Shown piece by piece: positions 1 to 64,000 of a DNA stretch of 64,000 nt. The notes beneath the pieces are model-generated. The model saw only the letters and a program-made list of their open reading frames with translations. It had not been told where the DNA came from and searched no databases. Source of the stretch: Candidatus Komeilibacteria bacterium RIFOXYD1_FULL_37_29 (lineage in GTDB: Bacteria > Patescibacteriota > Patescibacteriia > UBA1558 > GWA2-36-10); assembly GCA_001818495.1 (NCBI GenBank), contig MHKS01000005.1, forward strand, positions 466,584 to 530,583. Direction: 5' to 3'. Each line of letters starts with the position of its first letter. The stretch's first letter is position 1. Both the position numbers and the translations under genes were made by a program.

Positions 1-6
1 GGTAAT

Positions 7-741
7 TTGAACGCCGCTTTCCAGGTTATGGACCTTTTGAGAGCCAATGAAAAGCAGACGGCTGACTCTTTGGCAGCTGTCAATAAAGCTGTCGATGATA
101 GTCTGGCTGCAGTGCAGCAAACTATCGATGACAGCTTAGCGACCATCGAAGAGCGGAAGAACTTCTGGCCGAATGTTCAAAGGCTTGTGGCTGAAATCCC
201 CGAGGATTTTGATGCTATGCTCGAGTGGGCGGATACTCCGGTTAAAGTCTCAGCAGTTTTGTTGAGCTATGATGTTCCTAGAAGCTGGATTGAACAGCGT
301 GGTATTGGCATAGATGTCTATTATGGTCAAGATATGATTATACTAGCGGACATTAGTTACGCGCAGACCAGAAATATGCTTCACCGCTACGCGGTGGAAC
401 TTAATGGTCCGGCGCATCGTCGGCTTATGGGGCAGGATTCCGTCCTTATTTCTAGCAAGGCCGATCAGGCCTGCCTTGAAGAAACAAATGCTTCACTAGC
501 GGAGACTAGAGAGGCGGTCGAGTTGACCTTCAAGGTAGCAACAGTCAACACTGAGAATATCCAGACGCTAGCTAGCGCCATGGATGATCTCAAAAGGGAT
601 GTTTGGACCTGTTTGGAAGGTTTGAAGCGGACGAAAATCCGCAAAGACCAAGGCGATGACAATCGCCGAATGATGGACAACCTGAGCATTCAGGGCAAAA
701 CCGCTGTCGTGTCGACAGAGCTCAAGAGCACTGAGCTCTAA
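7..741 (+). CDS. Hypothetical protein of foreign-looking composition (about 47% GC against a 34% background). It is probably 5'-partial at the window edge.
   Basis: The ORF opens on TTG at the window start. Its GC is clearly above that of its neighbours. I recognise no motif. It is convergent with the giant minus-strand gene and the two share a terminator hairpin. Confidence 0.45.
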   Translation: MNAAFQVMDLLRANEKQTADSLAAVNKAVDDSLAAVQQTIDDSLATIEERKNFWPNVQRLVAEIPEDFDAMLEWADTPVKVSAVLLSYDVPRSWIEQRGIGIDVYYGQDMIILADISYAQTRNMLHRYAVELNGPAHRRLMGQDSVLISSKADQACLEETNASLAETREAVELTFKVATVNTENIQTLASAMDDLKRDVWTCLEGLKRTKIRKDQGDDNRRMMDNLSIQGKTAVVSTELKSTEL

Positions 742-778
742 TCGTATAGATCGAGTTTTTCTAAGTTCAACAAAAAAA

Positions 779-802
779 GAGACCCGCTCACCGGTGGGTC
801 TC
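779..802. terminator. Bidirectional rho-independent terminator hairpin between two convergent genes.
   Basis: gagacccgc-TCACCG-gtgggtctc forms a 9-bp stem with one G-T wobble. An A-tract lies 5' and ttaaaatttattt lies 3'. Confidence 0.6.
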
Positions 803-809
803 TTAAAAT

Positions 810-3800
810 TTATTTAGTATTGTCTAACCTTTTGTTTATTTTTTCTAGGATAGCTTCATTTTCTCCAATTACTTTTTTTGCTTTATCCAAATCGGCCACT
901 TCCACATCATCCGGTGGGTTTTGTTTTAATATATAATTAAAAATTTCTAGACGGCCTTTAATTTTTTCTAAATCGTCTACCGACATTTTATCAAGTTGCT
1001 CTTCGGTTGGTAATTTTTCATCAAGGAAATTTTCATATAATTTGCCAGCACTCATGTCTGACTGTTTGCTAATTGTCTCCTTCTGAGACTCTGCCCCTTC
1101 TTTAAGTTGATCTCTTAGTGTCTCGGATCCTTTCTTACCTATTTGTTCTAATTCTTGGACTGATTTTACTTTTTGCTCAGCTACGGCTATATCGTACATC
1201 AATTTTTCTCTAGTTTCTTTGACCATCAAATCTTTCATCGCTCTTTCAACGGTCATACCATCATCTACTTTGATTTCGTCATTTCTGACCGCCTGTTCTA
1301 AGAATTCGCGCATATGCTCACGGGTATGCATTTTAATGGCATCATCTTTATCTTCAATAGTCTCTTCTGTTTTACCGTGCAACAATTCTGATAAAGATTC
1401 TTTTTTAAGATCGTTCCATTCTTTTCGACTCTCGGCATCATCAAAGCCCAGTTTATTAAGAGCGGTGTTTAATTCGGTGGAAATATCATATTCTGGTTTG
1501 GGTAGCAAAGATTCGGGTATTTCAATTTTTTGTAAACTTTGGTTGTCTAATTGCTCATTTAAGCGAGCCATCATAGCCTCTTGATTTTTTTCCACCAAAG
1601 ATAAAAATTCAGTGGCTTTGGTTTCAGATACTTTATCAATTAGCTTTTCGCCAGATTCTTTATCCTGTAAGTATAATGGTTCTTCCAAAATATTATCACC
1701 AATTTTCACTACTTGATTGTTTTCTACAGTAATAGTTTGGTTTTCCAAAGTGAAAGAACCAGATTCCTCATCACTAAAGTTTACTTCGGTAGCCAATTCT
1801 CCCAGGTTAGATTTTTCTAAATTATCTTGGAATACTCTGCCTTCGGCCTTTTGAATTTGTTCTTGATCAAATTTGATATTTTCATCTTTGACTCCCTCGG
1901 CTGATAGCATATCGCCCCAAGTTTCATTTTTGATATTATCTATGTAAGCAACCGCACCAGTATTGGCGACATTTTCTGCCATAATAATTTCAGTGGCATG
2001 GTCAGCCAATTTGGCAATGACATTTTCCTGAAAGCCCTCATAATCAGTAATGGTTATTTTATTCCCCTCAATATTGACATATTTTTGAAATTCTTCTCCA
2101 GTGATACCAGCAATATCATGGCCTTCTGATAAGACTCGTAAATTAGCGCCAATATTAAGTATGCGAGCTGCTTCGACATTGGTTACCTCTCCTTTATCCA
2201 AATCTATATTATCAATACCCAAACGATAAAATACCTGTTCTAGGTGTTTTGGTGCAGCATCTTTACCCAGCTCTAAAGATAGTTTATATTTTACATCTTT
2301 TTCATCACCAGCTTCTTCTTTAAAGCCGGCTTTGACTACAGTCGGGTGCTCAATAGAAAATTTTTGCTGATCAGTAATTAAGCCGTCCTTATGAAGTTGC
2401 TCTAAGAGCGCTTGAGCAGCTTGAGATTTTTCACCGCCATGGATTTGATCACTTATAATTTTTAATTCAGTTTCGTCTAGACCGCCGTCAAAAGCATTAA
2501 TACCCAAATTTTTTTCCAGCTCTACCCGACCGACCGCTTCATTAATAGTTTTTATATCAATACCACTATTTCCAATAGCATTTTTTGCTAATTCCACATT
2601 ACCAAGCTGAAGTTCCTGACCTAAATGTTGTTTGATGGTCTCTTGATATTGCTCTAAACTCAAACTGCCATTTTTTAATAGATGCTGCAGAGCTTGTTTA
2701 GCGGTTTGAGCTTCCGGAGATTTTGGATCGTTATCCAATTCACAAATGATTTTATCCAAATCCTCGGCTTTAAGACCATTCTCAAAAGTGTTGATACCCA
2801 ATTTTTCATTGACAGCCACTAAATTTTTTAGTGAGTCGACGGTAGTTGAGTCTAAAGTAGAATCTTTTATTAAAGTATCGGCCTTGATTGTATCTCCAGA
2901 TTGAAGAGCTTGGGCAATTTCATTTATTTGAGTTTTTTGTTCGACCAAACTAGAATCATTGGCAAGCGTATCCGGAAACAAACTATCCTGTTTTTGTGGA
3001 CCGATAAAGTCTTTGGTGTCTACCGCCATTTCTTCTATATCAAAATCATCTTGTAAACTGTATTTAAATCCTGAGTTAGCAGCTTGCTTTTGTTTAGCTA
3101 AAACTTCTTGCATTTGCTCGAGTATTCCTTTTTGTTCGCTTAAAGTAGAATCAGAGTTTTCGAGCGCTGGGGCTTTTGTGGTATCAACTGGTACCTCAGC
3201 TTTTTCTTCAATATTAGCTGTGTCACCATTCGGTATCTCAGTATTATCTTTTGAGGTTATTGTGTCAGCTGTATTTAAAATCACTCGGTTATAGATATTA
3301 TCCAAACCTTGGTTGATATTATAATCTTCACCTGATAGTGCTGTTGAACTGGCATTTACCAACTCTCCACCAATAGCACCAGCTATAGCTCCTTTGGTAC
3401 CTTCTAATCCAGCTCGGCCTAAAGTTCTGAATTTTTCTTTGTTACTCAACTGGGCAAAAGTTTTCCAAAGACCCCTAAAACTCTTTCTGGCTCTTTCTTT
3501 GGTAGCAATGTCAGCTGCTTGGGCAATTTCTTTTTCTCTTTGAGAAACTATACTTTTGGCCATTTTTTTAGTATCAACAGTTTCATTTTTTTCAGCAGTA
3601 ATATTTTTGGCCTCAGAGATCATTTTATTTTGTAGATTCTGAATCTGCAGTTCAATTTTAGCCCTCTCTGCTTCTTTGATGTCAGGCAATTTTATGCGAG
3701 CTCTGGCTTCGCTGATTAATCCTCTGGCTTGATCAATATTTTCATTAGTTAAGGCAAAATTATTAAAATCACTAAGTATATCTTTGGTGGTTTTTACTTC

Positions 3801-5639
3801 GCTGGCGCTTTGCTTGAGGATTTCATTTCGCAAAGATCCTTGTATTCTTTGCATACCCATATAGACCGCTCCGGCGATGGCGTCAGAATAAGCTGCTCCG
3901 GCAATAGAACCAGAAACAAAGCCCTTACCTAGAGCTTGCATCAGACTGTCGGGAGGATTTTTGCCAAATAATTTGGCAACATAAGATTTTTCATAAGCGC
4001 TTTTTCCCTTATTATCAATTTCGGCAAATTTTTCTTGGGCTACTACATCACCTAAGATAACATTCATTTCTCTAGAAACCATCAACTCGGCCTGAATAGC
4101 CAGTTTATTAATGTCCGCTTCGCTTAAGTCGGATGCTCCTTTTAGTTGTTTTAAGGCTTCTTCTATTTGATAAGCAGCATATTCTTCCAGAGCGTTATTA
4201 GCAGTTAATGATTTGATTAACTCCTGTCTGTCTTTGATATCTTCAGCTTGATATTTCTGGTCACTATTTTTTTTAGTATTTTCGGTAAGTACCAACAAAC
4301 TACAGATATGATCAATTTTAGCTCTTTTTTCATCGCTATTTTCACCGCTAAAAATATTTTCTATTTTTTCGTCATCAAACCTTAATCTATAAGCCAAATT
4401 TTTTTGAGTACCCATGCTTTCCTGTCGCTGTTTTTCAAATTTGAGCAGGGCATCCATATCATTTTTTAGCTGTTCAAAAAGACCGTTGGTATCTAAACCA
4501 TCTTTAGACATTTTTTCAGCCTGAGTAGCCAATTTTTTGAGACTTTGGGCGTTTAGTTTTTCAAAACCACGACTAGTCAGATAATTAAAACCAGATACTG
4601 CTGCACCAGTCAGTCCTCCGCCAGCTAATTTTAGGGCCAAAGCTGGTGCGCTGACAAATTTGAGGCCGGTCATGACAGCTCGATTGGCTAAAGCATAAGA
4701 ACCTCCACCCCAGACGCCTTTTAAGAGCTGACTACCCTCGGCTTTTAATTTATCTGTTTTAGAAGTATTGTTTTCTTTGGAGGCTGAGGCCTGTCGTATC
4801 TGATCTTGCATAACCACTTCGGCTTGCTGACAGAAATTTTCAAAGTATCTGTTTTTAAATTCCTCAGCATAAAGAGTATCCACGCCCATTTCCATGAGCA
4901 TGGTTTCATCAGTAATCATTTGAGCAAATTTTTCTTTTAGTTTTTTAATATCTTTTAAGTCATCAAAACTTAAGTTAGTAAAAAACTCATTAAATTTTTG
5001 GTTAGCGATTTGCTCTTGCTTGGCTTCCAAAATTGGTACTACTTCTTCAGAAATTGTCTCTGCTATAGCTAATGTTGGTTTGGGTGTCTCTACAGAAATT
5101 GGTTCTGGTTTGGGTGCTACCATTTCAGCGGTGTGGAGAGGGTTCGATTCTGCTTGAATAATCGGCTCAGGAGTTTTTGGTTTCTCGGATTTTTCTAGGC
5201 GTTCGGCTCGATTACTTTTGATTTCTGGAATCTCAGAATAGATAACCCTACTCTTTTCTTCAGCTGGCGCTCCAGAAAAAACAATTTCGCTAGTTACTTT
5301 CTTGGCACTTCTACCCCATTGATTTTTGGTGTTCTCTATAGCTGTACTTGCTTCGATAGCAACGTTTTCAGCAGAGCTACTAATATCTCTTAAAACAGCT
5401 GACTCGGCTGGAGTGGCTGCTGTTTTTATCTCTGATGGTGTATCCTTAAAATCAGCCACTTCATCTTCAATCATCGTAGTTGCTTCGTAGGCGCTAGTTT
5501 CTATTGGATCTAGCCTAGTTTCTCTAGCATTAGCTTTTAAAAGCTCTTCCATTCTTTCAGCTGATACTTCACCATATCTAGGATCTACTGACTGGCCTCC
5601 CCTAGAGCTCCTTTTATCTCCTTTGTTTCTTCTGTCCAT
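810..5639 (-). CDS. Giant 1609-aa acidic, K/E-rich coiled-coil protein with internal tandem repeats of about 100 aa. Function unknown; it may be a surface or adhesion protein.
   Basis: One uninterrupted ORF. Repeats include LGINTFENGLKAEDL...SPEAQTAKQALQHL and LGINAFDGGLDETEL...SQAAQALLEQL. Gly-rich amphipathic stretches such as GGGSYALANRAVMTGLKFVSAPALALKLAGGGLTGAAVSGF are present. No enzymatic motif is seen. Confidence 0.6.
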   Translation of the reverse strand: MDRRNKGDKRSSRGGQSVDPRYGEVSAERMEELLKANARETRLDPIETSAYEATTMIEDEVADFKDTPSEIKTAATPAESAVLRDISSSAENVAIEASTAIENTKNQWGRSAKKVTSEIVFSGAPAEEKSRVIYSEIPEIKSNRAERLEKSEKPKTPEPIIQAESNPLHTAEMVAPKPEPISVETPKPTLAIAETISEEVVPILEAKQEQIANQKFNEFFTNLSFDDLKDIKKLKEKFAQMITDETMLMEMGVDTLYAEEFKNRYFENFCQQAEVVMQDQIRQASASKENNTSKTDKLKAEGSQLLKGVWGGGSYALANRAVMTGLKFVSAPALALKLAGGGLTGAAVSGFNYLTSRGFEKLNAQSLKKLATQAEKMSKDGLDTNGLFEQLKNDMDALLKFEKQRQESMGTQKNLAYRLRFDDEKIENIFSGENSDEKRAKIDHICSLLVLTENTKKNSDQKYQAEDIKDRQELIKSLTANNALEEYAAYQIEEALKQLKGASDLSEADINKLAIQAELMVSREMNVILGDVVAQEKFAEIDNKGKSAYEKSYVAKLFGKNPPDSLMQALGKGFVSGSIAGAAYSDAIAGAVYMGMQRIQGSLRNEILKQSASEVKTTKDILSDFNNFALTNENIDQARGLISEARARIKLPDIKEAERAKIELQIQNLQNKMISEAKNITAEKNETVDTKKMAKSIVSQREKEIAQAADIATKERARKSFRGLWKTFAQLSNKEKFRTLGRAGLEGTKGAIAGAIGGELVNASSTALSGEDYNINQGLDNIYNRVILNTADTITSKDNTEIPNGDTANIEEKAEVPVDTTKAPALENSDSTLSEQKGILEQMQEVLAKQKQAANSGFKYSLQDDFDIEEMAVDTKDFIGPQKQDSLFPDTLANDSSLVEQKTQINEIAQALQSGDTIKADTLIKDSTLDSTTVDSLKNLVAVNEKLGINTFENGLKAEDLDKIICELDNDPKSPEAQTAKQALQHLLKNGSLSLEQYQETIKQHLGQELQLGNVELAKNAIGNSGIDIKTINEAVGRVELEKNLGINAFDGGLDETELKIISDQIHGGEKSQAAQALLEQLHKDGLITDQQKFSIEHPTVVKAGFKEEAGDEKDVKYKLSLELGKDAAPKHLEQVFYRLGIDNIDLDKGEVTNVEAARILNIGANLRVLSEGHDIAGITGEEFQKYVNIEGNKITITDYEGFQENVIAKLADHATEIIMAENVANTGAVAYIDNIKNETWGDMLSAEGVKDENIKFDQEQIQKAEGRVFQDNLEKSNLGELATEVNFSDEESGSFTLENQTITVENNQVVKIGDNILEEPLYLQDKESGEKLIDKVSETKATEFLSLVEKNQEAMMARLNEQLDNQSLQKIEIPESLLPKPEYDISTELNTALNKLGFDDAESRKEWNDLKKESLSELLHGKTEETIEDKDDAIKMHTREHMREFLEQAVRNDEIKVDDGMTVERAMKDLMVKETREKLMYDIAVAEQKVKSVQELEQIGKKGSETLRDQLKEGAESQKETISKQSDMSAGKLYENFLDEKLPTEEQLDKMSVDDLEKIKGRLEIFNYILKQNPPDDVEVADLDKAKKVIGENEAILEKINKRLDNTK

Positions 5640-5643
5640 ATAA

Positions 5644-5829
5644 TTAATATCTATCTTTTAATTCTTGAAGTTTTTGGGAAATTTTTTCCTCGTCAACTCT
5701 TTGAATTATCTGGCTAATAATTTTATTTTTATCGTCTTTTAATTTACCCAATTTAAGCAAAGCCAAGTCCCTAATTTGTTGAATTTCAGCTATTTTGTCT
5801 TGAGTGGCTTTGGATTTTATTGGAGGCAT
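5644..5829 (-). CDS. Small 61-aa coiled-coil protein. It lies immediately upstream of the giant protein on the same strand, so they are probably co-transcribed.
   Basis: Short ORF with a 4-nt gap to the giant gene. The protein is charged and helical. Confidence 0.35.
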   Translation of the reverse strand: MPPIKSKATQDKIAEIQQIRDLALLKLGKLKDDKNKIISQIIQRVDEEKISQKLQELKDRY

Positions 5830-5836
5830 ACTTTTA

Positions 5837-6169
5837 TTATTTTAGAGCTTGTTTTATGCGGGCAGTTCGATTGAAAAAATTATAAGCATAGTCATCTAAG
5901 AATTTTTTTTGTTCATTGGAAAAATTTGGTATTTTGTTTTGCAAAAAATCATGCAGGTCTTCCGTTTTAGCATTTTTTTCAACCAACTCATAATATTCGT
6001 TTATATCCTGAGCTGATAATTTGCTTAAAAGAAAAAGACCCATCTTTTTTTCCAGTTGCTCAGCCAACCTCTCTACGTCAGTGGCGTCAATTTTGCCGCT
6101 AGCGTCGGTTAAATTAGCTTTACTCAGAAGGGCCGTAATAAAATCCTTAGAAAATGCTTTGTTTGCCAT
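5837..6169 (-). CDS. Hypothetical 110-aa protein, first gene of the operon that runs into the giant protein.
   Basis: ORF with tight spacing to the next gene. An AT-rich promoter-like region lies upstream at 6170-6282. Confidence 0.45.
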   Translation of the reverse strand: MANKAFSKDFITALLSKANLTDASGKIDATDVERLAEQLEKKMGLFLLSKLSAQDINEYYELVEKNAKTEDLHDFLQNKIPNFSNEQKKFLDDYAYNFFNRTARIKQALK

Positions 6170-6282
6170 ATTTTTATAATTATTTTTGGGCTAAGATACA
6201 CATATATATTATAAATTATTTTTACATTATAGTATAGTACTTTTTCAATATTATGTCTAGATTTATAGTTTAAAGTCTTTTT

Positions 6283-6867
6283 TTAGGTATTAAATTGGTC
6301 TAATAATTTTTTAGTTATTTTGGTTGGTAGACCAATGATACTTTCTTCTTCCCCTTCTATGTTTTTTATATAGGGTTTGACTAGGGGATCCCAAATAGAA
6401 AAACCACCAGCTTGTTGGAAAATATCGCCCTTGGAAATTAGTTTTTCTATTATCTGATTGGGGATTTTTTTAAAATAAATTTTAGCGCTATCACTAGCCT
6501 CTACTTTTCGGCCAGTCTCAGTGTCAGTTACTACGACAGTATTGACAGTTTCAGCGGGAAATTTTTCGTAGCTGTTTAAAAAATCTCTAGCTTCTTGGGG
6601 GCTCTGTGGTTTTTCTCTAATAATTCCGTTCCAATAGACTACTTGATCGGCGGTAACTAGTAGGGCGGGAAATTTTATTTTTTCGAGCAATACCAGTGCC
6701 TTAGCGTTGGCTAATTTGCTGGTCAGTTTTTTAGGATTGGAATCCCTAATGGCTCTTTCGTCAATATCAGAAATCAATACGTCAAATTTATAACCCAAAT
6801 CTTCTAATACTTTTTTACGTCCTAAAGAAGCACTGCCTAATATTATTTTGTAATTTTTATGATTCAT
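6283..6867 (-). CDS. maf: Maf-family nucleoside triphosphate pyrophosphatase.
   Basis: The N-terminus reads IILGSASLGRKKVLEDLGYKFDVLISDIDE, which matches the Maf signature (ILASxSPRR...D.DE). Length is 194 aa. Confidence 0.7.
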   Translation of the reverse strand: MNHKNYKIILGSASLGRKKVLEDLGYKFDVLISDIDERAIRDSNPKKLTSKLANAKALVLLEKIKFPALLVTADQVVYWNGIIREKPQSPQEARDFLNSYEKFPAETVNTVVVTDTETGRKVEASDSAKIYFKKIPNQIIEKLISKGDIFQQAGGFSIWDPLVKPYIKNIEGEEESIIGLPTKITKKLLDQFNT

Positions 6868-6870
6868 AAA

Positions 6871-7407
6871 CTATGCTTGAAACCAAGCTGAGACAGCTTC
6901 AATATCTTCTTTTTGGTGTTCTCCTGTTAGCATACTTTTGTAAGCTATCAGATCGGCGGGTGAAACTATTGGTATAGTAATACCATAAATTTCTTTTAAA
7001 ATTGATGCTGAAAAATCGGTGGGCATTTTTTCCCATTTTCCGGTTCTAGCATCACAGATTTTAATATTATTACCGCCGCTTATATCTATCTCTTGACCAT
7101 TAAAATTTAATGTCAACGACTTACAATCCCATCTTTCATCAATATAATGCTTCGGGCCATAAACGATAAATCCCTTTAGATCTTCTATAATTTTAGAAAA
7201 ATATTTGTCTGGAATATCTATATCAATATCGTTTAGAAGTCTCTTGGATCCGTAAATTTTAGCAGCCAAACCTCCAGTTATTTGAAAGGGTACTTTGTGT
7301 TTTTTTAAAATTTTAACTATCCAGTCTAAAGCCTCTTTGGTATTTTTCCTATTACTACTTTCCATAACACTTTTATATTTTTTTCCAAGCAGAGGGCAAA
7401 AGATCAA
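6871..7407 (-). CDS. Pol-beta superfamily nucleotidyltransferase domain protein, similar to Lnu or aminoglycoside nucleotidyltransferases.
   Basis: GGLAAKIYGSKRLLNDIDIDI fits the GS...D.D nucleotidyltransferase motif. It overlaps the upstream deaminase gene by 35 nt. Confidence 0.45.
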   Translation of the reverse strand: MIFCPLLGKKYKSVMESSNRKNTKEALDWIVKILKKHKVPFQITGGLAAKIYGSKRLLNDIDIDIPDKYFSKIIEDLKGFIVYGPKHYIDERWDCKSLTLNFNGQEIDISGGNNIKICDARTGKWEKMPTDFSASILKEIYGITIPIVSPADLIAYKSMLTGEHQKEDIEAVSAWFQA

Positions 7408-7741
7408 TTGCCTTACTTGTTTTTATTTCTGATAATATAATTTGAGCCTCGGGACAATATGTTACATACAATTCACGACACAAACCGCAAGGCGGATAAA
7501 TTTCAAAAGTTCCATCTTCATGCCTTTTTACAGCAACAATCATTTCAATCTCACGATCACCAGCCAACAAAGCCTGTCCAACAGCTAACCATTCGGAACA
7601 AAGATCTACTTTTTGAGAATTTATGGAAATGCCAGTATAGATTTTTCCTGATTTTGTTCTAATAGCAGCACCAACGGAATGTTTTCCTTTGACATAATGT
7701 TGTTCAATGATGTTCTGCGCTTCTTTTATTAAATTCAGCAT
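7373..7741 (-). CDS. Cytidine/deoxycytidylate deaminase family zinc enzyme.
   Basis: CSEWLAV fits the C/H-A-E zinc motif and PCGLCRE fits PCxxC. Length is 122 aa. Confidence 0.7.
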   Translation of the reverse strand: MLNLIKEAQNIIEQHYVKGKHSVGAAIRTKSGKIYTGISINSQKVDLCSEWLAVGQALLAGDREIEMIVAVKRHEDGTFEIYPPCGLCRELYVTYCPEAQIILSEIKTSKAIDLLPSAWKKI

Positions 7742-7759
7742 GTTAAATATTAAATAATT

Positions 7760-10519
7760 TTAGGCACCATGACAACGCTTATACTTTTTGCCAGATCCGC
7801 AATAACAAGGATCATTGCGGCCAATTTTATCGCCCTCTAAGTTTTTTGGTTTGTTGGATTTAATAGGATTATGGCTTTCGCGGTTGGCTACTTGTTTTTG
7901 AAAAGGCTGATAACCCTGTTTTTGTTCTTCAAAAACTTTTTGGCTTTCACCTGGTCTAGGTGCATTATTACTGGCGGCTACAGTGTTTCTTTTTAGGGTA
8001 ATTTTATAAAGAGAATAAACTATATTTTTACGGATAGAATCAATCAGGTTATTAAATAAACCAAAAGCTTCTCTTTTGTATTCCACCAGTGGATCCCTTT
8101 GACCATAACCTTGCAGACCAATACCAGTACGCAATTTGTCCATAGCGGTCAAATGCTCTACCCACAAAGTATCAATACTTTTTAAAACTACGCTACGCTC
8201 AATGACCTGCATCGGTGTCCAAGCTTGGTCATTTACGACCATATTGGCATTGATTTCGTCTCTTAATTTACCATATTTTTCCTGGGCAATAGCAATAACA
8301 TATTCAATCAATTGATCACGATTTTCGTGTGAATTATTTTTACGGAGATTATCAAAAAAATCTTTAATCTTATTTTCCTCAGCAGTTTCTAGTGGAAAAA
8401 TTGATTTTATGGTTTCTAATATTTCCTTGGGGTTAAAATCTGACCGCGACTTATCACCTAAAGTATGAAAAGAAACCACGTTTTCAATTTCTTGACTGAC
8501 ATATTCCAAGACTATATCTTGAGAAGTTTTTTCGCTTTTATGATCTCTGTCAGAAAATATTTCCAAAAGTTGCTGACGAGAATTGTAGATTACCTGACGG
8601 TGTTTGTTGATAATATCATCATATTCAACCAGGTGTTTTCTAATATCAAAGTTGTGGCCCTCTACTTTTTTCTGCGCTGATTCAATAGAATTTGATATGA
8701 TTTTATTTTCTATTGGTATGTCTTCACCCAAACCGAGCTTGTCCATGATATTTTTCATGCGGTCTGATCCAAAGATGCGCATCAAATCATCTTCCATAGA
8801 AATATAAAATTGGGATGATCCAATATCGCCTTGCCGGCCGCTACGACCACGCAACTGATTGTCAATACGACGGGATTCGTGTCGCTCGGTACCCAAGACA
8901 TGTAAGCCTCCTAGTTTGATAACTTCTTCGTACTTTTCCTGATTAAAAGGCGTGCCACCTAAGACAATGTCAACTCCGCGGCCGGCCATATTGGTGGCTA
9001 CAGTGACAGCCCCTTTTCTACCAGCTTGAGCAATAATTTCCGCTTCTTTTTCATGAAATTTGGCGTTTAAAAGTTGATGTGGTATGCCGGCTTTTTCTAG
9101 TAATTGACTTAATTCTTCATTTTTTTCAATGGAAATAGTACCAACCAAAATCGGCTGGCCTTTTTCGTGTCGCTCTTTTATTTCTTTGACAATGGCTTTT
9201 AGTTTTCCGCGATAGTTTTTATAAATACGATCGCGCATATCCTGACGGATAAATGGCTTATTGGTCGGAATAACCGTAACATCCAAATTGTAAATCTTGG
9301 CCATTTCTTCGGCTTCGGTAGCAGCTGTACCGGTCATACCAGCCAGTTTATTATACATACGAAAATAATTTTGAAAAGTGACGGTAGCTAAGGTCATACT
9401 TTCGCGCTGGACTTCGACACCTTCTTTGGCTTCAATAGCTTGGTGCAAACCTTCACTATAGCGACGGCCAGGCATCATGCGACCGGTAAATTCATCAATA
9501 ATAATAACTTCATTATCTTTGATGACATAATCTTTGTCTTTGGTAAATAAAGCCTTGGCTTTTAATGCTGACTCTAAGTGATGAACAGTCTCCATGCCGT
9601 GGCTTTCATAAATATTATCAACACCCAGCATTTTTTCCATTTTAGAAATACCCTGTTCCGTTAGGGTGCAAGCTCTCATTTTTTCATCAATGTTGTAATC
9701 TTCATTTTCTTTGAGAACCTCGACCATCTGAGCAAATTGACCATAACGCTCGGTCGATTGTTCTGCTTGAGCGGAAATTATTAAAGGTGTGCGAGCCTCA
9801 TCAATCAAAACGCTATCAACCTCGTCAATTAAGGCATAGCGCAGACCTCTTTGTACTTGGCGAGTAGCATCTTGCGTCATGTTGTCGCGCAAGTAATCAA
9901 AGCCAAATTCATTGTTGGTACCATAAGTAATATCAGCTTGATAAGCTTCTTTTCGGGGTACTGGTCGCAAATAGTCCATATCTATTTTGACATGCGTATC
10001 GTTTTTATCTGTGATTTGCTTGGAGTCATATAAAAAAGAGCTTTCATGACAAATTACACCGATGCTTAGTCCTAAAAATGAATATATTTGCGACATCCAG
10101 ACAGCATCACGTTTGGCCAAATAATCATTGACAGTAATGACATGGACACCTTGTCCGGCTAAAGCATTGAGATATATTGGTAAGGTAGAGGTCAAAGTTT
10201 TACCTTCACCAGTTTTCATTTCAGCGATTTGTCTTTGGTGAAGCACCATACCGCCCAAAAGCTGAACATCATAGTGCCTTTGGCCTAAAGTGCGCTGAGC
10301 AGCAATTTTTACTAAGGCAAAAGCCGGTACCAGGACATCATCCAATTTGGTACCGTCTTTGATTTGTTGTTGCAAACCTAGACTTTTGGCCTTAAGTTCT
10401 TCGTCATTGAGTTTTAAGAATTCTTGCTCGGTTTCGTTGATACTATCTACCGATGGTTGGAGACTTTTTAAAAATTTGGCATTGGCATCTCCAAAAAGTT
10501 TGTTGATCAGTTTTTGCAT
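7760..10519 (-). CDS. secA: Preprotein translocase ATPase SecA.
   Basis: The N-terminal segment MQKLINKLFG...LLGGMVLHQRQIAEMKTGEGKT, the Walker motifs and the C-terminal zinc finger CYCGSGKKYKRCHGA are all classical SecA. Length is 919 aa. Confidence 0.97.
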   Translation of the reverse strand: MQKLINKLFGDANAKFLKSLQPSVDSINETEQEFLKLNDEELKAKSLGLQQQIKDGTKLDDVLVPAFALVKIAAQRTLGQRHYDVQLLGGMVLHQRQIAEMKTGEGKTLTSTLPIYLNALAGQGVHVITVNDYLAKRDAVWMSQIYSFLGLSIGVICHESSFLYDSKQITDKNDTHVKIDMDYLRPVPRKEAYQADITYGTNNEFGFDYLRDNMTQDATRQVQRGLRYALIDEVDSVLIDEARTPLIISAQAEQSTERYGQFAQMVEVLKENEDYNIDEKMRACTLTEQGISKMEKMLGVDNIYESHGMETVHHLESALKAKALFTKDKDYVIKDNEVIIIDEFTGRMMPGRRYSEGLHQAIEAKEGVEVQRESMTLATVTFQNYFRMYNKLAGMTGTAATEAEEMAKIYNLDVTVIPTNKPFIRQDMRDRIYKNYRGKLKAIVKEIKERHEKGQPILVGTISIEKNEELSQLLEKAGIPHQLLNAKFHEKEAEIIAQAGRKGAVTVATNMAGRGVDIVLGGTPFNQEKYEEVIKLGGLHVLGTERHESRRIDNQLRGRSGRQGDIGSSQFYISMEDDLMRIFGSDRMKNIMDKLGLGEDIPIENKIISNSIESAQKKVEGHNFDIRKHLVEYDDIINKHRQVIYNSRQQLLEIFSDRDHKSEKTSQDIVLEYVSQEIENVVSFHTLGDKSRSDFNPKEILETIKSIFPLETAEENKIKDFFDNLRKNNSHENRDQLIEYVIAIAQEKYGKLRDEINANMVVNDQAWTPMQVIERSVVLKSIDTLWVEHLTAMDKLRTGIGLQGYGQRDPLVEYKREAFGLFNNLIDSIRKNIVYSLYKITLKRNTVAASNNAPRPGESQKVFEEQKQGYQPFQKQVANRESHNPIKSNKPKNLEGDKIGRNDPCYCGSGKKYKRCHGA

Positions 10520-10520
10520 A

Positions 10521-10883
10521 CTAATAGTCTTTCTTTCCCCAGAATTTCAAGTTCTTGAATCTTTTAATATTTTTTCTTAATTTTCCGATTCTTTGATCTT
10601 TATTTTTGATAATTAACCTGGCTAGTTTTTCTTGTAGGTTATCGACAGCCGCTCTGGCGTCACTAGATTCTTCTTTGGCAAAAACTGGTTCTTTATTGGC
10701 TAAAGATAATTTTGCTTCAATCGTATAGACCTCGCCTTTTTGATGTCTTTGATCACGAATTAGCTTTATTTGACAATCGGCAACCCCCAGTTGATACTTA
10801 TCCAAAGCATCAAAACGAGTTTGTAGGTATTCTTTAAAAGGATCTGTCAGGTCAAAATTTTGATTATAGATTTGAATTTTCAT
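10521..10883 (-). CDS. hpf: Ribosome hibernation-promoting factor (HPF/RaiA family).
   Basis: MKIQIYNQNFDLTDPFKEYLQTRFDALDKY is the RaiA fold signature. Its position directly upstream of secA matches the conserved yvyD-secA synteny. Confidence 0.75.
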   Translation of the reverse strand: MKIQIYNQNFDLTDPFKEYLQTRFDALDKYQLGVADCQIKLIRDQRHQKGEVYTIEAKLSLANKEPVFAKEESSDARAAVDNLQEKLARLIIKNKDQRIGKLRKNIKRFKNLKFWGKKDY

Positions 10884-10885
10884 AG

Positions 10886-11101
10886 TTATTGATTCTCCTG
10901 AATGTTGTTTTCATAAGCCTTCATGGCACGTTTTTCCAATACTTTTTTAATGACTAGCACAATAATCAAAAATACTGCTCCACCAGCTAGCATTAAAAAA
11001 GTTTTATCCTGCCAAAATGGTGGTACTGGAGCGGTGCTAACTTCTTGAGCCTGAGCGGTTGATGCTAATAATAGTAAGCTAAAAATAAGAGCTTGTTTCA
11101 T
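10886..11101 (-). CDS. Small secreted or membrane protein with a signal peptide and one TM helix.
   Basis: The N-terminus MKQALIFSLLLLASTAQA-QEV looks like a Sec signal peptide. A hydrophobic helix LMLAGGAVFLIIVLVI follows. Confidence 0.4.
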   Translation of the reverse strand: MKQALIFSLLLLASTAQAQEVSTAPVPPFWQDKTFLMLAGGAVFLIIVLVIKKVLEKRAMKAYENNIQENQ

Positions 11102-11157
11102 AATTTTATTTTAATAATTTATAATTTAAATGTAGCAAATTTAAGGCCGGCTAGCAA

Positions 11158-12921
11158 TTATTCCAAAACTGCTTTGATCCGTCTGATGCCAGCTGAAGAA
11201 GATTGTTCCTTTTTGATGCTAAAATGACCAAGTTCACTAGTATTTTTAACATGAGGGCCACCACAAATTTCCTGTGAGTAGTTGCCCATTTTATATACTT
11301 TTACTTTTTCACCATACTTTTGTTCAAACAGTCCAATCGCCCCTTGCTTTTTGGCCTCTTCGACAGACATTTCTTGATAGCTAACCGGTAGCTGGGCCAC
11401 AATTTGCTGATTGACAATATCTTCTACTTTTTTTATTTGTTCGTTGGTCATGGGATCAGGATGGACAAAATCAAAACGCAAGCGTTCCTCATTGATATTA
11501 CTACCGCGTTGTTCAACGTGCTGGCCCAAGACATCTCGTAAGGCTTGATGAAGCAGATGCGTAGCGGTGTGATATTTGGTAGCCATGACGCCATCATCAG
11601 CTAGACCACCTTTAAACATACCGGCACTGGCAGTAGTTGATAAATTAGCATGTTGAACTGTGTATTCAAGAAATTCTTGTTTTTCTTTATTACCAAAATT
11701 TAAATTTCTACTTTTAACCTCTTCTTCAATCATTTCTATTGGGAAACCGTAGGTACTATAAAGCATAAAAGCATCTTTACCAGATTTTGGCGGATTTTTG
11801 TCAAATACCTTTAATCCTTTATCTAAAGTTTTAGAAAATTTTTCTTCTTCTTTAGCTAGCTCAGAAAATATAAATTTTTCATTTCTCTCTAACTCTGGAT
11901 AAGCTAGAGCATACCAAGAAGCAATTAGATTGCCTAAACTAGCCATAAAATATTCTTTAATACCCAATAATCTAGCAAATCTAATAGCCCTCCTAATTAA
12001 TCTACGTAAAACATAGCCTTGGTCTTTATTAGACGGAGCAATACCATGACTATCGCCTAGTATAAAGACAGCGCTTCTAATATGATCAGCGATTATTCTA
12101 AAAGATTTTTTATCCTCTTCGTATTTTTTACCAGAGATATTTTCCAGTTGTTTGATGATTGGCTGAAATAATTCTGTTTTATAATTATCATCGTAGCCAT
12201 TTAAAACAGCCAGGGTTCGCTCTAGACCCATGCCAGTATCAATATTTTTTTGTTTTAAAGGTTGGTATTTACCATCAGCAGTTTTATCAAACTCCATAAT
12301 GACATTATTCCAAATTTCTACCCAGTGCTTATCTGTTTCCTCAAATTTTTTAGGGGCTTTGCCTGGGCCAGTCCAGTAAAATATCTCTGTATCAGGACCA
12401 CAAGGACCACTTTGGCCAGCTGGACCCCACCAATTGTCTTTTATTTTTTCTATCCGTTCTTTAGAAACGCCCAAAGATAACCAGATCTTTTCTGACTCCT
12501 CATCATAAGCAGGCACATCCTTGTTTCCGGCAAAAATAGATACCGCCAATTTATCTTTTTCTAATTTTAAAATTTTAGTCAAAAAATCCCAAGAATATTC
12601 AATCGCTTCTTTTTTAAAATAATCACCCAGCGACCAGTTACCGAGCATTTCAAAAAAAGTATGATGGGTAGCATCACCCACTTCATCAATATCACCGGTG
12701 CGCAGACATTTTTGTACGCTAATTAAACACTGACCCTCTGGATGTTTCTCACCTATAAGATAAGGAACCAAAGGGTGCATACCTGCTGTAGTAAAAAGTA
12801 CGGTCGGATCATTTTCCGGAATCAAAGAAGCTGAGCTGATCAAATGATGCTCTTTGCCTTGAAAGTATTGAAAAAATTTGTTTTTTAACTTTTTAGCAGT
12901 CCATTTATTGGAAAATATCAT
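11158..12921 (-). CDS. alaS: Alanyl-tRNA synthetase, a short form that ends right after the editing domain and lacks the C-Ala domain.
   Basis: WTAKKLKNKFFQYFQGKEHHLISSASLIPENDPTVLFTTAGM is the AlaRS N-terminus. The editing motifs HxxxH and CGGPHV sit near the C-terminus. The ORF track extends to 13005, but the likely true start is the Met at 12921 (MIFSNKW...). Confidence 0.88.
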   Translation of the reverse strand: MIFSNKWTAKKLKNKFFQYFQGKEHHLISSASLIPENDPTVLFTTAGMHPLVPYLIGEKHPEGQCLISVQKCLRTGDIDEVGDATHHTFFEMLGNWSLGDYFKKEAIEYSWDFLTKILKLEKDKLAVSIFAGNKDVPAYDEESEKIWLSLGVSKERIEKIKDNWWGPAGQSGPCGPDTEIFYWTGPGKAPKKFEETDKHWVEIWNNVIMEFDKTADGKYQPLKQKNIDTGMGLERTLAVLNGYDDNYKTELFQPIIKQLENISGKKYEEDKKSFRIIADHIRSAVFILGDSHGIAPSNKDQGYVLRRLIRRAIRFARLLGIKEYFMASLGNLIASWYALAYPELERNEKFIFSELAKEEEKFSKTLDKGLKVFDKNPPKSGKDAFMLYSTYGFPIEMIEEEVKSRNLNFGNKEKQEFLEYTVQHANLSTTASAGMFKGGLADDGVMATKYHTATHLLHQALRDVLGQHVEQRGSNINEERLRFDFVHPDPMTNEQIKKVEDIVNQQIVAQLPVSYQEMSVEEAKKQGAIGLFEQKYGEKVKVYKMGNYSQEICGGPHVKNTSELGHFSIKKEQSSSAGIRRIKAVLE

Positions 12922-13363
12922 AAAAATAGAGATAATTTTAGCTAAATTCCTATAAATCTTAGTAAATTTGGCCAAAAAAGTCAATATTTTATAAAAATAT
13001 ACCATAAATTAAAGACCCGATTCCTAAGAACCGGGTCCTATGAAACTGGCTGATAATGCCACACTATGCTTGGTCATTACTGACCACCGACAGGGAATCC
13101 CCTCTACCGAGCGCATTTACTGCGCAAAACGCTAAAAAGCAACTACGAAAAGTAACACAGTGTTACAAAACCAGCCATGACAGCCACCATAAATACTAGG
13201 ATCACCCCAGACGGTTATTTTGTCCAATCCTGGACAGCCGGTTGCGGGAAGGCCCACAAAACCTGGTTTGATAAATCCGTGAGGAAAGTTTTGAGTATCA
13301 CTAGTATTTGTGATGATTTTTATAGAACAAGAGCCAAGGCCCTTATTGATGTAAAGTTATACT

Positions 13364-13389
13364 AAAAAAACATCCTTGTCAATAAGGAT
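13364..13389 (-). terminator. Rho-independent terminator downstream of the 131-aa gene.
   Basis: On the minus strand ATCCTTATTGACAAGGAT forms a 6-bp stem and is followed by GTTTTTTT. Confidence 0.55.
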
Positions 13390-13412
13390 ATTTATAAATT
13401 ATGCACAAGAAT

Positions 13413-13808
13413 TTAAAGACAATTTTTAGCGTTTAAAAAATCTGATAAAGAAGGTGTGGCTCCATTGGCTATCTCAGTGGCTCTGTCCTTGCCTAAGGTA
13501 ACTATAAAACAATTAGTCATTTCTGGTGTTATCTCAGTCGGTAAGCTAGCGACATTGACTCCCATTTCATAAATAGCTTTTTCCTGAGTATCGGGAATTA
13601 AAGGGTGATTGTACTCTACATCTTCGTAAGGAACCATTTCATCTTTGGGAATGGCTTGATAACCATCAATATTTTTAGTCAGGTAAATATTAATAGCCCG
13701 AGATACTAATTTGTCTCTATAACCGCCGGGATTAAAAAATACAATTATAATTATTCCGACAATAAATAAAAGTATAACCAAAGATAACCATTGTAATATT
13801 TTTTTCAT
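13413..13808 (-). CDS. Hypothetical protein anchored in the membrane by an N-terminal helix.
   Basis: MKKILQWLSLVILLFIVGIIIIVFF is an N-terminal TM helix. No catalytic motif is seen. Confidence 0.45.
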   Translation of the reverse strand: MKKILQWLSLVILLFIVGIIIIVFFNPGGYRDKLVSRAINIYLTKNIDGYQAIPKDEMVPYEDVEYNHPLIPDTQEKAIYEMGVNVASLPTEITPEMTNCFIVTLGKDRATEIANGATPSLSDFLNAKNCL

Positions 13809-13812
13809 GACC

Positions 13813-14016
13813 TTATAATAAACCAGAGTAACTCGCTGTCATAGTATCAATCATACTAGGCAAGATAAACATCAAAATAATTAGTGGAATAACAAACAAT
13901 AATAAACTGATAATCATACTCCACTTAAAGATGTTTTTGGCAGTTACTAGAGTCTTGTGAATATCGTTGATTTTAAGCTCCAGCTCCTCTATTTTTTTGG
14001 CTAATTCTTGATCCAT
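13813..14016 (-). CDS. Small 67-aa membrane protein with one TM helix.
   Basis: Charged N-terminus followed by the helix MIISLLLFVIPLIILMFIL. Confidence 0.35.
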   Translation of the reverse strand: MDQELAKKIEELELKINDIHKTLVTAKNIFKWSMIISLLLFVIPLIILMFILPSMIDTMTASYSGLL

Positions 14017-14084
14017 AAGACTATTATAGCAAAAATCAAAATTTTTGAGTAGCTATTAAAAAAAATTTAAAGTATAATAACTTT

Positions 14085-14588
14085 ATGAGAGTACCAATTA
14101 GAAAAGCTGGACAATATACTTATATTAAATCTGATCCTCTGATGACTGAGGCTAAATTGACTGAACTTAAAAACCAGCTAAAAAAATTAAAAGAAATAAT
14201 TCAGCCCGAGCTAGCCAAAGAAGTTAAAAGATTGGCTTTGATGGGTGATTTTTCAGAAAATGCCGCCTACCAAATAGCTAAGGGTCGTTTGCGTGGAGCT
14301 AATGAAAAAATAGATAAAATTACTAAACAAATCGCTGAGGCCAAAATTATTAATCCTAGTAAAACTATTCATGAAATTGAGATTGGTCATCTAGTGACTA
14401 TTATTTCTAGTAAGCAAACAAAAAAGTATCGATTACTAGGATCATCAGAAACAAACCCCGCTCAAGGAGCTATTTCCTACCAGTCTCCCTTGGGTTCGGC
14501 TTTGCTAAATAAAAAAGTAGGCGAAATTGCTCAAGTAAAAATCGACGGACAAGTGACTGAATACAAAATAATAGCGATAGAATATTGA
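14085..14588 (+). CDS. GreA-like transcription elongation factor, a divergent paralog. The true start may be the Met at 14142.
   Basis: GDFSENAAYQIAKGRLRGANEKIDKITKQIAEAKII fits the GreA coiled-coil signature. The C-terminal FKBP-like domain is present. Confidence 0.7.
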   Translation: MRVPIRKAGQYTYIKSDPLMTEAKLTELKNQLKKLKEIIQPELAKEVKRLALMGDFSENAAYQIAKGRLRGANEKIDKITKQIAEAKIINPSKTIHEIEIGHLVTIISSKQTKKYRLLGSSETNPAQGAISYQSPLGSALLNKKVGEIAQVKIDGQVTEYKIIAIEY

Positions 14589-14679
14589 GTTTGACCAATA
14601 ATTATACTTGTGTTTAGATATATTAGTATAAAGAACCTTCCACTAACCATCAACTAAAAACACAACAGGAGAGTGTTTT

Positions 14680-15114
14680 ATGAGTACTATGCGTCGTTCT
14701 TTGGCTGACGTTTCTTCCCTGGGGAGCTCCATACGTCATGATGGCATGATTCTAACACTGGTCATCATTTATGTGGGGATCTGCCTTATTTATCTTAGTG
14801 CCAACTTTGGCACGGAAATGGGCTGGATGATCAGATTACTTCCAGAAATCATGCTCTTGGCCGTTGGTGTGCTGGCTCTAGTCAGTAAAATCACTGATCC
14901 AATTGTTAGGGCACTCTTTCCCTGGCCACAACTTGGTCGCGGAAAGACAAGGATCATGCAGGTTTCGTGGATCTCTGAAGCTATGCTGATCAGGGGATAT
15001 CGGCCACTCTATCTTCTGCTGTCTCTCAATCCGTTCAATTGGTATTTTTGGAAAATCAATGAAAGCCGGTACTTGTACAACAAGCGCCGCGCGGCCAAAA
15101 AACAGGCCAAATAA
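14680..15114 (+). CDS. GC-anomalous (about 47% GC) polytopic membrane protein of 144 aa; hypothetical and probably acquired horizontally.
   Basis: Good RBS aggagag 8 nt upstream of the ATG. The protein has three hydrophobic helices. Its GC is far above that of its neighbours. Confidence 0.5.
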   Translation: MSTMRRSLADVSSLGSSIRHDGMILTLVIIYVGICLIYLSANFGTEMGWMIRLLPEIMLLAVGVLALVSKITDPIVRALFPWPQLGRGKTRIMQVSWISEAMLIRGYRPLYLLLSLNPFNWYFWKINESRYLYNKRRAAKKQAK

Positions 15115-15140
15115 AACTGATTGAAAATCACAATCTATCA

Positions 15141-15180
15141 AAAAATAGACCGAGCACTCTCGGTCTATTAAAATATTTTT
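15141..15180. terminator. Bidirectional terminator between the plus-strand GC-rich ORF and mnmA.
   Basis: atagaccgag-CACT-ctcggtctat forms a 10-bp stem. T-tracts follow on the minus strand and A-tracts flank it on the plus strand. Confidence 0.6.
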
Positions 15181-16232
15181 TATATTATGGTAGCACTAGC
15201 TACTAATTCGTTTTTAATATAAATAGCTAAGGTTTGTCCACTGGCCACACCCTGCTGGGCTTTTTTAAACTCAGCTTTGTCTGGATATAAAGTCAGGTTT
15301 TGGGCTGGCTGCCGATAGCGAATTTGCCCTTGAGCTTTTAAGGGTAACTGATATTTTTTACCCAGCCAATGGAGTTCTGAAATCTGCACACTTTTGTTGT
15401 ACAGTTTTTCATCATCAATGTGTCCGACTATTAATTGGTTATTTTTTATATCCTTGGCTACTACATACCAAGGTCCACTACCACCAATATCCAAGCCCTT
15501 CCTCTGACCAATGGTATAATACCAAACTCCTTCGTGTGTACCGAGCTTATGTCCTTTGGTATCAACTATATCCCCTACCTGTGGTTTTATTTTTTGTGAT
15601 AGAAAAGTTTTAAGATCTATTTTACCAATAAAACAAATGCCCTGACTGTCTTTTCGGTCAGCGTTGGGTAATTTGGCCTGTTTGGCCAAAAGACGGGCTT
15701 GGGTTTTTAACAAATGTCCCACTGGAAAAAGAGCTTTGGATAATTGAGTTTGATTTAAACCAGCTAAAAAATAAGACTGGTCTTTGCTGGGGTCTTTACC
15801 ACGGCAGAGCTGATAAAAATCTTTGGTCTTTTTAATTTGAGCGTAGTGTCCGGTAGCTATTTTATCAAAACCCATTTTAATAGCCTGGTCTAAAAATAAT
15901 TTAAATTTTATTTCGTTGTTACACAAAACATCGGGATTGGGTGTCAGCCCTGCTTGGTAGGCCTCGAAAATATAGCTGACTATTTTTTTATAATATTCAT
16001 TTTCAAAATCAAAGGTTTGGATGGGCACTTTAAGATGCGCTGCTACCCGATAGGCCATCAGCCGATCTTCTTTCCAAGGACACTCGCCTTTGATATTTAT
16101 TTTTTCAGAAAAATTCTTCATAAAAGCCGCTTCCACAGTATAACCAGCTTTTTTGAGTAAAAACAAAGTCACGGCAGAATCAACTCCGCCGGACAAGGCT
16201 ACTAAGACTCTTTCTTTAGCTTTTTTAGGCAT
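15180..16232 (-). CDS. mnmA: tRNA-specific 2-thiouridylase MnmA.
   Basis: The PP-loop VLVALSGGVDSAV is present. Overall the 350-aa protein reads as MnmA. Confidence 0.9.
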   Translation of the reverse strand: MPKKAKERVLVALSGGVDSAVTLFLLKKAGYTVEAAFMKNFSEKINIKGECPWKEDRLMAYRVAAHLKVPIQTFDFENEYYKKIVSYIFEAYQAGLTPNPDVLCNNEIKFKLFLDQAIKMGFDKIATGHYAQIKKTKDFYQLCRGKDPSKDQSYFLAGLNQTQLSKALFPVGHLLKTQARLLAKQAKLPNADRKDSQGICFIGKIDLKTFLSQKIKPQVGDIVDTKGHKLGTHEGVWYYTIGQRKGLDIGGSGPWYVVAKDIKNNQLIVGHIDDEKLYNKSVQISELHWLGKKYQLPLKAQGQIRYRQPAQNLTLYPDKAEFKKAQQGVASGQTLAIYIKNELVASATII

Positions 16233-16244
16233 TAAGTCACTCTA

Positions 16245-17744
16245 TTATTTACCTATTTTAAAAATGCTCATTTTCTCTAGGGCTTTATCCGTTAACTTTA
16301 ACCTCATTTGACTTCGGGCATAAAGAGTAAAGAGTCTTTCGCCTTTTTTAACATGATCATTATATTCTTTATTGAGATAAATACCCGCCAATTTATCCTT
16401 TGGTGCGCCCAAAATTCTAGCAATAGTATTTATAGCTTTATTATCGGTAAAAGTAATACATCCTGACTTACTGGCATTGTAATATTTCTTGTGAGCCCCC
16501 AAAACAATATCATTGGGATCAATATCGAACTTACCACCTTGAGCTTTAATAATCTCCTGCATTTTCTTCCAGGCGGCTCCAGACTCCAAAGCTTTCCAAG
16601 CCATGGTAGCACCATGACCTTTTTTGGCCTTACCGCAAAGTTCTAATAGCTCACCAGCCAAATGAATAGACTTATTAGCTAGATCAGCTGGGTAGTTGTC
16701 TTTTTGTTGGAGTACTCTTAAAACATCTCTGGCTTCCAAGGCCGGACCAACACCCATACCAACAGGGTCTTCGGTCTGAACCATGATGACTTTCATTTTT
16801 ATATTAAATTTTTTGCCAATATACTTAAATTTTCTGGCCAGTTCTTTGGCAATTTTCATGTTAGGTATTTTGGTAGTTTTACCAACGGGCATATCAATAA
16901 TCAAATGAGTCACTCCGGTCGCTACTTTTTTGGCCATAATAGAAACTAACATTTTATCATAGGGCTCTAAAGATAATGGATAAGAGACCTGTAAAATCTT
17001 ATCGTCGGCTGGCGCTAGATTTAATCCACCACCCCAGACTAAACAGCCACCAGCTTTTTTGACTATTTTTTTTATTTCAGGGGCGCTAAAAGATACGGGT
17101 GCCAATACCTCCATGGTGTCAGCTGTTCCGGCTGGTGAAGTAATAGCCCGAGAAGATGTTTTGGGTATAATCAGTCCCAAACTAGCCAAGATGGGAATGA
17201 CCACCATGGTAGTGCGATTACCAGCTAAACCACCAACAGAATGTTTATCTACTACTATCTTATTGGAAAATTTTAACATCTCACCGGTTTCGGCCATAGC
17301 CTTGGTCATAAAATAAAGTTCTTGATCGCTATAATCATGAATAAAACTAGAAGCTACAAAGTAAGTTGTTTCGGTACGAGTCAATATACCATTGGCAATG
17401 TCGGAAAATATTTGATAAAAATCTTTATACTTTAATTTTTTACCGAGCAGACGATTTTTAATAGCTACAATAGATTGGGCTCTTTCTAAAAACTCAATCT
17501 CTACTATAGTATTGGGCAATATACTAGTTGCTTCCCAAATGTCCTTATAAAGCCCAATTTGGCCCCTCTGGACCCTACTTTGACTAGTATTGGCTTCAGC
17601 AATCACTGATTGGTCTTGCCAGCTTATTTTGATCTTATCCCCGGCTTTAATGCCGTACTGAATAGCTTCATCTACATTTAGCAAAGCAATGTTGGATTGC
17701 CCTGTTTTTATATCTAATTTTTTTATTTTCAAATAATATGGCAT
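16245..17744 (-). CDS. AMP/thymidine phosphorylase family enzyme of the archaeal-type AMP phosphorylase kind (about 500 aa, with an N-terminal extension).
   Basis: KHSVGGLAGNRTT fits the KHSTGG phosphate-binding motif. The pyrimidine-nucleoside phosphorylase core is recognisable. Length is 499 aa. Confidence 0.75.
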   Translation of the reverse strand: MPYYLKIKKLDIKTGQSNIALLNVDEAIQYGIKAGDKIKISWQDQSVIAEANTSQSRVQRGQIGLYKDIWEATSILPNTIVEIEFLERAQSIVAIKNRLLGKKLKYKDFYQIFSDIANGILTRTETTYFVASSFIHDYSDQELYFMTKAMAETGEMLKFSNKIVVDKHSVGGLAGNRTTMVVIPILASLGLIIPKTSSRAITSPAGTADTMEVLAPVSFSAPEIKKIVKKAGGCLVWGGGLNLAPADDKILQVSYPLSLEPYDKMLVSIMAKKVATGVTHLIIDMPVGKTTKIPNMKIAKELARKFKYIGKKFNIKMKVIMVQTEDPVGMGVGPALEARDVLRVLQQKDNYPADLANKSIHLAGELLELCGKAKKGHGATMAWKALESGAAWKKMQEIIKAQGGKFDIDPNDIVLGAHKKYYNASKSGCITFTDNKAINTIARILGAPKDKLAGIYLNKEYNDHVKKGERLFTLYARSQMRLKLTDKALEKMSIFKIGK

Positions 17745-17748
17745 AAGT

Positions 17749-19440
17749 TTAAAATTTTACAATTTCTCCTGGGTTTAATTTTTTTCCGTTATTTTTTGGC
17801 TGAACATTTTCAGATGATTGGGATTTTGTTTTCGCCATTGGCGGTTCTTTGGTGATTACTTTACGTCCTTTTAAAGCTTCGGCCAAAGAAGTAAATTCTT
17901 CTTCTCGACCATCATCAGATATTATTTTAATACTGGATGGTGGCGGTACTTTACCAGCTCTAGACAAATCTAAACATTCCCGACAATAGATTGGTTTGGT
18001 GGGATCTGGATCAAAATTTATCTTAGTTTTTTTACCACAAAGATCACAAACAGCGTCATGGCTAATACCTGTTTCTTTTTTCTTCCTATTTTTCTGGTCA
18101 GAATTATTTTTGCCAGTGAGAGTAGCCGTGGCTTTAGTTTTATTGGTCTCTTCCACACCACGATTTTCTGACCAACGAATAATTTTGTCCTCAATCACTT
18201 CTCGTGGCCGGGCGTATCTTTCTCTGGTCACAGAGATTATTTTATCTTTGGTGTCCAAATTTTCTTCAGCTAGTGACACCGGCGGCAGAGTCCGTGCAGA
18301 AAAAGCCTCGGAAGTAACTCCGTCAATCATTAATTTTATATAAATTTCAAATTTAGACAAATTAACCAGATCTTCTTGCGTAAAAGTTGGAAAAAATTCT
18401 TTTTCCAAAAACTCGGCATCAGCCGCCCCAACTCTAAAAACAACCAAGGTGCCGACATTACCAAAGACAGCGGCTTGGACATTTTCCTCTACCTGCTCAA
18501 TATACTGATGGGCAATGATTAGATTTAAACGGTATTTTCTGGCTTCAGATAGAATATTCGCAAAAGATTCTGTGGCAAAATTTTGAAATTCATCGACATA
18601 GAGATAAAAATCTTTTCTTTCTTCTTCTGGTGTATCCACTCTACTCATGGCGGCCAGTTGAATCTTGGTAATCATCATAGCCCCCAAAAGAGCCGAATTG
18701 TCTTCTCCGACGCGTCCTTTAGAAAGATTCAAGAGCAATATTTTCTGGCTATCCATGATGTCACGCATAGAAAAAGATGATCTAACCTGACCTAAGATAT
18801 TTCTAATTAGGGCTGAGGAAAGAAAACGACCGACTTTATTTTGAATCGGAGCAATGGCTTCAGCCTGGAATCTATCTGGATATTTACTATATTCTTCTAA
18901 CCAAAAAGCTTTGACCACTGGATCAGATAATTTTTCTACTACTTTTTTTCTAAAAGCTTTATCGGTCAACATACGCATAATGCCCAGTAAAGTAGAGCCA
19001 GGATACTCTAGTAGCGCTGAAATAGCATGATGGAGCACATATTCTAGTCTTGGTCCCCAAGAATCTGCCCAAATTTTTTGGAAGACTCCAATTAGACCAG
19101 AAACTACCAAATGTCTTTGTCCAGCATCGACTTGTTCCAAAACATTAAAACCAATTGGAAAATCCAAATCAGCCGGATTAAAATATATCACATCATTAAT
19201 GCGATGTTTTGGTACAAAATTTATGACCTTTTCCACTAGGTCACCATGCGGATCAACTACACAAACTCCTTTACCGTCTTGGATATCTTGAATAATCATA
19301 TTTTCCAAGACAGTAGATTTGCCCATACCAGTTTTACCAATAAAATACATGTGGCGACGGCGGTCGTCAGTTTTTATCCCAAACTTAACATTGGAATTTC
19401 TAAAGTTTGTTTCAGCAAAAATTGTAATGCGGTTATCCAT
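17749..19440 (-). CDS. VirB4/VirD4 (FtsK-HerA) superfamily P-loop ATPase. This is the stand-alone ATPase half of a split module and carries a C-terminal Zn-ribbon tail.
   Basis: Walker A is HMYFIGKTGMGKST, followed by VVDPHGDL. Walker B is FYLYVDEFQ. The C-terminus has CDLCGKK...CREC. It is a paralog of the C-terminal half of 32753-35206. Confidence 0.75.
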   Translation of the reverse strand: MDNRITIFAETNFRNSNVKFGIKTDDRRRHMYFIGKTGMGKSTVLENMIIQDIQDGKGVCVVDPHGDLVEKVINFVPKHRINDVIYFNPADLDFPIGFNVLEQVDAGQRHLVVSGLIGVFQKIWADSWGPRLEYVLHHAISALLEYPGSTLLGIMRMLTDKAFRKKVVEKLSDPVVKAFWLEEYSKYPDRFQAEAIAPIQNKVGRFLSSALIRNILGQVRSSFSMRDIMDSQKILLLNLSKGRVGEDNSALLGAMMITKIQLAAMSRVDTPEEERKDFYLYVDEFQNFATESFANILSEARKYRLNLIIAHQYIEQVEENVQAAVFGNVGTLVVFRVGAADAEFLEKEFFPTFTQEDLVNLSKFEIYIKLMIDGVTSEAFSARTLPPVSLAEENLDTKDKIISVTRERYARPREVIEDKIIRWSENRGVEETNKTKATATLTGKNNSDQKNRKKKETGISHDAVCDLCGKKTKINFDPDPTKPIYCRECLDLSRAGKVPPPSSIKIISDDGREEEFTSLAEALKGRKVITKEPPMAKTKSQSSENVQPKNNGKKLNPGEIVKF

Positions 19441-19442
19441 AT

Positions 19443-20933
19443 TTAAGCAGTTGGTAAATTAGGTGGGGCTTGGTTTTTATTTTTTGGCTTGGGCATGGTA
19501 TGAGCACCTTTTTTGGCGAAGCGTTCTTCAAAATGTTTGTTGGCCAAATCTACACTAAAACTAGGAGCCAGTAATTGCTTTCTAAGGTCCTCGGTGATTT
19601 GGCCCTTGTCTAAATCCATGCCTCTGGAAACAGGTAAAGAAAATGGTGGCTCAGATTTTTTACTTTCAGTCCGTTGTAGTAATGGTGCTTTAACAAATTT
19701 ACTTGGGAAGTGCCAAACAGTCGCCAATTCTTCTGTGTTTAAAATATAATACCCATGCCCTCTAGTGCCACTACGAGCCTTATAACCACGCATTAAGTTT
19801 ATTCTGCGCATAGCTACTCTGCTCTTAATGAAGAAATAATCAATCTTAGTCTTAGTTTTTTTATCTGGTTTAAAGGAATTTAAATCCATAGTGTTAAATT
19901 GTTTGATAGAACCAAAAACAGAAGAAATAACTCGAGAAGCGGAATACTTATCATTGGGCGAGATATAAATCAAACGCATTTTACACTCAAAACCGGTTTT
20001 GCCAGTTTTTCTCTCAATGGCCTCAATGGCTCCTTTCTCGCCAGGGGTTAAATGAAGCATCATAGACGGCAAAACATCTTTTTTACCGCTAGAAGTTCCC
20101 CCCTTTAAATCTTGTGGCCAAATCATCGGTTCACCGGTGGATAGAAAAAATAAACTAGTCATTGGGTCAATCAGTCTATTAAGCCATCCCTTTTTATCGG
20201 AAAACTTTTTACCAGCTATTTTATAAACCTCTCTTAAACCCCTTTTAGGCCAGTCAAAACCAGTTGGTCTTACTATAATTTGAATCCACACCTGTTCCCC
20301 AACTTGAATCTTACTCATGGTTTCGAGTAGTGATGATATGGGGTCTTTAAATTCTCCGGAAACATTGTCTTCAAATTCTGTATAAGTCCGAATAGGATAA
20401 ACATCTTTTTTATCCAAGATAACTTCGGTACCCCAAATATTATGAGTATCATTGGGATAATCATCCGGCACAGCCCCCACATAATCCTCTACTTCGGTAA
20501 TTTCAGCATCAGGATATTGTGAATAAATAGAACTTTCTATTAAATCACGATATTGGCTAGGGGTACGAATTAAAAATTGGACATAACCATCAATGCTGAC
20601 AATTTCAAAAGAGAAGCTAAGCTGAAAACGACCCTCTACATATATTTCTCTTAAATTAAGCGGATCATGCGCTCCAGAAATAGTAGAGAAAAGCTGTTCT
20701 ACGGCCTTAGGTGTTTGTTCGGTGTCTTTGGGGACATCAATGGCTAAAATCACGAATTTATTGGTATTAAACCATTTAATACTCTGCTTCATATGCCAAA
20801 TAGCAAAAAAACCCCGGACAATGATATAAAAATATATAATCCAGCCACCGTTTTTAAAAAAATACCAAGCTATGGCTCCGAAGCCTTGATTCATAGCCGC
20901 GTACAATGATGATAAATCTAAAGTTATTTCCAT
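19443..20933 (-). CDS. Membrane-anchored protein homologous to the N-terminal domain of the fused ATPase at 32753-35206. It is the N-terminal half of the split module.
   Basis: One N-terminal TM helix. FSFEIVSIDGYVQFLIRTPSQYRDLIESSIYSQYP aligns with FSAEIVSDGGFINFYIATPTNYRDFLIQQLQAVYP in the fused paralog. The gap to the ATPase gene is 2 nt. Confidence 0.6.
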   Translation of the reverse strand: MEITLDLSSLYAAMNQGFGAIAWYFFKNGGWIIYFYIIVRGFFAIWHMKQSIKWFNTNKFVILAIDVPKDTEQTPKAVEQLFSTISGAHDPLNLREIYVEGRFQLSFSFEIVSIDGYVQFLIRTPSQYRDLIESSIYSQYPDAEITEVEDYVGAVPDDYPNDTHNIWGTEVILDKKDVYPIRTYTEFEDNVSGEFKDPISSLLETMSKIQVGEQVWIQIIVRPTGFDWPKRGLREVYKIAGKKFSDKKGWLNRLIDPMTSLFFLSTGEPMIWPQDLKGGTSSGKKDVLPSMMLHLTPGEKGAIEAIERKTGKTGFECKMRLIYISPNDKYSASRVISSVFGSIKQFNTMDLNSFKPDKKTKTKIDYFFIKSRVAMRRINLMRGYKARSGTRGHGYYILNTEELATVWHFPSKFVKAPLLQRTESKKSEPPFSLPVSRGMDLDKGQITEDLRKQLLAPSFSVDLANKHFEERFAKKGAHTMPKPKNKNQAPPNLPTA

Positions 20934-20944
20934 AATGTAATTAT

Positions 20945-20953
20945 ATTATACCA
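20945..20953 (-). promoter_or_regulatory. Extended -10 promoter TGgTATAAT placed for a near-leaderless transcript of the split VirB4-like operon.
   Basis: The minus strand reads GAGAAAATGGTATAATATAATTACATT-ATG. The -10 element ends 11 nt before the ATG. Confidence 0.4.
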
Positions 20954-20981
20954 TTTTCTCAGTTTTTTTAAAGCTTATCTA

Positions 20982-21035
20982 AAAAGAAAAAAACCTCCCG
21001 ATCTGCATTAAAAACAGATTGTAGCAAAGGAAGGT
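20982..21035 (-). terminator. Terminator after the sigma-r4 domain gene.
   Basis: Minus-strand hairpin CCTTCC...ATCTG-TTTTTAATG-CAGAT...GGGAGG followed by TTTTTTTCTTTTT. Confidence 0.4.
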
Positions 21036-21049
21036 TTTTTTAAAATTAT

Positions 21050-22153
21050 TTATTCAGTTTTTAATGAATATCTGCCTTTTTCGTCCTTAGTAAAACGGTC
21101 TTTATTCATCAAAGCTAGAGTAATGGTAGTTTCTTTAATTAAACGTTTTTCTAATACGGCCTTGATGATTTCTTTCTTGGTTAACGGTTTGTCACTTTCT
21201 TTCAAAATATCAGCAATCACATCAGCCACTACGCCTGGCTTATAACCCCATTCTTTTAGAGCATAAATACCGCGACCAACCAAAACATATTTTTCATCCA
21301 AGATTAATTCGTTGTGAATAGTAGCTGGATAAGCCTGACGATGATCAAAAGCCATTTCATTTATAGTCTTGGCAATTTCCGTAAAATGCATCGGTTTGTC
21401 ATTTTTCTTGAGTACCAAATAGATCTTGTCATTCATACGACGAGGTGTAATATTTGCCCACTCAATCAATCCCCACTCATCATAAGGATTAGATTTTAAT
21501 TTTTTAGTAACTGTAATGAAGTTTACTACTACTTTATCAGTCAAATCATCATTTTGTTTGTAAAAATCAGTTTCTTTGATTTTATTCATTAATTCTTCCA
21601 AAATAAGCGCTTGACCATGGTTATCAATTAATTCACAAATATTACCAACGGTTTCATGAAATAAATCTACTTTAGCTTCCGGCGTTTTCCAAAATCCACT
21701 ATGCTGTTTTGATTCTTTAACAAAGTAAAAACGATGATTTAATAGTTGGTTTAAAATAAATCTAATAGCTGCTTTATTTTCTTCGGAAGTTCCGGGGATA
21801 GATAAAAGCTCATTGGTCAAATTGTCTTCAGACATCAAACCACCATGCTCGGAAAGAGTAGTGTTGGCGATCTCTTCAATCTCTTTTAAGATGGTCTGAT
21901 TGAAATTTTTGTTGATCTTCTTAAGAGAAGTATTTTCAATTTGTCTAATTCTTTCTCTGGTGACATTGTATTTTTTACCAATATCTTCTAGGGTTTTTTT
22001 CTCAGAACCAGACAAACCGTGACGCATTTTTATAATTTCTTGCTCACGTTCTGATAAAGCCGTCAAAATATTAACCAAAGTTTGATGGGGATCAAAATCA
22101 GAAAGTTTTGACAAATGTTTTGATGTAATGACTTGGTCTAAAATTCCAGACAT
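21050..22153 (-). CDS. Protein with an N-terminal sigma-70 region-4 HTH and an uncharacterised C-terminal domain of about 270 aa.
   Basis: LSEREQEIIKMRHGL...KTLEDIGKKYNVTRERIRQIENTSLKKI matches sigma-70 region 4.2. I recognise no sigma region 2 or 3. Confidence 0.55.
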   Translation of the reverse strand: MSGILDQVITSKHLSKLSDFDPHQTLVNILTALSEREQEIIKMRHGLSGSEKKTLEDIGKKYNVTRERIRQIENTSLKKINKNFNQTILKEIEEIANTTLSEHGGLMSEDNLTNELLSIPGTSEENKAAIRFILNQLLNHRFYFVKESKQHSGFWKTPEAKVDLFHETVGNICELIDNHGQALILEELMNKIKETDFYKQNDDLTDKVVVNFITVTKKLKSNPYDEWGLIEWANITPRRMNDKIYLVLKKNDKPMHFTEIAKTINEMAFDHRQAYPATIHNELILDEKYVLVGRGIYALKEWGYKPGVVADVIADILKESDKPLTKKEIIKAVLEKRLIKETTITLALMNKDRFTKDEKGRYSLKTE

Positions 22154-22236
22154 ATTCTTTCTTTACAATTTATCTGATTTTATTTCTAATAATAAAATTC
22201 CCCTATAAAGTAACACATTTTTTATAATTAGTCAAG

Positions 22237-22266
22237 ACCCGTAGCTAAAAAACCGCGGGTCTTAAT
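22237..22266 (-). terminator. Hairpin downstream of secF, a putative terminator.
   Basis: aagacccg-N14-cgggtctt forms an 8-bp GC-rich stem. No clean T-tract follows. Confidence 0.35.
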
Positions 22267-22296
22267 ATAGGAGCTAAAATTAGCTTAAAAATGCTA

Positions 22297-23202
22297 TTAT
22301 TCCTTTTTCTTGTTCCAAATTACCAAAAGTGGTGAAGCTAAAAAAATGGAAGAATAAGTACCGACAATAACGCCCAGTATAAGTGCTAAAGCAAAGTTTT
22401 GGATGCTCTTTCCCCCAAAAAAATAGACTGCCAAGAGGGCTAGCAAGGTCGTAAAAGAGGTATTAATGGATCTAATGATTGTTTGATTGATACTATTATT
22501 GACAATTTCCTTAAAATCTTGGTCTTGATTTCTAAACAGATTTTCCCTGATTCTGTCAAATGTGACAATAGTATCATGAACAGAAAACCCTAATATAGTA
22601 AGCAAAGCCGTCACAAAAAGTATATCTACTTCTACATTCATAAAATGCCCTAAAATAGAAAATACACCAATCACTAATAAAATATCATGAACCAAAGCAA
22701 CAATAGCAGCTAGACCGTACTTCCAAGAAGCCACTGGCTTAGAAACCTTACGAAAAGCATAAGCAATATATAAAATAATAAAAATCAATACTATAACTAT
22801 GGCCTGTAAAGCTTTGGTTTTCAATTCTTGTCCAATAATGGGTCCAACGGCTTCAAAGCGTAATTCTGATAAAGTATTATCATCAACACCGGCTATTTCT
22901 ATGGCTTCCAAGCTGGTTAATATATTTTGATGGGTAGTTTCCTCTATTTCTTCAAAACGTAAAATATAATCTTTTTCTCCACTTGGTTGCAACCTAACAT
23001 TGGCCAAATCTAAGCCGGTTAAAGCTTCTTGAACAGCAATCATAGTTGGTCGCTCTTTGGAATAAGACACTTCTAAAATACTACCACCGGTAAAATCAAT
23101 ACCAAATTTTAGTCCCCATATAAACAATGAAACTATAGCCATCAAAACCAAAAGTCCAGATGAAATAAACCAAATTTTTCTTTGTCCAATAACATTCAAC
23201 AT
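22297..23202 (-). CDS. secF: Protein-export membrane protein SecF.
   Basis: FGIDFTGGSILEV is the SecF signature. The protein has six TM helices and is 301 aa long. Confidence 0.9.
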   Translation of the reverse strand: MLNVIGQRKIWFISSGLLVLMAIVSLFIWGLKFGIDFTGGSILEVSYSKERPTMIAVQEALTGLDLANVRLQPSGEKDYILRFEEIEETTHQNILTSLEAIEIAGVDDNTLSELRFEAVGPIIGQELKTKALQAIVIVLIFIILYIAYAFRKVSKPVASWKYGLAAIVALVHDILLVIGVFSILGHFMNVEVDILFVTALLTILGFSVHDTIVTFDRIRENLFRNQDQDFKEIVNNSINQTIIRSINTSFTTLLALLAVYFFGGKSIQNFALALILGVIVGTYSSIFLASPLLVIWNKKKE

Positions 23203-23206
23203 AATT

Positions 23207-24877
23207 TTATTCTTTTACATTAACTCTTTTTACTCCAAATAAGGCCAATTTGCCTTCTAATTTTTTGTTTACTATTATTCTCAAAAATGTTCTAGTGACA
23301 GTAATAGCAGAAAACATGGATACCAGGATACCAATGCCCAAAGTAATAGCAAAACCTTTGATAATAGAAGTACCAAACCAAGCCAAAATTATACAAGTAA
23401 TAATTGAAGAGATGTTTGAATCTTTAATAGATGGCCAAGCTCTGGTAAAGCCATTTTCTATGGCGGTATTTAGGCTTTTACCTTCGCGCAATTCTTCTTT
23501 GGTACGCTCAAAAATGAGAACATTGGCATCTACCGCCATACCAATAGACAATATAAATCCAGCTACACCAGCCAAAGTCATAGTAACAGGAATAATCTCA
23601 AAAATCGCCAAGGTTAAAGCAGCATAAATAGCCAGAGCAACAACTGCTAAAAGCCCTGGCAACCTATAGAAAATTAACATAAACAAAGCGGCAGCAATAA
23701 AGCCAATTATACCAGCCAAAAGGCTTTGACCAAGAGATTCTTCTCCTAGACTAGCCCCGACTGTACTTTGGCTAATCAGTTCAATTGGCACTGGCAAAGC
23801 ACCTAAATTAAGATTTTTTACCAATTCTTTGGCTTCCAAAATACTAAAATTACCAGTAATTTGTGCTTGTCCATCTTTAATTGGTTCATTTACTACTGGA
23901 CTAGAAATCAATACTCCATCTAAAAATATAGCAATAGGCTTACCGACATTGTCTGTAGTCAACTCTCCAAAAAGATCACGACCCTTATCATTAAAGGATA
24001 ACAATACTAAAGGGGCCTGAGTATTTTGCTCAAAAGAAAGTTGAGCTTTAGCTATATCGCGACCACTTAAACCGGATTCTTCCCAAATAATATTTTCTAA
24101 ATCCGCATCTGTTTTTTGAAAAAGAATATGGGCTGAGTGTACTTCCAATTCTCCCTGATCATTCAATTTTTGATCTATTCTCTTTATAATATGATAGCCA
24201 AATTGTGATTCAATCAGCTCTTTAGAAATCTGTCCATCTTTTAAATCTTCAAAAATAGCTTTATCAAATTCCGGAACAAACAGTCCTTTTGTTACATAAC
24301 CCAAATCTCCGCCATTTATAGCTGATCCTGGGTCTTCACTATATTCTTTAGCTAAAGTAGAAAAATCTTCTCCCAGCAAAGCTCTATCCAAAACTTTCTG
24401 AGCATTAGCTTTTATTTCATTTTGCGCTTCGGTCACATTTTGCTCAGAAAGTTTTGCCTCTCCCTGTGTTTTAAATTCCAAATGAGGAGTCTTATCAATA
24501 ATAGCTATAGCTTCGTTGGCATCTTTAATTCCGGCTAATTCTACAATAATGCGATAATTATCACCACTAAAATTGGTCTGTACTACTGGCTCGGAAACAC
24601 CATAAGCGTTAACTCGTCTTTCAATAACATCTCGCAAAGCTTCCACGCCATCTCTTTTCTCTAATCCTTCTAAAGCTGAGACATCGGCTTGGTAGACCAA
24701 ATGTGTTCCTCCCTGAAGATCCAGACCCAAATGAACTTTAAACTTTCCAAACCAGCCGGGAGCGCTTGGCCAGACAATCAAACCGGCAAAAATAGCCAAC
24801 AAAAAAATCGCTAAAAATACGCTTCTAACTCTGGTGCTTGTCACTTGTTTATGTGATGTTTCGCTGTATTTATTCAT
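23207..24877 (-). CDS. secD: Protein-export membrane protein SecD carrying a parvulin-type PPIase domain inserted in its periplasmic P1 region.
   Basis: LGLDLQGGTHLVYQ is SecD and the C-terminal TM bundle is present. An embedded GEDFSTLAKEYSEDPGSAINGGDLGYVTKGLFVPEFDKAIFEDLKDGQISKELIESQFGYHIIK is a parvulin signature. Confidence 0.88.
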   Translation of the reverse strand: MNKYSETSHKQVTSTRVRSVFLAIFLLAIFAGLIVWPSAPGWFGKFKVHLGLDLQGGTHLVYQADVSALEGLEKRDGVEALRDVIERRVNAYGVSEPVVQTNFSGDNYRIIVELAGIKDANEAIAIIDKTPHLEFKTQGEAKLSEQNVTEAQNEIKANAQKVLDRALLGEDFSTLAKEYSEDPGSAINGGDLGYVTKGLFVPEFDKAIFEDLKDGQISKELIESQFGYHIIKRIDQKLNDQGELEVHSAHILFQKTDADLENIIWEESGLSGRDIAKAQLSFEQNTQAPLVLLSFNDKGRDLFGELTTDNVGKPIAIFLDGVLISSPVVNEPIKDGQAQITGNFSILEAKELVKNLNLGALPVPIELISQSTVGASLGEESLGQSLLAGIIGFIAAALFMLIFYRLPGLLAVVALAIYAALTLAIFEIIPVTMTLAGVAGFILSIGMAVDANVLIFERTKEELREGKSLNTAIENGFTRAWPSIKDSNISSIITCIILAWFGTSIIKGFAITLGIGILVSMFSAITVTRTFLRIIVNKKLEGKLALFGVKRVNVKE

Positions 24878-24935
24878 ATATTATTTATAATAAACAGTGA
24901 CCGTATTTTAGCATATTTAATTATTTTGACAAGTC

Positions 24936-25829
24936 TTATCGCCGAATGATTGACTTAATCCAAATATCCAATAAATTGGCAAAATCCTCTCTCCCTGCTC
25001 TGATAGACTTTGGTAGTAATGAATTGTTAGTCATACCGGGGATAGTATTGATTTCTAAAAAATATATCTGACTACCAGCTACTATAAAATCCGTTCGACT
25101 AATATGCCGAGCACCCAAGGCTTGATGCATTTTCACAGCTTGAAACTGGAGCTTTTTAGCTAGAGAGCTACTAATCTCCGCTGGACATATTTCATCTACC
25201 AATTTATCATCATACTTGCTTTCATAGTCAAAAAATTTATTTTTAGAACGAATTTCTATCACTGGCAAGGCAAAAGTTTTATTATTTTTATCTATTACCG
25301 GTACTGTTAGCTCTTGACCTTTAATATATTTTTCTATGAGTACCTTATCGCTGTATTTAAGAGCTTGTTTTAAAGCCTGATCAAGCTCTTTTTGCGAATG
25401 GGCTATAGCCACGCCGATGGAGCTACCGCCAGCTAATGGTTTTATTACTAGAGGACTTTTAAATGGTATTTTTTCAAATTTATCCAAAACAATATCTGGT
25501 GCTACCAACAAGCCAATTTTTTTAGCCAGTTGCTTACTCAAATATTTATTCATTCCGACTGCTTGCGCTTCCACATCAGAAAAAATAAAAGGTATTTTTA
25601 AGGTATTTAAAAATCCCTGGATTAAGCCATCCTCCCCGCCTGGACCATGGAAAACCGGTACAACGGCCTGATATTTATGATACTGGGCTAAAAATTTATC
25701 CAGGTCGGCTGGAAAATCAAAAATATCAACCGAGTATTTTTTGGGTAGAGACGAAACTACATTTTTACTAGAAGCTAAAGCTACCTCTCGTTCTGAACTT
25801 TCTCCCCCAGTTAAAATAGCGATTTTCAT
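24936..25829 (-). CDS. ddl: D-alanine--D-alanine ligase.
   Basis: MKIAILTGGESSEREVAL...EINTIPGMT is the ATP-grasp Ddl pattern. Length is 297 aa. Confidence 0.88.
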   Translation of the reverse strand: MKIAILTGGESSEREVALASSKNVVSSLPKKYSVDIFDFPADLDKFLAQYHKYQAVVPVFHGPGGEDGLIQGFLNTLKIPFIFSDVEAQAVGMNKYLSKQLAKKIGLLVAPDIVLDKFEKIPFKSPLVIKPLAGGSSIGVAIAHSQKELDQALKQALKYSDKVLIEKYIKGQELTVPVIDKNNKTFALPVIEIRSKNKFFDYESKYDDKLVDEICPAEISSSLAKKLQFQAVKMHQALGARHISRTDFIVAGSQIYFLEINTIPGMTNNSLLPKSIRAGREDFANLLDIWIKSIIRR

Positions 25830-25832
25830 AAA

Positions 25833-26630
25833 TTATTTCTTAATACTCATGGCTTGAATAGCCAATCCTAAATAAGGAAAAATTTTACTAATGATTTTAT
25901 GCTCAAAATTTAAATAGGTCTTATAAAATTTTAATAAAAATTTATTATTGCTTCTGGCAAAATAATCATAGGTATAAAAATCTTGCACTTGAAAATTGGC
26001 TTGCTGAAGCTGTCTTTTCAAAACCCACGGCTTATAGCTCTCAGCTTCTGGCTCTATCAATTCATTGGCCGATCGATTTGTTTTAAAAAAGCCCAAAAAC
26101 TTAGAAACAATCCGGTTGATAACCCAAGTATAAAAAAATGGATTATAAAGACGCAAAAATTGACTACTTGGTTCACCCAATAAAACAAAGACTCCGCCGC
26201 TTTTTAAAACTCGATAGGCTTCTTGAAAGGTCTTATCAACAGCAAAAAAATGATGTAGCGATCCATTGATAATCACTAAATCAAAATAATTATCCGGATA
26301 AGGCAAATGAGTCACTTCTGAACACTGCAATTTAAGATTGGGATATTTTTCTTTGGCTATTTGAAGCACGGCTTCGGACAAATCAACCCCATAGACCTCG
26401 TCAGATATTTGAAATAAAGAATTGGCCAAACGGCCAGTGCCGCAGCCCAATTCTAAACTTTTACCAATATGTTTATCTTTTAAAAATTTCTTCAGGTTGG
26501 CAAAATTCCAAGCATCTACTACTTTGGCGCTCGGTGGATTGATGTGCCAATCATCATATTGTTTGGCGGTTTTATTGTAATATTCCTTTTGGACTTCCGA
26601 TTTTTGAGAGTATAGGTCTGTAGTCATCAA
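25833..26630 (-). CDS. Class I SAM-dependent methyltransferase.
   Basis: Motif I is LELGCGTGRLANSL. Confidence 0.75.
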   Translation of the reverse strand: MMTTDLYSQKSEVQKEYYNKTAKQYDDWHINPPSAKVVDAWNFANLKKFLKDKHIGKSLELGCGTGRLANSLFQISDEVYGVDLSEAVLQIAKEKYPNLKLQCSEVTHLPYPDNYFDLVIINGSLHHFFAVDKTFQEAYRVLKSGGVFVLLGEPSSQFLRLYNPFFYTWVINRIVSKFLGFFKTNRSANELIEPEAESYKPWVLKRQLQQANFQVQDFYTYDYFARSNNKFLLKFYKTYLNFEHKIISKIFPYLGLAIQAMSIKK

Positions 26631-26638
26631 ATAGCAAA

Positions 26639-28717
26639 TTAGAGGTCTAATTCATTAACTTTTTCCCAAGTATTTTCGTCTAAAACAGCCATATAATCAT
26701 TGGCCAATATATACAAATAATCATTTATATAAACGGCTCTTTTTGCATCTGGTAAGCTAACAGCTTTGACCAGCTCGATCTGATCGTTGGCGTAAGAAAA
26801 GATATAACCACCACTGTAAGAAGGCAAGAAAAATACCTGATGTTTTTCATCTTGCAAGAAAGCATGATGATTATAAAGAGCTTCACTACCATATTCACTC
26901 AAAGAATATTTGCTAATTTCTTTAGGATTACTAGCATCAGCCACATCGAAATAAGAAAGTTTTACATTACCATTTTCCATACCAATACCTAATATTTTAT
27001 TTTCCTTAATTGGATGAAGATATGATGAATAGCCGGGTATCTTGAGTTCCCCCACCATTTTTGGATTTTTTGGATCAGCCAAATTAAGCACATAGAAAGG
27101 ATCAGTTTGTCTAAAGGTAACCAAATACCCCAAATCACCAATGAACCTAGCTGAATAAATACGCTCGCCCACCCCTAAATTTAAAACAGAACCAATAGTA
27201 TTTAAATTTTGATCTAAGACATAAACATCATTGGCCTGTGAATCACTGCCACTCGGTGCCCAGCCCCAAATATCACCAATAGTAGTAGCTACTCGGAGAT
27301 TGCCTTGGTACTCATCCATAGAAAATTGATTTAGAAGATAACCGGGCACAGAACCGCTGGCCGATATTTTCAAATCATTAATATTTATTTTGGCAATACC
27401 GGTGCTAAGAAGGGATCTTTTATTTTTTTCATAATAATTTTCGGCCTTGTTTTGCATGTCATTTTCAAATTTGAGCATGGCATCGTCATCCAAAGAACCC
27501 ATCCACTCATTCATTATAGTTTGTAGTTCACTAAATTTGGACTGACTACTGATGTCATAATCATCTAATTTATTTATTCTAGCCAATAAATCACCAGGAA
27601 TTAGAGTTTTTAGTTCACTATTTATAAAACCAAACATAAAATCAAACATGTCCAAATTTTTGGTATAAGCTACATATAAAGCGTTTTGAGACATGTAAAT
27701 GTTGGCTGTGCCCTGATTGCCAACAAAAGAAATCTTATTATCAATATCGCCAGATTGAGGGTCTAAACTAACGACACTAAAGGTAGAATCCACTTGAATG
27801 GGACTGTTGGGGTGATATATTTCACCGCAGGGAATGGCTAAAACCTGACCAGATTTTAACAATGGACTGATCGGACAGGGATTATAGCGATTTAAATAAG
27901 TTTGAGTAATTAAATAAACTTTATCATTGTATAATCTAGAATTGAGTAAATAAGTATCATCATCTAAATCAATAGTCCATTTTTCTGTAGGTTGTTTTGG
28001 ATTAGAGACATCGTAGGCGACAATTTTTCTATCAGAGAAAACCAATAAAACCTTATCCGCCAAAAGCAAATCTCCAGCCAATTTTATTTCTGAGCTCAAA
28101 GCTAAATCCGTTGGTGGCCAAGCGCCAATCACATTAGTTTTGACATCATTAACATAGCGAGGAGCTATGGAATCAGTTGAATCCATCATAATATCTATTG
28201 GCATTGGTTCTTCTAACCAATAACCACCGCTATTATCAGAAAAATAAATTTGTTGACCATCTGTTTTTAATATATCTGGCTCGTCTATACCAACCACCTG
28301 GACATTGGTACCAGAAAATCTATCCGCTGATCCACTACCCATGCCCGACGGTGCTTCTTTGACAGTATCAGACTCGCCTAAAGGTAAAGAACCATCACCC
28401 AAATTATCAATAGCCATTTGTGGAGTGGCTGTATTTCTAGTTAAACCAATAGAATAATAGGCTCCATCCTCCATTTCTTCTATATATTTTTTAAACTCAT
28501 CAAGAGATTTAAATTTAGAAAATTCATTACTTTTATTTACTTGATATTTACCCGGAATAAGATTCAATGGTGGTTTATTAAAATTATTGGGGGTATCAAT
28601 AGTAGATATTATTAAAACTAGTGCTACGGCTGAAAATAATACCAAGGCTATTAAATAAATCGGAGTAAACCCCAATCTATTTTTAGTTATTTTTGTTTTT
28701 AGCTTTGTTTTTTGCAT
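26639..28717 (-). CDS. Secreted or membrane-anchored beta-propeller domain protein.
   Basis: N-terminal TM helix. The C-terminal region is repeat-rich and consistent with a beta-propeller. Length is 692 aa. Confidence 0.45.
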   Translation of the reverse strand: MQKTKLKTKITKNRLGFTPIYLIALVLFSAVALVLIISTIDTPNNFNKPPLNLIPGKYQVNKSNEFSKFKSLDEFKKYIEEMEDGAYYSIGLTRNTATPQMAIDNLGDGSLPLGESDTVKEAPSGMGSGSADRFSGTNVQVVGIDEPDILKTDGQQIYFSDNSGGYWLEEPMPIDIMMDSTDSIAPRYVNDVKTNVIGAWPPTDLALSSEIKLAGDLLLADKVLLVFSDRKIVAYDVSNPKQPTEKWTIDLDDDTYLLNSRLYNDKVYLITQTYLNRYNPCPISPLLKSGQVLAIPCGEIYHPNSPIQVDSTFSVVSLDPQSGDIDNKISFVGNQGTANIYMSQNALYVAYTKNLDMFDFMFGFINSELKTLIPGDLLARINKLDDYDISSQSKFSELQTIMNEWMGSLDDDAMLKFENDMQNKAENYYEKNKRSLLSTGIAKININDLKISASGSVPGYLLNQFSMDEYQGNLRVATTIGDIWGWAPSGSDSQANDVYVLDQNLNTIGSVLNLGVGERIYSARFIGDLGYLVTFRQTDPFYVLNLADPKNPKMVGELKIPGYSSYLHPIKENKILGIGMENGNVKLSYFDVADASNPKEISKYSLSEYGSEALYNHHAFLQDEKHQVFFLPSYSGGYIFSYANDQIELVKAVSLPDAKRAVYINDYLYILANDYMAVLDENTWEKVNELDL

Positions 28718-28759
28718 ATATTTATTTAAAGATTTTAACTTGTCTATTATACCACAAAA

Positions 28760-29461
28760 TCAATTTCCACCAAAACGACGCTGTCTCTTATTGTATTCTA
28801 AAATAGCTTTATCTAAATCTGCTTCCATAAATTCCGGCCAAGTCTTCTCTGGAAAATAGAGCTCGCTGTAAGTAGATTGCCAGGTTAAAAATCCCGACAA
28901 GCGCTCTTCCCCCGATGTACGGATAATCATATCTGGATCTGGTAGTCCAGCTGAGTCCAAATTTTGACTAATCAATTCCTGATCAATTTTATCAACGGTA
29001 ATTTTCTGAGCCACAATCTTTTTAAAAGCTCTCACTAGCTCATCACGACCACCATAACTAAGACAAATATTTAAGATGCCTCGCTGACCATTCTTAGTTT
29101 TCTCGCGGGCTTTTTTAATAGACTTTTGTAAGTCATGCTCAAAATCTTCCAGTCGGCCAAAAAAATTTACTTTGATACCCCGTTTAGACAATTTGTTTAT
29201 TTCTTTATTAACCAAAATTCTAAACAAATCCATCAAATAGGCTACTTCTTTTTTTTCTCTATTCCAATTTTCTGTTGAAAAAGCATAAACAGTTAAAATA
29301 TCTACACCTTTATCAAAAATATATTCAGCCGTTTTTTTAAGATTTTCAAAACCTAAACGATGTCCCTCAAAGGCTGGCAAACCTTTAGCTTTGGCAAAAC
29401 GGCGATTGCCGTCTAATATTATACCAATGTGTCTAGGAGTTTCCATAAAATTATTATACAT
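28760..29461 (-). CDS. uppS: Undecaprenyl diphosphate synthase.
   Basis: HIGIILDGNRRFAK and the RTSGEERLS motif are present. Length is 233 aa. Confidence 0.9.
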   Translation of the reverse strand: MYNNFMETPRHIGIILDGNRRFAKAKGLPAFEGHRLGFENLKKTAEYIFDKGVDILTVYAFSTENWNREKKEVAYLMDLFRILVNKEINKLSKRGIKVNFFGRLEDFEHDLQKSIKKAREKTKNGQRGILNICLSYGGRDELVRAFKKIVAQKITVDKIDQELISQNLDSAGLPDPDMIIRTSGEERLSGFLTWQSTYSELYFPEKTWPEFMEADLDKAILEYNKRQRRFGGN

Positions 29462-29469
29462 TTTTTATA

Positions 29470-29500
29470 ACAAAAAAACCACCCCAAAGAAGTGGCTTTT
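29470..29500 (-). terminator. Terminator after the second pilin-like gene.
   Basis: Minus strand reads AAAAAAGCCACTTCTTTGGGGTGG followed by TTTTTTTG. The stem is weak. Confidence 0.4.
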
Positions 29501-29512
29501 TTGTGTAGAGTA

Positions 29513-29887
29513 TTATCCAACAACAGTTTGTGCGTATAATTCACTCAATACAAATCTAGATACAGCATAAGCTACTAGTATGATAACCAAACCAACTACG
29601 CCAGCACCAATAAGCTTTTTAGCTTCATCAACCTTATCACTACTGCCATAAGAAGTCATCCATTTGAAACCACCAAAAAGAATAATCAAGGTAGTGAGGA
29701 TGCCTAAGAAACCCAAGATGATATTAACTACACCACCAATGGTGTCTCGAAGCGATCTTGATCCTAAGGCAATATCAGTGTTGGAGAAATCATTAAATCC
29801 CCAGTCATCTAAAGTAGTTTGAGCGTTAGCTGCTGCTGGAGCTAACAACAAAAGAAAAGTTAGTATTTTCTTCATAGAATTATGCAT
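29513..29887 (-). CDS. VirB2/TrbC-like pilin candidate with a Sec signal peptide and two hydrophobic helices. It is a paralog of the upstream gene.
   Basis: MKKILTFLLLLAPAAANA-QT is followed by two TM helices separated by a short polar loop. It is roughly 65% identical to the upstream protein. Confidence 0.5.
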   Translation of the reverse strand: MHNSMKKILTFLLLLAPAAANAQTTLDDWGFNDFSNTDIALGSRSLRDTIGGVVNIILGFLGILTTLIILFGGFKWMTSYGSSDKVDEAKKLIGAGVVGLVIILVAYAVSRFVLSELYAQTVVG

Positions 29888-29932
29888 TTACTAGTTAATT
29901 ATTTAATTAATTATTAATATATTAATATAGCA

Positions 29933-30289
29933 CTAAAATGTTTCGCTGTAAAGCTCACTAAGCACAAATCTGGAAATAGCATAAGCCGTTAAAACAATGA
30001 TTAAACCAATTGCTCCAGCTATGACCACGCCTTTACCTTTTTCACTTTTTTCGGCATTACCACCAGATGTCATCATATTAAATCCTCCCCACAAAATAGC
30101 GACTGTTGTTAATATGCCTAAAAAACCCAAAATGATATTAACTACACCACCAATGGTGTCTCGAAGCGATCTTGATCCTAAGGCTACTTCGGCATCTGTA
30201 AAATCATTATACCCCCAATCGTCTAAGGCGGTCTGAGCATTAGCCATTATTGGTGCTAAAAGTAGTGCAAAGGCTAATATCTTTTTCAT
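29933..30289 (-). CDS. VirB2/TrbC-like pilin candidate with a signal peptide and two hydrophobic helices.
   Basis: MKKILAFALLLAPIMANA-QT is followed by DDWGYNDF, then VVNIILGFLGILTTVAILWGGF, a loop, then VVIAGAIGLIIVLTAYAISRFVL. The ORF-track start at 30325 lies upstream of the predicted TSS, so the Met at 30289 is used instead. Confidence 0.5.
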   Translation of the reverse strand: MKKILAFALLLAPIMANAQTALDDWGYNDFTDAEVALGSRSLRDTIGGVVNIILGFLGILTTVAILWGGFNMMTSGGNAEKSEKGKGVVIAGAIGLIIVLTAYAISRFVLSELYSETF

Positions 30290-30316
30290 AAATAACTTAT
30301 TTTTATTAATACCTAT

Positions 30317-30345
30317 ATTATACACTAATTTTGGATATTTGTAAA
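30317..30345 (-). promoter_or_regulatory. Strong sigma70-type promoter for the pilin-like gene pair: TTTACA, a 17-nt spacer, then TATAAT.
   Basis: The minus strand reads TTTACA-AATATCCAAAATTAGTG-TATAAT. Confidence 0.6.
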
Positions 30346-30361
30346 TAAATTTTGGATATTT
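30329..30361 (-). promoter_or_regulatory. Two direct repeats AAATATCCAAAA spaced 21 bp apart. One overlaps the promoter spacer and the other lies just upstream of the -35; they are candidate operator sites.
   Basis: On the plus strand ttttggatattt occurs at 30329-30340 and at 30350-30361. Confidence 0.4.
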
Positions 30362-30379
30362 TAGCTATAAAATAGCCCT

Positions 30380-30399
30380 TTTGTTCGCTTGGTTCGGGG
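30380..30399. repeat. Copy 1 of a 20-bp direct repeat (tttgttcgcttggttcgggg). It duplicates the 3' end of tRNA-Gln plus the 10 bp downstream of it.
   Basis: Identical to 30475-30494. No intact tRNA is associated with this copy. Confidence 0.6.
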
Positions 30400-30474
30400 C
30401 GCTACGCTATTACGTAGCATCTTAGGTCACTCCGCGCCGTTGGCGGAGTATTCTCAGAAAGAACCTGCACTCAC

Positions 30475-30494
30475 TTTGTTCGCTTGGTTCGGGG
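30475..30494. repeat. Copy 2 of the 20-bp direct repeat, spanning the last 10 nt of tRNA-Gln and 10 nt downstream of it.
   Basis: Identical to 30380-30399. Confidence 0.6.
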
Positions 30495-30558
30495 ACAGGG
30501 ACTCGAACCCCGATTGACGGGACCAGAACCCGTTGTCCTACCATTAGACGATCCCCGA
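30485..30558 (-). tRNA. tRNA-Gln (anticodon CTG) with an encoded CCA.
   Basis: A manual fold of TCGGGGA TC GTCT AATGGTA GGAC A ACGGG TTCTGGT CCCGT CAAT CGGGG TTCGAGT CCCTG TCCCCGA A CCA gives a cloverleaf. The acceptor stem has a U1-A72 pair, which is typical of tRNA-Gln. Confidence 0.88.
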
Positions 30559-30563
30559 ATATC

Positions 30564-32063
30564 CTAAAGCATTTCTCCTCCAAACGTTTTCAATATGTCG
30601 CCTACTTCACTCTCGTTTTTTCCCTTGAAATCCTGATGATTGTGTCGATAATTTGGGTCTACTTCAAAGCTTAGGTCTATTTTTTTACCTAAAATATCAG
30701 CAAAAATAGTTAATAGCTTATCTCGCACCGACAAATTATCTAATTGTTCTTTATGAAAACCATATTCCAAGCCAATAATAAGTAAATTCCGTTCAATTGT
30801 CAAAGGATGACTGGTCTGAAGAATCATTGCTACTGAATGATTAAGAGTTTTAGCATTGGTCACCACTTGATGCCAATTATTTTGTAATTTTTTGATTTCT
30901 GGAGATCCGTCTAGCGGTTTTTTACTCTCTTTTTGAAAATTCTTAAAATCGCTAGTTTTTTCACTAGAGCTATCTTGAGCTAGTAAAAATTCTACGCAAG
31001 TTAATTCCAGTGGTAATTGAACAATTATGGTTTCTTTGATTGATAATTTCTCCAATATTATATTGAGCAACTTAGAAATATCCTCTAACAAAAAATCTTG
31101 GGCATGTTTTTTAATAGCTTGGGTCAAATTATCATCAAAATCAATCACAAAGCTTGGTCCGATAATCTTATAAAGCATTATCTGCCTGATATAGTTGACA
31201 AAATCAGCCATAAAAACCGACAAATCACTACCTTCGTCCACTAAATTATTTATCTGATTTAAAGCTGTCGAAAGATTTTTTACCCGTAAAGCTTCCACCA
31301 AAGAATCCACTGCTTGCCAATTACTACTGGGTAAAACCAAAGAGGCTAATTCCTCCGTTACTTTTCCACCGCTAATAGAAATCACTTGCCCCAATAGAGA
31401 CTCAGCATCTCTGAGACATCCCTCACTGCGTCTGGCAATTTCTGATAAGATGTTTTCTGGCACCTGCACTTTTTCCCATTCTATTATTTCTGTCAGGCGT
31501 TTGATAATATCTTTATTGGGAATTTTTCTAAAATCAAATCTCTGACAACGTGAAATTATAGTTTCTGGAACCTTGTTTATTTCTGTAGTAGCCAAAATAA
31601 AAATTACTTTCTTGGGTGGCTCTTCCAGTGTCTTGAGCAAAGCATTGAAAGCTGATTTGGAAAGCATATGTACTTCATCGATAATAAAGACTTTATAGCC
31701 CTGGCTATTAAAAGGTGGAATTTGAGAATTGGCAATAATATTATCCCGCACATTATCTACTCCGGTATTGGAAGCAGCATCAATCTCTATAATATCCATA
31801 GACCGGCCAGCTAAAATCATCTGACAATTAGCACACTGGCCGCATGGCTCAGCTGATTTTTCTTGACGATTGAGGCAATTTAAAGAACGAGCAAAAAGAC
31901 GAGCCAAGGTAGTTTTACCGGTGCCTCGAGTTCCCACAAATAAATAAGCGTGGGCTAGGTTCCCACTCAAAATTTCATTTTCCAAAGTAATTTTTATCGG
32001 CCTTTGACCGACAACTTCCTTGAAAAATTTTGGTCGATATTTTCTATAGATTACTTCTGACAT
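30564..32063 (-). CDS. dnaX: DNA polymerase III subunit gamma/tau.
   Basis: YRPKFFKEVVGQ is present. Walker A is GTRGTGKTT. The zinc module is CGQCANCQ. Length is 499 aa. Confidence 0.9.
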   Translation of the reverse strand: MSEVIYRKYRPKFFKEVVGQRPIKITLENEILSGNLAHAYLFVGTRGTGKTTLARLFARSLNCLNRQEKSAEPCGQCANCQMILAGRSMDIIEIDAASNTGVDNVRDNIIANSQIPPFNSQGYKVFIIDEVHMLSKSAFNALLKTLEEPPKKVIFILATTEINKVPETIISRCQRFDFRKIPNKDIIKRLTEIIEWEKVQVPENILSEIARRSEGCLRDAESLLGQVISISGGKVTEELASLVLPSSNWQAVDSLVEALRVKNLSTALNQINNLVDEGSDLSVFMADFVNYIRQIMLYKIIGPSFVIDFDDNLTQAIKKHAQDFLLEDISKLLNIILEKLSIKETIIVQLPLELTCVEFLLAQDSSSEKTSDFKNFQKESKKPLDGSPEIKKLQNNWHQVVTNAKTLNHSVAMILQTSHPLTIERNLLIIGLEYGFHKEQLDNLSVRDKLLTIFADILGKKIDLSFEVDPNYRHNHQDFKGKNESEVGDILKTFGGEML

Positions 32064-32066
32064 AAA

Positions 32067-32726
32067 TCAAAGACTAAAATCAAGCTCGTCAGTAGAAATC
32101 TTTTTATGATTATTAATTTTTATAATATTTTCCACGGCTGCCCAACCGCTTTCAGAACCCTTTGGTACCAATATCACTACCTCATCCCCTTCTTCACCCT
32201 TAAAATAAGTGACTGAGGCCATGAGAAGTTTGTATATTTTATCTCCAGCTAAAACTACAAATTCATTGGTATTTCTGTCTTTAATCAAGTGTCCGACTAA
32301 GCGAGCTCTTTCTACTGGTGCTATTTGTTTGAAAATAAATGAACCGTCTAAACTGATAGTTAATTTTAAAATATCCCCTTCGACTAATTTTGATTTTGAA
32401 GCATAATTGGCTGGAACACTATACTGTTTGCCATCTGGACCAATCATTATTTGCCCGTTAAAAACACCTTCTACTACCAAGCCCTCATCACCATCTATTT
32501 GCTTGCCCACTTGAGCGGCTTTTAAACTATAGTTAGCGGCGTCTGAAGAAGTTCGGCCGGTCAATTCTCCTAAAACTTGTTTGGTTTTGGTGAGCTCTAA
32601 TTCTAAATTATATAATAAAGCTTCTAAATCTTTTATTTTTTTTGCTTTTGACATTTTGTTTTTGTTTACGAGCCTTGGTAGCTCTTTTTCCCCTAATAAT
32701 TTACCACAAAAATTGGCTCTTGGCAA
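32067..32726 (-). CDS. Hypothetical protein between dnaX and the fused VirB4-like gene. The likely start is Met25 at about 32654.
   Basis: An ORF with no motif that I recognise. Confidence 0.45.
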   Translation of the reverse strand: MPRANFCGKLLGEKELPRLVNKNKMSKAKKIKDLEALLYNLELELTKTKQVLGELTGRTSSDAANYSLKAAQVGKQIDGDEGLVVEGVFNGQIMIGPDGKQYSVPANYASKSKLVEGDILKLTISLDGSFIFKQIAPVERARLVGHLIKDRNTNEFVVLAGDKIYKLLMASVTYFKGEEGDEVVILVPKGSESGWAAVENIIKINNHKKISTDELDFSL

Positions 32727-32752
32727 TCTAAATTTTTTAGAGAAAAAGTAGC

Positions 32753-35206
32753 CTAAACCATAGCAATACGACTATTTATCTCGCTTTCCACTACCCTTTT
32801 ATCGCGACCATATCTTAAGCGAGATAATTCCTTTATACTTCTAGCTAATTCATAATTACCCTTTTCCGGTAATATTGGATTAAAATTAAAAGCTGGCGGA
32901 TTTTGATTATCAATTAATAACCTAATATAGCAGGTGTATTTGGGCATGTTGATAAGATCATATTCAGTCACTACCGGTGCCATTTGTTTGGCTATGACTT
33001 CAGCATCGTCTACTCCGATTCGATAAGATACCAATGTACCAACATTGCCAAAGACAGAATCTTTGACGCTAGTATTATTATTTTTAGTTAATTGAGCCAA
33101 AAATTGATGAGCTAAAATCAAATTTAATTTATACTTTCTAGCCTCTGATAATATCACTGAGATGCTTTCGGTAATATAATTTTGAAACTCATCAATATAC
33201 AAATAAAAGTCTGCCCTTTCTTCTTCTGGTATATCCACCCGACTCAAAGCGGCAAACAATATTTTTCCGATCATAATCATGCCCAAAAGACTACTATTCA
33301 TTTCACCAATGCGACCTTTGGATAAATTGATAATAATAATTTTATTTTCGTCCATAGCTTTTCGAAAATTAAAAGCTGACTTCGCCTGGGAAATAATCGG
33401 CCGAATAGTATCGTTAGATATAAAAGGCGTTAATTTACTAGTAATGTAGGGCACCATATTGGCCAAGGCCGCTTCACCACCGGCTTTTTGAGCTTCTTTT
33501 TCCCAAAAATCTTTCACTAATTGATTTTTGGCTTTGGCTAATTTCTTTTTTCTATATTCAGCATCAGATAAAACTTTGGGAATTTCTAATAGTGTAGCCG
33601 AATTTTCTTTATCATCCATCAAAAGTAACATAGTATTTCTCATGTATTGTTCAAAAATCGGGCCGCCCGTTGCTTTGAGATCATACAACTTATCAAAAAT
33701 AGCAATCATCTCGTTGATTACAAAAGTTTTTTGTTCTTCTGTTTCAAACTCTAGCATATTGATGCCAATAGGACGTTCGGTGTCTGATGGATCAAAAAAT
33801 ATTACATCTTCCGCTCTGGCTTTGGGCACATGAGACAAAATAGTTTCTGCCAAATCTCCATGTGGATCCAAAACGCAAACACCCTTGCCATTAGCTATAT
33901 CTTGAATAGCCAAACTCTCTAAAAAGACCGATTTACCAGTACCGGTTTGCCCGATGGTATACATATGCCGACGACGATCAGCATCTTTTATTCTGACTAG
34001 GGTTTCTTTGCCACGATAAATGCTTTTACCTAACACTACGCCTTCTCTTGGCATATCCGCCGGTGGAGCTGCTTTGGCTGCCTCTAACCAAGCGATATTG
34101 GGTGTTTCACTGGTGGGCAGGGGTAAATGAATAATACTAGTCATTTCTTCTGAATTCAAAATCATACTACGTTTAGGCAAAAAATGACGATAAATAAAAT
34201 GTTCAATGTAAGAATCATTTTTTTTGGGTATCTGGGCTCTAAAACTATTGCCAAACTCATAGATATTGAATTGACTGTAGCTATTTAAAATGTCATTCAA
34301 AATCATACCAGAACGCTCCGAGCTGGGTGTAGAGACAACTACTCTGATATTGACCTCGAGAGCGGATTTGGAAGTTTTTTCTTCCATAGCTTTGGCTCTT
34401 TCCTGCTCCATAGCAGACATAAGCGGTTTTTCCTGAGGTTTGTTTAGTGGTTTTTCTTTTTCTTTGGAAGCAACAAAAGTACCAAAAAATTTTAAAACTT
34501 TACTGAGATTACCCCAAAATCCACCACCGCCAAGTTTTTTAACAGCCTCATTGTAATGAATACCAGTATACATATACTTGGCTATTTTTTTGCCGCGCGC
34601 GTGCCACCGCGCCGGAGCAGAGCGAAAAACATATTGGACAGCCGCCCCCTCTCCGTCTTTTAATTTACTCAAAGAATTGGTAATGGCTTCTAGTGGATCA
34701 TTTTCAAAATGACGATAAGTTTTTATTGGTAAGCTATAATCATTGGTAAAATAAAGAATACCCGCCTTGATATGACCCTGGGGCTGAAAAATATTATAAT
34801 CAACCGCTAGTTCAAAATATATTTTAGGATAAACCGCTTGCAGTTGTTGGATTAAAAAATCTCTATAATTAGTCGGCGTGGCTATATAAAAATTTATAAA
34901 TCCGCCATCCGAAACAATTTCAGCGGAAAAAACATCCGTCCGTCGGCTAAACATTTTTTTCTGAATTCTTAGTCCACTTAGAGCGGCAAACAAATTTTCT
35001 ACTTGCCCCAATTGTGTCTGGACATAATCTTTACCATACTCCTCTTTTTTCTGTTTGGTATATTTTGGTATTTTGACTAAAAGTATCTCCTGTTGAAGAC
35101 TTTTATTGGATTTATTGTTAAAATAATTTAATAAAAAATAAACAAAAATGCCCAAGAAAATAATTCCTATCAATGAAACTATAGCTATAGTGATATATTC
35201 ATTCAT
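32753..35206 (-). CDS. Fused VirB4/VirD4-superfamily ATPase of 817 aa. An N-terminal TM helix and a domain of about 370 aa are followed by a P-loop ATPase.
   Basis: Walker A is HMYTIGQTGTGKSV, followed by VLDPHGDL. Walker B is FYLYIDEFQ. The N-terminal half is homologous to 19443-20933 and the C-terminal half to 17749-19440. Confidence 0.75.
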   Translation of the reverse strand: MNEYITIAIVSLIGIIFLGIFVYFLLNYFNNKSNKSLQQEILLVKIPKYTKQKKEEYGKDYVQTQLGQVENLFAALSGLRIQKKMFSRRTDVFSAEIVSDGGFINFYIATPTNYRDFLIQQLQAVYPKIYFELAVDYNIFQPQGHIKAGILYFTNDYSLPIKTYRHFENDPLEAITNSLSKLKDGEGAAVQYVFRSAPARWHARGKKIAKYMYTGIHYNEAVKKLGGGGFWGNLSKVLKFFGTFVASKEKEKPLNKPQEKPLMSAMEQERAKAMEEKTSKSALEVNIRVVVSTPSSERSGMILNDILNSYSQFNIYEFGNSFRAQIPKKNDSYIEHFIYRHFLPKRSMILNSEEMTSIIHLPLPTSETPNIAWLEAAKAAPPADMPREGVVLGKSIYRGKETLVRIKDADRRRHMYTIGQTGTGKSVFLESLAIQDIANGKGVCVLDPHGDLAETILSHVPKARAEDVIFFDPSDTERPIGINMLEFETEEQKTFVINEMIAIFDKLYDLKATGGPIFEQYMRNTMLLLMDDKENSATLLEIPKVLSDAEYRKKKLAKAKNQLVKDFWEKEAQKAGGEAALANMVPYITSKLTPFISNDTIRPIISQAKSAFNFRKAMDENKIIIINLSKGRIGEMNSSLLGMIMIGKILFAALSRVDIPEEERADFYLYIDEFQNYITESISVILSEARKYKLNLILAHQFLAQLTKNNNTSVKDSVFGNVGTLVSYRIGVDDAEVIAKQMAPVVTEYDLINMPKYTCYIRLLIDNQNPPAFNFNPILPEKGNYELARSIKELSRLRYGRDKRVVESEINSRIAMV

Positions 35207-35209
35207 TTT

Positions 35210-35692
35210 TTATTTTGGTTGATTTATTTTTAATATTTTTTCTGTTTTTATTTTAGCTTCTTGCTCTAAATAATGCTTGTTTACTCTGGGTATAAGGCGC
35301 AACCATTCTAATATCAGTTTAGTAATTTCTTTTACTTTGATCTTGGCCTGCAACAACAAATTTGTAATTTTAACCGACACGTCTTCTCCTTTTGTTTTAA
35401 AAACTTTTTGAGTACCAGCATCTAAAGATAAATAAACATCCTCCATACCTTCTGCTAAGACATTTTCTATTTTTTGATGAATAACAGACGCTATATTAGC
35501 CTGTGCATTTGAAGAAGTCTCACCATCATCCAAATTTACAGTTGGCGAAATATTATCATTTTCCGGTTGTTCTTTACTTTGAGAAAATTTTTCTAATTTA
35601 GCGCCGTCTAAAGACTTTTCCACTGATTGTTCGGCGAATCGGCCTGATTCTTGACTAATCGACGGTTGTTCTATTCTTTTTTCTTTTGACAT
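35210..35692 (-). CDS. Hypothetical acidic 160-aa protein upstream of the fused ATPase.
   Basis: The gap to the ATPase gene is 3 nt. No motif is recognised. Confidence 0.4.
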   Translation of the reverse strand: MSKEKRIEQPSISQESGRFAEQSVEKSLDGAKLEKFSQSKEQPENDNISPTVNLDDGETSSNAQANIASVIHQKIENVLAEGMEDVYLSLDAGTQKVFKTKGEDVSVKITNLLLQAKIKVKEITKLILEWLRLIPRVNKHYLEQEAKIKTEKILKINQPK

Positions 35693-35699
35693 GCCTATA

Positions 35700-36173
35700 T
35701 TATACCAAATTTTGGCTTTTTAGGTAAGAATCTAGACTCTGATACAGTTTATCAGCCAAATTAATGGCCGGTAAAACATATCTGTGCCCGCCAGATAGTA
35801 TATAAATATTTTTATTTCTTTTGCGAACCGCTTTAATATCAGATAATTTTATAAAACCGACCAATCTAAAATCATTTTTATAAATTAATTTAAGATGAAC
35901 TAACCTTTTATTAGTCAGTAAATAAAAATTGTTGCGATCTAGCATGGCTCTAGCCAAGAAAAATATCAAAAATATTACCCAAATAACCCACAAAATAAGC
36001 CCCTGATAGCCCATTTTCCAGACTGGAAAAAGTATAAAAAATGTCATTAAAAAAAGCAGGATAATAAAAATTACCCTGGTCGAACTAGTCTTTGACTCAA
36101 AGACCATTTTTAAGTCTTCACTAACGGTCAAAAATTTGCTAAAATTATTCATGTTATGAATAAAAAAACTCAA
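35700..36173 (-). CDS. Membrane protein with a bacterial PH-like domain, similar to YdbS/YdbT.
   Basis: Two TM helices are followed by the LTNKRLV motif typical of bPH_2 domains. Confidence 0.5.
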   Translation of the reverse strand: MSFFIHNMNNFSKFLTVSEDLKMVFESKTSSTRVIFIILLFLMTFFILFPVWKMGYQGLILWVIWVIFLIFFLARAMLDRNNFYLLTNKRLVHLKLIYKNDFRLVGFIKLSDIKAVRKRNKNIYILSGGHRYVLPAINLADKLYQSLDSYLKSQNLV

Positions 36174-36250
36174 AAAATAATCCTCATACTGATATCCATC
36201 TTCGTAATCCTATCAATGGTTTTATGGACAATGGGCAGTACTTACGGCTA

Positions 36251-38023
36251 CTAAGAATCTTTTCTTAAAACGGCCAAATAAGCCTCTTGTGGTATTTCTA
36301 CTTTTCCACCTTGCGCCATGCGCTTTTTGCCCTTTTTTTGTTTCTCTAAAAGTTTTCTTTTACGAGTCACATCTCCACCGTACAATTTAGCTGTAACATC
36401 TTTACGAAGAGCTGAAAGTTTTTCTCCAGCTATTATTTTACCGCCCACAGCGGCTTGTAATTTCAAAACAAATTGCTGTTTAGGCAAAACCTCCTTCAAT
36501 TTATTAACAATCCGCTTGCCGACTTTATGAGCTTCATCTTTATAAACTAAACTAGTGAGAGCCTCTACTATATTTTCAGCTACCAAAATGTCCATTTTGA
36601 CTATGTCACACTCTCGATAATCGGCAAAATCATAATTTAGTGAAGCATAACCAGAAGATATACTTTTTATATTATCGTAAAAATCTACCAAAATTGAAGC
36701 CAAAGGAATGTCAAAACGAAGTATCATGCGAGTATCATTGATATATTCGGTATCTTTGGGTATGCCCCTTTGTGATATTACATATTCCATTAGCCCACCC
36801 ATATGTTCTTTAGGAGTAATAACTTCAATATGCATATAAGGCTCTTCAATATGATGAATCTTGGTAACATCAGGCATCTCCGCTGGAGTAGTCAAAACTT
36901 CTTTATCGCCGTTATTTAGATAAATATTATAAGCAACAGTCGGCGTAGTCACAATCAATTTTAAATTAAATTCTCGACTGATCCTCTCTTGAAAAATTTC
37001 CAAATGTAATAGCCCCAAAAAACCACAACGAAAACCAAAACCCAAAGCGGGAGAACTGGCCGGCTCAAAAATCAAGCTAGCATCACTTAATTTTAATTTG
37101 AGTATGGCCTCTCTTAATTTCTGATATTCGCTGCCCTCCTGGGGAAATATTCCGGCATAAACCATGGGCTTTATCTGCTTATAGCCAGCCAAGGCCTTGG
37201 TCGTCCGATCAGCAAAAATAATAGTATCGCCGACTTGGGCTTTTTCTAGATTTCTTACGCTGGTAATCAAATAACCAATCTCACCGTTTTTTAATCCACC
37301 AGAGCTGACCCAATGAGGCTTGAAATAGCCAACATCCAATACCTCGGTTGGTTCATTGCTGGCCACAAATCTTATTTTGTCGCCTTTTTTTATTTGTCCA
37401 CCAAAAACTCTGATATAGATTACCACTCCTCTAAACTCATCATAGGTGGAATCAAAAACCAGAGCTTGCAAATCATCTGATATTTTTTGCGGCGCTTTGA
37501 CTCTCTCTACTATAGCATCTAAAACCTGAGCCACACCTTGCCCAGTTTTAGCGGAAACAGACAATATCTCCTCGGCCTGACAACCCAATAAATTTATAAT
37601 TTCCCGACTGACTTTTTCTACATCAGCCGCTGGCAAATCAATTTTATTAATAACTGGTATAATGTCTAGATTCTGTTCTAAAGCCAAATAAAGATTGGCC
37701 AAAGTTTGAGCTTCGATACCCTGAGTCGCATCTACTAAAAGTAGAGCTCCTTCTACAGCAGCCAAAGATCTAGAAACTTCATAACTAAAATCAACGTGGC
37801 CGGGAGTATCAATTAAATTTAAAATTTTACCAGCCCAATCCATTCTGGCCGGCTGTAATTTGATAGTAATTCCCCTTTCCCTTTCCAAATCCATTTGATC
37901 TAGCATCTGATCTTTCATCTTACGTTTTTCCACCGTACCAGTAATTTCCAACATGCGATCAGCTAAAGTAGATTTACCATGATCGATATGAGCAATAATA
38001 CAAAAATTTCTAATTTCTTCCAT
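36251..38023 (-). CDS. lepA: Elongation factor 4 (LepA).
   Basis: EEIRNFCIIAHIDHGKSTLADRMLE and the LepA C-terminal domain are present. The ORF track extends to 38041, but the Met at 38023 fits the canonical LepA N-terminus. Confidence 0.95.
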   Translation of the reverse strand: MEEIRNFCIIAHIDHGKSTLADRMLEITGTVEKRKMKDQMLDQMDLERERGITIKLQPARMDWAGKILNLIDTPGHVDFSYEVSRSLAAVEGALLLVDATQGIEAQTLANLYLALEQNLDIIPVINKIDLPAADVEKVSREIINLLGCQAEEILSVSAKTGQGVAQVLDAIVERVKAPQKISDDLQALVFDSTYDEFRGVVIYIRVFGGQIKKGDKIRFVASNEPTEVLDVGYFKPHWVSSGGLKNGEIGYLITSVRNLEKAQVGDTIIFADRTTKALAGYKQIKPMVYAGIFPQEGSEYQKLREAILKLKLSDASLIFEPASSPALGFGFRCGFLGLLHLEIFQERISREFNLKLIVTTPTVAYNIYLNNGDKEVLTTPAEMPDVTKIHHIEEPYMHIEVITPKEHMGGLMEYVISQRGIPKDTEYINDTRMILRFDIPLASILVDFYDNIKSISSGYASLNYDFADYRECDIVKMDILVAENIVEALTSLVYKDEAHKVGKRIVNKLKEVLPKQQFVLKLQAAVGGKIIAGEKLSALRKDVTAKLYGGDVTRKRKLLEKQKKGKKRMAQGGKVEIPQEAYLAVLRKDS

Positions 38024-39605
38024 TTTTAAATAATAATACAAATTTCTTAAGCATCACCTTAACAATATTAAGCTCGTCAAGTCTAAACACTATACCTAAA
38101 AGCAGATAGCTTAGCAAGCCAACTAGCCCAGCCAGACCACCTTGGATAAATATACCCAAAAATGTCTGCATATCCACTACCTCAGCCAAAATTTGCAAAA
38201 CACCATAAGCGACTGCTCCGGCTAAGATAGAATTAAAAGAAATTTTTAAAATAGAATTGACAATCAAACTATCCCCTATATCCCGAACCTTGAAATGTAA
38301 GAAAATATATAAGAGCAGCATATTAATAATACTAGAAATAGAAAAAGCTAGAGCTAGACCAAAAACTCCCAAAGAATCTGAGAACTGCCAAGATAAAATG
38401 ATATTTATAATAATACTAATGATACTAATAATCATCGGCGTTTTGGTATCCTCATAAGCATAAAAAGAACGCCCCAAAAGTGGTATCAATCCTTGAGCAA
38501 AAATAGAAATGGCAAAAATACCCAAACTCTGAGCAGTTTGATAAGTGTTGTCCCAGTTAAAAGCTCCCGTACCCAAAATTACTCGAACAATCTGTGCTCG
38601 TAGTACTACAATTAAAACCGATATTGGAATCAACATAAACAATATCTTTCTCAAACTACTGGAAAAATTTTGGCTAAATAACTTGGAATTTTTCTCATTG
38701 ACCGCTTGCGTAAAAGTAGGAAATACAGCCACAGCCAAAGAAACTGCAAATAAAGATACGGGCAAACTTTGAATATTATTGGCATAATTAAAAACTGAAA
38801 TACTACCGACAGTCAGTGTCGAAGCAATCATAGTAATAATAACCAAATTAATCTGCCCAGCCGCTAAACCAATAGTGCGTGGTAACATCAACTTTAGTAT
38901 TTTCCTTAAATTATCATCAAACTTCAAGATAAATTTATAATGCCAACCATTTTTATAAACTTCTGGTAACTGCACCAACAAGTGCATAAGGGCTCCTAGT
39001 AATACTCCATAGGCCAAACCAATTAGACCAACTCGCGGATAAAAAAAGATAATGCCGATGATAATACCAATATTATAAAAACTAGCGGCCAAAGAAAAAC
39101 TAAAAAATCTTTTAAAAGAATTGAGTATTCCTCCAATCAAATTTGACGCTACAAAAAATAAAACCGACAAAAGCATTACCCTAGTCAATATAATTACCTG
39201 CTCAATCTGCCAAGCCTCAAAGCCCGGAGTGATCATAGGCATTAGTTGGGGCGTAAAAATAAAAAATATAACAATCAAAATTGTAATAAAAATCAAAAAT
39301 AAATTTAAAACTGAATTAGAAAGTTTTAAACCATCATCTTTATCTTTTAACCAGACTCTCTGAAATACCGGAATAAAAGCTGACGTTAAGGCGCCTAAAA
39401 CTAAAGTGTTAAATATCAAATCCGGCAAACGAAAAGCTGAATAATAAATATCGGACAACTGGCCAGCCGCAAAATTGTGAGCTATCAGTCTTTCCCGAAG
39501 CAAAGCAAATATCTTGGCCAATAAAGAAAAAAAGGTGATAATCAAAGCACCTCCGGCAACACTGTTATTAATTTTATGCCAAATATTTTGCCACATCATC
39601 CTCAA
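38010..39605 (-). CDS. murJ: Lipid II flippase MurJ (MOP superfamily).
   Basis: SLLAKIFALLRERLIAHNFAAGQLSDIYYSAFRLPDLIFNTLVLGALTSAFIPVF is the MurJ N-terminal signature. The protein has about 14 TM helices. Confidence 0.82.
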   Translation of the reverse strand: MRMMWQNIWHKINNSVAGGALIITFFSLLAKIFALLRERLIAHNFAAGQLSDIYYSAFRLPDLIFNTLVLGALTSAFIPVFQRVWLKDKDDGLKLSNSVLNLFLIFITILIVIFFIFTPQLMPMITPGFEAWQIEQVIILTRVMLLSVLFFVASNLIGGILNSFKRFFSFSLAASFYNIGIIIGIIFFYPRVGLIGLAYGVLLGALMHLLVQLPEVYKNGWHYKFILKFDDNLRKILKLMLPRTIGLAAGQINLVIITMIASTLTVGSISVFNYANNIQSLPVSLFAVSLAVAVFPTFTQAVNEKNSKLFSQNFSSSLRKILFMLIPISVLIVVLRAQIVRVILGTGAFNWDNTYQTAQSLGIFAISIFAQGLIPLLGRSFYAYEDTKTPMIISIISIIINIILSWQFSDSLGVFGLALAFSISSIINMLLLYIFLHFKVRDIGDSLIVNSILKISFNSILAGAVAYGVLQILAEVVDMQTFLGIFIQGGLAGLVGLLSYLLLGIVFRLDELNIVKVMLKKFVLLFKNGRN

Positions 39606-39607
39606 AA

Positions 39608-42064
39608 TTATTTATTTGCTAAAATAAAACCAAAATATTGGTCATGAGATAATTCTTTGGTATAGGTAAATAAATTATCAGTCACATTGACACTGTCTTT
39701 ATCAATAGCGTTGTTAAACACCAGTTTTACATTATCCGGAAAAATAACTGATGAATTAAACAAATTATTTTTAAAGCCGGATTGAGCCTGTATTACTAAA
39801 CTATAATTGTTGAGATTGACATCCCGCTTAAATAGTCTTTCCTGCCAGCTATTTACCAGTGGATCTCCAAAATCTAACTTAAACGGCAATTTATATTTTA
39901 TCAAAACAGTTTTTGTCTGACCGGGCGTAAGAGTCATCCAATTGGCAAAAACAGTTCGATCTAAAGAAGTAAAAATTTCTGTAGCCGAAGCATTGTCAAT
40001 CATCTTTATCTCTTCTTGAGCCAAATCTTTATCAATCTGAGCATTGTCATTTCCGGCAAAATAATTATCCGGAATTTTATCAAAACCAATTGCTTCAATA
40101 AATTCACTACCTAAAGGCGCATAGATCCTCAAATAACTAGCATTTCCCCCATAAATACCGGCAAATAGAGCCTCATCATCACTTTTATAGGCCCTAGTAA
40201 TTTTTATAGTATTAATGATTTCTCCGCTCGGAGATATTTGCGCCTGATGATCTATGGTTTGATAAATATTATTATCTGTCTTACCGCCAGCAATATTAGT
40301 AGCCACCACAGCCAAATAATCTTTATTATAATTTAAAGCCTGACCAGCCCAACCAAAATCTACCAAGGCTTTTTGTGTACTCTCATCTTCACTATAAATC
40401 TGTATATCTTTGGCCGCTAAGGTCTGAGCAAAAACCTTGACTATTTCTTTTTGTTTATCACCATTGGCTAACAATTTTTCCAAAACAATCGGCACCAAGT
40501 CAGCGATAATAGCTTTGGGCTGATTTGATTCTTTATCATAATTTAGCTCCACTTCTTCTTGTAAAACAGAAAAAATATTATCAGCCGTGATAGTCACGCC
40601 ATACTCTTCTAGAGTGACTGGACCTAAAACAGCTAAAAGCTCTGACAAAACATTGGCATTGATGGCTATTACTCCGTCTAGAGAAGTAGCTCCCGCTTGT
40701 TGATAAAACCAAATTATTTTTTTGGCTGAAGTAGGAAAATCATACCACCAATTAGCGTCCCAAATATTAAACTCGGAATTAATCAAAGAAAGCGCCTGAG
40801 GAGCCTTGAGAGCAACTTTCTGTCCGGCCTCCAAATCATATAGACCGCCGGTGGGAATTTCTAAATTAACAATTTTACCATGATAAACATCAAATAAAGC
40901 AAAGCTACCAATAAAACCGCCGGTGGCTCTTATTTCATTGTTGTTTTGAAAAAGCACAACATATCTTTTCTCACTGCTGTGACCTAGCAAATCAGCTGAC
41001 AAAGCAAATACGCTGTTTAATTCTTTGAGATTTTCAATGGTGGCTGGTAGATAATTTTTTAAACCATCAAAATATTCTCTAAAATTATCCGGCAATAAAT
41101 TGGTAGAAATATCCTGTAAATCACGATTAGCCGCTTCGAGATAAGGCAGGGTCTCTTCTATTTGCCCATTGATCAAAACTATATACTCTGTCGGATCGCC
41201 ATTATTTTGTAAAGTTTGATTGAGCACAGTGGCTGCTTCAGAAATATTGGTAGCTACCGACAGCATGTTTCTACTCAGAGATATCGGTTTGCCAACAACC
41301 GGCATCAATCCAGCGGCATTGAGCATCCACTTTTGATATTCATCTAAAACACCCTGCGCTTGAGAAAAATTATCTAAAGCATTTTCAAAATCAACTTGAG
41401 CTGCTTGATAGGAATTTTCCGAAGCTGATATTACACCCGATTTTAAACTTAGGAGTCCTTCTTGACCAAAATCAAAGATCTTACCTTTGTCGGCATTAAT
41501 TTGACCAAATAACACCACGGCCCTAATAGGAAATAAAATAACCGCTAATATTAAAGCAAAAATCATGGCTTTACCTAAAGCCAGATTAAAATTCAACTTT
41601 GGTGCTGGGCGAAAATTTTGCTCCTTTTCCGTTACTTCCTCTACTACGCGATCAACCTGTCTATTTTTTAGCTCCCTAGACCAATTTTCAAAAGAATTTT
41701 TATATTTAGTAAATCTACTCTTTTTTGGCGGTTTGGTTTTTTCCTCCAAGGCTTTTTTTAAGTCCAAAACATGAGTCGACCCTCTATAATCGTTTTTAAA
41801 TTCTAAACGATGAATAGTTGGGGACGTTTCTTTGGCTTCAATTTTTTCCTCTACCTTTGTTTTGAGATCATTTTTAATAGTATGAAGAATTTGAGAATAG
41901 GATAAATCCTGTTTAATTAATTTATCTAACTCAGCCAAAGCCTTCTTTTTTTCTTCTTTGACAACTTCTGTACTAAAATCATTGCCCAATAAAAATTGAT
42001 CTAGATCTTCTACTAAATCTTTTTTTAAATCTGTTAAATTTATTTTCTGTTTTTGATCACTCAT
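39608..42064 (-). CDS. Large membrane-anchored extracytoplasmic protein of 818 aa. The DUF4012-like assignment is tentative.
   Basis: A cytoplasmic N-terminus is followed by one TM helix, AMIFALILAVILFPIRAVVLF, and a large outside domain. It sits in the glycan locus next to murJ and the GT4 genes. Confidence 0.45.
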   Translation of the reverse strand: MSDQKQKINLTDLKKDLVEDLDQFLLGNDFSTEVVKEEKKKALAELDKLIKQDLSYSQILHTIKNDLKTKVEEKIEAKETSPTIHRLEFKNDYRGSTHVLDLKKALEEKTKPPKKSRFTKYKNSFENWSRELKNRQVDRVVEEVTEKEQNFRPAPKLNFNLALGKAMIFALILAVILFPIRAVVLFGQINADKGKIFDFGQEGLLSLKSGVISASENSYQAAQVDFENALDNFSQAQGVLDEYQKWMLNAAGLMPVVGKPISLSRNMLSVATNISEAATVLNQTLQNNGDPTEYIVLINGQIEETLPYLEAANRDLQDISTNLLPDNFREYFDGLKNYLPATIENLKELNSVFALSADLLGHSSEKRYVVLFQNNNEIRATGGFIGSFALFDVYHGKIVNLEIPTGGLYDLEAGQKVALKAPQALSLINSEFNIWDANWWYDFPTSAKKIIWFYQQAGATSLDGVIAINANVLSELLAVLGPVTLEEYGVTITADNIFSVLQEEVELNYDKESNQPKAIIADLVPIVLEKLLANGDKQKEIVKVFAQTLAAKDIQIYSEDESTQKALVDFGWAGQALNYNKDYLAVVATNIAGGKTDNNIYQTIDHQAQISPSGEIINTIKITRAYKSDDEALFAGIYGGNASYLRIYAPLGSEFIEAIGFDKIPDNYFAGNDNAQIDKDLAQEEIKMIDNASATEIFTSLDRTVFANWMTLTPGQTKTVLIKYKLPFKLDFGDPLVNSWQERLFKRDVNLNNYSLVIQAQSGFKNNLFNSSVIFPDNVKLVFNNAIDKDSVNVTDNLFTYTKELSHDQYFGFILANK

Positions 42065-42080
42065 AGCTTGTCAGGATATA

Positions 42081-43172
42081 TTATACCAGAATTTTGTAAA
42101 TTTCCCAAGTCTCTTTAGCCATTTTCCTCCAAGAATATTTTTCAATTTGCTGATAGCCAAATTTAATCAATTGATCTCTTAAGTCAACATTAGTGATAAT
42201 TTCTGACATTTTTTTCTTTAAATCCTCTTGATCAATCGGATCAAAATAAAGAACGCTCTGCCCCAGTATTTCTGGTAAAGAAGAAGAATTACTGGACAAA
42301 ACCGGTAATCCATAGCTCATAGCCTCAAGTGGTGGTAAACCAAAACCTTCGTATAAAGAAGGAAAAACATAAGCTGTGGCTTTTTTGTAATAAGCCGGCA
42401 ATAGTTCATCTGGCACATAACCGGCAAAAACTACCTGAGAAAGCTTATTAGATTTTTCTAGTTCTTTATAAAAATAATTTTTATTGCCGACTAAGACCAA
42501 ATAATATTCCGGATACTTTTTTAAAAATTCACCAAATGTAGCTATTAAAAAATCTAAATTTTTATGGGGATAAGCATTACCGACATAAAGAAAATATTTT
42601 TGAGGCAACTGTGGTAATTGTTTGGTGTCTACTACTAGAGAAGAAATGCCCTCATAAACAATGGTAATTTTCTGAGCATCCTCCTGATTTAATTTGAAAT
42701 AATTTTTAATATCCTCGGCTGTAAATTTGGAAACAGCTATTATTTTCTTGGAACGTTTAATAGCATTTCTAATCACTGCCTGGTAAAGTAAATATTTTAC
42801 TTTAAATAAAATTGGGTTTAAGGTAGTCGCTCGACGACTAGGAAATTTGGTCATTATGAGATCATGGATAGTCACGACATACTTTCCATAATAAAAAAAT
42901 GGCACATTAAAATGGGTAAAATGAACCAAGTCCGGCTTGAGACGATAAAGCAACCAGGGCAAAACTATTTGCTCTTTGAGGCCATACCAATGACAACGGC
43001 AAATTTTAATTTGAAAATTTGGTGGCAAGTCAAGGTGAGGATCTTCTTCAAATAATAAAATATACTGATTATCTTGATCTATTTTTTTAAGTTCTGCTAA
43101 AAACTCCTGGTTATATCGGCCAAGACCGCCCGGTTTGGTGCCAAATATTCTAAAATCAATAACTATTTTCAT
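42081..43172 (-). CDS. GT4-family glycosyltransferase.
   Basis: EGFGLPPLEAMSYGLPVLSSNSSSLPEI is the E-x7-E motif of GT-B retaining glycosyltransferases. Confidence 0.8.
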   Translation of the reverse strand: MKIVIDFRIFGTKPGGLGRYNQEFLAELKKIDQDNQYILLFEEDPHLDLPPNFQIKICRCHWYGLKEQIVLPWLLYRLKPDLVHFTHFNVPFFYYGKYVVTIHDLIMTKFPSRRATTLNPILFKVKYLLYQAVIRNAIKRSKKIIAVSKFTAEDIKNYFKLNQEDAQKITIVYEGISSLVVDTKQLPQLPQKYFLYVGNAYPHKNLDFLIATFGEFLKKYPEYYLVLVGNKNYFYKELEKSNKLSQVVFAGYVPDELLPAYYKKATAYVFPSLYEGFGLPPLEAMSYGLPVLSSNSSSLPEILGQSVLYFDPIDQEDLKKKMSEIITNVDLRDQLIKFGYQQIEKYSWRKMAKETWEIYKILV

Positions 43173-44290
43173 TTTTTATATTGATTAAATATAGCCAAAA
43201 TCTTTTGTGTTTGCTCTGACCACTGAGGTAAAGCAAAACTATCGGCCGATTTGGCCAGTTGTTCTTTCAATTTTTTATCCTCAGTCAAAAATTTTAAACT
43301 TTGGTAAATATCAGAAATATTATAAGGATCAACATATAAAGCTTGCTGCTTACCTATTTCTGGTAAAGATGTTTTATAGCTTATAATTACTGGCTTTTTG
43401 TGAGCAATGGCCTCGAGTGGCGGAAAACCAAAGCCCTCATAAAAAGATGGCCAAATCAAGCCCTGACTCAAAAAATAAAGAGCATCTTTGAGCGGACTAG
43501 CCACATAATCCAGATAATGAACAAAGCTACGTTCTTTGATATATTTTAGCACATTATTATAGATCCAACCCCGTGAGCCCACTATCAGTAGATGAACATC
43601 AGGATATTCTCTATGATATTTGTCAAAAGCCTTGATGATGCTGATTATATTTTTACGAGGCTCTAAAGTACCAACGTAGATGAAAAATTTTTCTGGCAAA
43701 GCCAATTTAGAAACCAAGGAAGTAGCCAGCTCTTTATTCATCGGTCTATAATCAATCCCTGGATAAATAATACTAATTTTATCCTCTGGCAAAGAAAAAA
43801 ATCTCATCAAATCTCTTTTGGTATTTTCTGAAACTGTAATAATATGGCTGGCGGCGCTAGTCAATTTTTCTACACCCACCAACTTGTGCCAATATCGTCT
43901 TTTTAAAGAATAAAACTCCCGACTGTGTAAAAATGATAAATCGTGAACCGTCAAAATAGTTGGACACTTTTTGGTGGGGCTAAAAAAATTTATATTTGGC
44001 ATCCAAAAAAGATCAATCTCTTCAAAAAACTTATCAAAAATATTTGACCTAAACCCAGTGATTAATTTTAAATTCAATAATTTATTAGAAATCGGAATAT
44101 GAATACGTTGAACATTTCTTTGATTAAAATCTACCGCTTCATACAAATCCTTATTTAATCCCGTGCTAAATAAATAATATTGATTTTGATTATCCGTTTT
44201 TAAAATATTTAAAATAGAATGAAAAACATACTTACCGATGCCGGTCCAATTTTTATTACCCAAAGCTCTGATATCAATGCCTATGTTCAT
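43169..44290 (-). CDS. GT4-family glycosyltransferase.
   Basis: YEGFGFPPLEAIAHKKPVIISYKTSLPEI is the GT4 signature. Confidence 0.8.
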   Translation of the reverse strand: MNIGIDIRALGNKNWTGIGKYVFHSILNILKTDNQNQYYLFSTGLNKDLYEAVDFNQRNVQRIHIPISNKLLNLKLITGFRSNIFDKFFEEIDLFWMPNINFFSPTKKCPTILTVHDLSFLHSREFYSLKRRYWHKLVGVEKLTSAASHIITVSENTKRDLMRFFSLPEDKISIIYPGIDYRPMNKELATSLVSKLALPEKFFIYVGTLEPRKNIISIIKAFDKYHREYPDVHLLIVGSRGWIYNNVLKYIKERSFVHYLDYVASPLKDALYFLSQGLIWPSFYEGFGFPPLEAIAHKKPVIISYKTSLPEIGKQQALYVDPYNISDIYQSLKFLTEDKKLKEQLAKSADSFALPQWSEQTQKILAIFNQYKK

Positions 44291-45384
44291 ATAGATTCAA
44301 TAAAATCAACCATTTTCTGTTTAAATTTGTCTTCACCAAAATTTTTAGCATGTTCTCTGATCAGTTGAGGATTGAACTTTGTAGGATCAAATCTTAAAAT
44401 CTTATGCGCCAAAGACTCCCAAGTTTGTTCTGAAAAAAATACCCCCGTCTGACCATCAATAATAGCTTCGCGTACACCACCACCAGAATAAGCTATCACT
44501 GGCCGACCAGAAGCCATAGCTTCTAAGGCCGTAATGCCAAAATCTTCAATCTGTGGGTAAATAAAAGCCTTACAACGAGCTAAATAATAATTTCTTTCTT
44601 CATCCGATAATTCGCCTAAAAATTCTATATTGGGATAAGCCATTTTTTTTAATCTTCTCAGCTCAGAACCATCGCCAATAATTTTAAGTGGCAATTTCAG
44701 ATTATTAAAAGCCTTGATAGCTAAATCTACTTTTTTATAAGGTCTAAGACGAGAAACAATCAAATAATAATCGCCTATTTCATCGGCTAAATGAAAATCT
44801 TCTACCTTAACTGGCGGATGAATAACTACTGCCTCTTTTTTGTAATGTTTTTTAATTTTATCAGCTATAAATTTGGAGTTAGCAATGAAATAATTTACCT
44901 CTTGGGCCTTATAGAAATCCCAATTTTGTAACTTATTTAATACCCTCGGTAAAAATACTTTTAGTAACCTGCCTTCCGGTAAATTACCTATATATTCTTC
45001 TTGATCGTCCCACAAATATCTAGTGGGTGCATGACAATAACAAATATGAATATTGTTATGCCCCGTTTTCACACCTTTTACAAAACCAGAAGAAGAAGAA
45101 ATAACCAGCTCATAAGAGCTTAAATCTGTTTTTTCCCAAGCACCAGGCATTAGTATTAAAAAATATTTAAAAAATCTAATGATGCCGGGAATCTTTTGCA
45201 AATATGAAGTAACGATATTTTTCTGATTCAATAAATTTTTGGTAATTTTTGGATTATTTATTAAAGTAAAAATCGGCGCCTGCGGATCTAAGCTAGATAA
45301 AGCTATTAGAACCTTTTCAGCGCCACCTATTTGAAATAAATGATCATGAGCAAAAGCAATTTTTTTCATATTACCACTAATCAC
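44287..45384 (-). CDS. GT4-family glycosyltransferase.
   Basis: EDFGITALEAMASGRPVIAYSGGGVREAI is the GT4 signature. Confidence 0.8.
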   Translation of the reverse strand: MISGNMKKIAFAHDHLFQIGGAEKVLIALSSLDPQAPIFTLINNPKITKNLLNQKNIVTSYLQKIPGIIRFFKYFLILMPGAWEKTDLSSYELVISSSSGFVKGVKTGHNNIHICYCHAPTRYLWDDQEEYIGNLPEGRLLKVFLPRVLNKLQNWDFYKAQEVNYFIANSKFIADKIKKHYKKEAVVIHPPVKVEDFHLADEIGDYYLIVSRLRPYKKVDLAIKAFNNLKLPLKIIGDGSELRRLKKMAYPNIEFLGELSDEERNYYLARCKAFIYPQIEDFGITALEAMASGRPVIAYSGGGVREAIIDGQTGVFFSEQTWESLAHKILRFDPTKFNPQLIREHAKNFGEDKFKQKMVDFIESI

Positions 45385-46759
45385 CTCTAATTACCGCTAT
45401 AGGCGTCTTCAATAAAATGATTAAATCTAATAAAATAGACCAATTTTCAATATAAAACACATCCAGCTTAGCTTCTTCGCTAAAAGCTAAATTGGCTCGT
45501 CCAGACACTTGAGCCATGCCAGTAATCCCCGGTTTAATCGATAATAATTTTTTATAACCTCTTTGATATTTATCCACTTCTTCTGGCTCATGCGGCCTGG
45601 GGCCAACTAAACTCATAGTGCCCAACAAAACATTAACCAGCTGTGGCAACTCATCAATACTACTACGTCTTAAAAATTTACCAACTTTTGTCACTCGTGG
45701 GTCATCTTTCATCTTAAATAATGGCCCATCAGATCTTTCATTATATTTGAGTACCTCCGCTTTCATCTTATGAGCGCCCTTAATCATAGAACGAAATTTA
45801 TACATTTTAAATAATCGTCCCCTGGCACCAACCCGCTCCAATCTGACAAAAATTGGTCCCTTAGAATTAAGTTTGATAACTAGAGATACAATAATAAAAA
45901 TCGGCAGCAACAATAACAACAGCCAGCCAGATATAAAAATATCAAAAATTCTTTTATACACCCGTCGCCAACCGTCTAAAGGTGTCCCCTGTATTTCTAC
46001 AATCGGCACACCGGCTATAGAATTCATATTTAAGTGTAAACTCTGTGTTTGAAAAAGACTGGCTGCATATTTTAAATCCAGATGGTTTTCTTGACAATAA
46101 GTCAAAAGGTTTAAGGCCTGATCTTTGTCAATGTTAGAATCTGTTTGAATAATAGCATCAATTTTTTTAAACTTTATTTTTTCTTTGATCTCATAAGAAT
46201 TTTCCAAATCCGCTAGACTGGCAAATTCAGCGGCTATCTCAAAACCCATCTGTCGATTATTGTTATAAGTATCAACAATTATTTTTCTACTATCTGCCGT
46301 ACCAATAACAATAATTTTAGAAAGGCCATATCCCCTTTTTAAAAAATAATTTCTAATCAAAAATACTATCACGCGGGATATAAATAAATAAATAATAATA
46401 ATAATCCAGGAAAATATTATAATAAAACGAGAAGAAAATAATTCTCTTTGCCAAAAAATAGCCAAAACAACAATAACGCCCATTGTGGAAACCCCAGTAA
46501 CTATTTTGGTAAGTTCTCTAGCCAATTTTTTGTCTTGCATAGCATAAAAACCATTAAAAGCAAAAACTATAACGGCCAAAACTGCCATTTCCAAAGCTAG
46601 ATTAACGAAATCAGAAAAAGGCATTTCATAAAATACCGGTCTAATCTCTTCGATAGACTCGGAAAATCTTAAAAAATAGGCCGACAAAGCACCTAAAAAG
46701 ACCACTATAAAATCAATAGGCACCAAGGCAATATTAACAATAAAATTGGCTTTTTTCAT
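45377..46759 (-). CDS. Priming undecaprenyl-phosphate sugar-phosphate transferase of the WbaP/CpsE bacterial sugar transferase family.
   Basis: TM helices are followed by KRIFDIFISGWLLLLLLPIFIIVSL...FKMYKFRSM...DELPQLVNVLLGTMSLVGPRP. Confidence 0.85.
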   Translation of the reverse strand: MKKANFIVNIALVPIDFIVVFLGALSAYFLRFSESIEEIRPVFYEMPFSDFVNLALEMAVLAVIVFAFNGFYAMQDKKLARELTKIVTGVSTMGVIVVLAIFWQRELFSSRFIIIFSWIIIIIYLFISRVIVFLIRNYFLKRGYGLSKIIVIGTADSRKIIVDTYNNNRQMGFEIAAEFASLADLENSYEIKEKIKFKKIDAIIQTDSNIDKDQALNLLTYCQENHLDLKYAASLFQTQSLHLNMNSIAGVPIVEIQGTPLDGWRRVYKRIFDIFISGWLLLLLLPIFIIVSLVIKLNSKGPIFVRLERVGARGRLFKMYKFRSMIKGAHKMKAEVLKYNERSDGPLFKMKDDPRVTKVGKFLRRSSIDELPQLVNVLLGTMSLVGPRPHEPEEVDKYQRGYKKLLSIKPGITGMAQVSGRANLAFSEEAKLDVFYIENWSILLDLIILLKTPIAVIRGD

Positions 46760-46816
46760 GATATAAATATCATATCATTTGCCCTATATTTAGTAAATAT
46801 ATTAAAATTACTACTA

Positions 46817-46845
46817 TTGACAAAATAAATAAAATCTGTTATATA
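46817..46845 (+). promoter_or_regulatory. Sigma70 promoter for rnpB: TTGACA, a 17-nt spacer, then TATATA.
   Basis: ttgaca lies at 46817-46822 and tatata at 46840-46845. The predicted TSS falls about 7-10 nt downstream, at the start of the P1 helix. Confidence 0.6.
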
Positions 46846-46855
46846 TTAGCTACAA

Positions 46856-47227
46856 GGTCTAAATAGACTGAGATGATTGCTACTTTTAGCGTAAGGCTAA
46901 TCGTAGAGGAAAGTCCGAACACCACAAAAAAAGGTAGTTGGTAACACCAACCGCTCCAAACGCAAGTTTGGCAGTAGGACAAGTGCAACAGAGAATATTC
47001 CTTCCCGCTTTGCGGGATAAGGGTGAAAATGTCGAATAATCAGTCGACACGTTTATATGGTGACATATAGAAAGAGGTAAACTTCTATCTGGTGTAAGGC
47101 CAAATAGAGCGGCGAAGGCCGCTGGGTAGGCTGCTTGAGGTTGTAAGCAATTACAATCCTAGATAGATGATCATCGTTTCAGTTTTACTGAAATTACAGA
47201 ATTCGGCTTATGAGGTCTATTTAGACC
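46856..47227 (+). ncRNA. rnpB: RNase P RNA, bacterial type A.
   Basis: The P1 helix pairs ggtctaaatagac with gtctatttagacc. The P4 motif GAGGAAAGTCCGAAC is present. AAGGGTGAAA, CTGGGTAGGCTGCTTGAGG, CCTAGATAGATGA and ACAGAATTCGGCTTAT closely match the E. coli M1 RNA 3' half. A T-tract follows. Confidence 0.93.
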
Positions 47228-47234
47228 TTTTTTA

Positions 47235-48332
47235 TTACTTTAAAATATATTCCAAAGTTTCCTTGGCTACCTTAGGCCAAGAAAAATCTTTGGCTCTAGC
47301 TAGTCCCTTAGTAATTTTTTTTTCACGAAGTTCTTTATTTTTAAACAGCTCCTCTATTTTATCTTGGATATCATCAGTATTATCTGGATCAAAATAAATT
47401 ACTGCTTCTTGACCAATTTCCTTTAAAGCTGGGATATTCGAACAGGCCACTGGCACACCAGAGGCCATGGCTTCTAAAATTGGTATACCAAAACCTTCAA
47501 ACTTGGAAGGAAAAACAAAACCCGAGGCACAAGCCATGAGCTTGGGATAATTTTCTTGATTTACATAGCCCAAAAAAATTATATCTTCTTTTAAGTCGGG
47601 ATGTTTAACCAACTCTTCTATTTCTTTATAGCCATAGTTACCGGGACGGCCAGCTAAAACCAAGGGCCACTTACGACTACTCTTTTGATAAGCTTTTAGT
47701 AAATTCAAAACATTTTTTTTACTTTCCAGACGACCAATATATAACAAAAAATTATCTGGATAATCATGAATGTCCATAAATTTCAGCCTATCTTCTGGGC
47801 TAATCGGTTTGAAAGAGTCTTGGTTATAAGACAAGTGAATCACTTTTATTTTATCTTTGGCCTTAGGGAAATAACTTATAATATCTGCTTTGCTAGCCTC
47901 TGAGATAGTAATAATTTTATCAGCCCTAAAAACAGCCAAACGATGGGACATTTTCTGATAAATCCTTTCCAAAGGATGATAAAGCTCGGGGTGTTTATAA
48001 AATCCCAAATCATGAATAGTCACTATCATCTCTCCTCGACCAAACAGCGGTAAGGCATTGGTCGCAAAAAATTTATCCACCGGATGAATGAGTAGCTCCC
48101 AAGCCAATCTAATATGCGTCCAAAATTTTTCAAACGGCCACGGTAAGGACTTAAAATAAAAATTTTCCGGCGCTTTTTTTAAGTCGCCGGCTAAATACCT
48201 ATTATAATAAACTACGAATTTATTTTCTTTATCAATTTTTTTAAATTCCTGAAGCATATACCAGGCATACCATTCGGTGCCTGTTTTATAAGTTTTATTA
48301 GCTCTAGTAGCTTCTAAACCCAGTGTTTTCAT
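47235..48332 (-). CDS. GT4-family glycosyltransferase.
   Basis: EGFGIPILEAMASGVPVACSNIPALKEI is the GT4 signature. The start is the Met at 48332 (MKTLGLEA). The longer ORF in the track would overlap mreB. Confidence 0.78.
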   Translation of the reverse strand: MKTLGLEATRANKTYKTGTEWYAWYMLQEFKKIDKENKFVVYYNRYLAGDLKKAPENFYFKSLPWPFEKFWTHIRLAWELLIHPVDKFFATNALPLFGRGEMIVTIHDLGFYKHPELYHPLERIYQKMSHRLAVFRADKIITISEASKADIISYFPKAKDKIKVIHLSYNQDSFKPISPEDRLKFMDIHDYPDNFLLYIGRLESKKNVLNLLKAYQKSSRKWPLVLAGRPGNYGYKEIEELVKHPDLKEDIIFLGYVNQENYPKLMACASGFVFPSKFEGFGIPILEAMASGVPVACSNIPALKEIGQEAVIYFDPDNTDDIQDKIEELFKNKELREKKITKGLARAKDFSWPKVAKETLEYILK

Positions 48333-48339
48333 AGGAAAT

Positions 48340-49353
48340 TTATTTGGCCGATAAAATACTCCTCTTATAAGACTCCAAATTTTCCAAGGCGATGCCCGTT
48401 CCACGGGCCACACAAAGAAGTGCGTCATCAGCGACATAGGCTGGCACGCCAGTGGCTTGGCTAAGTAATCTATCTATATTTCTTAAAAGTGCTGTACCAC
48501 CAGATAAGACCATCCCCTTATCCATAATATCAGCCGATAATTCCGGTGGAGTTTGGTAAAGCACCGACTTAACAGCTGTGATTAAACTTTGTAATTCATT
48601 TTGTAAAGCTTCAGTCACATCATCGGAATTGACCTTAACAGTGCGTGGTAAACCAGTGATCATATCTCGCCCCTTAATATCCATAGTTAATTTTTCTTCT
48701 TTTGGTAAAAATTGAGCACTACCAATTCTTATTTTTACTTCTTCAGCGCTACGTTCACCAATCGCTAGATTATACTTTCTCTTTATATACTCCCCAATAG
48801 CGGCATCATATTTATTACCACCAATTCTGACTGATGTATTGGCTACTATCCCTCCCAAAGAAATAACCGCTATTTCACTGGTACCACCGCCCATATCTAC
48901 TATCATATGCCCCGATGCTGACCCAATAGGAATATCAGCTCCAATAGCGGCAGCAATGGGCTCTTTGATAATATAAGCAGCTTTAGCGCCAGCATTTAAA
49001 GTAGCATCGATGACTGCCCGACGCTCCGTAGAAGTAATACCAGCTGGTACGGCGATCATAACTTCTGGACGAAATATTTTCATCCCACCAACTGCTTTAT
49101 TAATAAAATATTTAAGCATACTTTCCGTAATCCGATAATCGGCAATTACTCCATCTTTAAGTGGCCTGGCGGCAATAATAGAATCTGGTGTTCGTCCAAT
49201 CATCTCTTTGGCCTCATCACCAACCGCTAAAACTTTTTTATCCAAAACAGAAATAGCCACAACCGATGGTTCGTTTATGACTATACCTCTTTTGGGAATA
49301 TATACCAAGGTATAGGTAGTCCCCAAATCTATGCCAATTTTCTTTATAAACAT
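48340..49353 (-). CDS. MreB/Mbl-family actin homolog, paralog 2.
   Basis: GIDLGTTYTLVYIPKRGIVINEPSVVA and the downstream actin-fold motifs are present. Length is 337 aa. Confidence 0.85.
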   Translation of the reverse strand: MFIKKIGIDLGTTYTLVYIPKRGIVINEPSVVAISVLDKKVLAVGDEAKEMIGRTPDSIIAARPLKDGVIADYRITESMLKYFINKAVGGMKIFRPEVMIAVPAGITSTERRAVIDATLNAGAKAAYIIKEPIAAAIGADIPIGSASGHMIVDMGGGTSEIAVISLGGIVANTSVRIGGNKYDAAIGEYIKRKYNLAIGERSAEEVKIRIGSAQFLPKEEKLTMDIKGRDMITGLPRTVKVNSDDVTEALQNELQSLITAVKSVLYQTPPELSADIMDKGMVLSGGTALLRNIDRLLSQATGVPAYVADDALLCVARGTGIALENLESYKRSILSAK

Positions 49354-49360
49354 GGATTAT

Positions 49361-49819
49361 CTATTGAATTTCTAATATCTTACAGGTTGTTTTTCTTCCT
49401 GGCAAATTAATTTCTGCTTCATCACCAACAGACTTACCCATCAAGGCCTCCCCAAAAGGAGATTCTAAAGAAATCTTACCACGAACTGGATCTGCTTCGG
49501 TACTACCAACAATAGTAAAATTCATAATTTGTCCTTCTTTATCTATCTTGACCTGAGAACCAACATGCACCCGACCATCACTACTGGCTTTTTCAGCTAC
49601 TGAAGATGTCTTGATTAATCGCTCCAACTCTAAAATACGACCTTCCACAAAAGATTGTTCTTCTTTGGCTTCCTGATATTCAGCATTTTCTGATAAATCC
49701 CCCAGCTCTTTGGCTTGTTTGATTCGATCAGAGACCTGTGGGCGCTTATTGTTTTTCAAATGCTCTAGTTCTTCTTTGAGCTTATTTAAACCCTCTTTGG
49801 TTAAAATTTTATTATCCAT
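49361..49819 (-). CDS. greA: Transcription elongation factor GreA.
   Basis: LTKEGLNKLKEELEHLKNNKRPQVSDRIKQAKELGDLSENAEYQEAKEEQSFVEGRILELE is canonical GreA. The start is the Met at 49819. Confidence 0.9.
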   Translation of the reverse strand: MDNKILTKEGLNKLKEELEHLKNNKRPQVSDRIKQAKELGDLSENAEYQEAKEEQSFVEGRILELERLIKTSSVAEKASSDGRVHVGSQVKIDKEGQIMNFTIVGSTEADPVRGKISLESPFGEALMGKSVGDEAEINLPGRKTTCKILEIQ

Positions 49820-49856
49820 AAACAACTTATTATTATTATATTTAAATCTTAGCAAA

Positions 49857-51764
49857 TTATTGGGAAAAATACCACTGCATAAATTCCCTAGTAATAGTGA
49901 CAGCTAAACCAATATCTCCACCCTCTTCTACTATCACCGCTGTAACTATCTTGGCATCATCATAAGGAGCAAAGGCCGCCATCCAAGAATGAGGAGTTTT
50001 ATTTCGATTAAACTGTGCCGTACCAGTTTTACCAGCTACACTGATAGGTACTGCCTGCAAACTTTGAGCTGTCCCATCTGTCACTGTCATACGCAAACCT
50101 TTGCGAATAGTTTCTAAACTATCATCAGAAATAACATGATCTAAAAATATTTTTGGTTGATAAATCTCTGTGCCGCTAGAAGATTTTATCTCCTTGATAA
50201 AATGTGGGTTATAGGCTAAACCCTGATTAGCAAAATAAGACATCACCGTAGCCGCTTGAATGGGCGTCACTGATAAAAATCCTTGGCCGATAGACAAATT
50301 ATAAGTATCACCCAAATACCATCTTTCACCAAAGGTTTTTTCTTTCCATTCTTTACTTGGTAAAAAACCAGTCGCTTCCGCATTTAAGTCAATCTTAGTG
50401 GTATCACCTAAACCAAATTTTTTAGCATATTCCATAATCTTATCGACGCCCAAACCCAAGCTAAGCCACTGATTATTACCACCACCAATAGAATAAAAAA
50501 ATGTATTGACTGAATCGGCTAAAGCCCAATAAATATTAGTAAGTCCATGTCCAGAACTGCGCCAATCAGGAAAAAAATTATTACCCACCTGCACTCCACC
50601 AGTGCTATTTACAGTAAAACTGGGGGTAATTATCTTTTCTTCCAGTGCAGCGGCTGAAACAATCGTTTTAAAAACTGAACCCATGGGATAAGTGCCAGAG
50701 ACAACCCTATTTAACAGCGGTAAATCTTCGTCACTTAAAACCCTTTGATAATCTTCATTATTTAAAACTGTGGTAAAAATATTATTGTCATAGTCCGGCA
50801 AACTAACCATCGCCAAAACACCGCCGTCCTGAGCGTCCAAAACTACTGCGGCCATTTTTCTTTTGTCATAATTTGCGGCCTGGTTTTTCATTATCTCGAA
50901 CAATTTTTCTTGAGCTTTGGCGTCTATAGTCAATGTCAAGTCATCTCCATCTATCGGATCAAGCATTGATAAAATATTTTTTTCTCTAAACAAAGCGTCT
51001 ACCTCAATTTGTCTAATACCATCTTTGCCTTTTAAGAAATCCTCATAAATAAGCTCCAACCCGGTCTTACCAAGACGATCGTGATAATTGTATTGGCGAT
51101 TTTCAATATCCTCTTCGGCCACTACCCCCAAATATCCCAAAGAATGGCTCATCCCTAAATTAGAAAAATACTGACGCCGTGGCTCATAACTAACATCAAT
51201 GCTAGGATAAGTCTCTGACAAGATAATCAGTTTCATCGCCAATTCATAAGGCAAATTTTCATATAACAATATTCGATCAGCTGGTTGGTCTTGGCTGGAA
51301 ATAGTCTCTATTAATTTATCCTGAGGCATTTCTAAGATACTAGCCAGCTTGGTAAACAAATCCTGTTTTACTAGATCATCTTCTGGCAATATATCCTTTT
51401 CTAAATAAAGAAAAAAATAAGAAACATTTTTTACCAACAGATTACCAAAGCGATCATATAAAAGTCCGCGATTAGCCTTGATGATTTCCGATCTAATACG
51501 ATTTCCTTCGGCTACTGTTCTAAAATATTCCCCCCTGACTGCCTGTAAATACAAAGACCGGGAAAACAAAATCATCATAAATAGGGCGAAAACAAAAAAT
51601 AAAGAACGTATTTTTTTATCATCAAAAAACTTACCCAAGGACTGAGTTTTGTCAGCCAAACCAAAATCTAAATAATCCCCAGTTTTTTTCTGTCGAACAT
51701 AAGTTCTGACGCTGGAATCACGAATCTGGCCTTCCTGAATTTTAAAAGGATTGTTTTTTATCAT
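49857..51764 (-). CDS. mrdA: Penicillin-binding protein 2, the elongasome transpeptidase.
   Basis: An N-terminal TM helix, a dimerisation domain and a transpeptidase domain with GSVFKT (SxxK) are present. It lies in the mreBCD context. Confidence 0.85.
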   Translation of the reverse strand: MIKNNPFKIQEGQIRDSSVRTYVRQKKTGDYLDFGLADKTQSLGKFFDDKKIRSLFFVFALFMMILFSRSLYLQAVRGEYFRTVAEGNRIRSEIIKANRGLLYDRFGNLLVKNVSYFFLYLEKDILPEDDLVKQDLFTKLASILEMPQDKLIETISSQDQPADRILLYENLPYELAMKLIILSETYPSIDVSYEPRRQYFSNLGMSHSLGYLGVVAEEDIENRQYNYHDRLGKTGLELIYEDFLKGKDGIRQIEVDALFREKNILSMLDPIDGDDLTLTIDAKAQEKLFEIMKNQAANYDKRKMAAVVLDAQDGGVLAMVSLPDYDNNIFTTVLNNEDYQRVLSDEDLPLLNRVVSGTYPMGSVFKTIVSAAALEEKIITPSFTVNSTGGVQVGNNFFPDWRSSGHGLTNIYWALADSVNTFFYSIGGGNNQWLSLGLGVDKIMEYAKKFGLGDTTKIDLNAEATGFLPSKEWKEKTFGERWYLGDTYNLSIGQGFLSVTPIQAATVMSYFANQGLAYNPHFIKEIKSSSGTEIYQPKIFLDHVISDDSLETIRKGLRMTVTDGTAQSLQAVPISVAGKTGTAQFNRNKTPHSWMAAFAPYDDAKIVTAVIVEEGGDIGLAVTITREFMQWYFSQ

Positions 51765-52245
51765 GATGCCGGAGCCAAAAATTATAATAAATTAAATGTA
51801 AAAATATTACCAAAAATATATTGACACCCATCATTTTTAAAATTGGTCTGATCTGCATTTTATCAAAAACATAGACATCCCAATTAAAAATAAAATCCGC
51901 TGTCCAAAACAATACCCAAAATAATAGAAATGAACATATAGTCAAAAGAATTATGGCTAAAATATTTTTTGAAGTAAGAATGGTCACTTGCAAACCTTGT
52001 AATAAAAAAATAATTAACACAAAAATAATAGCGTGTAAACCAAAAATTCCCGTAAAAGAATCCACAAAAAACCCAGCCAACATTGCAAACAAATAATGCA
52101 ACCAACTTTTACTGGAATTAAAATAAACCAATAAGACAGCGACTAAAAATGGCTGCAAAAATTGCCAACCATTATCGTAAAAATTTAGCAGGAAGAATAA
52201 GAAAACAGAAATTAAATATATTAAGGTTAAATAAACATACTTCAT
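51742..52245 (-). CDS. mreD: Rod shape-determining protein MreD, assigned from synteny and topology.
   Basis: A polytopic 167-aa membrane protein located between mreC and mrdA. Confidence 0.55.
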   Translation of the reverse strand: MKYVYLTLIYLISVFLFFLLNFYDNGWQFLQPFLVAVLLVYFNSSKSWLHYLFAMLAGFFVDSFTGIFGLHAIIFVLIIFLLQGLQVTILTSKNILAIILLTICSFLLFWVLFWTADFIFNWDVYVFDKMQIRPILKMMGVNIFLVIFLHLIYYNFWLRHHDKKQSF

Positions 52246-52982
52246 AGGCTTGTAATCACCGCCAGAGTATTTAAAACTTCGTAATTAACCATCGGCAAAA
52301 CAGAGGCTTTTTTAAATAACTCTTCCTGAGAAAACTCAACCTCTCCTATTTGACCAACAATTAAACCAGACGGAATCTTTGGATCAATATCACCGGTCAC
52401 TACTACATCACCGCTTTTAATATCCTGCTCTTGTGGTATAAAATTTAAATCCATCACCAAGCCCAATGATCCACTTAAAATACCGGAAACTAGCCTATCA
52501 TTGCCTATTTTAACAGCTAGTTTAGAAAAACTATCAGTCAACAGGCGAATTTTAGACGCATCAATGCCGGCTTCAATGACCTTACCGACAATAATACCAT
52601 CGCTTAAAACTACAGCTTGTCCAGCCTCTATATTTTGATTACGCCCGGCATCGACTATCAATATATTACGATTGACCGGATCTCTACTCAATATATTTAC
52701 CACCGCCAGAGTGTATTGATTTTTATCTTTCAAATTCAATAATTTGCGTAAATTATTATTTTCCTTTTCCAATTCTTTTAAACGACTATTTTCTACAGAC
52801 AAATCAGCATAGGCTTTCTCTAGATCTGTCGGCGGATTTAAGAAGACACTACTAAATTGACTGGGTGAAAAACTATTTCTAAAAACCATGGCCAAATCAA
52901 AAATCTGTCCGTTTTTAAACAATACAAACAAGACAATAATAGTAAGAAAGAGTAAAAAAAATTTTAAATTCTGTCTCAACAT
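52242..52982 (-). CDS. mreC: Rod shape-determining protein MreC.
   Basis: An N-terminal TM helix, a coiled coil and a C-terminal beta domain (...GDVVVTGDIDPKIPSGLIVGQIGEV), which is MreC-like. Confidence 0.8.
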   Translation of the reverse strand: MLRQNLKFFLLFLTIIVLFVLFKNGQIFDLAMVFRNSFSPSQFSSVFLNPPTDLEKAYADLSVENSRLKELEKENNNLRKLLNLKDKNQYTLAVVNILSRDPVNRNILIVDAGRNQNIEAGQAVVLSDGIIVGKVIEAGIDASKIRLLTDSFSKLAVKIGNDRLVSGILSGSLGLVMDLNFIPQEQDIKSGDVVVTGDIDPKIPSGLIVGQIGEVEFSQEELFKKASVLPMVNYEVLNTLAVITSL

Positions 52983-52997
52983 GGGCCAAAAGCAATT

Positions 52998-54050
52998 TTA
53001 GTGTAATCCCAAATCTTTAGCCGAAGGAAGAAGTATTTCTTTTAGGTTATCTAGATCATCCAATACCTTGCCCGTACCACGCACCACGGCTGTCAGTGGA
53101 TCATCAGTAATATGGACCGGCATTTTGGTTTCTTGTGCTATCAAAACATCTAGACCCTTAAGTAAGGCACCACCACCAGATAAGACCATCCCTTTTTCAT
53201 ATAAATCTGAAACCAACTCCGGTGGAGTATTTTCTATTGTGCTTTTTATATTCTCTATAATCAATCTAATGGGTTTAATAATCGCTTCTCTGATATTAGC
53301 ATCGGTGACTTGCACTTCCTTGGGCAAACCAGTTAAAAGATCTCGGCCACGAATAATGGATTTGACTGATTTTTCGCCCAAAATAACTGAGCCAATTTGT
53401 ATCTTAATTTTTTCAGCCGTACGCTCGCCTAATAAAAGATTAAATTTATCCCGAGCGTATTGAACAATTGCCTCGTTTAATTTATCACCAGCCATCTTTA
53501 ATGATTTCCATGAAACTACACCACCTAGAGAAATAACCGCTATCTCCGTAGTTCCACCGCCAATATCAACAATCATTGATCCAGAGGCCTCCTGAATAGG
53601 CAATCCAGCACCAATGGCGGCGGCCATAGGCTCTTCAATCAAAAGTACTTCTGATGCTCCGGCTCCCATGACAGAGTCCTCTACCGCTTTTCTCTCTACT
53701 TCCGTCACATCAAGTGGTATACCAACTATTACTCGCGGCCGAGGCATAAAAGTAAATGATTTACGATGCACCTTTTCAATAAAATGTTTAATCATTTTTT
53801 CAGTTACTTCAAAATCCGAAATAATGCCGTCAACCAATGGTCTAGTGACGGTAATATGCTGTGGAGTTTTTCCAAGCATGACTTTGGCATCTTCACCAAC
53901 GGCTACTATTTTTTCCGTACGATTATTAATAGCTACAATCGATGGTTCATTGATGACAATACCCTGATCTTTGACATAAACCAAAATATTGGCCGTGCCT
54001 AAATCAATGCCAATATCTTTGGAAAAATTTTTAAAAATTCTTCTAAACAT
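52998..54050 (-). CDS. mreB: Rod shape-determining protein MreB.
   Basis: IGIDLGTANILVYVKDQGIVINEPSIVA is the MreB N-terminus. The rest aligns to MreB throughout. Confidence 0.9.
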   Translation of the reverse strand: MFRRIFKNFSKDIGIDLGTANILVYVKDQGIVINEPSIVAINNRTEKIVAVGEDAKVMLGKTPQHITVTRPLVDGIISDFEVTEKMIKHFIEKVHRKSFTFMPRPRVIVGIPLDVTEVERKAVEDSVMGAGASEVLLIEEPMAAAIGAGLPIQEASGSMIVDIGGGTTEIAVISLGGVVSWKSLKMAGDKLNEAIVQYARDKFNLLLGERTAEKIKIQIGSVILGEKSVKSIIRGRDLLTGLPKEVQVTDANIREAIIKPIRLIIENIKSTIENTPPELVSDLYEKGMVLSGGGALLKGLDVLIAQETKMPVHITDDPLTAVVRGTGKVLDDLDNLKEILLPSAKDLGLH

Positions 54051-55294
54051 TAATCGTAAAATGCTTTAATCTTTTTTATAGCTGTATCCAAATCTAGTAA
54101 TTCTTTATGATGATCAGCCCGATAAATCAACTCCAATTTTTGCTGTTTATCTGAAACAATCAATTGGAAGCAAATACCCAATAAATCTGCATCTTTTAAT
54201 TTCTTGCCAAAAGAGATGTCTCTATCATCATAGAGTACTTCTAAGCCATTTTTAGCCAATTTTTCATAGATCTGATCAGCTGGTGCATTTGTCTTATCAT
54301 TTTTTGACAAATTTAGCAAATGAACATGGTAAGGGGTAGTGGCCTTGGTCCAAATAATACCATCTTTATCATGACTGGCCTCTACTATAGTGCCCATGGC
54401 CCTGCCCAAACCAATACCATAAGAACCCATTAGGACATCTTTCAACTCGCCGTTTTCAGTAGCATACTGCAGGCCTAAAGCTGTAGAGTATTTTGTACCC
54501 AATCTAAAAATATTGCCGGCTTCGACTGTTTTATTCTCTATTACTTTGGCACCACAATTTGGGCATTTGTCTCCAGCTTTAACTTTAGCAATTTCCTTAT
54601 TTTGCGCCCAAGCACAATGACCACAATAAACTGTAACATCTTCACCAGCTATAGTTCTAATCATGAATTCATGAGAAAAATCTTTACTCATTGCTCCACC
54701 AGAAGCCTCTACAATAAATGCATCAAGGCCTAATCTATTAAAAATTCTTATATAAGTCTGTAATACTTTATCATAATATTTTTTTAAGTCTGCTTCATCG
54801 ATATGAAAACTATAAAGATCTTTCATAGAAAACTCCCGCCCCCTGAGTAAACCAGACTTGGCTCTTTTTTCATTGCGAAACTTATTTTGAATTTGATAAA
54901 TATAAACCGGTAAATCTTTGTAAGACTTTATTTGCTGTTTAGCCAATTCTGTTACTACTTCCTCGTGCGTAGTGGCCAGACCGACCTCACCACCGTGTCC
55001 GTCTTCAAACTGATACATGATATCTTGCATCCCCAACCAACGACCGGTGCGCTCCCACAGTTCTTTTGGCTGCAAAGCGCTCATTAGCATTTCTTGTCCA
55101 CCAATAAGATTCATTTCCTCTCTGATAATATTTTCAATCTTACGAAAAACTTTTAACCCCAAAGGCAGATAATTATAAATTCCAGCCATATGTTTATCTA
55201 TAAATCCGCCACGAATTAAAAGCTGCGCATTGATAGATTTTTCATCTTGACTGACGTCCCGTCTAGTTTTTCCAAATAACTTTGATTGTCTCAT
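54050..55294 (-). CDS. proS: Prolyl-tRNA synthetase, a short bacterial-type form of 414 aa without the editing insertion.
   Basis: LLIRGGFIDKHMAGIYNYLPLGLKVFRKIENIIREEMNLIGGQEMLMSALQPKELWERTGRW matches the ProRS N-terminal region. Confidence 0.82.
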   Translation of the reverse strand: MRQSKLFGKTRRDVSQDEKSINAQLLIRGGFIDKHMAGIYNYLPLGLKVFRKIENIIREEMNLIGGQEMLMSALQPKELWERTGRWLGMQDIMYQFEDGHGGEVGLATTHEEVVTELAKQQIKSYKDLPVYIYQIQNKFRNEKRAKSGLLRGREFSMKDLYSFHIDEADLKKYYDKVLQTYIRIFNRLGLDAFIVEASGGAMSKDFSHEFMIRTIAGEDVTVYCGHCAWAQNKEIAKVKAGDKCPNCGAKVIENKTVEAGNIFRLGTKYSTALGLQYATENGELKDVLMGSYGIGLGRAMGTIVEASHDKDGIIWTKATTPYHVHLLNLSKNDKTNAPADQIYEKLAKNGLEVLYDDRDISFGKKLKDADLLGICFQLIVSDKQQKLELIYRADHHKELLDLDTAIKKIKAFYD

Positions 55295-55296
55295 AA

Positions 55297-55578
55297 CTAA
55301 TTTTTTAATAAACTTATAATTCTGTTTTTCTCATCTTCTAAAATTTGACCATCATAATCACCGCCATGAGCAACCTGCTCTTCGTAGCAAGCGCCTTTTT
55401 GATCAAGATGAAGAGAAAATTCCCAACCCTTTGCCACCTGACTTAAATAAATATGAAAACGCGGAAACTGGCCACTATTTAAACGCCGAGAAAAACTTTG
55501 ATTTTTATGGGGATGATAACCCAAAAACCTAGTCAAAGCTAAAATATTGTATTTATTATTATTAACTAAAAATTTCAT
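55297..55578 (-). CDS. Hypothetical 93-aa protein.
   Basis: An ORF tightly packed between proS and rseP. Confidence 0.4.
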   Translation of the reverse strand: MKFLVNNNKYNILALTRFLGYHPHKNQSFSRRLNSGQFPRFHIYLSQVAKGWEFSLHLDQKGACYEEQVAHGGDYDGQILEDEKNRIISLLKN

Positions 55579-55581
55579 AAC

Positions 55582-56691
55582 TTACATAAACCAAGATTGA
55601 ATAGTCTGCCAAATTCCGGCTCCATAAATCGTAAAATCCCTAAAAGTAATAACGATTAAAAGTATAATCAAAATAATAAAACCACTATTGTGTATCCAAG
55701 CTTCTACTTTTTCATTTAATTTTTTACGAGTGACCGCTTGCGCTAATATAAACAAAGCTCGTCCGCCATCTAAGGCCGGGAATGGGAAAAAATTTATCAC
55801 TCCCAGGTTGATAGAAAGCAAAGCCGCAAAATAAATGATATGAATAAATCCCAATTTAACAATTTGTCCGGTAATTACCGCCACAGCCACTGGCCCGCCA
55901 AAACCTTCAGCCAAATCTCCTTTGGTGATTAAATTGGCTAGCAAATGATAAAGAGCTTTAACAATATTGGCAATCATAAAAACTGTGACCTCAAAACCCT
56001 GAACGATACTGCCCCAAAAGCCATAATCAACAATACCCGTTTCCGTAATACCAATACCCAATCTTGACTCGGTACCCTCTTCCAACACTTCGTGTTTTAA
56101 ATTATAAATTGCTTCCTGATCATTATTTTTTAAAACCACCAACGTTATCTCTTCTCCGCGCAAAAATTCCAACTGAGCATAGATGTCTTCATCACTTTCA
56201 AAAGTCTGTCCATTAATCTTACGGATTTTATCACCAACTTCCAGACCAACTTGCGCCGCTGGACTATTTTCAGTAATTTGTAAAATAACGACATTTTTAT
56301 CACGGACATTGGCTTGACTTATATCAGCTGTCAGTTCTTGGGGAAAACCAGCCATAAAAACAATGGATAATAAAATAAAAGCTAAGAAAAAATTCATCAA
56401 CACTCCGGCTGAGACAATCAAAATTTTCTTCCAAGCAGCCTGATTGACAAAACTTCTAGGATCATCCAATCCTTCTCCCTGCTCTCCTTTTATTTTGACA
56501 AATCCGCCCATCGGTATCCAATTGATAGAATATTTTATACCATTTCGTTTCCAAGAAAATATTTTAGGTGGAAAACCAATAGCAAACTCCTCTACATCCA
56601 CTTTTAATTTTATAGCACTAATAAAGTGTCCTAGCTCATGCACTAGGATAAGTAAACCCAAAATTAAAATAAATATAATAACTGTTTCCAT
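55582..56691 (-). CDS. rseP: Site-2 protease RseP (zinc metalloprotease with a PDZ domain).
   Basis: LVHELGHF is the HExxH motif in TM1. A PDZ domain and a C-terminal LDGG motif are present. Confidence 0.85.
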   Translation of the reverse strand: METVIIFILILGLLILVHELGHFISAIKLKVDVEEFAIGFPPKIFSWKRNGIKYSINWIPMGGFVKIKGEQGEGLDDPRSFVNQAAWKKILIVSAGVLMNFFLAFILLSIVFMAGFPQELTADISQANVRDKNVVILQITENSPAAQVGLEVGDKIRKINGQTFESDEDIYAQLEFLRGEEITLVVLKNNDQEAIYNLKHEVLEEGTESRLGIGITETGIVDYGFWGSIVQGFEVTVFMIANIVKALYHLLANLITKGDLAEGFGGPVAVAVITGQIVKLGFIHIIYFAALLSINLGVINFFPFPALDGGRALFILAQAVTRKKLNEKVEAWIHNSGFIILIILLIVITFRDFTIYGAGIWQTIQSWFM

Positions 56692-56694
56692 AAA

Positions 56695-57249
56695 TTAAAT
56701 TTTCATTATCTCCTGCTCTTTCTTATCACTAATTTGTTTGATCTTTTCATTGTACTCTTTCACCAACTCGTCCAAAGACTCCAGAGCATCAAATTTTTCA
56801 TCTTCAGAAATTTGTTTGGATTTTTCTAGTGAAATAACTTCTTCTTTAACTTTTTCCCGATTACCTCTTAGTTTAATACGGGACTCTTCAACTTTTTTAT
56901 GCAAAACCTTGACTAGCTCCTTGCGTGATTCTTCTGTTAATTGAGGAAAATTTAATCTAACCAAATCACCATCTACTACCGGGTTAACATTTAGATCGGC
57001 TTTATTTAAAGCTTTTTCAATAGCCGCAAGAATACTTTTATCCCAGGGCTTAATAGCTATACTCTGTGGCTCTGGACTAGTAATAGAAGCCAGTTGCAAA
57101 AGCTCGGTAGTGGTGCCATAGCTTTCTACTAAAACTTTCTCCACCAAACTCGGTGATATCCGACCAGTTCTAAGAGAAGAGATATCTTCTTGAAAAAATC
57201 TAATGGTTTTTTCAAATTGTTCTTTATTTTTTTCTATTAAATTATTCAT
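56695..57249 (-). CDS. frr: Ribosome recycling factor.
   Basis: A 184-aa protein with the RRF fold pattern. Confidence 0.88.
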   Translation of the reverse strand: MNNLIEKNKEQFEKTIRFFQEDISSLRTGRISPSLVEKVLVESYGTTTELLQLASITSPEPQSIAIKPWDKSILAAIEKALNKADLNVNPVVDGDLVRLNFPQLTEESRKELVKVLHKKVEESRIKLRGNREKVKEEVISLEKSKQISEDEKFDALESLDELVKEYNEKIKQISDKKEQEIMKI

Positions 57250-57253
57250 ATAA

Positions 57254-58594
57254 TTAAAATGTTGATTTCTTTTGTACTACTTGATAAGCCCCTAAATATA
57301 AAAATTTATTGTCTAAAGAAAAAGATAATGAGCGAGCAGAATGATTGGTCGGCAAATCACTAATCTCCCAATTATTTCCATTATCTATAGAATGATACAG
57401 CGCTTTTGATGTGCCGTAAAATAATTCATCGGTATTTTTAGGGTTTACCAAAACTGAGAAAATAGCTTCACCTTTATTGGGTGGGGTAAGTAGCTTTATT
57501 TGTTTCCAAATTGAGCCATACTTGTCCTCCATCAGACGGTAAATAGATCCGTTATTGGCATAAATTATACCGTCTTTGACACTCCTGTCCAAACTAACAG
57601 TCACTACTGTAGATGCCCCCCTATTCTTACCTAATACTATATATTTATTATTTTTTTCGTATTCAATTTTTTCTTCCTTGGTTAAATACTGACAAGTTTG
57701 ATTAAATTTTTCCTTTTCGGCTTCAGCTAATAGCTCGGCCTGCCTATCTTCGTCTTCAACACCGCTGGTAATAGCTCTTTTCTCTGTGCTAGTTAATTTT
57801 TGACAAGTGGCCGCCAATTTAGCCTCTTCTTTGGCCGTTAAAAATTCGGTAAAGGCCTGATCTTCGTCTATCTCTGCTCTATCTAAACGCCAACTTAAGA
57901 GATTTTCCCAAGTTAAACCGTCATCAATGCTTTTTAAAATTCCATTTTTTTGCGTAACTCCATAAACTATACGGCCAGCTTCACTATCGATCACAAAAAT
58001 ATTTTTTATACTATTGCCAAAGCGTTGGACAGCACTCCAAGTTTTGCCATTGTCTTCACTGCGTAACAATGACCCTTTTGAGTTGCCAGCAAAAACTATA
58101 TTACTATTATAATGACTAGTAGCTAGAGCGGTAACATAATCACCAGTAGTGGGTTCAAAATAAACTTTTTCCCAACTACGTGAACAATCAATGGTTTTAT
58201 AAATAGCATTGTGAACAGCGGCAAAAATAGTACAATTTTTTTCCGGATCAACCGCTATAGCATTGATAGTTCCCAAACCAGCTAAAGTCCTAGTCCAACC
58301 GTTGCCATAGTCATAGCTATAAAATATACCGTCATGCAAAGTACCCAAATAAATAGCACTTTCATCTAGAGGATCATAAGTCATCACTGTCACACTGGCG
58401 GCATCAAAAGTAGCTTTTTTGTCTCCCAAAGTATAAATGGTATTCATCTTGGTCCAGCTATCCCCCAAATTTTCACTTCGGAAAAATCCACCAGTCAGCG
58501 AAGATGGAGAGGCTGATTTTTTAGATAAACTAACACAACCAGACAAAAATAATGGTAAGATAATAATTAAAACAATTAACTTTTGTTTTTTCAT
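57254..58594 (-). CDS. Lipoprotein with BNR/Asp-box repeats, similar to the Ycf48/sortilin-like beta-propeller.
   Basis: The lipobox LFLSGC is present. Repeated S-x-D-x-G-x-T-W motifs occur, for example SEDNGKTWS, SIDDGLTWEN and SIDNGNNWE. Confidence 0.55.
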   Translation of the reverse strand: MKKQKLIVLIIILPLFLSGCVSLSKKSASPSSLTGGFFRSENLGDSWTKMNTIYTLGDKKATFDAASVTVMTYDPLDESAIYLGTLHDGIFYSYDYGNGWTRTLAGLGTINAIAVDPEKNCTIFAAVHNAIYKTIDCSRSWEKVYFEPTTGDYVTALATSHYNSNIVFAGNSKGSLLRSEDNGKTWSAVQRFGNSIKNIFVIDSEAGRIVYGVTQKNGILKSIDDGLTWENLLSWRLDRAEIDEDQAFTEFLTAKEEAKLAATCQKLTSTEKRAITSGVEDEDRQAELLAEAEKEKFNQTCQYLTKEEKIEYEKNNKYIVLGKNRGASTVVTVSLDRSVKDGIIYANNGSIYRLMEDKYGSIWKQIKLLTPPNKGEAIFSVLVNPKNTDELFYGTSKALYHSIDNGNNWEISDLPTNHSARSLSFSLDNKFLYLGAYQVVQKKSTF

Positions 58595-58598
58595 ATTT

Positions 58599-59603
58599 TT
58601 ATTCCATGTTTAAAAATAAATTCTCCCACAAGAGTTGTGGCGATATGTTATAATTTAATTTTTCTTTGGTTTTATTCAAAGATAATAAATTATCTATCAA
58701 ACTCTGCTTATTAAATTTGGTAGCCAAGCTGTTAATTTCTTTATCATACATCTGGTTGATAATCGGTCGCTCTAACTTAGCCCACAAAATATCTCTTAAA
58801 AATACCTCAAATAAATCTAAATATTCTTTGGTCAGGTTACCCAATTCACTTAATTTGTATCCGGGGTATTCTTTTTTTAGTACTTCAAACCATTTATCCA
58901 GGGTTTGCATATAATAAAAAGTTCCCCCGGATAACATTTTTAATATAAAATTTGAGCTTTTTTTAAAATTTTCCATTTTGTCACCCATTAAGCGCAAAGC
59001 TACTCCTGGTCGGCCAAAAGATAAATTGATAATTGTTTCTTTTTCTTGATCAGAAAAATCATAATTTTTTAGCCAAGCCAACATATCACCCCTTTTTAGT
59101 GGCTGAAACTTTATCAGTTGCGCCCGAGAAATGATGGTGGCCGGCAAATTGACAATGGTATCGGCGATTAAAATAATAGTTGTATTGATTGTCGGCTCTT
59201 CCAAGGTCTTGAGTAGTGCATTGGCGCTAAAAAGATTAATGGTTTCTGTACCATAAATAACGGCAATTTTATGGGTACTTCTAAAATTAGACATGGAAAT
59301 TTTGTGTAAAAATTCTCGAATATTATCAACACCTAGGTCTTCTCTGTCACCCACTTTATGAATATCTAAAAAAATGCCTTTACTAATCATCCGACAATTA
59401 TCACATTGACCACAGGGTTTTATTTTGTTGTCCAAACAAAAAATACTCTTAATAAAATAATCTACTATGGTTTTTTTACCTAGGCCAGCCGGACCATAAA
59501 ATAAATAAGTATTAGCCAGCTTATGTTGGCTGACTGTTTCTTGCAAAAACTTTAATTGATTTTTATGACCATAAATAGGCCACTGATACTCTTGTGACAT
59601 TGC
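58599..59603 (-). CDS. holB: DNA polymerase III delta-prime subunit.
   Basis: ANTYLFYGPAGLGKKT is a degenerate Walker A. CGQCDNC is the zinc module. The start is the Met at 59603, while the ORF track extends to 59642. Confidence 0.78.
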   Translation of the reverse strand, partial: AMSQEYQWPIYGHKNQLKFLQETVSQHKLANTYLFYGPAGLGKKTIVDYFIKSIFCLDNKIKPCGQCDNCRMISKGIFLDIHKVGDREDLGVDNIREFLHKISMSNFRSTHKIAVIYGTETINLFSANALLKTLEEPTINTTIILIADTIVNLPATIISRAQLIKFQPLKRGDMLAWLKNYDFSDQEKETIINLSFGRPGVALRLMGDKMENFKKSSNFILKMLSGGTFYYMQTLDKWFEVLKKEYPGYKLSELGNLTKEYLDLFEVFLRDILWAKLERPIINQMYDKEINSLATKFNKQSLIDNLLSLNKTKEKLNYNISPQLLWENLFLNME

Positions 59604-59689
59604 TTTAAAAATACCATTTTTAAGCCCAAAAATCAATCCCATTCAATTTAACAATCTCTTCCAGCTAGACAATTGAAAAAGCCGCTGGT

Positions 59690-60106
59690 TTAGCGGCTAT
59701 CTAAAGCTTTATTTACTAGGGCGTCAGCTTCTTTATTGAGCTCCCGCCGTATATGTTTGAAACTAATCTTTTTAAACTGAATGGCCAGATTCCAAGCTTT
59801 GACAAATGTCTTAGCCAAGCCTACTTCCTTGACTTTATATTCTTTATTTAGCTGTTTAACTACCAATTCACTGTCCAAATAACAAGACAACTCTTTAATA
59901 TTACTAGCTAAAGCCAATTCCAATCCTTTTATCAGGGCTGCATACTCGGCTTGATTGTTGGTAGTCTCACCAATATACTCTGAAAAAGTATCTATTTTTT
60001 CCTTTCCCTGATAAAGCACTCCACCGATAGCGGCTGGACCAGGATTACCCCTAGCTCCGCCATCAGTAAAAAGACGAGCGGCTGATTTTGTAGAAGGACT
60101 AACCAT
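59690..60106 (-). CDS. rnhA: Ribonuclease HI.
   Basis: FTDGGARGNPGPAAIGGVL...TNNQAEYAALIKGLELA is RNase H type 1. Confidence 0.85.
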   Translation of the reverse strand: MVSPSTKSAARLFTDGGARGNPGPAAIGGVLYQGKEKIDTFSEYIGETTNNQAEYAALIKGLELALASNIKELSCYLDSELVVKQLNKEYKVKEVGLAKTFVKAWNLAIQFKKISFKHIRRELNKEADALVNKALDSR

Positions 60107-61817
60107 TATTCTTTATATCTTTAATAATCAATTGTATTTCCCGATTACCATTCCATTGATTAATACTCAAATTATATATTATATCAATTTTGTCACCCAG
60201 CTCTAAAGACATTTTACCCAAACCAAAAGCAATGGCTCCTCGACTTTTATTTCCTTTGGCAATTTCCAATTTCAAATGTTGTCCGTCTCCGCCTACTTGC
60301 CTGATACTAGTAACAGATAAACCCGTAGACATAAAAAGCGGTTCCGGATTACTTTGTCCGTAGGGATGAAATTTTTCCAACAGATCCAAAAGATCCCAGG
60401 ATATATCTTCAAAATTTATAGCCAGTTCTATTTCCAAGCTTGGCTGAAATTGTATATTTTTTAACTTGGTGAGAGCTAAAGACTTCATTGTTTTGATAAA
60501 CTCCTCACGTTTATCGGCGGTGATAGAAAAACCACAAGCCTGTGGATGCCCACCATATTTGATCAACATTTTTTCATTTTGTTGCAAAGCTTCAATAATA
60601 TTAAATTCTGGGATACTGCGACCAGAACCGACTATAACATTATCGACATTGGTCATGACAAAAACTGGCCGAGAATAATCTCTAGACAATCTGCCGGCTA
60701 CCAGCCCAGTCAAACCACTAGACCAGTCGGGACTATAAAAAGACAAAAGTGGCTCACTTTCATCAATCTTTTGTGCTTTAGCTTCTTTAACTATTTTTTC
60801 CGTCAACTTTTGCCTATCCAAATTTGATTGATTCAAATCTGAAGCCAATTTAGTAGCTTTATCGTCATCTTCTTCAATCATTAAATAATAAGCCAAATTG
60901 GCGTGATCCATCCGTCCGGCGGCATTGACTCTGGGAGCCAAAGAAAATCCAATGGTTCTAGCGTCAATTTTATCAATATCCAAATTGGCTACTTGAATCA
61001 ATTTTTTCAAACCCAAACGTTTGGTTTTTTTAAGAACCATCAAACCATACTTTAAAAGTGTCCGATTTTCTCCCAAAAGTGGCACCATATCAGCGACCGT
61101 AGATAAGGCCACCATATCCAAAAGCCATTTTTCATTGACCTCTTTTTCTTTGGCTGAAAAATCATTGTGCTGATGAGAAAGTAAAGCTTGCGCCAATTTA
61201 AAAGCCACGCCACCGCCAGCTAAATATTTGAAAGGATATTCTTCTCCCTTAACTTGTGGATGAATAATAGCCAAAGCCTTGGGTAATATCTCTGGAATAG
61301 TATGATGATCAGTAATTATTACATCTACTCCCAAGCTATTGGCCAAAGCTACTTCTTCAATATTGCTGATTCCGCAATCACAAGTAATAATTACTTGGCT
61401 TTTGGTGGCGATCTGCTGGACGGCTTTTTTATTTAGCCCATAGCCCTCTTTTTCACGATGGGGCAAATAAACATCAACTCGGGCTCCCAAAGATTTTAGA
61501 ATTGACCAAAGTATGACCGAAGCACTGACTCCATCGGCATCATAATCTCCATACACAGTAATCAACTCTTTATTTTTAATGGCCAGATAGATCCTTTGAC
61601 AAGCCTTTTCCATATCTTTGAAAAGATGTGGATCATGGACATCTTGACTATAATCAGGATTCAAAAACTCGTCTATCTGCTGTTGAGTCTTTAACCCCCG
61701 ATTATATAATAACTGAACAGCTACTGGATGCAATTCCGGAAATTTTTCTATAAAATCTTGCGTGGGCTTATGTGGTAATTTCCAAATATATGACATAAAA
61801 AAATAATCACGTATCAA
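60099..61817 (-). CDS. recJ: Single-stranded-DNA-specific exonuclease RecJ.
   Basis: The DHH motif VYGDYDADGVSASVIL and a DHHA1 region are present. Length is 572 aa. Confidence 0.9.
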   Translation of the reverse strand: MIRDYFFMSYIWKLPHKPTQDFIEKFPELHPVAVQLLYNRGLKTQQQIDEFLNPDYSQDVHDPHLFKDMEKACQRIYLAIKNKELITVYGDYDADGVSASVILWSILKSLGARVDVYLPHREKEGYGLNKKAVQQIATKSQVIITCDCGISNIEEVALANSLGVDVIITDHHTIPEILPKALAIIHPQVKGEEYPFKYLAGGGVAFKLAQALLSHQHNDFSAKEKEVNEKWLLDMVALSTVADMVPLLGENRTLLKYGLMVLKKTKRLGLKKLIQVANLDIDKIDARTIGFSLAPRVNAAGRMDHANLAYYLMIEEDDDKATKLASDLNQSNLDRQKLTEKIVKEAKAQKIDESEPLLSFYSPDWSSGLTGLVAGRLSRDYSRPVFVMTNVDNVIVGSGRSIPEFNIIEALQQNEKMLIKYGGHPQACGFSITADKREEFIKTMKSLALTKLKNIQFQPSLEIELAINFEDISWDLLDLLEKFHPYGQSNPEPLFMSTGLSVTSIRQVGGDGQHLKLEIAKGNKSRGAIAFGLGKMSLELGDKIDIIYNLSINQWNGNREIQLIIKDIKNNG

Positions 61818-61862
61818 CGTGTGGTTATTGTATCAATAATTTATAGGTTTTGACAAACTAGC

Positions 61863-62276
61863 CTATTTTAACTTAACAACCTTAATCTTACGAGCAGTGG
61901 AAGCTGTTGAATTTTTTTCTTTGGCTGGAGAAGATTGTTTTTCATTGTAGACTATGCGCGGTGGCAAAGTAACTTCTTTTTCTATTTTTGGCTCTAGACG
62001 CACTTCTCTTTTATTTTGACCACCTTGTTTTAACTCTTTTTTCAAAAATGCCAAAGCTACTGCCAGCATCACTAGCCCCAGTAAAGTTAAAAGGAAAAAA
62101 GAATTATTAAAATTAAAAAATGAAGCCTCGGATGGACTGGTAAAATTTGTTTCTTGATAATCACTAACAATATTTACCACCTCCTGATTGAGATCACCCA
62201 ATTTATTTTCCGTGTCAACCAGATTATTGAGTATTGGATCATCGGCCTGAACTAACTTGTTTATTTGCTCAGACAT
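61863..62276 (-). CDS. Hypothetical membrane-anchored protein.
   Basis: One central TM helix, FFLLTLLGLVMLAVALAFL. Confidence 0.4.
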   Translation of the reverse strand: MSEQINKLVQADDPILNNLVDTENKLGDLNQEVVNIVSDYQETNFTSPSEASFFNFNNSFFLLTLLGLVMLAVALAFLKKELKQGGQNKREVRLEPKIEKEVTLPPRIVYNEKQSSPAKEKNSTASTARKIKVVKLK

Positions 62277-63418
62277 TTTATTGTTTTATTAGCTATATTA
62301 ATTAACTCACCCTCAGGAGCTAAAATAACCTTGGTGCCAGATGGCTTTTGCAAACCGCGTAAAATCATGCCTCTGATAGTATTGTTGGCAGCCGCTGGAC
62401 CAGTAAAGACAATAGCGTCAATTTTTTTACTCATACCAAGATATGAGGCAATATAACGAGAAATATCATAAATGTAAATATCCAAAGCTAGTTTAGCGGC
62501 TTGTCTTTGCTCTTTACTAAATTTAAAATTATTTTTATAACCACTGACCTTATAACCACTAGCTAGCAAAACATCTCTCAAATCAGCCAAACCAGCTAAG
62601 CCCAAAAGCCCAGATTTTTTGTCTATTATTTCGCTAATATCAGCCAAAGATAGCTTAAGCTGCTTGGCTAAATAAAATATAACACTAGGTGGCAAATCAC
62701 CGCATCTGGTAGACATGGTCAATCCTTCATTGGGAGAAAAGCCCATACTGGTATCTTTGACCTGACCGTCCATAAACCAACTGATACTAGCCCCCGAACC
62801 TATATGACAGGTAATTAATTTTAACTTATCTATATTTCTATTTAAAACTTTGGCCGCATAATCAGCAGCTGCTTCATGACTTAAACCATGAAAACCATAT
62901 TTTCTAATATTATATTTCTGATAATAAGAAATGGGCAAAGAATACAAATAGGCTACGGCCGGTAACTTGTGATACCAAGCTGTATCAAAACTAACAGCCA
63001 TTTTTACTTTTGGCCAGCTGTCTTTGACCAAGTCCATCAACTCCAAAGTAACTGGATTGTGTAGTGGTGCCAAATGATTATATTTTTTTATATTTTTCAA
63101 AAAAGCTGAACTGACAAGTGTAGTCTCAAAAAATTCTCCACCACCATGCACCAATCTAAAACCGACAAACTTAATATCAAAATCTTTTAATAACTCATAC
63201 AGATAACTCCACCAATCTTTAATATTGTAGCCAGTCTGATAATTTATCTTTTTGTTTCTATAAACCAACACGCTTTTATTGCCCACCAAAGAGATGGCTC
63301 CGTCCAAAACTTTCTGTCCAGGCCTGGTTTGACCTTTTATCAAAAATTTTGGTAATTCAAAAACGGCAAACTTTATACTGCCACTACCGGGATTTAAGAT
63401 AAGCAAATATTTTTTCAT
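62261..63418 (-). CDS. ackA: Acetate kinase.
   Basis: ILNPGSGSIKFAVF, RLVHGG, FDTAWYHKLP, YGFHGLSH, HIGSGASIS, DTSMGFSPNEGLTMSTRCGD and VFTGPAA together make up the full set of AckA motifs. Confidence 0.88.
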   Translation of the reverse strand: MKKYLLILNPGSGSIKFAVFELPKFLIKGQTRPGQKVLDGAISLVGNKSVLVYRNKKINYQTGYNIKDWWSYLYELLKDFDIKFVGFRLVHGGGEFFETTLVSSAFLKNIKKYNHLAPLHNPVTLELMDLVKDSWPKVKMAVSFDTAWYHKLPAVAYLYSLPISYYQKYNIRKYGFHGLSHEAAADYAAKVLNRNIDKLKLITCHIGSGASISWFMDGQVKDTSMGFSPNEGLTMSTRCGDLPPSVIFYLAKQLKLSLADISEIIDKKSGLLGLAGLADLRDVLLASGYKVSGYKNNFKFSKEQRQAAKLALDIYIYDISRYIASYLGMSKKIDAIVFTGPAAANNTIRGMILRGLQKPSGTKVILAPEGELINIANKTIKCLSK

Positions 63419-63981
63419 ATATCCAAATCAATGATACTACAAGTTAGTAAACCAGCAGCATTACCTTCATCGGTATCTAGATGTATAGCGGTGCTATAGT
63501 TTCCTACTCGCGCCACAATCTCCCTTAATTCCAAACTTCTTGGTCCTTTGATCAAAGCTTTTAACTTTTGACCGTTTTTTATATGCCATTTTTTGGCATC
63601 AGCTAAAGAAATATGTAAATGCCTTTGTGGCACTATAATTCCTTCGTTTAGTTTAACGCTACCCCGCGGTCCTTTCAAAGTCAGACCACCCGGACTACCA
63701 GCTAAATCACCAGACACACGAATGGCTGGCTTGACTCCCAAAATACGAGCATCAGTTAAAGCCAGCTCCACTTGAGTTTGTGGTCTGACTGGACCAACGA
63801 TACGCATAGACAATTTGCCTTTGGGGCCAGTTACTTCTACTTTTTCTTCAGAGGCAAACTCTCCGGGTTGAGATAGATCTTTAATTGGTTTGAGCTGATA
63901 AGCACTGCCAAAAAGTTTGTCCAAATGCTTCCGGGAAATATGTAGATGCCGAGCGGAAATTTCCGCTTTGATTCTTTTCAT
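63415..63981 (-). CDS. PduL-type phosphate acyltransferase (phosphotransacetylase).
   Basis: Two PduL repeats are present, ISARHLHISRKHLDKLFG and VPQRHLHISLADAKKWHI. Length is 188 aa. Confidence 0.75.
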   Translation of the reverse strand: MKRIKAEISARHLHISRKHLDKLFGSAYQLKPIKDLSQPGEFASEEKVEVTGPKGKLSMRIVGPVRPQTQVELALTDARILGVKPAIRVSGDLAGSPGGLTLKGPRGSVKLNEGIIVPQRHLHISLADAKKWHIKNGQKLKALIKGPRSLELREIVARVGNYSTAIHLDTDEGNAAGLLTCSIIDLDI

Positions 63982-64000
63982 ATAATTATAAATTATATTT

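Follow-up and report, generated by a model that had tools for sequence, protein, structure and literature searches.

A predicted structured trailer module that mimics the 3' end of tRNA-Gln in Komeilibacteria and related Patescibacteria

In the 64-kb stretch of DNA analysed here (the window), the tRNA-Gln gene is followed directly by a module of 95 nt (30390..30484, minus strand), which consists of a 5' block, a variable middle hairpin, a junction, a tail-adjacent hairpin and a second copy of the tRNA's own 3' tail. The explanation that I favour, at a probability of about one half, is that this module is a co-transcribed, structured trailer RNA predicted to mimic the tRNA 3' end. Judging from the comparison of related loci, it appears to be part of the transcription unit of tRNA-Gln within a single clade of Patescibacteria, the Komeilibacteria and their relatives.

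Results

The window contains two exact copies of the 20-mer TTTGTTCGCTTGGTTCGGGG, at 30380-30399 and 30475-30494, as the sequence-only reading of this DNA had stated, and the spacer that separates them is 75 nt long. A search that allowed up to three mismatches gave no third copy in the window, and shuffled sequence gave no match to the 20-mer (100 shuffles). That reading had proposed a search for further copies elsewhere; none was found in the window or in the genome collection, which holds no match to the exact 20-mer, and matches in viral sequence were due to chance. A generalised form, CCCCGARCCAAGCGAACAAA, recovered from the metagenome collection two homologous tRNA-Gln loci together with two chance matches in high-GC coding DNA.

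The tRNA-Gln(CUG) gene (30485..30558, minus strand; anticodon CTG in the DNA) is 74 nt long with its CCA encoded, was identified by ARAGORN and by Rfam RF00005 (59.1 bits), and starts 5 nt after the dnaX stop codon. Its acceptor stem is UCGGGGA/UCCCCGA with discriminator A73, and the Rfam tRNA model stops at the discriminator (30488); thus, the gene encodes its own CCA. Read on the minus strand, the 20-mer starts with CCCCGA-A-CCA, in which six bases from the 3' strand of the acceptor precede the discriminator and CCA, and goes on with ten trailer bases, AGCGAACAAA. Tail copy 1, CCCCGAACCA (30485..30494, minus strand), is the real 3' end of the tRNA, comprising acceptor positions 67-72, the discriminator and CCA. 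Tail copy 2 (30390..30399, minus strand), also CCCCGAACCA, is an exact mimic of that end and would form the 3' strand of a closing stem. The outer copy has no tRNA body, as had been claimed: ARAGORN and Rfam give no second tRNA there even at E<=10, and at the gathering threshold Rfam reports only tRNA and RNase P (RNA at 46861-47226) in the window. A long-range fold of the tRNA 5' strand with the distal tail was set aside, since any duplication yields such pairing automatically and it is hence no evidence.

The module itself opens with a conserved 5' block, AGCGAACAAAGUGAGUGCAGGUUC (30461..30484, minus strand; cross-lineage form AGCGAACAAAGUGAGCGCAGGCUC), whose last five bases, GGUUC (30461-30465, minus strand), are complementary to the GAACC of the tail and are here called the anti-tail. 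It is followed by a middle hairpin, CUCCGC/7-nt loop/GCGGAG (30430..30448, minus strand), of conserved position and lineage-variable sequence; the stem is the same in L098, ACGACGC/GCGUCGU in L096 and GGCUCGG/CCGAGUC in L007 and L015. The single-stranded junction ACCUAAGAU (30419..30427, minus strand; cross-lineage form CCUAAGAUGCU) falls in invariant columns of the six-lineage alignment, and its motif UAAGAUGCU is retained even in the decayed variants of L003 and L008. Directly before tail copy 2 stands the tail-adjacent hairpin, GCUACGU-AAUA-GCGUAGC, of 7 bp and then G (30400..30419, minus strand), which across lineages keeps its 7 bp and an AAUR loop, followed by G and then by the tail of that genome's own tRNA. 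The two perfect 6-bp hairpins noticed in the letters alone are both present, as gctacg 30401-06/cgtagc 30413-18 and ctccgc 30430-35/gcggag 30443-48. The termini are of the form AGCGAACAAAGTGAG… at the start and …CCTAAGATGCT-hairpin-GCG at the end.

A covariance model of the six lineages, for which the window copy served as one of the training sequences, hits the minus strand at 30390-30484 with 88.5 bits (E 4e-21); none of the Rfam 15 covariance models matches the module at E<=10. Beyond tail copy 2 lie 11 nt, AGCGAACAAAA (30379..30389, minus strand), that are identical to the start of the module's 5' block and represent the start of a truncated second unit in tandem; it is the survival of these 11 nt that makes the repeat 20 bp rather than 10. 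The tail followed by AGCGAACAAAA also stands upstream of the pilin promoter in L002, L006 and L011, which makes the truncated second unit older than the split of these lineages. No intrinsic terminator (a GC-rich hairpin with a U-tract) was found within 29400-31200.

The same architecture occurs directly 3' of tRNA-Gln in five other lineages, with DnaX 71% (L007), 67% (L098), 66% (L096), 65% (L015) and 63% (L016) identical to that of the window. The genes 3' of the module vary by lineage (pilin, Gmad2 or others), and in L016 as much as 390 nt separate tRNA-Gln from dnaX; thus, the module travels with tRNA-Gln and not with the pilin genes. In L007, L015, L016 and L098 the last tail is followed by a hairpin and a U-tract, and in the empty loci L095 and L097 a hairpin and U-tract come directly after the tRNA CCA. 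Since this terminator lies 3' of the module, or of the CCA in the empty loci, the module sits inside the tRNA-Gln transcription unit. Wherever a terminator can be recognised, the module precedes it, and such a place between the tRNA and the terminator implies that module and tRNA would be co-transcribed. A covariance-model scan of the window and 714 kb of loci returned the six training members and no other copy; a match in L003 (E 0.028) was spurious, being on the wrong strand and over the tRNA. L001, whose sequence ends before the tRNA, stands outside the module comparison.

The tail of the module follows the tRNA. In 10 independent lineages, the 300 nt downstream of tRNA-Gln contain its final 10 nt again at 0-1 mismatch, and no copies were found in the upstream and antisense control regions. 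Three tail sequences were found, and each is exactly matched by the downstream copy: CCCCGAGCCA in most lineages, CCCCGAACCA in the window and CTCCGAACCA in L040, a Komeilibacteria MAG with DnaX 47% identical. In L022, a long hairpin stands before the tail copy, which extends to 14 nt. In the window, the discriminator of the tRNA (a derived A73), the A in tail copy 2 and the U in the anti-tail have all changed together; the closest relatives of the window all carry G73.

What constraint acts on the sequence between the tails? The fourfold-degenerate sites of dnaX are only 25-50% identical among the six lineages and are therefore saturated. Identity in the 5' block of the module is 75-96% among five of the six lineages (50-67% for L096); in the 3' block, tail excluded, it is 68-89%. 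RNAalifold, given the six sequences, returned a closing stem GGYUC/GARCC, an internal hairpin and the tail-adjacent hairpin. Across the closing stem and the tail-adjacent hairpin all 72 of 72 cells pair, as against 20-36% with slid partner columns, the count being made on the same alignment that yielded the structure and on a sample of six full-length sequences. The covariation score is 0.411 versus 0.209 ± 0.037 in shuffled alignments, and none of 500 shuffles reached 0.411. Four pairs in these two helices have changed on both sides.

Three of these double changes fall in the tail-adjacent hairpin, whose seven pairs are 100% paired in the six lineages and whose stems come in five kinds (GCUACG, GCUGUGC, GCUGAGC, GCUGGAC and GCUGGGC). 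The existence of this hairpin as an RNA helix is well supported by such changes. The pairing of anti-tail with tail (GGYUC/GARCC) is found in 6/6 sequences, with a compensatory change from C-G to U-A in the window. I grade this closing stem only as probable, because there are six sequences and a single independent compensatory event, that in the window. Folded individually, five of the six sequences give the same architecture, with z-scores of -2.3 to -5.9; in the L015 fold, a second GGCUC closes onto the tail, and the anti-tail could pair with another internal segment in three lineages. Conservation above the neutral level and compensatory changes, the two marks of a structured RNA, are thus both present in these six sequences. 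The sequence-only reading had itself allowed that the second copy might prove to be part of a small RNA, and it is in this direction that the conserved spacer and its RNA-type covariation point. Since the spacer is a conserved element with covariation of this type, a plain decaying scar appears unlikely.

The same reading had observed that a promoter and a pilin-like gene pair start just past the outer copy, which is correct. The promoter, a near-consensus TTTACA-17-TATAAT (30345->30317, minus strand), lies outside the module as its neighbour, and its conservation extends to relatives both with the module and without it. The genes are two T4SS-pilin paralogues in tandem (29933-30289 and 29513-29875, spanning 29513..30289, minus strand; PF18895, E 7e-10 and 5e-08), 72% identical over 259 nt, and relatives carry one to three copies. 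The surrounding order is conserved: lepA, two small genes, a VirD4/TrwB-like (T4SS) coupling protein, a 194-aa gene, dnaX and tRNA-Gln are followed by the T4SS pilin(s), uppS, a beta-propeller gene, a methyltransferase gene and ddl. This order spans relatives at 64-84% DnaX identity, including those with empty sites, and in the empty-site relatives L005, L095 and L097 the pilin genes occupy the same place.

The suggestion that the pilin genes had arrived by integration at tRNA-Gln is therefore rejected, since they lie outside the repeats and within an order that is conserved at empty sites as well. Neither does their composition, which the reading had proposed to compare with that of the core genes, set them apart: the GC content of the pair is 0.362 against 0.359 for the window, where it is flat at about 0.36. 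The window belongs to a Candidatus Komeilibacteria genome, its DnaX being identical to an NCBI protein recorded under that name. Its genes are nearly all on the minus strand and of housekeeping type, and a Pfam search of 48 of its proteins found no integrase, recombinase or transposase, all of them being housekeeping, T4SS-like or without a domain match. Within 3 kb downstream in L015 and L016, there was no obvious integrase candidate by ORF listing alone. Rather than cargo, the T4SS-pilin genes are long-standing residents of the chromosome next to dnaX and tRNA-Gln.

The module is not present at every tRNA-Gln locus. A comparison of the kind that had been proposed, of empty with occupied sites, reveals clean empty sites in L005, L095 and L097, where the tRNA CCA leads straight into a promoter or terminator, and occupied sites in others. 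Intermediate states also exist: L003 has kept the 3' block and lost the tail, 36 nt and a tail remain in L002 and L006, and L008 has a rearranged version of 92 nt. Because the empty lineages retain tRNA-Gln, the module is dispensable. On a DnaX neighbour-joining tree, which is star-like, full and empty sites are interleaved, and the clean empty sites adjoin occupied sisters. Tandem tails occur in L015 (three tails) and L007, with modules of differing sequence between them, and further module types are found in L022, L040, L006 and L008. L006 and L008 are about 100% identical over kilobases and yet wholly different between their two tails, and this difference sits inside a patch of raised divergence of about 700 bp. 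These signs of turnover fit repeated loss through inter-tail recombination, import by homologous recombination, or mobility.

The patchy distribution, the tandem but differing modules and the replacement between L006 and L008 are more typical of mobile or recombining DNA, and they count against a housekeeping RNA.

Discussion

How might a trailer RNA of this kind work? The module begins right after the tRNA CCA, and its predicted fold is a closed domain in which the 5' anti-tail (GGYUC, up to GGCUCGGG) would pair with the terminal GARCC of the tail copy, the closing stem enclosing the variable hairpin, an unpaired junction, CCUAAGAU, and the 7-bp hairpin that abuts the tail. Upon transcription, tRNA-Gln would be the first to fold; pairing with the tail copy further downstream would then sequester the anti-tail and keep it from invading the acceptor 3' strand, as it otherwise could. 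The product, a compact RNA, would have a tRNA-like ...RCCA end, and because this end is like that of a tRNA, it could be set and protected by the machinery that matures CCA-encoding tRNAs. Such processing may release a stable trailer-derived small RNA that accumulates in the cell, or the module may function as a cis-acting processing element. In the window, a second unit would once have stood in tandem, of which the first 11 nt survive.

The alternative that fares best is that the module is a miniature, non-autonomous mobile or att-flanked element (CIME- or MITE-like), or the product of repeated integration with internal deletion. I consider this possible but unlikely. A parent element would integrate at the extreme 3' end of tRNA-Gln, the tails would be attL/attR cores or target-site duplications, the conserved blocks would be ends recognised in trans, and the variable middle would reflect independent internal deletions. 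Much of what is seen would follow: an insert bounded by direct repeats of a tRNA 3' end, with conserved ends and a variable middle; clean empty sites in L005, L095 and L097; occupied and empty sites interleaved on the DnaX tree; tandem tails with differing modules in L015 and L007, and more module types in L022, L040, L006 and L008; and an inter-tail segment replaced within one species (L006 versus L008). Integration or target duplication would also give an identical tail automatically.

However, other findings speak against such an element. No integrase, recombinase or transposase is found among the 48 window proteins scanned, and none is obvious from ORF listing within 3 kb downstream in L015 and L016; no locus examined has a larger occupied version, and no further copy turned up in the 714 kb of loci. 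Neither pattern scans of viral contigs nor blastn against phage and plasmid records recovered the conserved blocks, and the viral scans for an attP gave nothing or chance coding matches. Integrases would hardly accept a duplex circle of 85-95 bp as a substrate, which also counts against mobility. The ends of the module lack terminal inverted repeats, and neither inverted repeats nor dispersed copies, by which MITEs and IS elements are recognised, are found in the window or the 714 kb of loci. Since the copies differ by 16-40%, their spread is not recent. Finally, the compensatory changes in the hairpin and the covariation of anti-tail and tail would not be expected of protein-binding att arms.

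Thus, of the proposal that the repeat is an att scar, the repeat of a tRNA 3' end, the discrete insert and the empty sites stand; no integrase was found among the 48 window proteins, no cargo lies between the repeats, and the pilin genes were not imported. In terms of the marks of a tRNA-borne island, the repeat and the empty site are there, whereas an integrase, cargo and the absence of pilin genes from empty sites are not. A repeat around an insert that is present or absent nonetheless has the geometry of an insertion footprint, which leaves room for an att-like or mobile origin of the tail copy. The trailer-RNA and mobile readings are not exclusive: a module that arose by an insertion-type event could later have come under constraint as an RNA.

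A more unconventional reading, which I regard as improbable, takes the module as a tRNA-linked riboregulator that combines a decoy of the tRNA 3' end with a complement to it, the discriminator and CC included, and that would toggle, in cis or in trans, between self-closure and pairing with the acceptor. It could thereby sense or control the maturation, CCA status or charging of tRNA-Gln where the RNA-processing repertoire is minimal. In an equally unconventional variant of this idea, the anti-tail would guide a mini-element that lacks a recombinase to the tRNA-Gln 3' end.

Could the module instead have arisen as a tandem copy of tRNA-Gln that has since decayed to a pseudo-tRNA, with nothing but the 3' end left? 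The distance from anti-tail to CCA, 74-76 nt, is the same as the length of the tRNA, the 5' strand (C)UCGGG resembles the UCGGGG of the tRNA 5' strand, and the tail-adjacent hairpin stands at the position of a T-arm. These likenesses fail on closer inspection: neither ARAGORN nor the Rfam tRNA model matches, even at E<=10, there is no T-loop and no similarity to a D-arm or anticodon-arm, and the closing stem pairs the discriminator and CC (N73, C74, C75), so that an NCCA overhang is absent. Moreover, a pseudogene would not keep 70-96% identity in blocks that are not tRNA-like, nor covarying stems, at saturated divergence. Lacking a model match and with its stem in the wrong register, this reading is largely refuted, and I hold it to be very improbable.

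There is even less in favour of a coding sequence. The conserved AUG in UAAGAUGCU would start a small protein, MLxN[SG]xAPR..., with the tail copy as part of its reading frame, and from this AUG a frame of 11-25 codons is open in 6/6 lineages; in the window, a GGAG stands 9 nt upstream. The codons GCG CCC CGA are nevertheless invariant, without a single synonymous change despite the saturated silent sites of dnaX, and the variation at codons 3 and 6 is simply the paired, compensatory variation of the hairpin. Neither the C-termini nor the lengths are conserved, the Shine-Dalgarno spacing is inconsistent, and L008 has a different frame over the tail. With invariant codons, hairpin-paired variation and unconserved C-termini, the small protein is rejected as barely credible. 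Chance, one-off replication slippage or a duplicated terminator has a negligible probability, for although slippage can yield short direct repeats and the region is intergenic, the comparative data refute it: shuffles gave no match, the tails recur in 10 lineages and in no control, no terminator-like site exists in 29400-31200, and in relatives the terminator follows the module.

Returning to the trailer RNA, why should its distinction from an integration scar matter? Partial tRNA 3' ends are routinely taken as island boundaries, and at this locus the island reading would wrongly label a conserved T4SS-like pilin cluster of Patescibacteria as horizontally acquired. What the locus carries instead is an RNA-like module that is undescribed, specific to one clade and linked to a single tRNA, in which a mimic of that tRNA's own 3' end is paired with its complement. 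The biology of non-coding RNA is almost unexplored in the phylum Patescibacteria, whose members are ultra-small bacteria; the module, if expressed, would give this phylum a new example of an RNA that is derived from a trailer or mimics a tRNA end. Were it mobile, it would be an element of unusually small size aimed at the 3' terminus of a tRNA gene.

Full-text literature searches found no description of such an element, and several known systems invite comparison. The first are the tRNA att sites of integrase-mobilised islands, in which attL and attR carry a displaced tRNA 3' fragment, crossover takes place at the extreme 3' end and elements may be mobilised in cis. As at these sites, a repeat of the tRNA 3' end bounds an insert, relatives have empty sites and tails occur in tandem. 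Unlike these sites, the insert is only 75-112 nt long, without genes, of normal composition and with no integrase found, and in most lineages the core of the repeat is just 10 nt; it has conserved blocks and covarying helices of RNA type, and the pilin genes lie outside it.

A complement to a tRNA 3' end is also known from T-box leaders, where the UGGN of the antiterminator pairs with the NCCA end of the tRNA. The module likewise has a segment complementary to the tRNA 3' end, including the discriminator, that covaries with that end. It differs in that it lacks a specifier loop and a T-box sequence, matches no Rfam model, follows a tRNA instead of preceding a regulated gene, and has its complement occupied in cis by the tail mimic.

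Closer to the proposed trailer RNA are tRNA-like processing elements and their small RNA products, such as mascRNA from MALAT1 and the t-elements of plant mitochondria. Like these, the module is predicted to be a small structured RNA within a longer transcript, with an acceptor-like 3' end that could meet the tRNA-processing enzymes. In contrast to these, it has no cloverleaf or T-loop, its stem pairs the discriminator and CC so that no NCCA overhang is left, and it lies directly 3' of a genuine tRNA, whose exact tail it copies; the Rfam mascRNA model matches only tRNA-Gln itself, at 16.9 bits and below threshold. The small RNAs of tRNA 3' external transcribed spacers, for example the sponge from the E. 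coli leuZ trailer, resemble the module in being encoded in the trailer of a tRNA transcript, between tRNA and terminator. These RNAs are not known to carry a copy of, or complement to, the 3' end of their own tRNA, whereas the module has both. Among tRNA-like processing elements and trailer RNAs, the module is thus unique in that it both copies and complements the tail of the adjacent tRNA.

Results and discussion

A tRNA-Gln gene immediately 3' of dnaX was identified in many distant members of the Patescibacteria (loci L017-L092), including some in which DnaX identity falls to approximately 35%. Because the same arrangement recurs in so many distant members, the dnaX-tRNA-Gln linkage is ancient in Patescibacteria. 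Tail copies, that is, downstream repeats of the last 10 nt of tRNA-Gln including its encoded CCA, were seen only in those genomes whose tRNA-Gln gene encodes the CCA.

Where a hairpin follows a CCA, that CCA is often itself part of the stem, paired with a UGG further 3', as in the relatives' loci L003 (6582-6630) and, after the last tail, L007, L016 and L040. Their stems include CCAUGAA/UUCAUGG in L003, CAUCCU/AGGAUG in L016 and CCAUCCUUC/GAAGGAUGG in L040, and the motif GUCGCUCA is recurrent in these post-tail segments.

Of the promoter-like matches in the region, the best is TTGACA-17-TATTAT (window 30775-30803, minus strand; 11 of 12 positions), which sits within the 3' part of dnaX, approximately 217 nt 5' of tRNA-Gln. 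It is a candidate for a dedicated promoter serving both tRNA-Gln and the module, the trailer segment of approximately 95 nt that follows the tRNA and ends in the tail copy.

The two T4SS-pilin genes (window 29513-30289) are paralogues arranged in tandem that share 72% identity over 259 nt, and pilin copy number at this locus ranges from one to three across relatives (for example, L003 and L095). Upstream, in the pilin promoter (TTTACA-17-TATAAT, window 30345 to 30317, minus strand), the -35 hexamer is flanked on both sides by copies of a direct repeat of 12 nt. The copies, TTTTGGATATTT (on the gene strand AAATATCCAAAA), lie 21 nt apart at 30329-30340 and 30350-30361. A regulator of the pilin genes could use this repeat as its operator.

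Elsewhere, the window contains two TrwB/VirD4-like coupling-protein homologues, both on the minus strand: the first (17749-19440) is 563 aa long and carries a treble-clef zinc finger, and the second (32753-35206) is 817 aa long and carries DUF8128. An RNase H/RVT_3 domain protein lies at 59690-60106. A class A bacterial RNase P RNA (46861-47226, plus strand, 224 bits) is among the very few plus-strand features, nearly all genes of the window being on the minus strand.

Finally, a poly-A run in dnaX (L002 6120-6150) comprises 11 A in the L002 lineage whereas L006 has 10, and the 11-A run splits DnaX into products of 382 and 99 aa. The 382-aa form is on record in many independent assemblies. Frameshifting or transcriptional slippage that gives the tau and gamma products of dnaX is known from other bacteria, and the slippery poly-A stretch at this site is reminiscent of it.

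Follow-up and report, generated by a model that had tools for sequence, protein, structure and literature searches.

A DUF8128 coupling-protein-type ATPase with a conserved small upstream partner near dnaX in a Komeilibacteria genome and its relatives

An 817-aa membrane-anchored ATPase of Candidatus Komeilibacteria bacterium RIFOXYD1_FULL_37_29 is encoded in a core cassette consisting of a 160-aa partner, the ATPase, a putative tandem-OB-fold protein and dnaX, which is conserved in the lineage group of this genome. The best reading of the cassette, which we hold with middling confidence, is a membrane nucleic-acid translocase that works with an adaptor and is tied to dnaX. VirD4-type homologues have been found in 2,918 of 3,035 Patescibacteria genomes and VirB4, for which a distinct patescibacterial clade was reported separately, in 2,417. 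About two VirD4-type genes are present per genome, with only 148 of 5,713 homologues near virB4; their role was left open and t4cp exaptation was not ruled out by the authors (PMC12102498). Near-universal coupling protein (T4CP) homologues that lie mostly away from virB4 and are possibly exapted are thus already known, while the architecture of the ATPase, its partners and its link to dnaX appear to be undescribed so far.

Gene organization of the locus

The analysed window is the whole 64,000-nt stretch GCA_001818495.1 MHKS01000005.1:466584-530583, and the genes given here with coordinates lie on its minus strand. The order given by an earlier sequence-only reading was recovered with every ORF in place: lepA (36251-38041), a 157-aa ORF (35700-36173), a 160-aa ORF (35210-35692), the ATPase (32753-35206), an ORF first called with 219 aa (32067-32726) and dnaX (30564-32063). 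The tRNA-Gln(CTG) expected after dnaX was located by ARAGORN 5 nt past the gene (30485-30558), and both downstream pilin-like genes (29933-30325 and 29513-29887) are T4SS pilins of the VirB2 type, matching PF18895 with 39.4 and 33.2 bits (cut-off 26.6). Intergenic gaps of 3-7 nt had also been described. These are present between the 157-aa and 160-aa ORFs (7 nt) and between the 160-aa ORF and the ATPase gene (3 nt), whereas lepA and the 157-aa ORF are 77 nt apart. The ORFs are real genes, and conserved homologues were found for each of them. Promoter and terminator scans gave results no better than chance. The window, in which the GC content is 33-41% throughout, contains neither an integrase nor a relaxase, and it shows no repeats or breaks in composition. 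VirB4, VirB6 and relaxase genes were likewise absent among the scanned ORFs, where the two pilin genes were the only find of this kind; the scan covered 38 of 63 ORFs with 90 aa or more, all large minus-strand ORFs among them.

Domain architecture of the ATPase

The ATPase is built of a TM helix, a DUF8128 domain and a P-loop motor of the VirD4/TrwB type. A hydropathy scan revealed a single N-terminal TM helix (hydrophobic over residues 1-31), which appears as a helix of residues 3-30 in the AF2 model and is placed at about these residues (positions 35117..35200). The Lys residues following this helix would, by the positive-inside rule, favour an N-out, C-in topology. The motor domain (residues 391-817, positions 32756..34036) was delimited by Pfam, PDB sequence matches and motifs. 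Its Walker A (GQTGTGKS, residues 419-426, positions 33929-33952) and Walker B motifs (YLYIDE, residues 668-673, positions 33188-33205) are intact and invariant in the alignment of homologues, and the mean column identity of the ATPase with 22 homologues is 62%.

Three coupling-protein models matched the motor above their cut-offs: TrwB_AAD_bind (residues 410-745, E 5e-9, 36 bits, cut-off 20.5), T4SS-DNA_transf (residues 395-741, E 1.7e-8, 34.2 bits, cut-off 20.1) and TraG-D_C (residues 667-737, E 3.9e-5, 24 bits, cut-off 22). TrwB and DotL were the best matches in a PDB sequence search. The NCBIfam equivalog cut-offs were not reached (SXT_TraD, 46.6 versus 366 bits; CD1115, 31.2 versus 250 bits). 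The VirB4 model TIGR00929 yielded 13.1 bits (cut-off 643) and AAA_10 12.5 bits (cut-off 27.5), CagE_TrbE_VirB did not match, and TrwK was missing from the PDB sequence matches even at an E value of 10. Judged by these matches, the motor is of the VirD4/TrwB/TraD coupling-protein type within the FtsK-HerA superfamily and not a VirB4. An identity as FtsK/SpoIIIE was considered and rejected. These proteins belong to the same ATPase superfamily and are membrane-anchored DNA pumps, but the ATPase lacks alpha, gamma and 4TM regions, and the FtsK_SpoIIIE Pfam model remained below gathering (16.5 versus 24 bits), covering only the P-loop at residues 390-432.

With T4CPs such as VirD4, TrwB, TraD and DotL the protein shares the P-loop motor, scored by Pfam above gathering, and the N-terminal membrane anchor. 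DotL works with small adaptor proteins. The canonical T4CPs usually have two TM helices, while the ATPase has one, and TrwB and VirD4 lack the domain of roughly 350 aa that lies here between anchor and motor. Further differences from T4CPs are its chromosomal location, its near-universal presence in the phylum and the link to dnaX; no relaxase or T4SS operon surrounds it.

This additional domain (DUF8128, residues about 35-390, positions 34037..35104) was modelled by AF2 as an alpha/beta domain (pLDDT 85.7, pTM 0.82). When the model was compared with the PDB by Foldseek, the top 14 matches were all TrwK/VirB4 of R388 (E 1.8e-6 to 2e-3, prob 0.99-1.0, with a low TMq of about 0.39). That all 14 were VirB4 and no other P-loop ATPase appeared suggests that the domain matched is the N-terminal one, which is specific to VirB4. 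At the sequence level DUF8128 did not match VirB4, and thus the domain looks like the VirB4 N-terminal domain by fold only. Pfam PF26449 (DUF8128) is precomputed for a 100%-identical protein (P0001) and for all 120 listed homologues; our local Pfam scan did not return it. Size (about 800 aa) and two-part layout, an N-terminal domain followed by the ATPase, also resemble VirB4 (TrwK of R388), but judged by E value the motor is nearer to T4CPs, the difference being about six orders of magnitude. The earlier designation of a VirB4-like ATPase thus applies to the fold of the N-terminal domain and fails for the motor.

A split paralogue is encoded in the same window (17749..20933), as revealed by hhalign, sequence identity and Pfam. 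It consists of a free-standing 496-aa DUF8128 protein (19443-20933; hhalign 99.8%, E 4e-29 to DUF8128) and an ATPase of the T4CP type with 563 aa (17749-19440; Pfam), which carries a treble-clef zinc finger at its C-terminus and is 45% identical to residues 390-810 of the 817-aa protein (E 4e-120). DUF8128 and motor are therefore separable modules, and "fused", the term chosen before for the 817-aa protein, is apt. The split pair adjoins a Sigma70_r4+HARE-HTH gene.

Small upstream partners

Synteny was counted in 82 distinct related loci, with 78 loci entering the counts upstream and 64 those downstream of the ATPase gene; because the 80 fetched loci were the best of at least 596 matches, the query's own lineage group is over-sampled in these counts. 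In 68 of 78 loci the ATPase gene is immediately preceded by a small partner ORF. In 54 it belongs to the 160-aa family, with a median gap of 4.5 nt and 11 four-nucleotide overlaps. This supports the 160-aa protein as a conserved, tightly coupled upstream partner of the ATPase. A second type of partner, which is not homologous to the 160-aa family (hhalign prob 0.2%), is present in 14 members of one clade, which accounts for 16 of the 82 loci and in which the dnaX link is absent.

The 160-aa protein had been described as acidic, which its composition contradicts (pI 6.77; D+E and K+R both 25). Acidic character is confined to the variable N-terminal half (about 75 aa, pI 4.9), which has no conserved sequence. 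The C-terminal half (about 85 aa) is basic (pI 9.4) and conserved, with the motif WLKxIPGVNKFFLEQEAKIKTD (alignment A3). We take this half of the cytoplasmic protein to be helical. No match to the protein was obtained in Pfam, PDB or PADLOC, and no source gives it a name.

The 157-aa protein probably starts at the ATG at about 36152 (MNNFSKFL). Two TM segments had been proposed and were found by hydropathy (29-56 and 53-80). The proposed bacterial PH domain could not be detected in the window's own protein at E values up to 1, but six of eight orthologues match bPH_3 (best E 6e-4) and six of eight the PH-containing VPS13_C. We regard the bacterial PH domain of this two-TM protein as probable. 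Its gene was present in nine of 86 fetched loci (seven of 82 distinct loci), in every case with lepA upstream. Since only the closest relatives have it, it does not belong to the core cassette and is a lineage-specific local addition rather than a general accessory of the ATPase.

Downstream genes

The downstream ORF was real but had probably been called too long: homologues point to 194 aa, and the most likely start codon is the ATG at 32651 (32067..32651). The Pfam search returned no match, and at least 7,962 homologues were found, none with a Pfam family. In the AF2 model (pLDDT 80) an N-terminal helical region precedes two beta-barrels, for which the top Foldseek matches were RNase R, exosome S1/CSD, IF1 and the Rho N-terminal domain; prob values reached 1.0, but the E values were weak (1e-3 to 0.1). 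The model suggests a tandem OB-fold protein (S1/cold-shock-like), a putative single-stranded nucleic-acid binder. Its gene is located between the ATPase gene and dnaX in 35 of 64 loci. The clamp-loader gene dnaX (tau/gamma) lies within 3 kb downstream of the ATPase in 43 of 64 loci and directly adjoins it, at 6-32 nt, in eight loci without the OB-fold gene. The dnaX products of homologous loci carry precomputed DNA_pol3_delta2 and DNA_pol3_gamma3 domains. Apart from the window, just two related loci (L001 and L011) have pilin genes close to the ATPase, so their linkage is local and not conserved. The flanks of the cassette vary between clades, and conserved synteny in low-rearrangement genomes may overstate functional coupling.

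Distribution and relatives on mobile elements

The ATPase family comprises at least 5,312 protein clusters from at least 596 GTDB species across Patescibacteria. Over these species its position is kept at 45-86% identity, its neighbours are housekeeping or core genes in every locus, and no close relatives were found on viral contigs or plasmids. These data support a chromosomally fixed, vertically inherited ATPase of T4SS ancestry that resides off mobile islands, in line with the domestication suggested from the sequence before.

The closest full-length relative outside Patescibacteria is a 913-aa, DUF87-annotated ATPase on the 65-kb Bacillus subtilis plasmid CP120602.1 (hhalign 99.9%, E 5e-34). 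The conjugation cluster that encodes it also contains TcpC/D/E-like genes and, separately, a VirB4-like ORF. Further distant full-length homologues occur in large phages, namely Bacillus phage G (gp156) and SPO1-like phages, and phrog_5156 matches residues 80-811 (E 4.6e-83). The plasmid protein, gp156 and phrog_5156 are homologous throughout, including DUF8128, but are located on mobile elements; tblastn coverage of the plasmid and phage relatives is 78-93% and identity 21-29%. These homologues fit a domestication of the ATPase from a mobile element. PADLOC mad8 matched the ATPase domain (E 2.7e-17). Among the three small neighbours and the split pair only the paralogous ATPase matched PADLOC, with the same mad8/HerA ATPase-domain models. 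An assignment to the MADS defence system was rejected, as the mad8 match is limited to the ATPase domain and other mad genes are missing among these five further proteins.

Probable counterparts in Southlakia epibionticum

S. epibionticum, the only relative open to genetic work, has two T4CP-like genes, as does the window, each encoding about 360-380 N-terminal residues without assigned domain ahead of the P-loop. According to Tn-seq data (Wang et al. 2023), SEML1_0142 (1,019 aa, P-loop 381-800) falls into essential class I, in which genes for genetic information processing are enriched. It was essential already at T0, when most T4SS-cluster genes were scored GD, becoming ES later. The 139-aa ORF SEML1_0141, 12 nt upstream, contained no insertions and was called essential. 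The other homologue, SEML1_0293, is non-essential, as is the VirD4-type gene that published work examined in this organism. The essentiality calls for SEML1_0142 and its small upstream ORF are contained in the published Tn-seq table and absent from the main-text discussion of that paper. A genuine FtsK, complete with alpha, gamma and 4TM domains, is encoded by SEML1_0096 and is likewise essential.

A small ORF (about 140 aa) directly upstream is common to SEML1_0142 and the window ATPase, and SEML1_0293 adjoins a Sigma70_r4+HARE-HTH gene exactly like the split pair. Unlike the window ATPase, SEML1_0142 is longer and not located beside dnaX. From architecture and synteny, not from sequence, we infer that SEML1_0141 and SEML1_0142 are counterparts of the 160-aa protein and the ATPase. 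The small partner of SEML1_0142 is probably a member of the second partner family, which is not homologous to the first.

Discussion

Characterised members of the T4CP lineage move DNA. Together with the tandem OB folds and the dnaX link, this lineage is counted as support for a nucleic-acid theme. In a dnaX-tied translocase, the ATPase would form a ring on the cytoplasmic side of the membrane, anchored through its one TM helix, and DUF8128 would serve as a docking platform, as the VirB4 N-terminal domain binds membrane subunits. The ring would pump or hand over nucleic acid, most likely DNA. The 160-aa protein would act through its conserved C-terminal half as a bound adaptor or regulator, and the OB-fold protein would hold the single-stranded substrate. 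Co-transcription with dnaX would couple this activity to DNA synthesis. The ring may either plug into a patescibacterial T4SS-like channel encoded elsewhere or act alone.

A different cargo is conceivable, although we consider it unlikely: the protein could supply the coupling ATPase so far missing from the essential patescibacterial T4SS, delivering protein effectors instead of DNA to the VirB4/VirB6/pilin apparatus, with the small upstream protein as a chaperone-like adaptor, as IcmS/IcmW for DotL. The T4SS cluster of S. epibionticum has no recognisable coupling protein or relaxase and may export proteins (PMC10633639), and SEML1_0142 is essential. Docking to T4SS membrane subunits is suggested by the VirB4-like N-terminal domain, and the conjugation cluster of the plasmid relative places such an ATPase beside a separate VirB4. 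Distance from virB4 is common among T4CP genes (PMC12102498), and VirB2-type pilins are encoded 2 kb downstream in the window. However, the pilin linkage is not conserved, and the conserved neighbours are dnaX and the OB-fold gene, not secretion genes. The same survey counts also speak against a T4SS coupler, with VirD4-type genes in more genomes than VirB4 and so few of them near virB4. Finally, SEML1_0142 is essential at T0, ahead of most T4SS-cluster genes.

The excess over VirB4 fits a housekeeping DNA motor that is independent of a T4SS and cooperates with the replisome, for instance in chromosome segregation, in the processing of replication products or in tethering the chromosome to the membrane. 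Its origin would lie in the exaptation of a conjugative coupling protein, which the survey authors allow for. Conserved dnaX adjacency and a class I essential probable homologue, in a class concerned with genetic information processing, agree with this idea. On the other hand, the essential FtsK of S. epibionticum makes it unlikely that the protein simply replaces FtsK, the clade with a partner like that of S. epibionticum has no dnaX link, and no known replisome contact motif was identified. We regard this motor as somewhat less probable still than a protein-exporting coupler. That the gene was left behind by an integrated conjugative element, a prophage or a defence island, with unrelated small ORFs beside it, is highly improbable and already close to refuted: the plasmid, phage G and SPO1-like homologues and the phrog_5156 and mad8 matches point that way, but the mobile relatives are at most 29% identical, integrase, relaxase, repeats and breaks in composition are absent from the window, position and core neighbours are kept throughout the family, and conservation extends to the partner ORF, with stop and start codons that overlap.

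The dnaX-tied membrane translocase remains our preferred reading. A more specific proposal, which is speculative and at present doubtful, is that the DUF8128-T4CP ATPase and its small partner form an overlooked essential energising and coupling unit of the patescibacterial T4SS that moves DNA in step with the replisome. This would explain why ATPase, OB-fold binder and dnaX are kept in what is presumably one transcription unit. If true, the DNA moved could, for instance, be imported from the host and serve as a source of nucleotides or in recombination. To the published surveys our analysis adds that the two VirD4-type genes per genome are distinct paralogues, and that the fused one has a VirB4-like N-terminal domain, a conserved small partner and ties to the OB-fold gene and dnaX. 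Three unannotated protein families beside the ATPase are named here as worth study. Patescibacteria are ultra-small, host-dependent and a large share of uncultivated bacterial diversity. As a candidate for a core membrane motor of these bacteria, the ATPase is concrete and can be tested, and it bears on how they are supplied with building blocks and on what cargo their essential T4SS carries.

Domain architecture of the fused ATPase and its split paralogue

The 817-aa protein (32753-35206, minus strand) had been described as a fused VirB4-like ATPase. Its layout and one of its domains bear out the likeness to VirB4, but the motor does not. Residues 390-817 match models of type IV coupling proteins (T4CP; TrwB_AAD_bind, E 5e-9; T4SS-DNA_transf, E 1.7e-8; TraG-D_C, E 3.9e-5) as well as DUF87 (E 3.8e-8), whereas the VirB4 model TIGR00929 reached only 13 of the 643 bits required and AAA_10 was sub-threshold. 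TrwB and DotL were the only significant PDB sequences for the family profile, and the Walker A (GQTGTGKS, 419-426) and Walker B (YLYIDE, 668-673) motifs are invariant in the aligned homologues. A single TM helix is located at the N-terminus, and the lysines following it suggest that the body of the protein is cytoplasmic.

Residues ~35-390 are assigned to Pfam DUF8128 (PF26449) in the precomputed entry of an identical database protein. A confident AlphaFold2 model of residues 1-395 (pLDDT 85.7, pTM 0.82) was compared with PDB structures. The 14 best matches were all TrwK/VirB4 chains of the R388 T4SS (E 1.8e-6 to 2e-3, prob 0.99-1.0), with a TM-score of only ~0.39 and without aligned residue ranges in the output. 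As no other P-loop ATPase was among these matches, they most simply reflect the N-terminal domain that is specific to VirB4. The ATPase therefore joins a VirB4-like N-terminal domain, as judged by the fold of the model, to a T4CP-like motor, as judged by profile matches. Neither the name DUF8128 nor a description of this domain or its VirB4-like fold was found in the literature searched.

The term "fused" proved apt, since the window holds two paralogues, one fused and one split into a DUF8128 protein and a motor. The 496-aa ORF of the split pair (19443-20933, minus strand) has no Pfam match but aligns with the DUF8128 profile (99.8% probability, E 4e-29). The 563-aa ORF (17749-19440, minus strand) shares 45% identity with the fused ATPase over residues 390-810 of the latter (E 4e-120); this T4CP-type ATPase carries an extra C-terminal treble-clef zinc finger. 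The pair sits directly after a Sigma70_r4+HARE-HTH gene (21050-22153; together 17749-22153, minus strand). Near-universal VirD4-type homologues, away from virB4 and possibly exapted, have already been reported for Patescibacteria: 5,713 in 2,918 of 3,035 genomes, about two per genome and just 148 of them near virB4 (PMC12102498). The two paralogues in the window agree with this number. The fused/split paralogy and the conserved small partner families described below were not described in the literature searched.

Gene layout of the window

ORF calling recovered in place every ORF listed by the sequence-only reading. The window is GC-poor (33-41%), and nearly all genes are on the minus strand. 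Database proteins that are 100% identical to the 219-aa and 160-aa ORFs are named as Candidatus Komeilibacteria. The gaps between the 157-aa and 160-aa ORFs (7 nt) and between the 160-aa ORF and the ATPase (3 nt) are as small as proposed, but lepA is separated from the 157-aa ORF by 77 nt. The 219-aa ORF downstream of the ATPase probably starts at the ATG at 32651, judged from its homologues, giving 194 aa as in these; its stop lies 3 nt ahead of dnaX. Promoter and terminator scans were at chance level (42 versus 31 ± 7 and 8 versus 5.8 ± 2.6, respectively), so the operon structure is read solely from gap sizes.

The two genes downstream of tRNA-Gln (30485-30558) encode VirB2-type T4SS pilins (PF18895, above gathering). 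The best promoter-like match of the region (11 of 12; 30317-30345, minus strand) overlaps the GTG at which the first pilin ORF is annotated to start. An ATG further downstream (MKKILAF...) is probably the actual start of this pilin, and a separate promoter for it may lie after tRNA-Gln.

Other genes in the window have housekeeping functions (SecA, SecDF, AlaRS, MnmA, Ddl, UppS, MurJ, MreB, PBP2, RseP, RecJ and glycosyltransferases). The SecD protein (23207-24877, minus strand) contains a PpiC-type peptidyl-prolyl isomerase (Rotamase) domain inserted between the first P1 segment and the P1 head, and the same insertion was seen in SecD of the related locus L003 (14751-16418). Two MreB paralogues (48340-49353 and 52998-54050, minus strand) lie less than 5 kb apart on either side of a PBP2-type transpeptidase gene. 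A 1,609-aa ORF (810-5639, minus strand) matched none of the Pfam models at E up to 0.01.

Conservation of the gene neighbourhood

A scan of one genome per GTDB species yielded at least 596 confirmed relatives; some third-party MAG titles among them read Gammaproteobacteria or Bdellovibrionales, labels that are given here unchecked. The 80 best-scoring loci were fetched, so the sample leans to the lineage group of the query (Komeili-, Uhr-, Falkow-, Magasanik-, Kerfeld- and Buchananbacteria, going by record title). In all, 86 related loci, 82 of them distinct, were searched for ORFs, which were then classified by jackhmmer and BLAST clustering.

Upstream, the ATPase is accompanied by a conserved partner; downstream, many lineages have a putative OB-fold protein and dnaX. 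The 160-aa family was found directly upstream in 54 of the 78 loci with upstream DNA, and a second, unrelated family (~141-200 aa) occupied the same position in 14. The gap between the 160-aa gene and the ATPase had a median of 4.5 nt and was at most 20 nt in 46 of the 54 loci, with a 4-nt overlap in 11. Where at least 2.5 kb of downstream DNA was available (64 loci), dnaX lay within 3 kb of the ATPase in 43 and the 194-aa OB-fold family between the two in 35. In eight loci without the OB-fold gene, the ATPase and dnaX are 6-32 nt apart. The outer flanks differ by clade (lepA-murJ-DUF4012 in the closest relatives; CorA, CysS, Dus or SerS elsewhere), indicating that the core persists in changing surroundings. 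Neither the OB-fold neighbour nor the dnaX linkage was described in the literature searched. Of the three-gene neighbourhood suggested earlier, the pair of 160-aa protein and ATPase is conserved, but the 157-aa PH-type protein is not (9 of 86 fetched loci, all close relatives). PF18895 pilin ORFs close to the ATPase were limited to the window and two loci (L001 and L011), and their linkage was rejected as a sign of a local T4SS operon.

Small proteins encoded next to the ATPase

The 160-aa protein had been termed acidic. Overall it is not (pI 6.77); only the N-terminal half is (4.9), and the C-terminal half has a pI of 9.4. A TM segment is absent. Across the family, the acidic N-terminal half is variable without conserved sequence, while a C-terminal half of ~85 aa is conserved in the alignment (WLKxIPGVNKFFLEQEAKIKTD). 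Nothing matched the family in Pfam, PDB or PADLOC, and every source calls it "hypothetical". The second partner family, directly upstream of the ATPase in L057, L058, L061, L062, L068, L070, L075-L077, L079 and L081-L083, has the same build, with an acidic variable N-terminus and a small conserved C-terminus (KGVxHAVKVAxxLxDxYxLDxxHD). Homology between the two families was not detectable (hhalign prob 0.2%). The ATPases that have the second partner grouped as a single clade within the fused family in a rough NJ tree, and this clade lacks the dnaX link.

In one MAG, a 160-aa family protein and the ATPase appear to be fused in frame (L052, 3694-6726, plus strand; 1,010 aa). We did not take this single case as Rosetta-stone evidence. 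The partner domain would be N-terminal to the TM helix and thus on its wrong side, in conflict with a cytoplasmic partner, and a lost stop codon is just as likely.

The 157-aa protein has two TM segments. The bacterial PH domain assigned to it earlier is probable: six of eight orthologues match bPH_3 (best 6e-4), but the window copy itself does not. A PDB sequence search gave nothing for this family.

For the 194-aa protein, at least 7,962 homologues were found, but no Pfam family. The predicted structure (pLDDT 80) has a helical region at the N-terminus and two beta-barrels; the barrels resemble, with weak E values, the S1/cold-shock domains of the exosome and RNase R, IF1 and the N-terminal domain of Rho. 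A PDB sequence search returned coiled-coil noise only.

The ATPase is chromosomal, with relatives on mobile elements

The ATPase is membrane-anchored, chromosomal and vertically inherited. At least 5,312 protein clusters match it at E ≤ 1e-10, and all source-attached names are Patescibacterial. A mobile island, prophage or defence system was considered and rejected. No mobile-element genes were found in the window or the 82 loci, and integrase, relaxase, VirB4 and VirB6 were absent among the window ORFs scanned. Relatives on plasmids and phages share no more than 29% identity, only five distant matches came from viral contigs (27-32% identity, ATPase domain alone), and the PADLOC mad8 match is likewise limited to the ATPase domain. 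With its housekeeping neighbours, the gene is chromosomally fixed, as the sequence-only reading had suggested.

The idea of a domesticated system also fits the occurrence of the same architecture on plasmids and phages. Homology over both DUF8128 and motor extends to a 913-aa "DUF87" protein (hhalign 99.9%, E 5e-34) encoded on a 65-kb plasmid of Bacillus subtilis. Downstream of its gene come genes with the annotations conjugal transfer protein, TcpD and TcpE, and then a P-loop ORF that by eye resembles VirB4. Bacillus phage G gp156 (JN638751.1, 90868-93207) and SPO1-like phages encode full-length DUF8128 and motor homologues (21-24% identity), and phrog_5156, whose function is unannotated, matches residues 80-811 (E 4.6e-83). 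The architecture thus occurs on mobile elements of monoderm bacteria, in line with published work that traces the Patescibacterial T4SS to conjugation systems of monoderms (PMC12102498).

Essentiality in Southlakia epibionticum

Wang et al. 2023 (PMC10633639, Table S1 and S2) list two T4CP-like genes of Southlakia epibionticum (Se) in their Tn-seq table. SEML1_0142 (1,019 aa) has its P-loop domain at 381-800, is flagged as core and as enriched in Patescibacteria, and is called ES at each of the three time points (class I). A 139-aa hypothetical ORF 12 nt upstream, SEML1_0141, had zero insertions (GD/ES/ES). SEML1_0293 (921 aa, PF10412 at 402-719) is non-essential and, like the split pair of the window, adjoins a Sigma70_r4+HARE-HTH gene (SEML1_0294). 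This synteny would match the split pair with SEML1_0293, which by elimination, and from the architecture, leaves SEML1_0142/0141 as the probable counterparts of the fused gene and its upstream partner. SEML1_0142 and SEML1_0141 are both called essential in the table, and the main text of PMC10633639 mentions neither. The literature searched does not discuss the essentiality of the likely counterpart. A statement that the Se t4cp homologue is non-essential (PMC12102498) fits SEML1_0293, the other paralogue. Replacement of FtsK by the ATPase was rejected, as Se has a complete essential FtsK (SEML1_0096; PMC10633639) and the FtsK Pfam match is sub-threshold.

Possible role of the ATPase

The ATPase may dock onto the Patescibacterial T4SS channel or act independently of it. 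Ancestry in conjugation clusters and the VirB4-like docking domain would suit such a role, and the essential T4SS of Se lacks a recognised coupling protein. However, VirD4-type genes are present in 96% of genomes versus 80% for VirB4 (PMC12102498), the neighbouring genes belong to replication and not to secretion, and SEML1_0142 is called essential at an earlier time point than most T4SS genes. We propose that the ATPase assembles into a ring at the membrane, which would move nucleic acid, probably DNA, or hand it over. The role of a bound adaptor or regulator would fall to the 160-aa protein with its C-terminal half, the OB-fold protein would hold a single-stranded substrate, and expression of the ATPase would be tied to replication.
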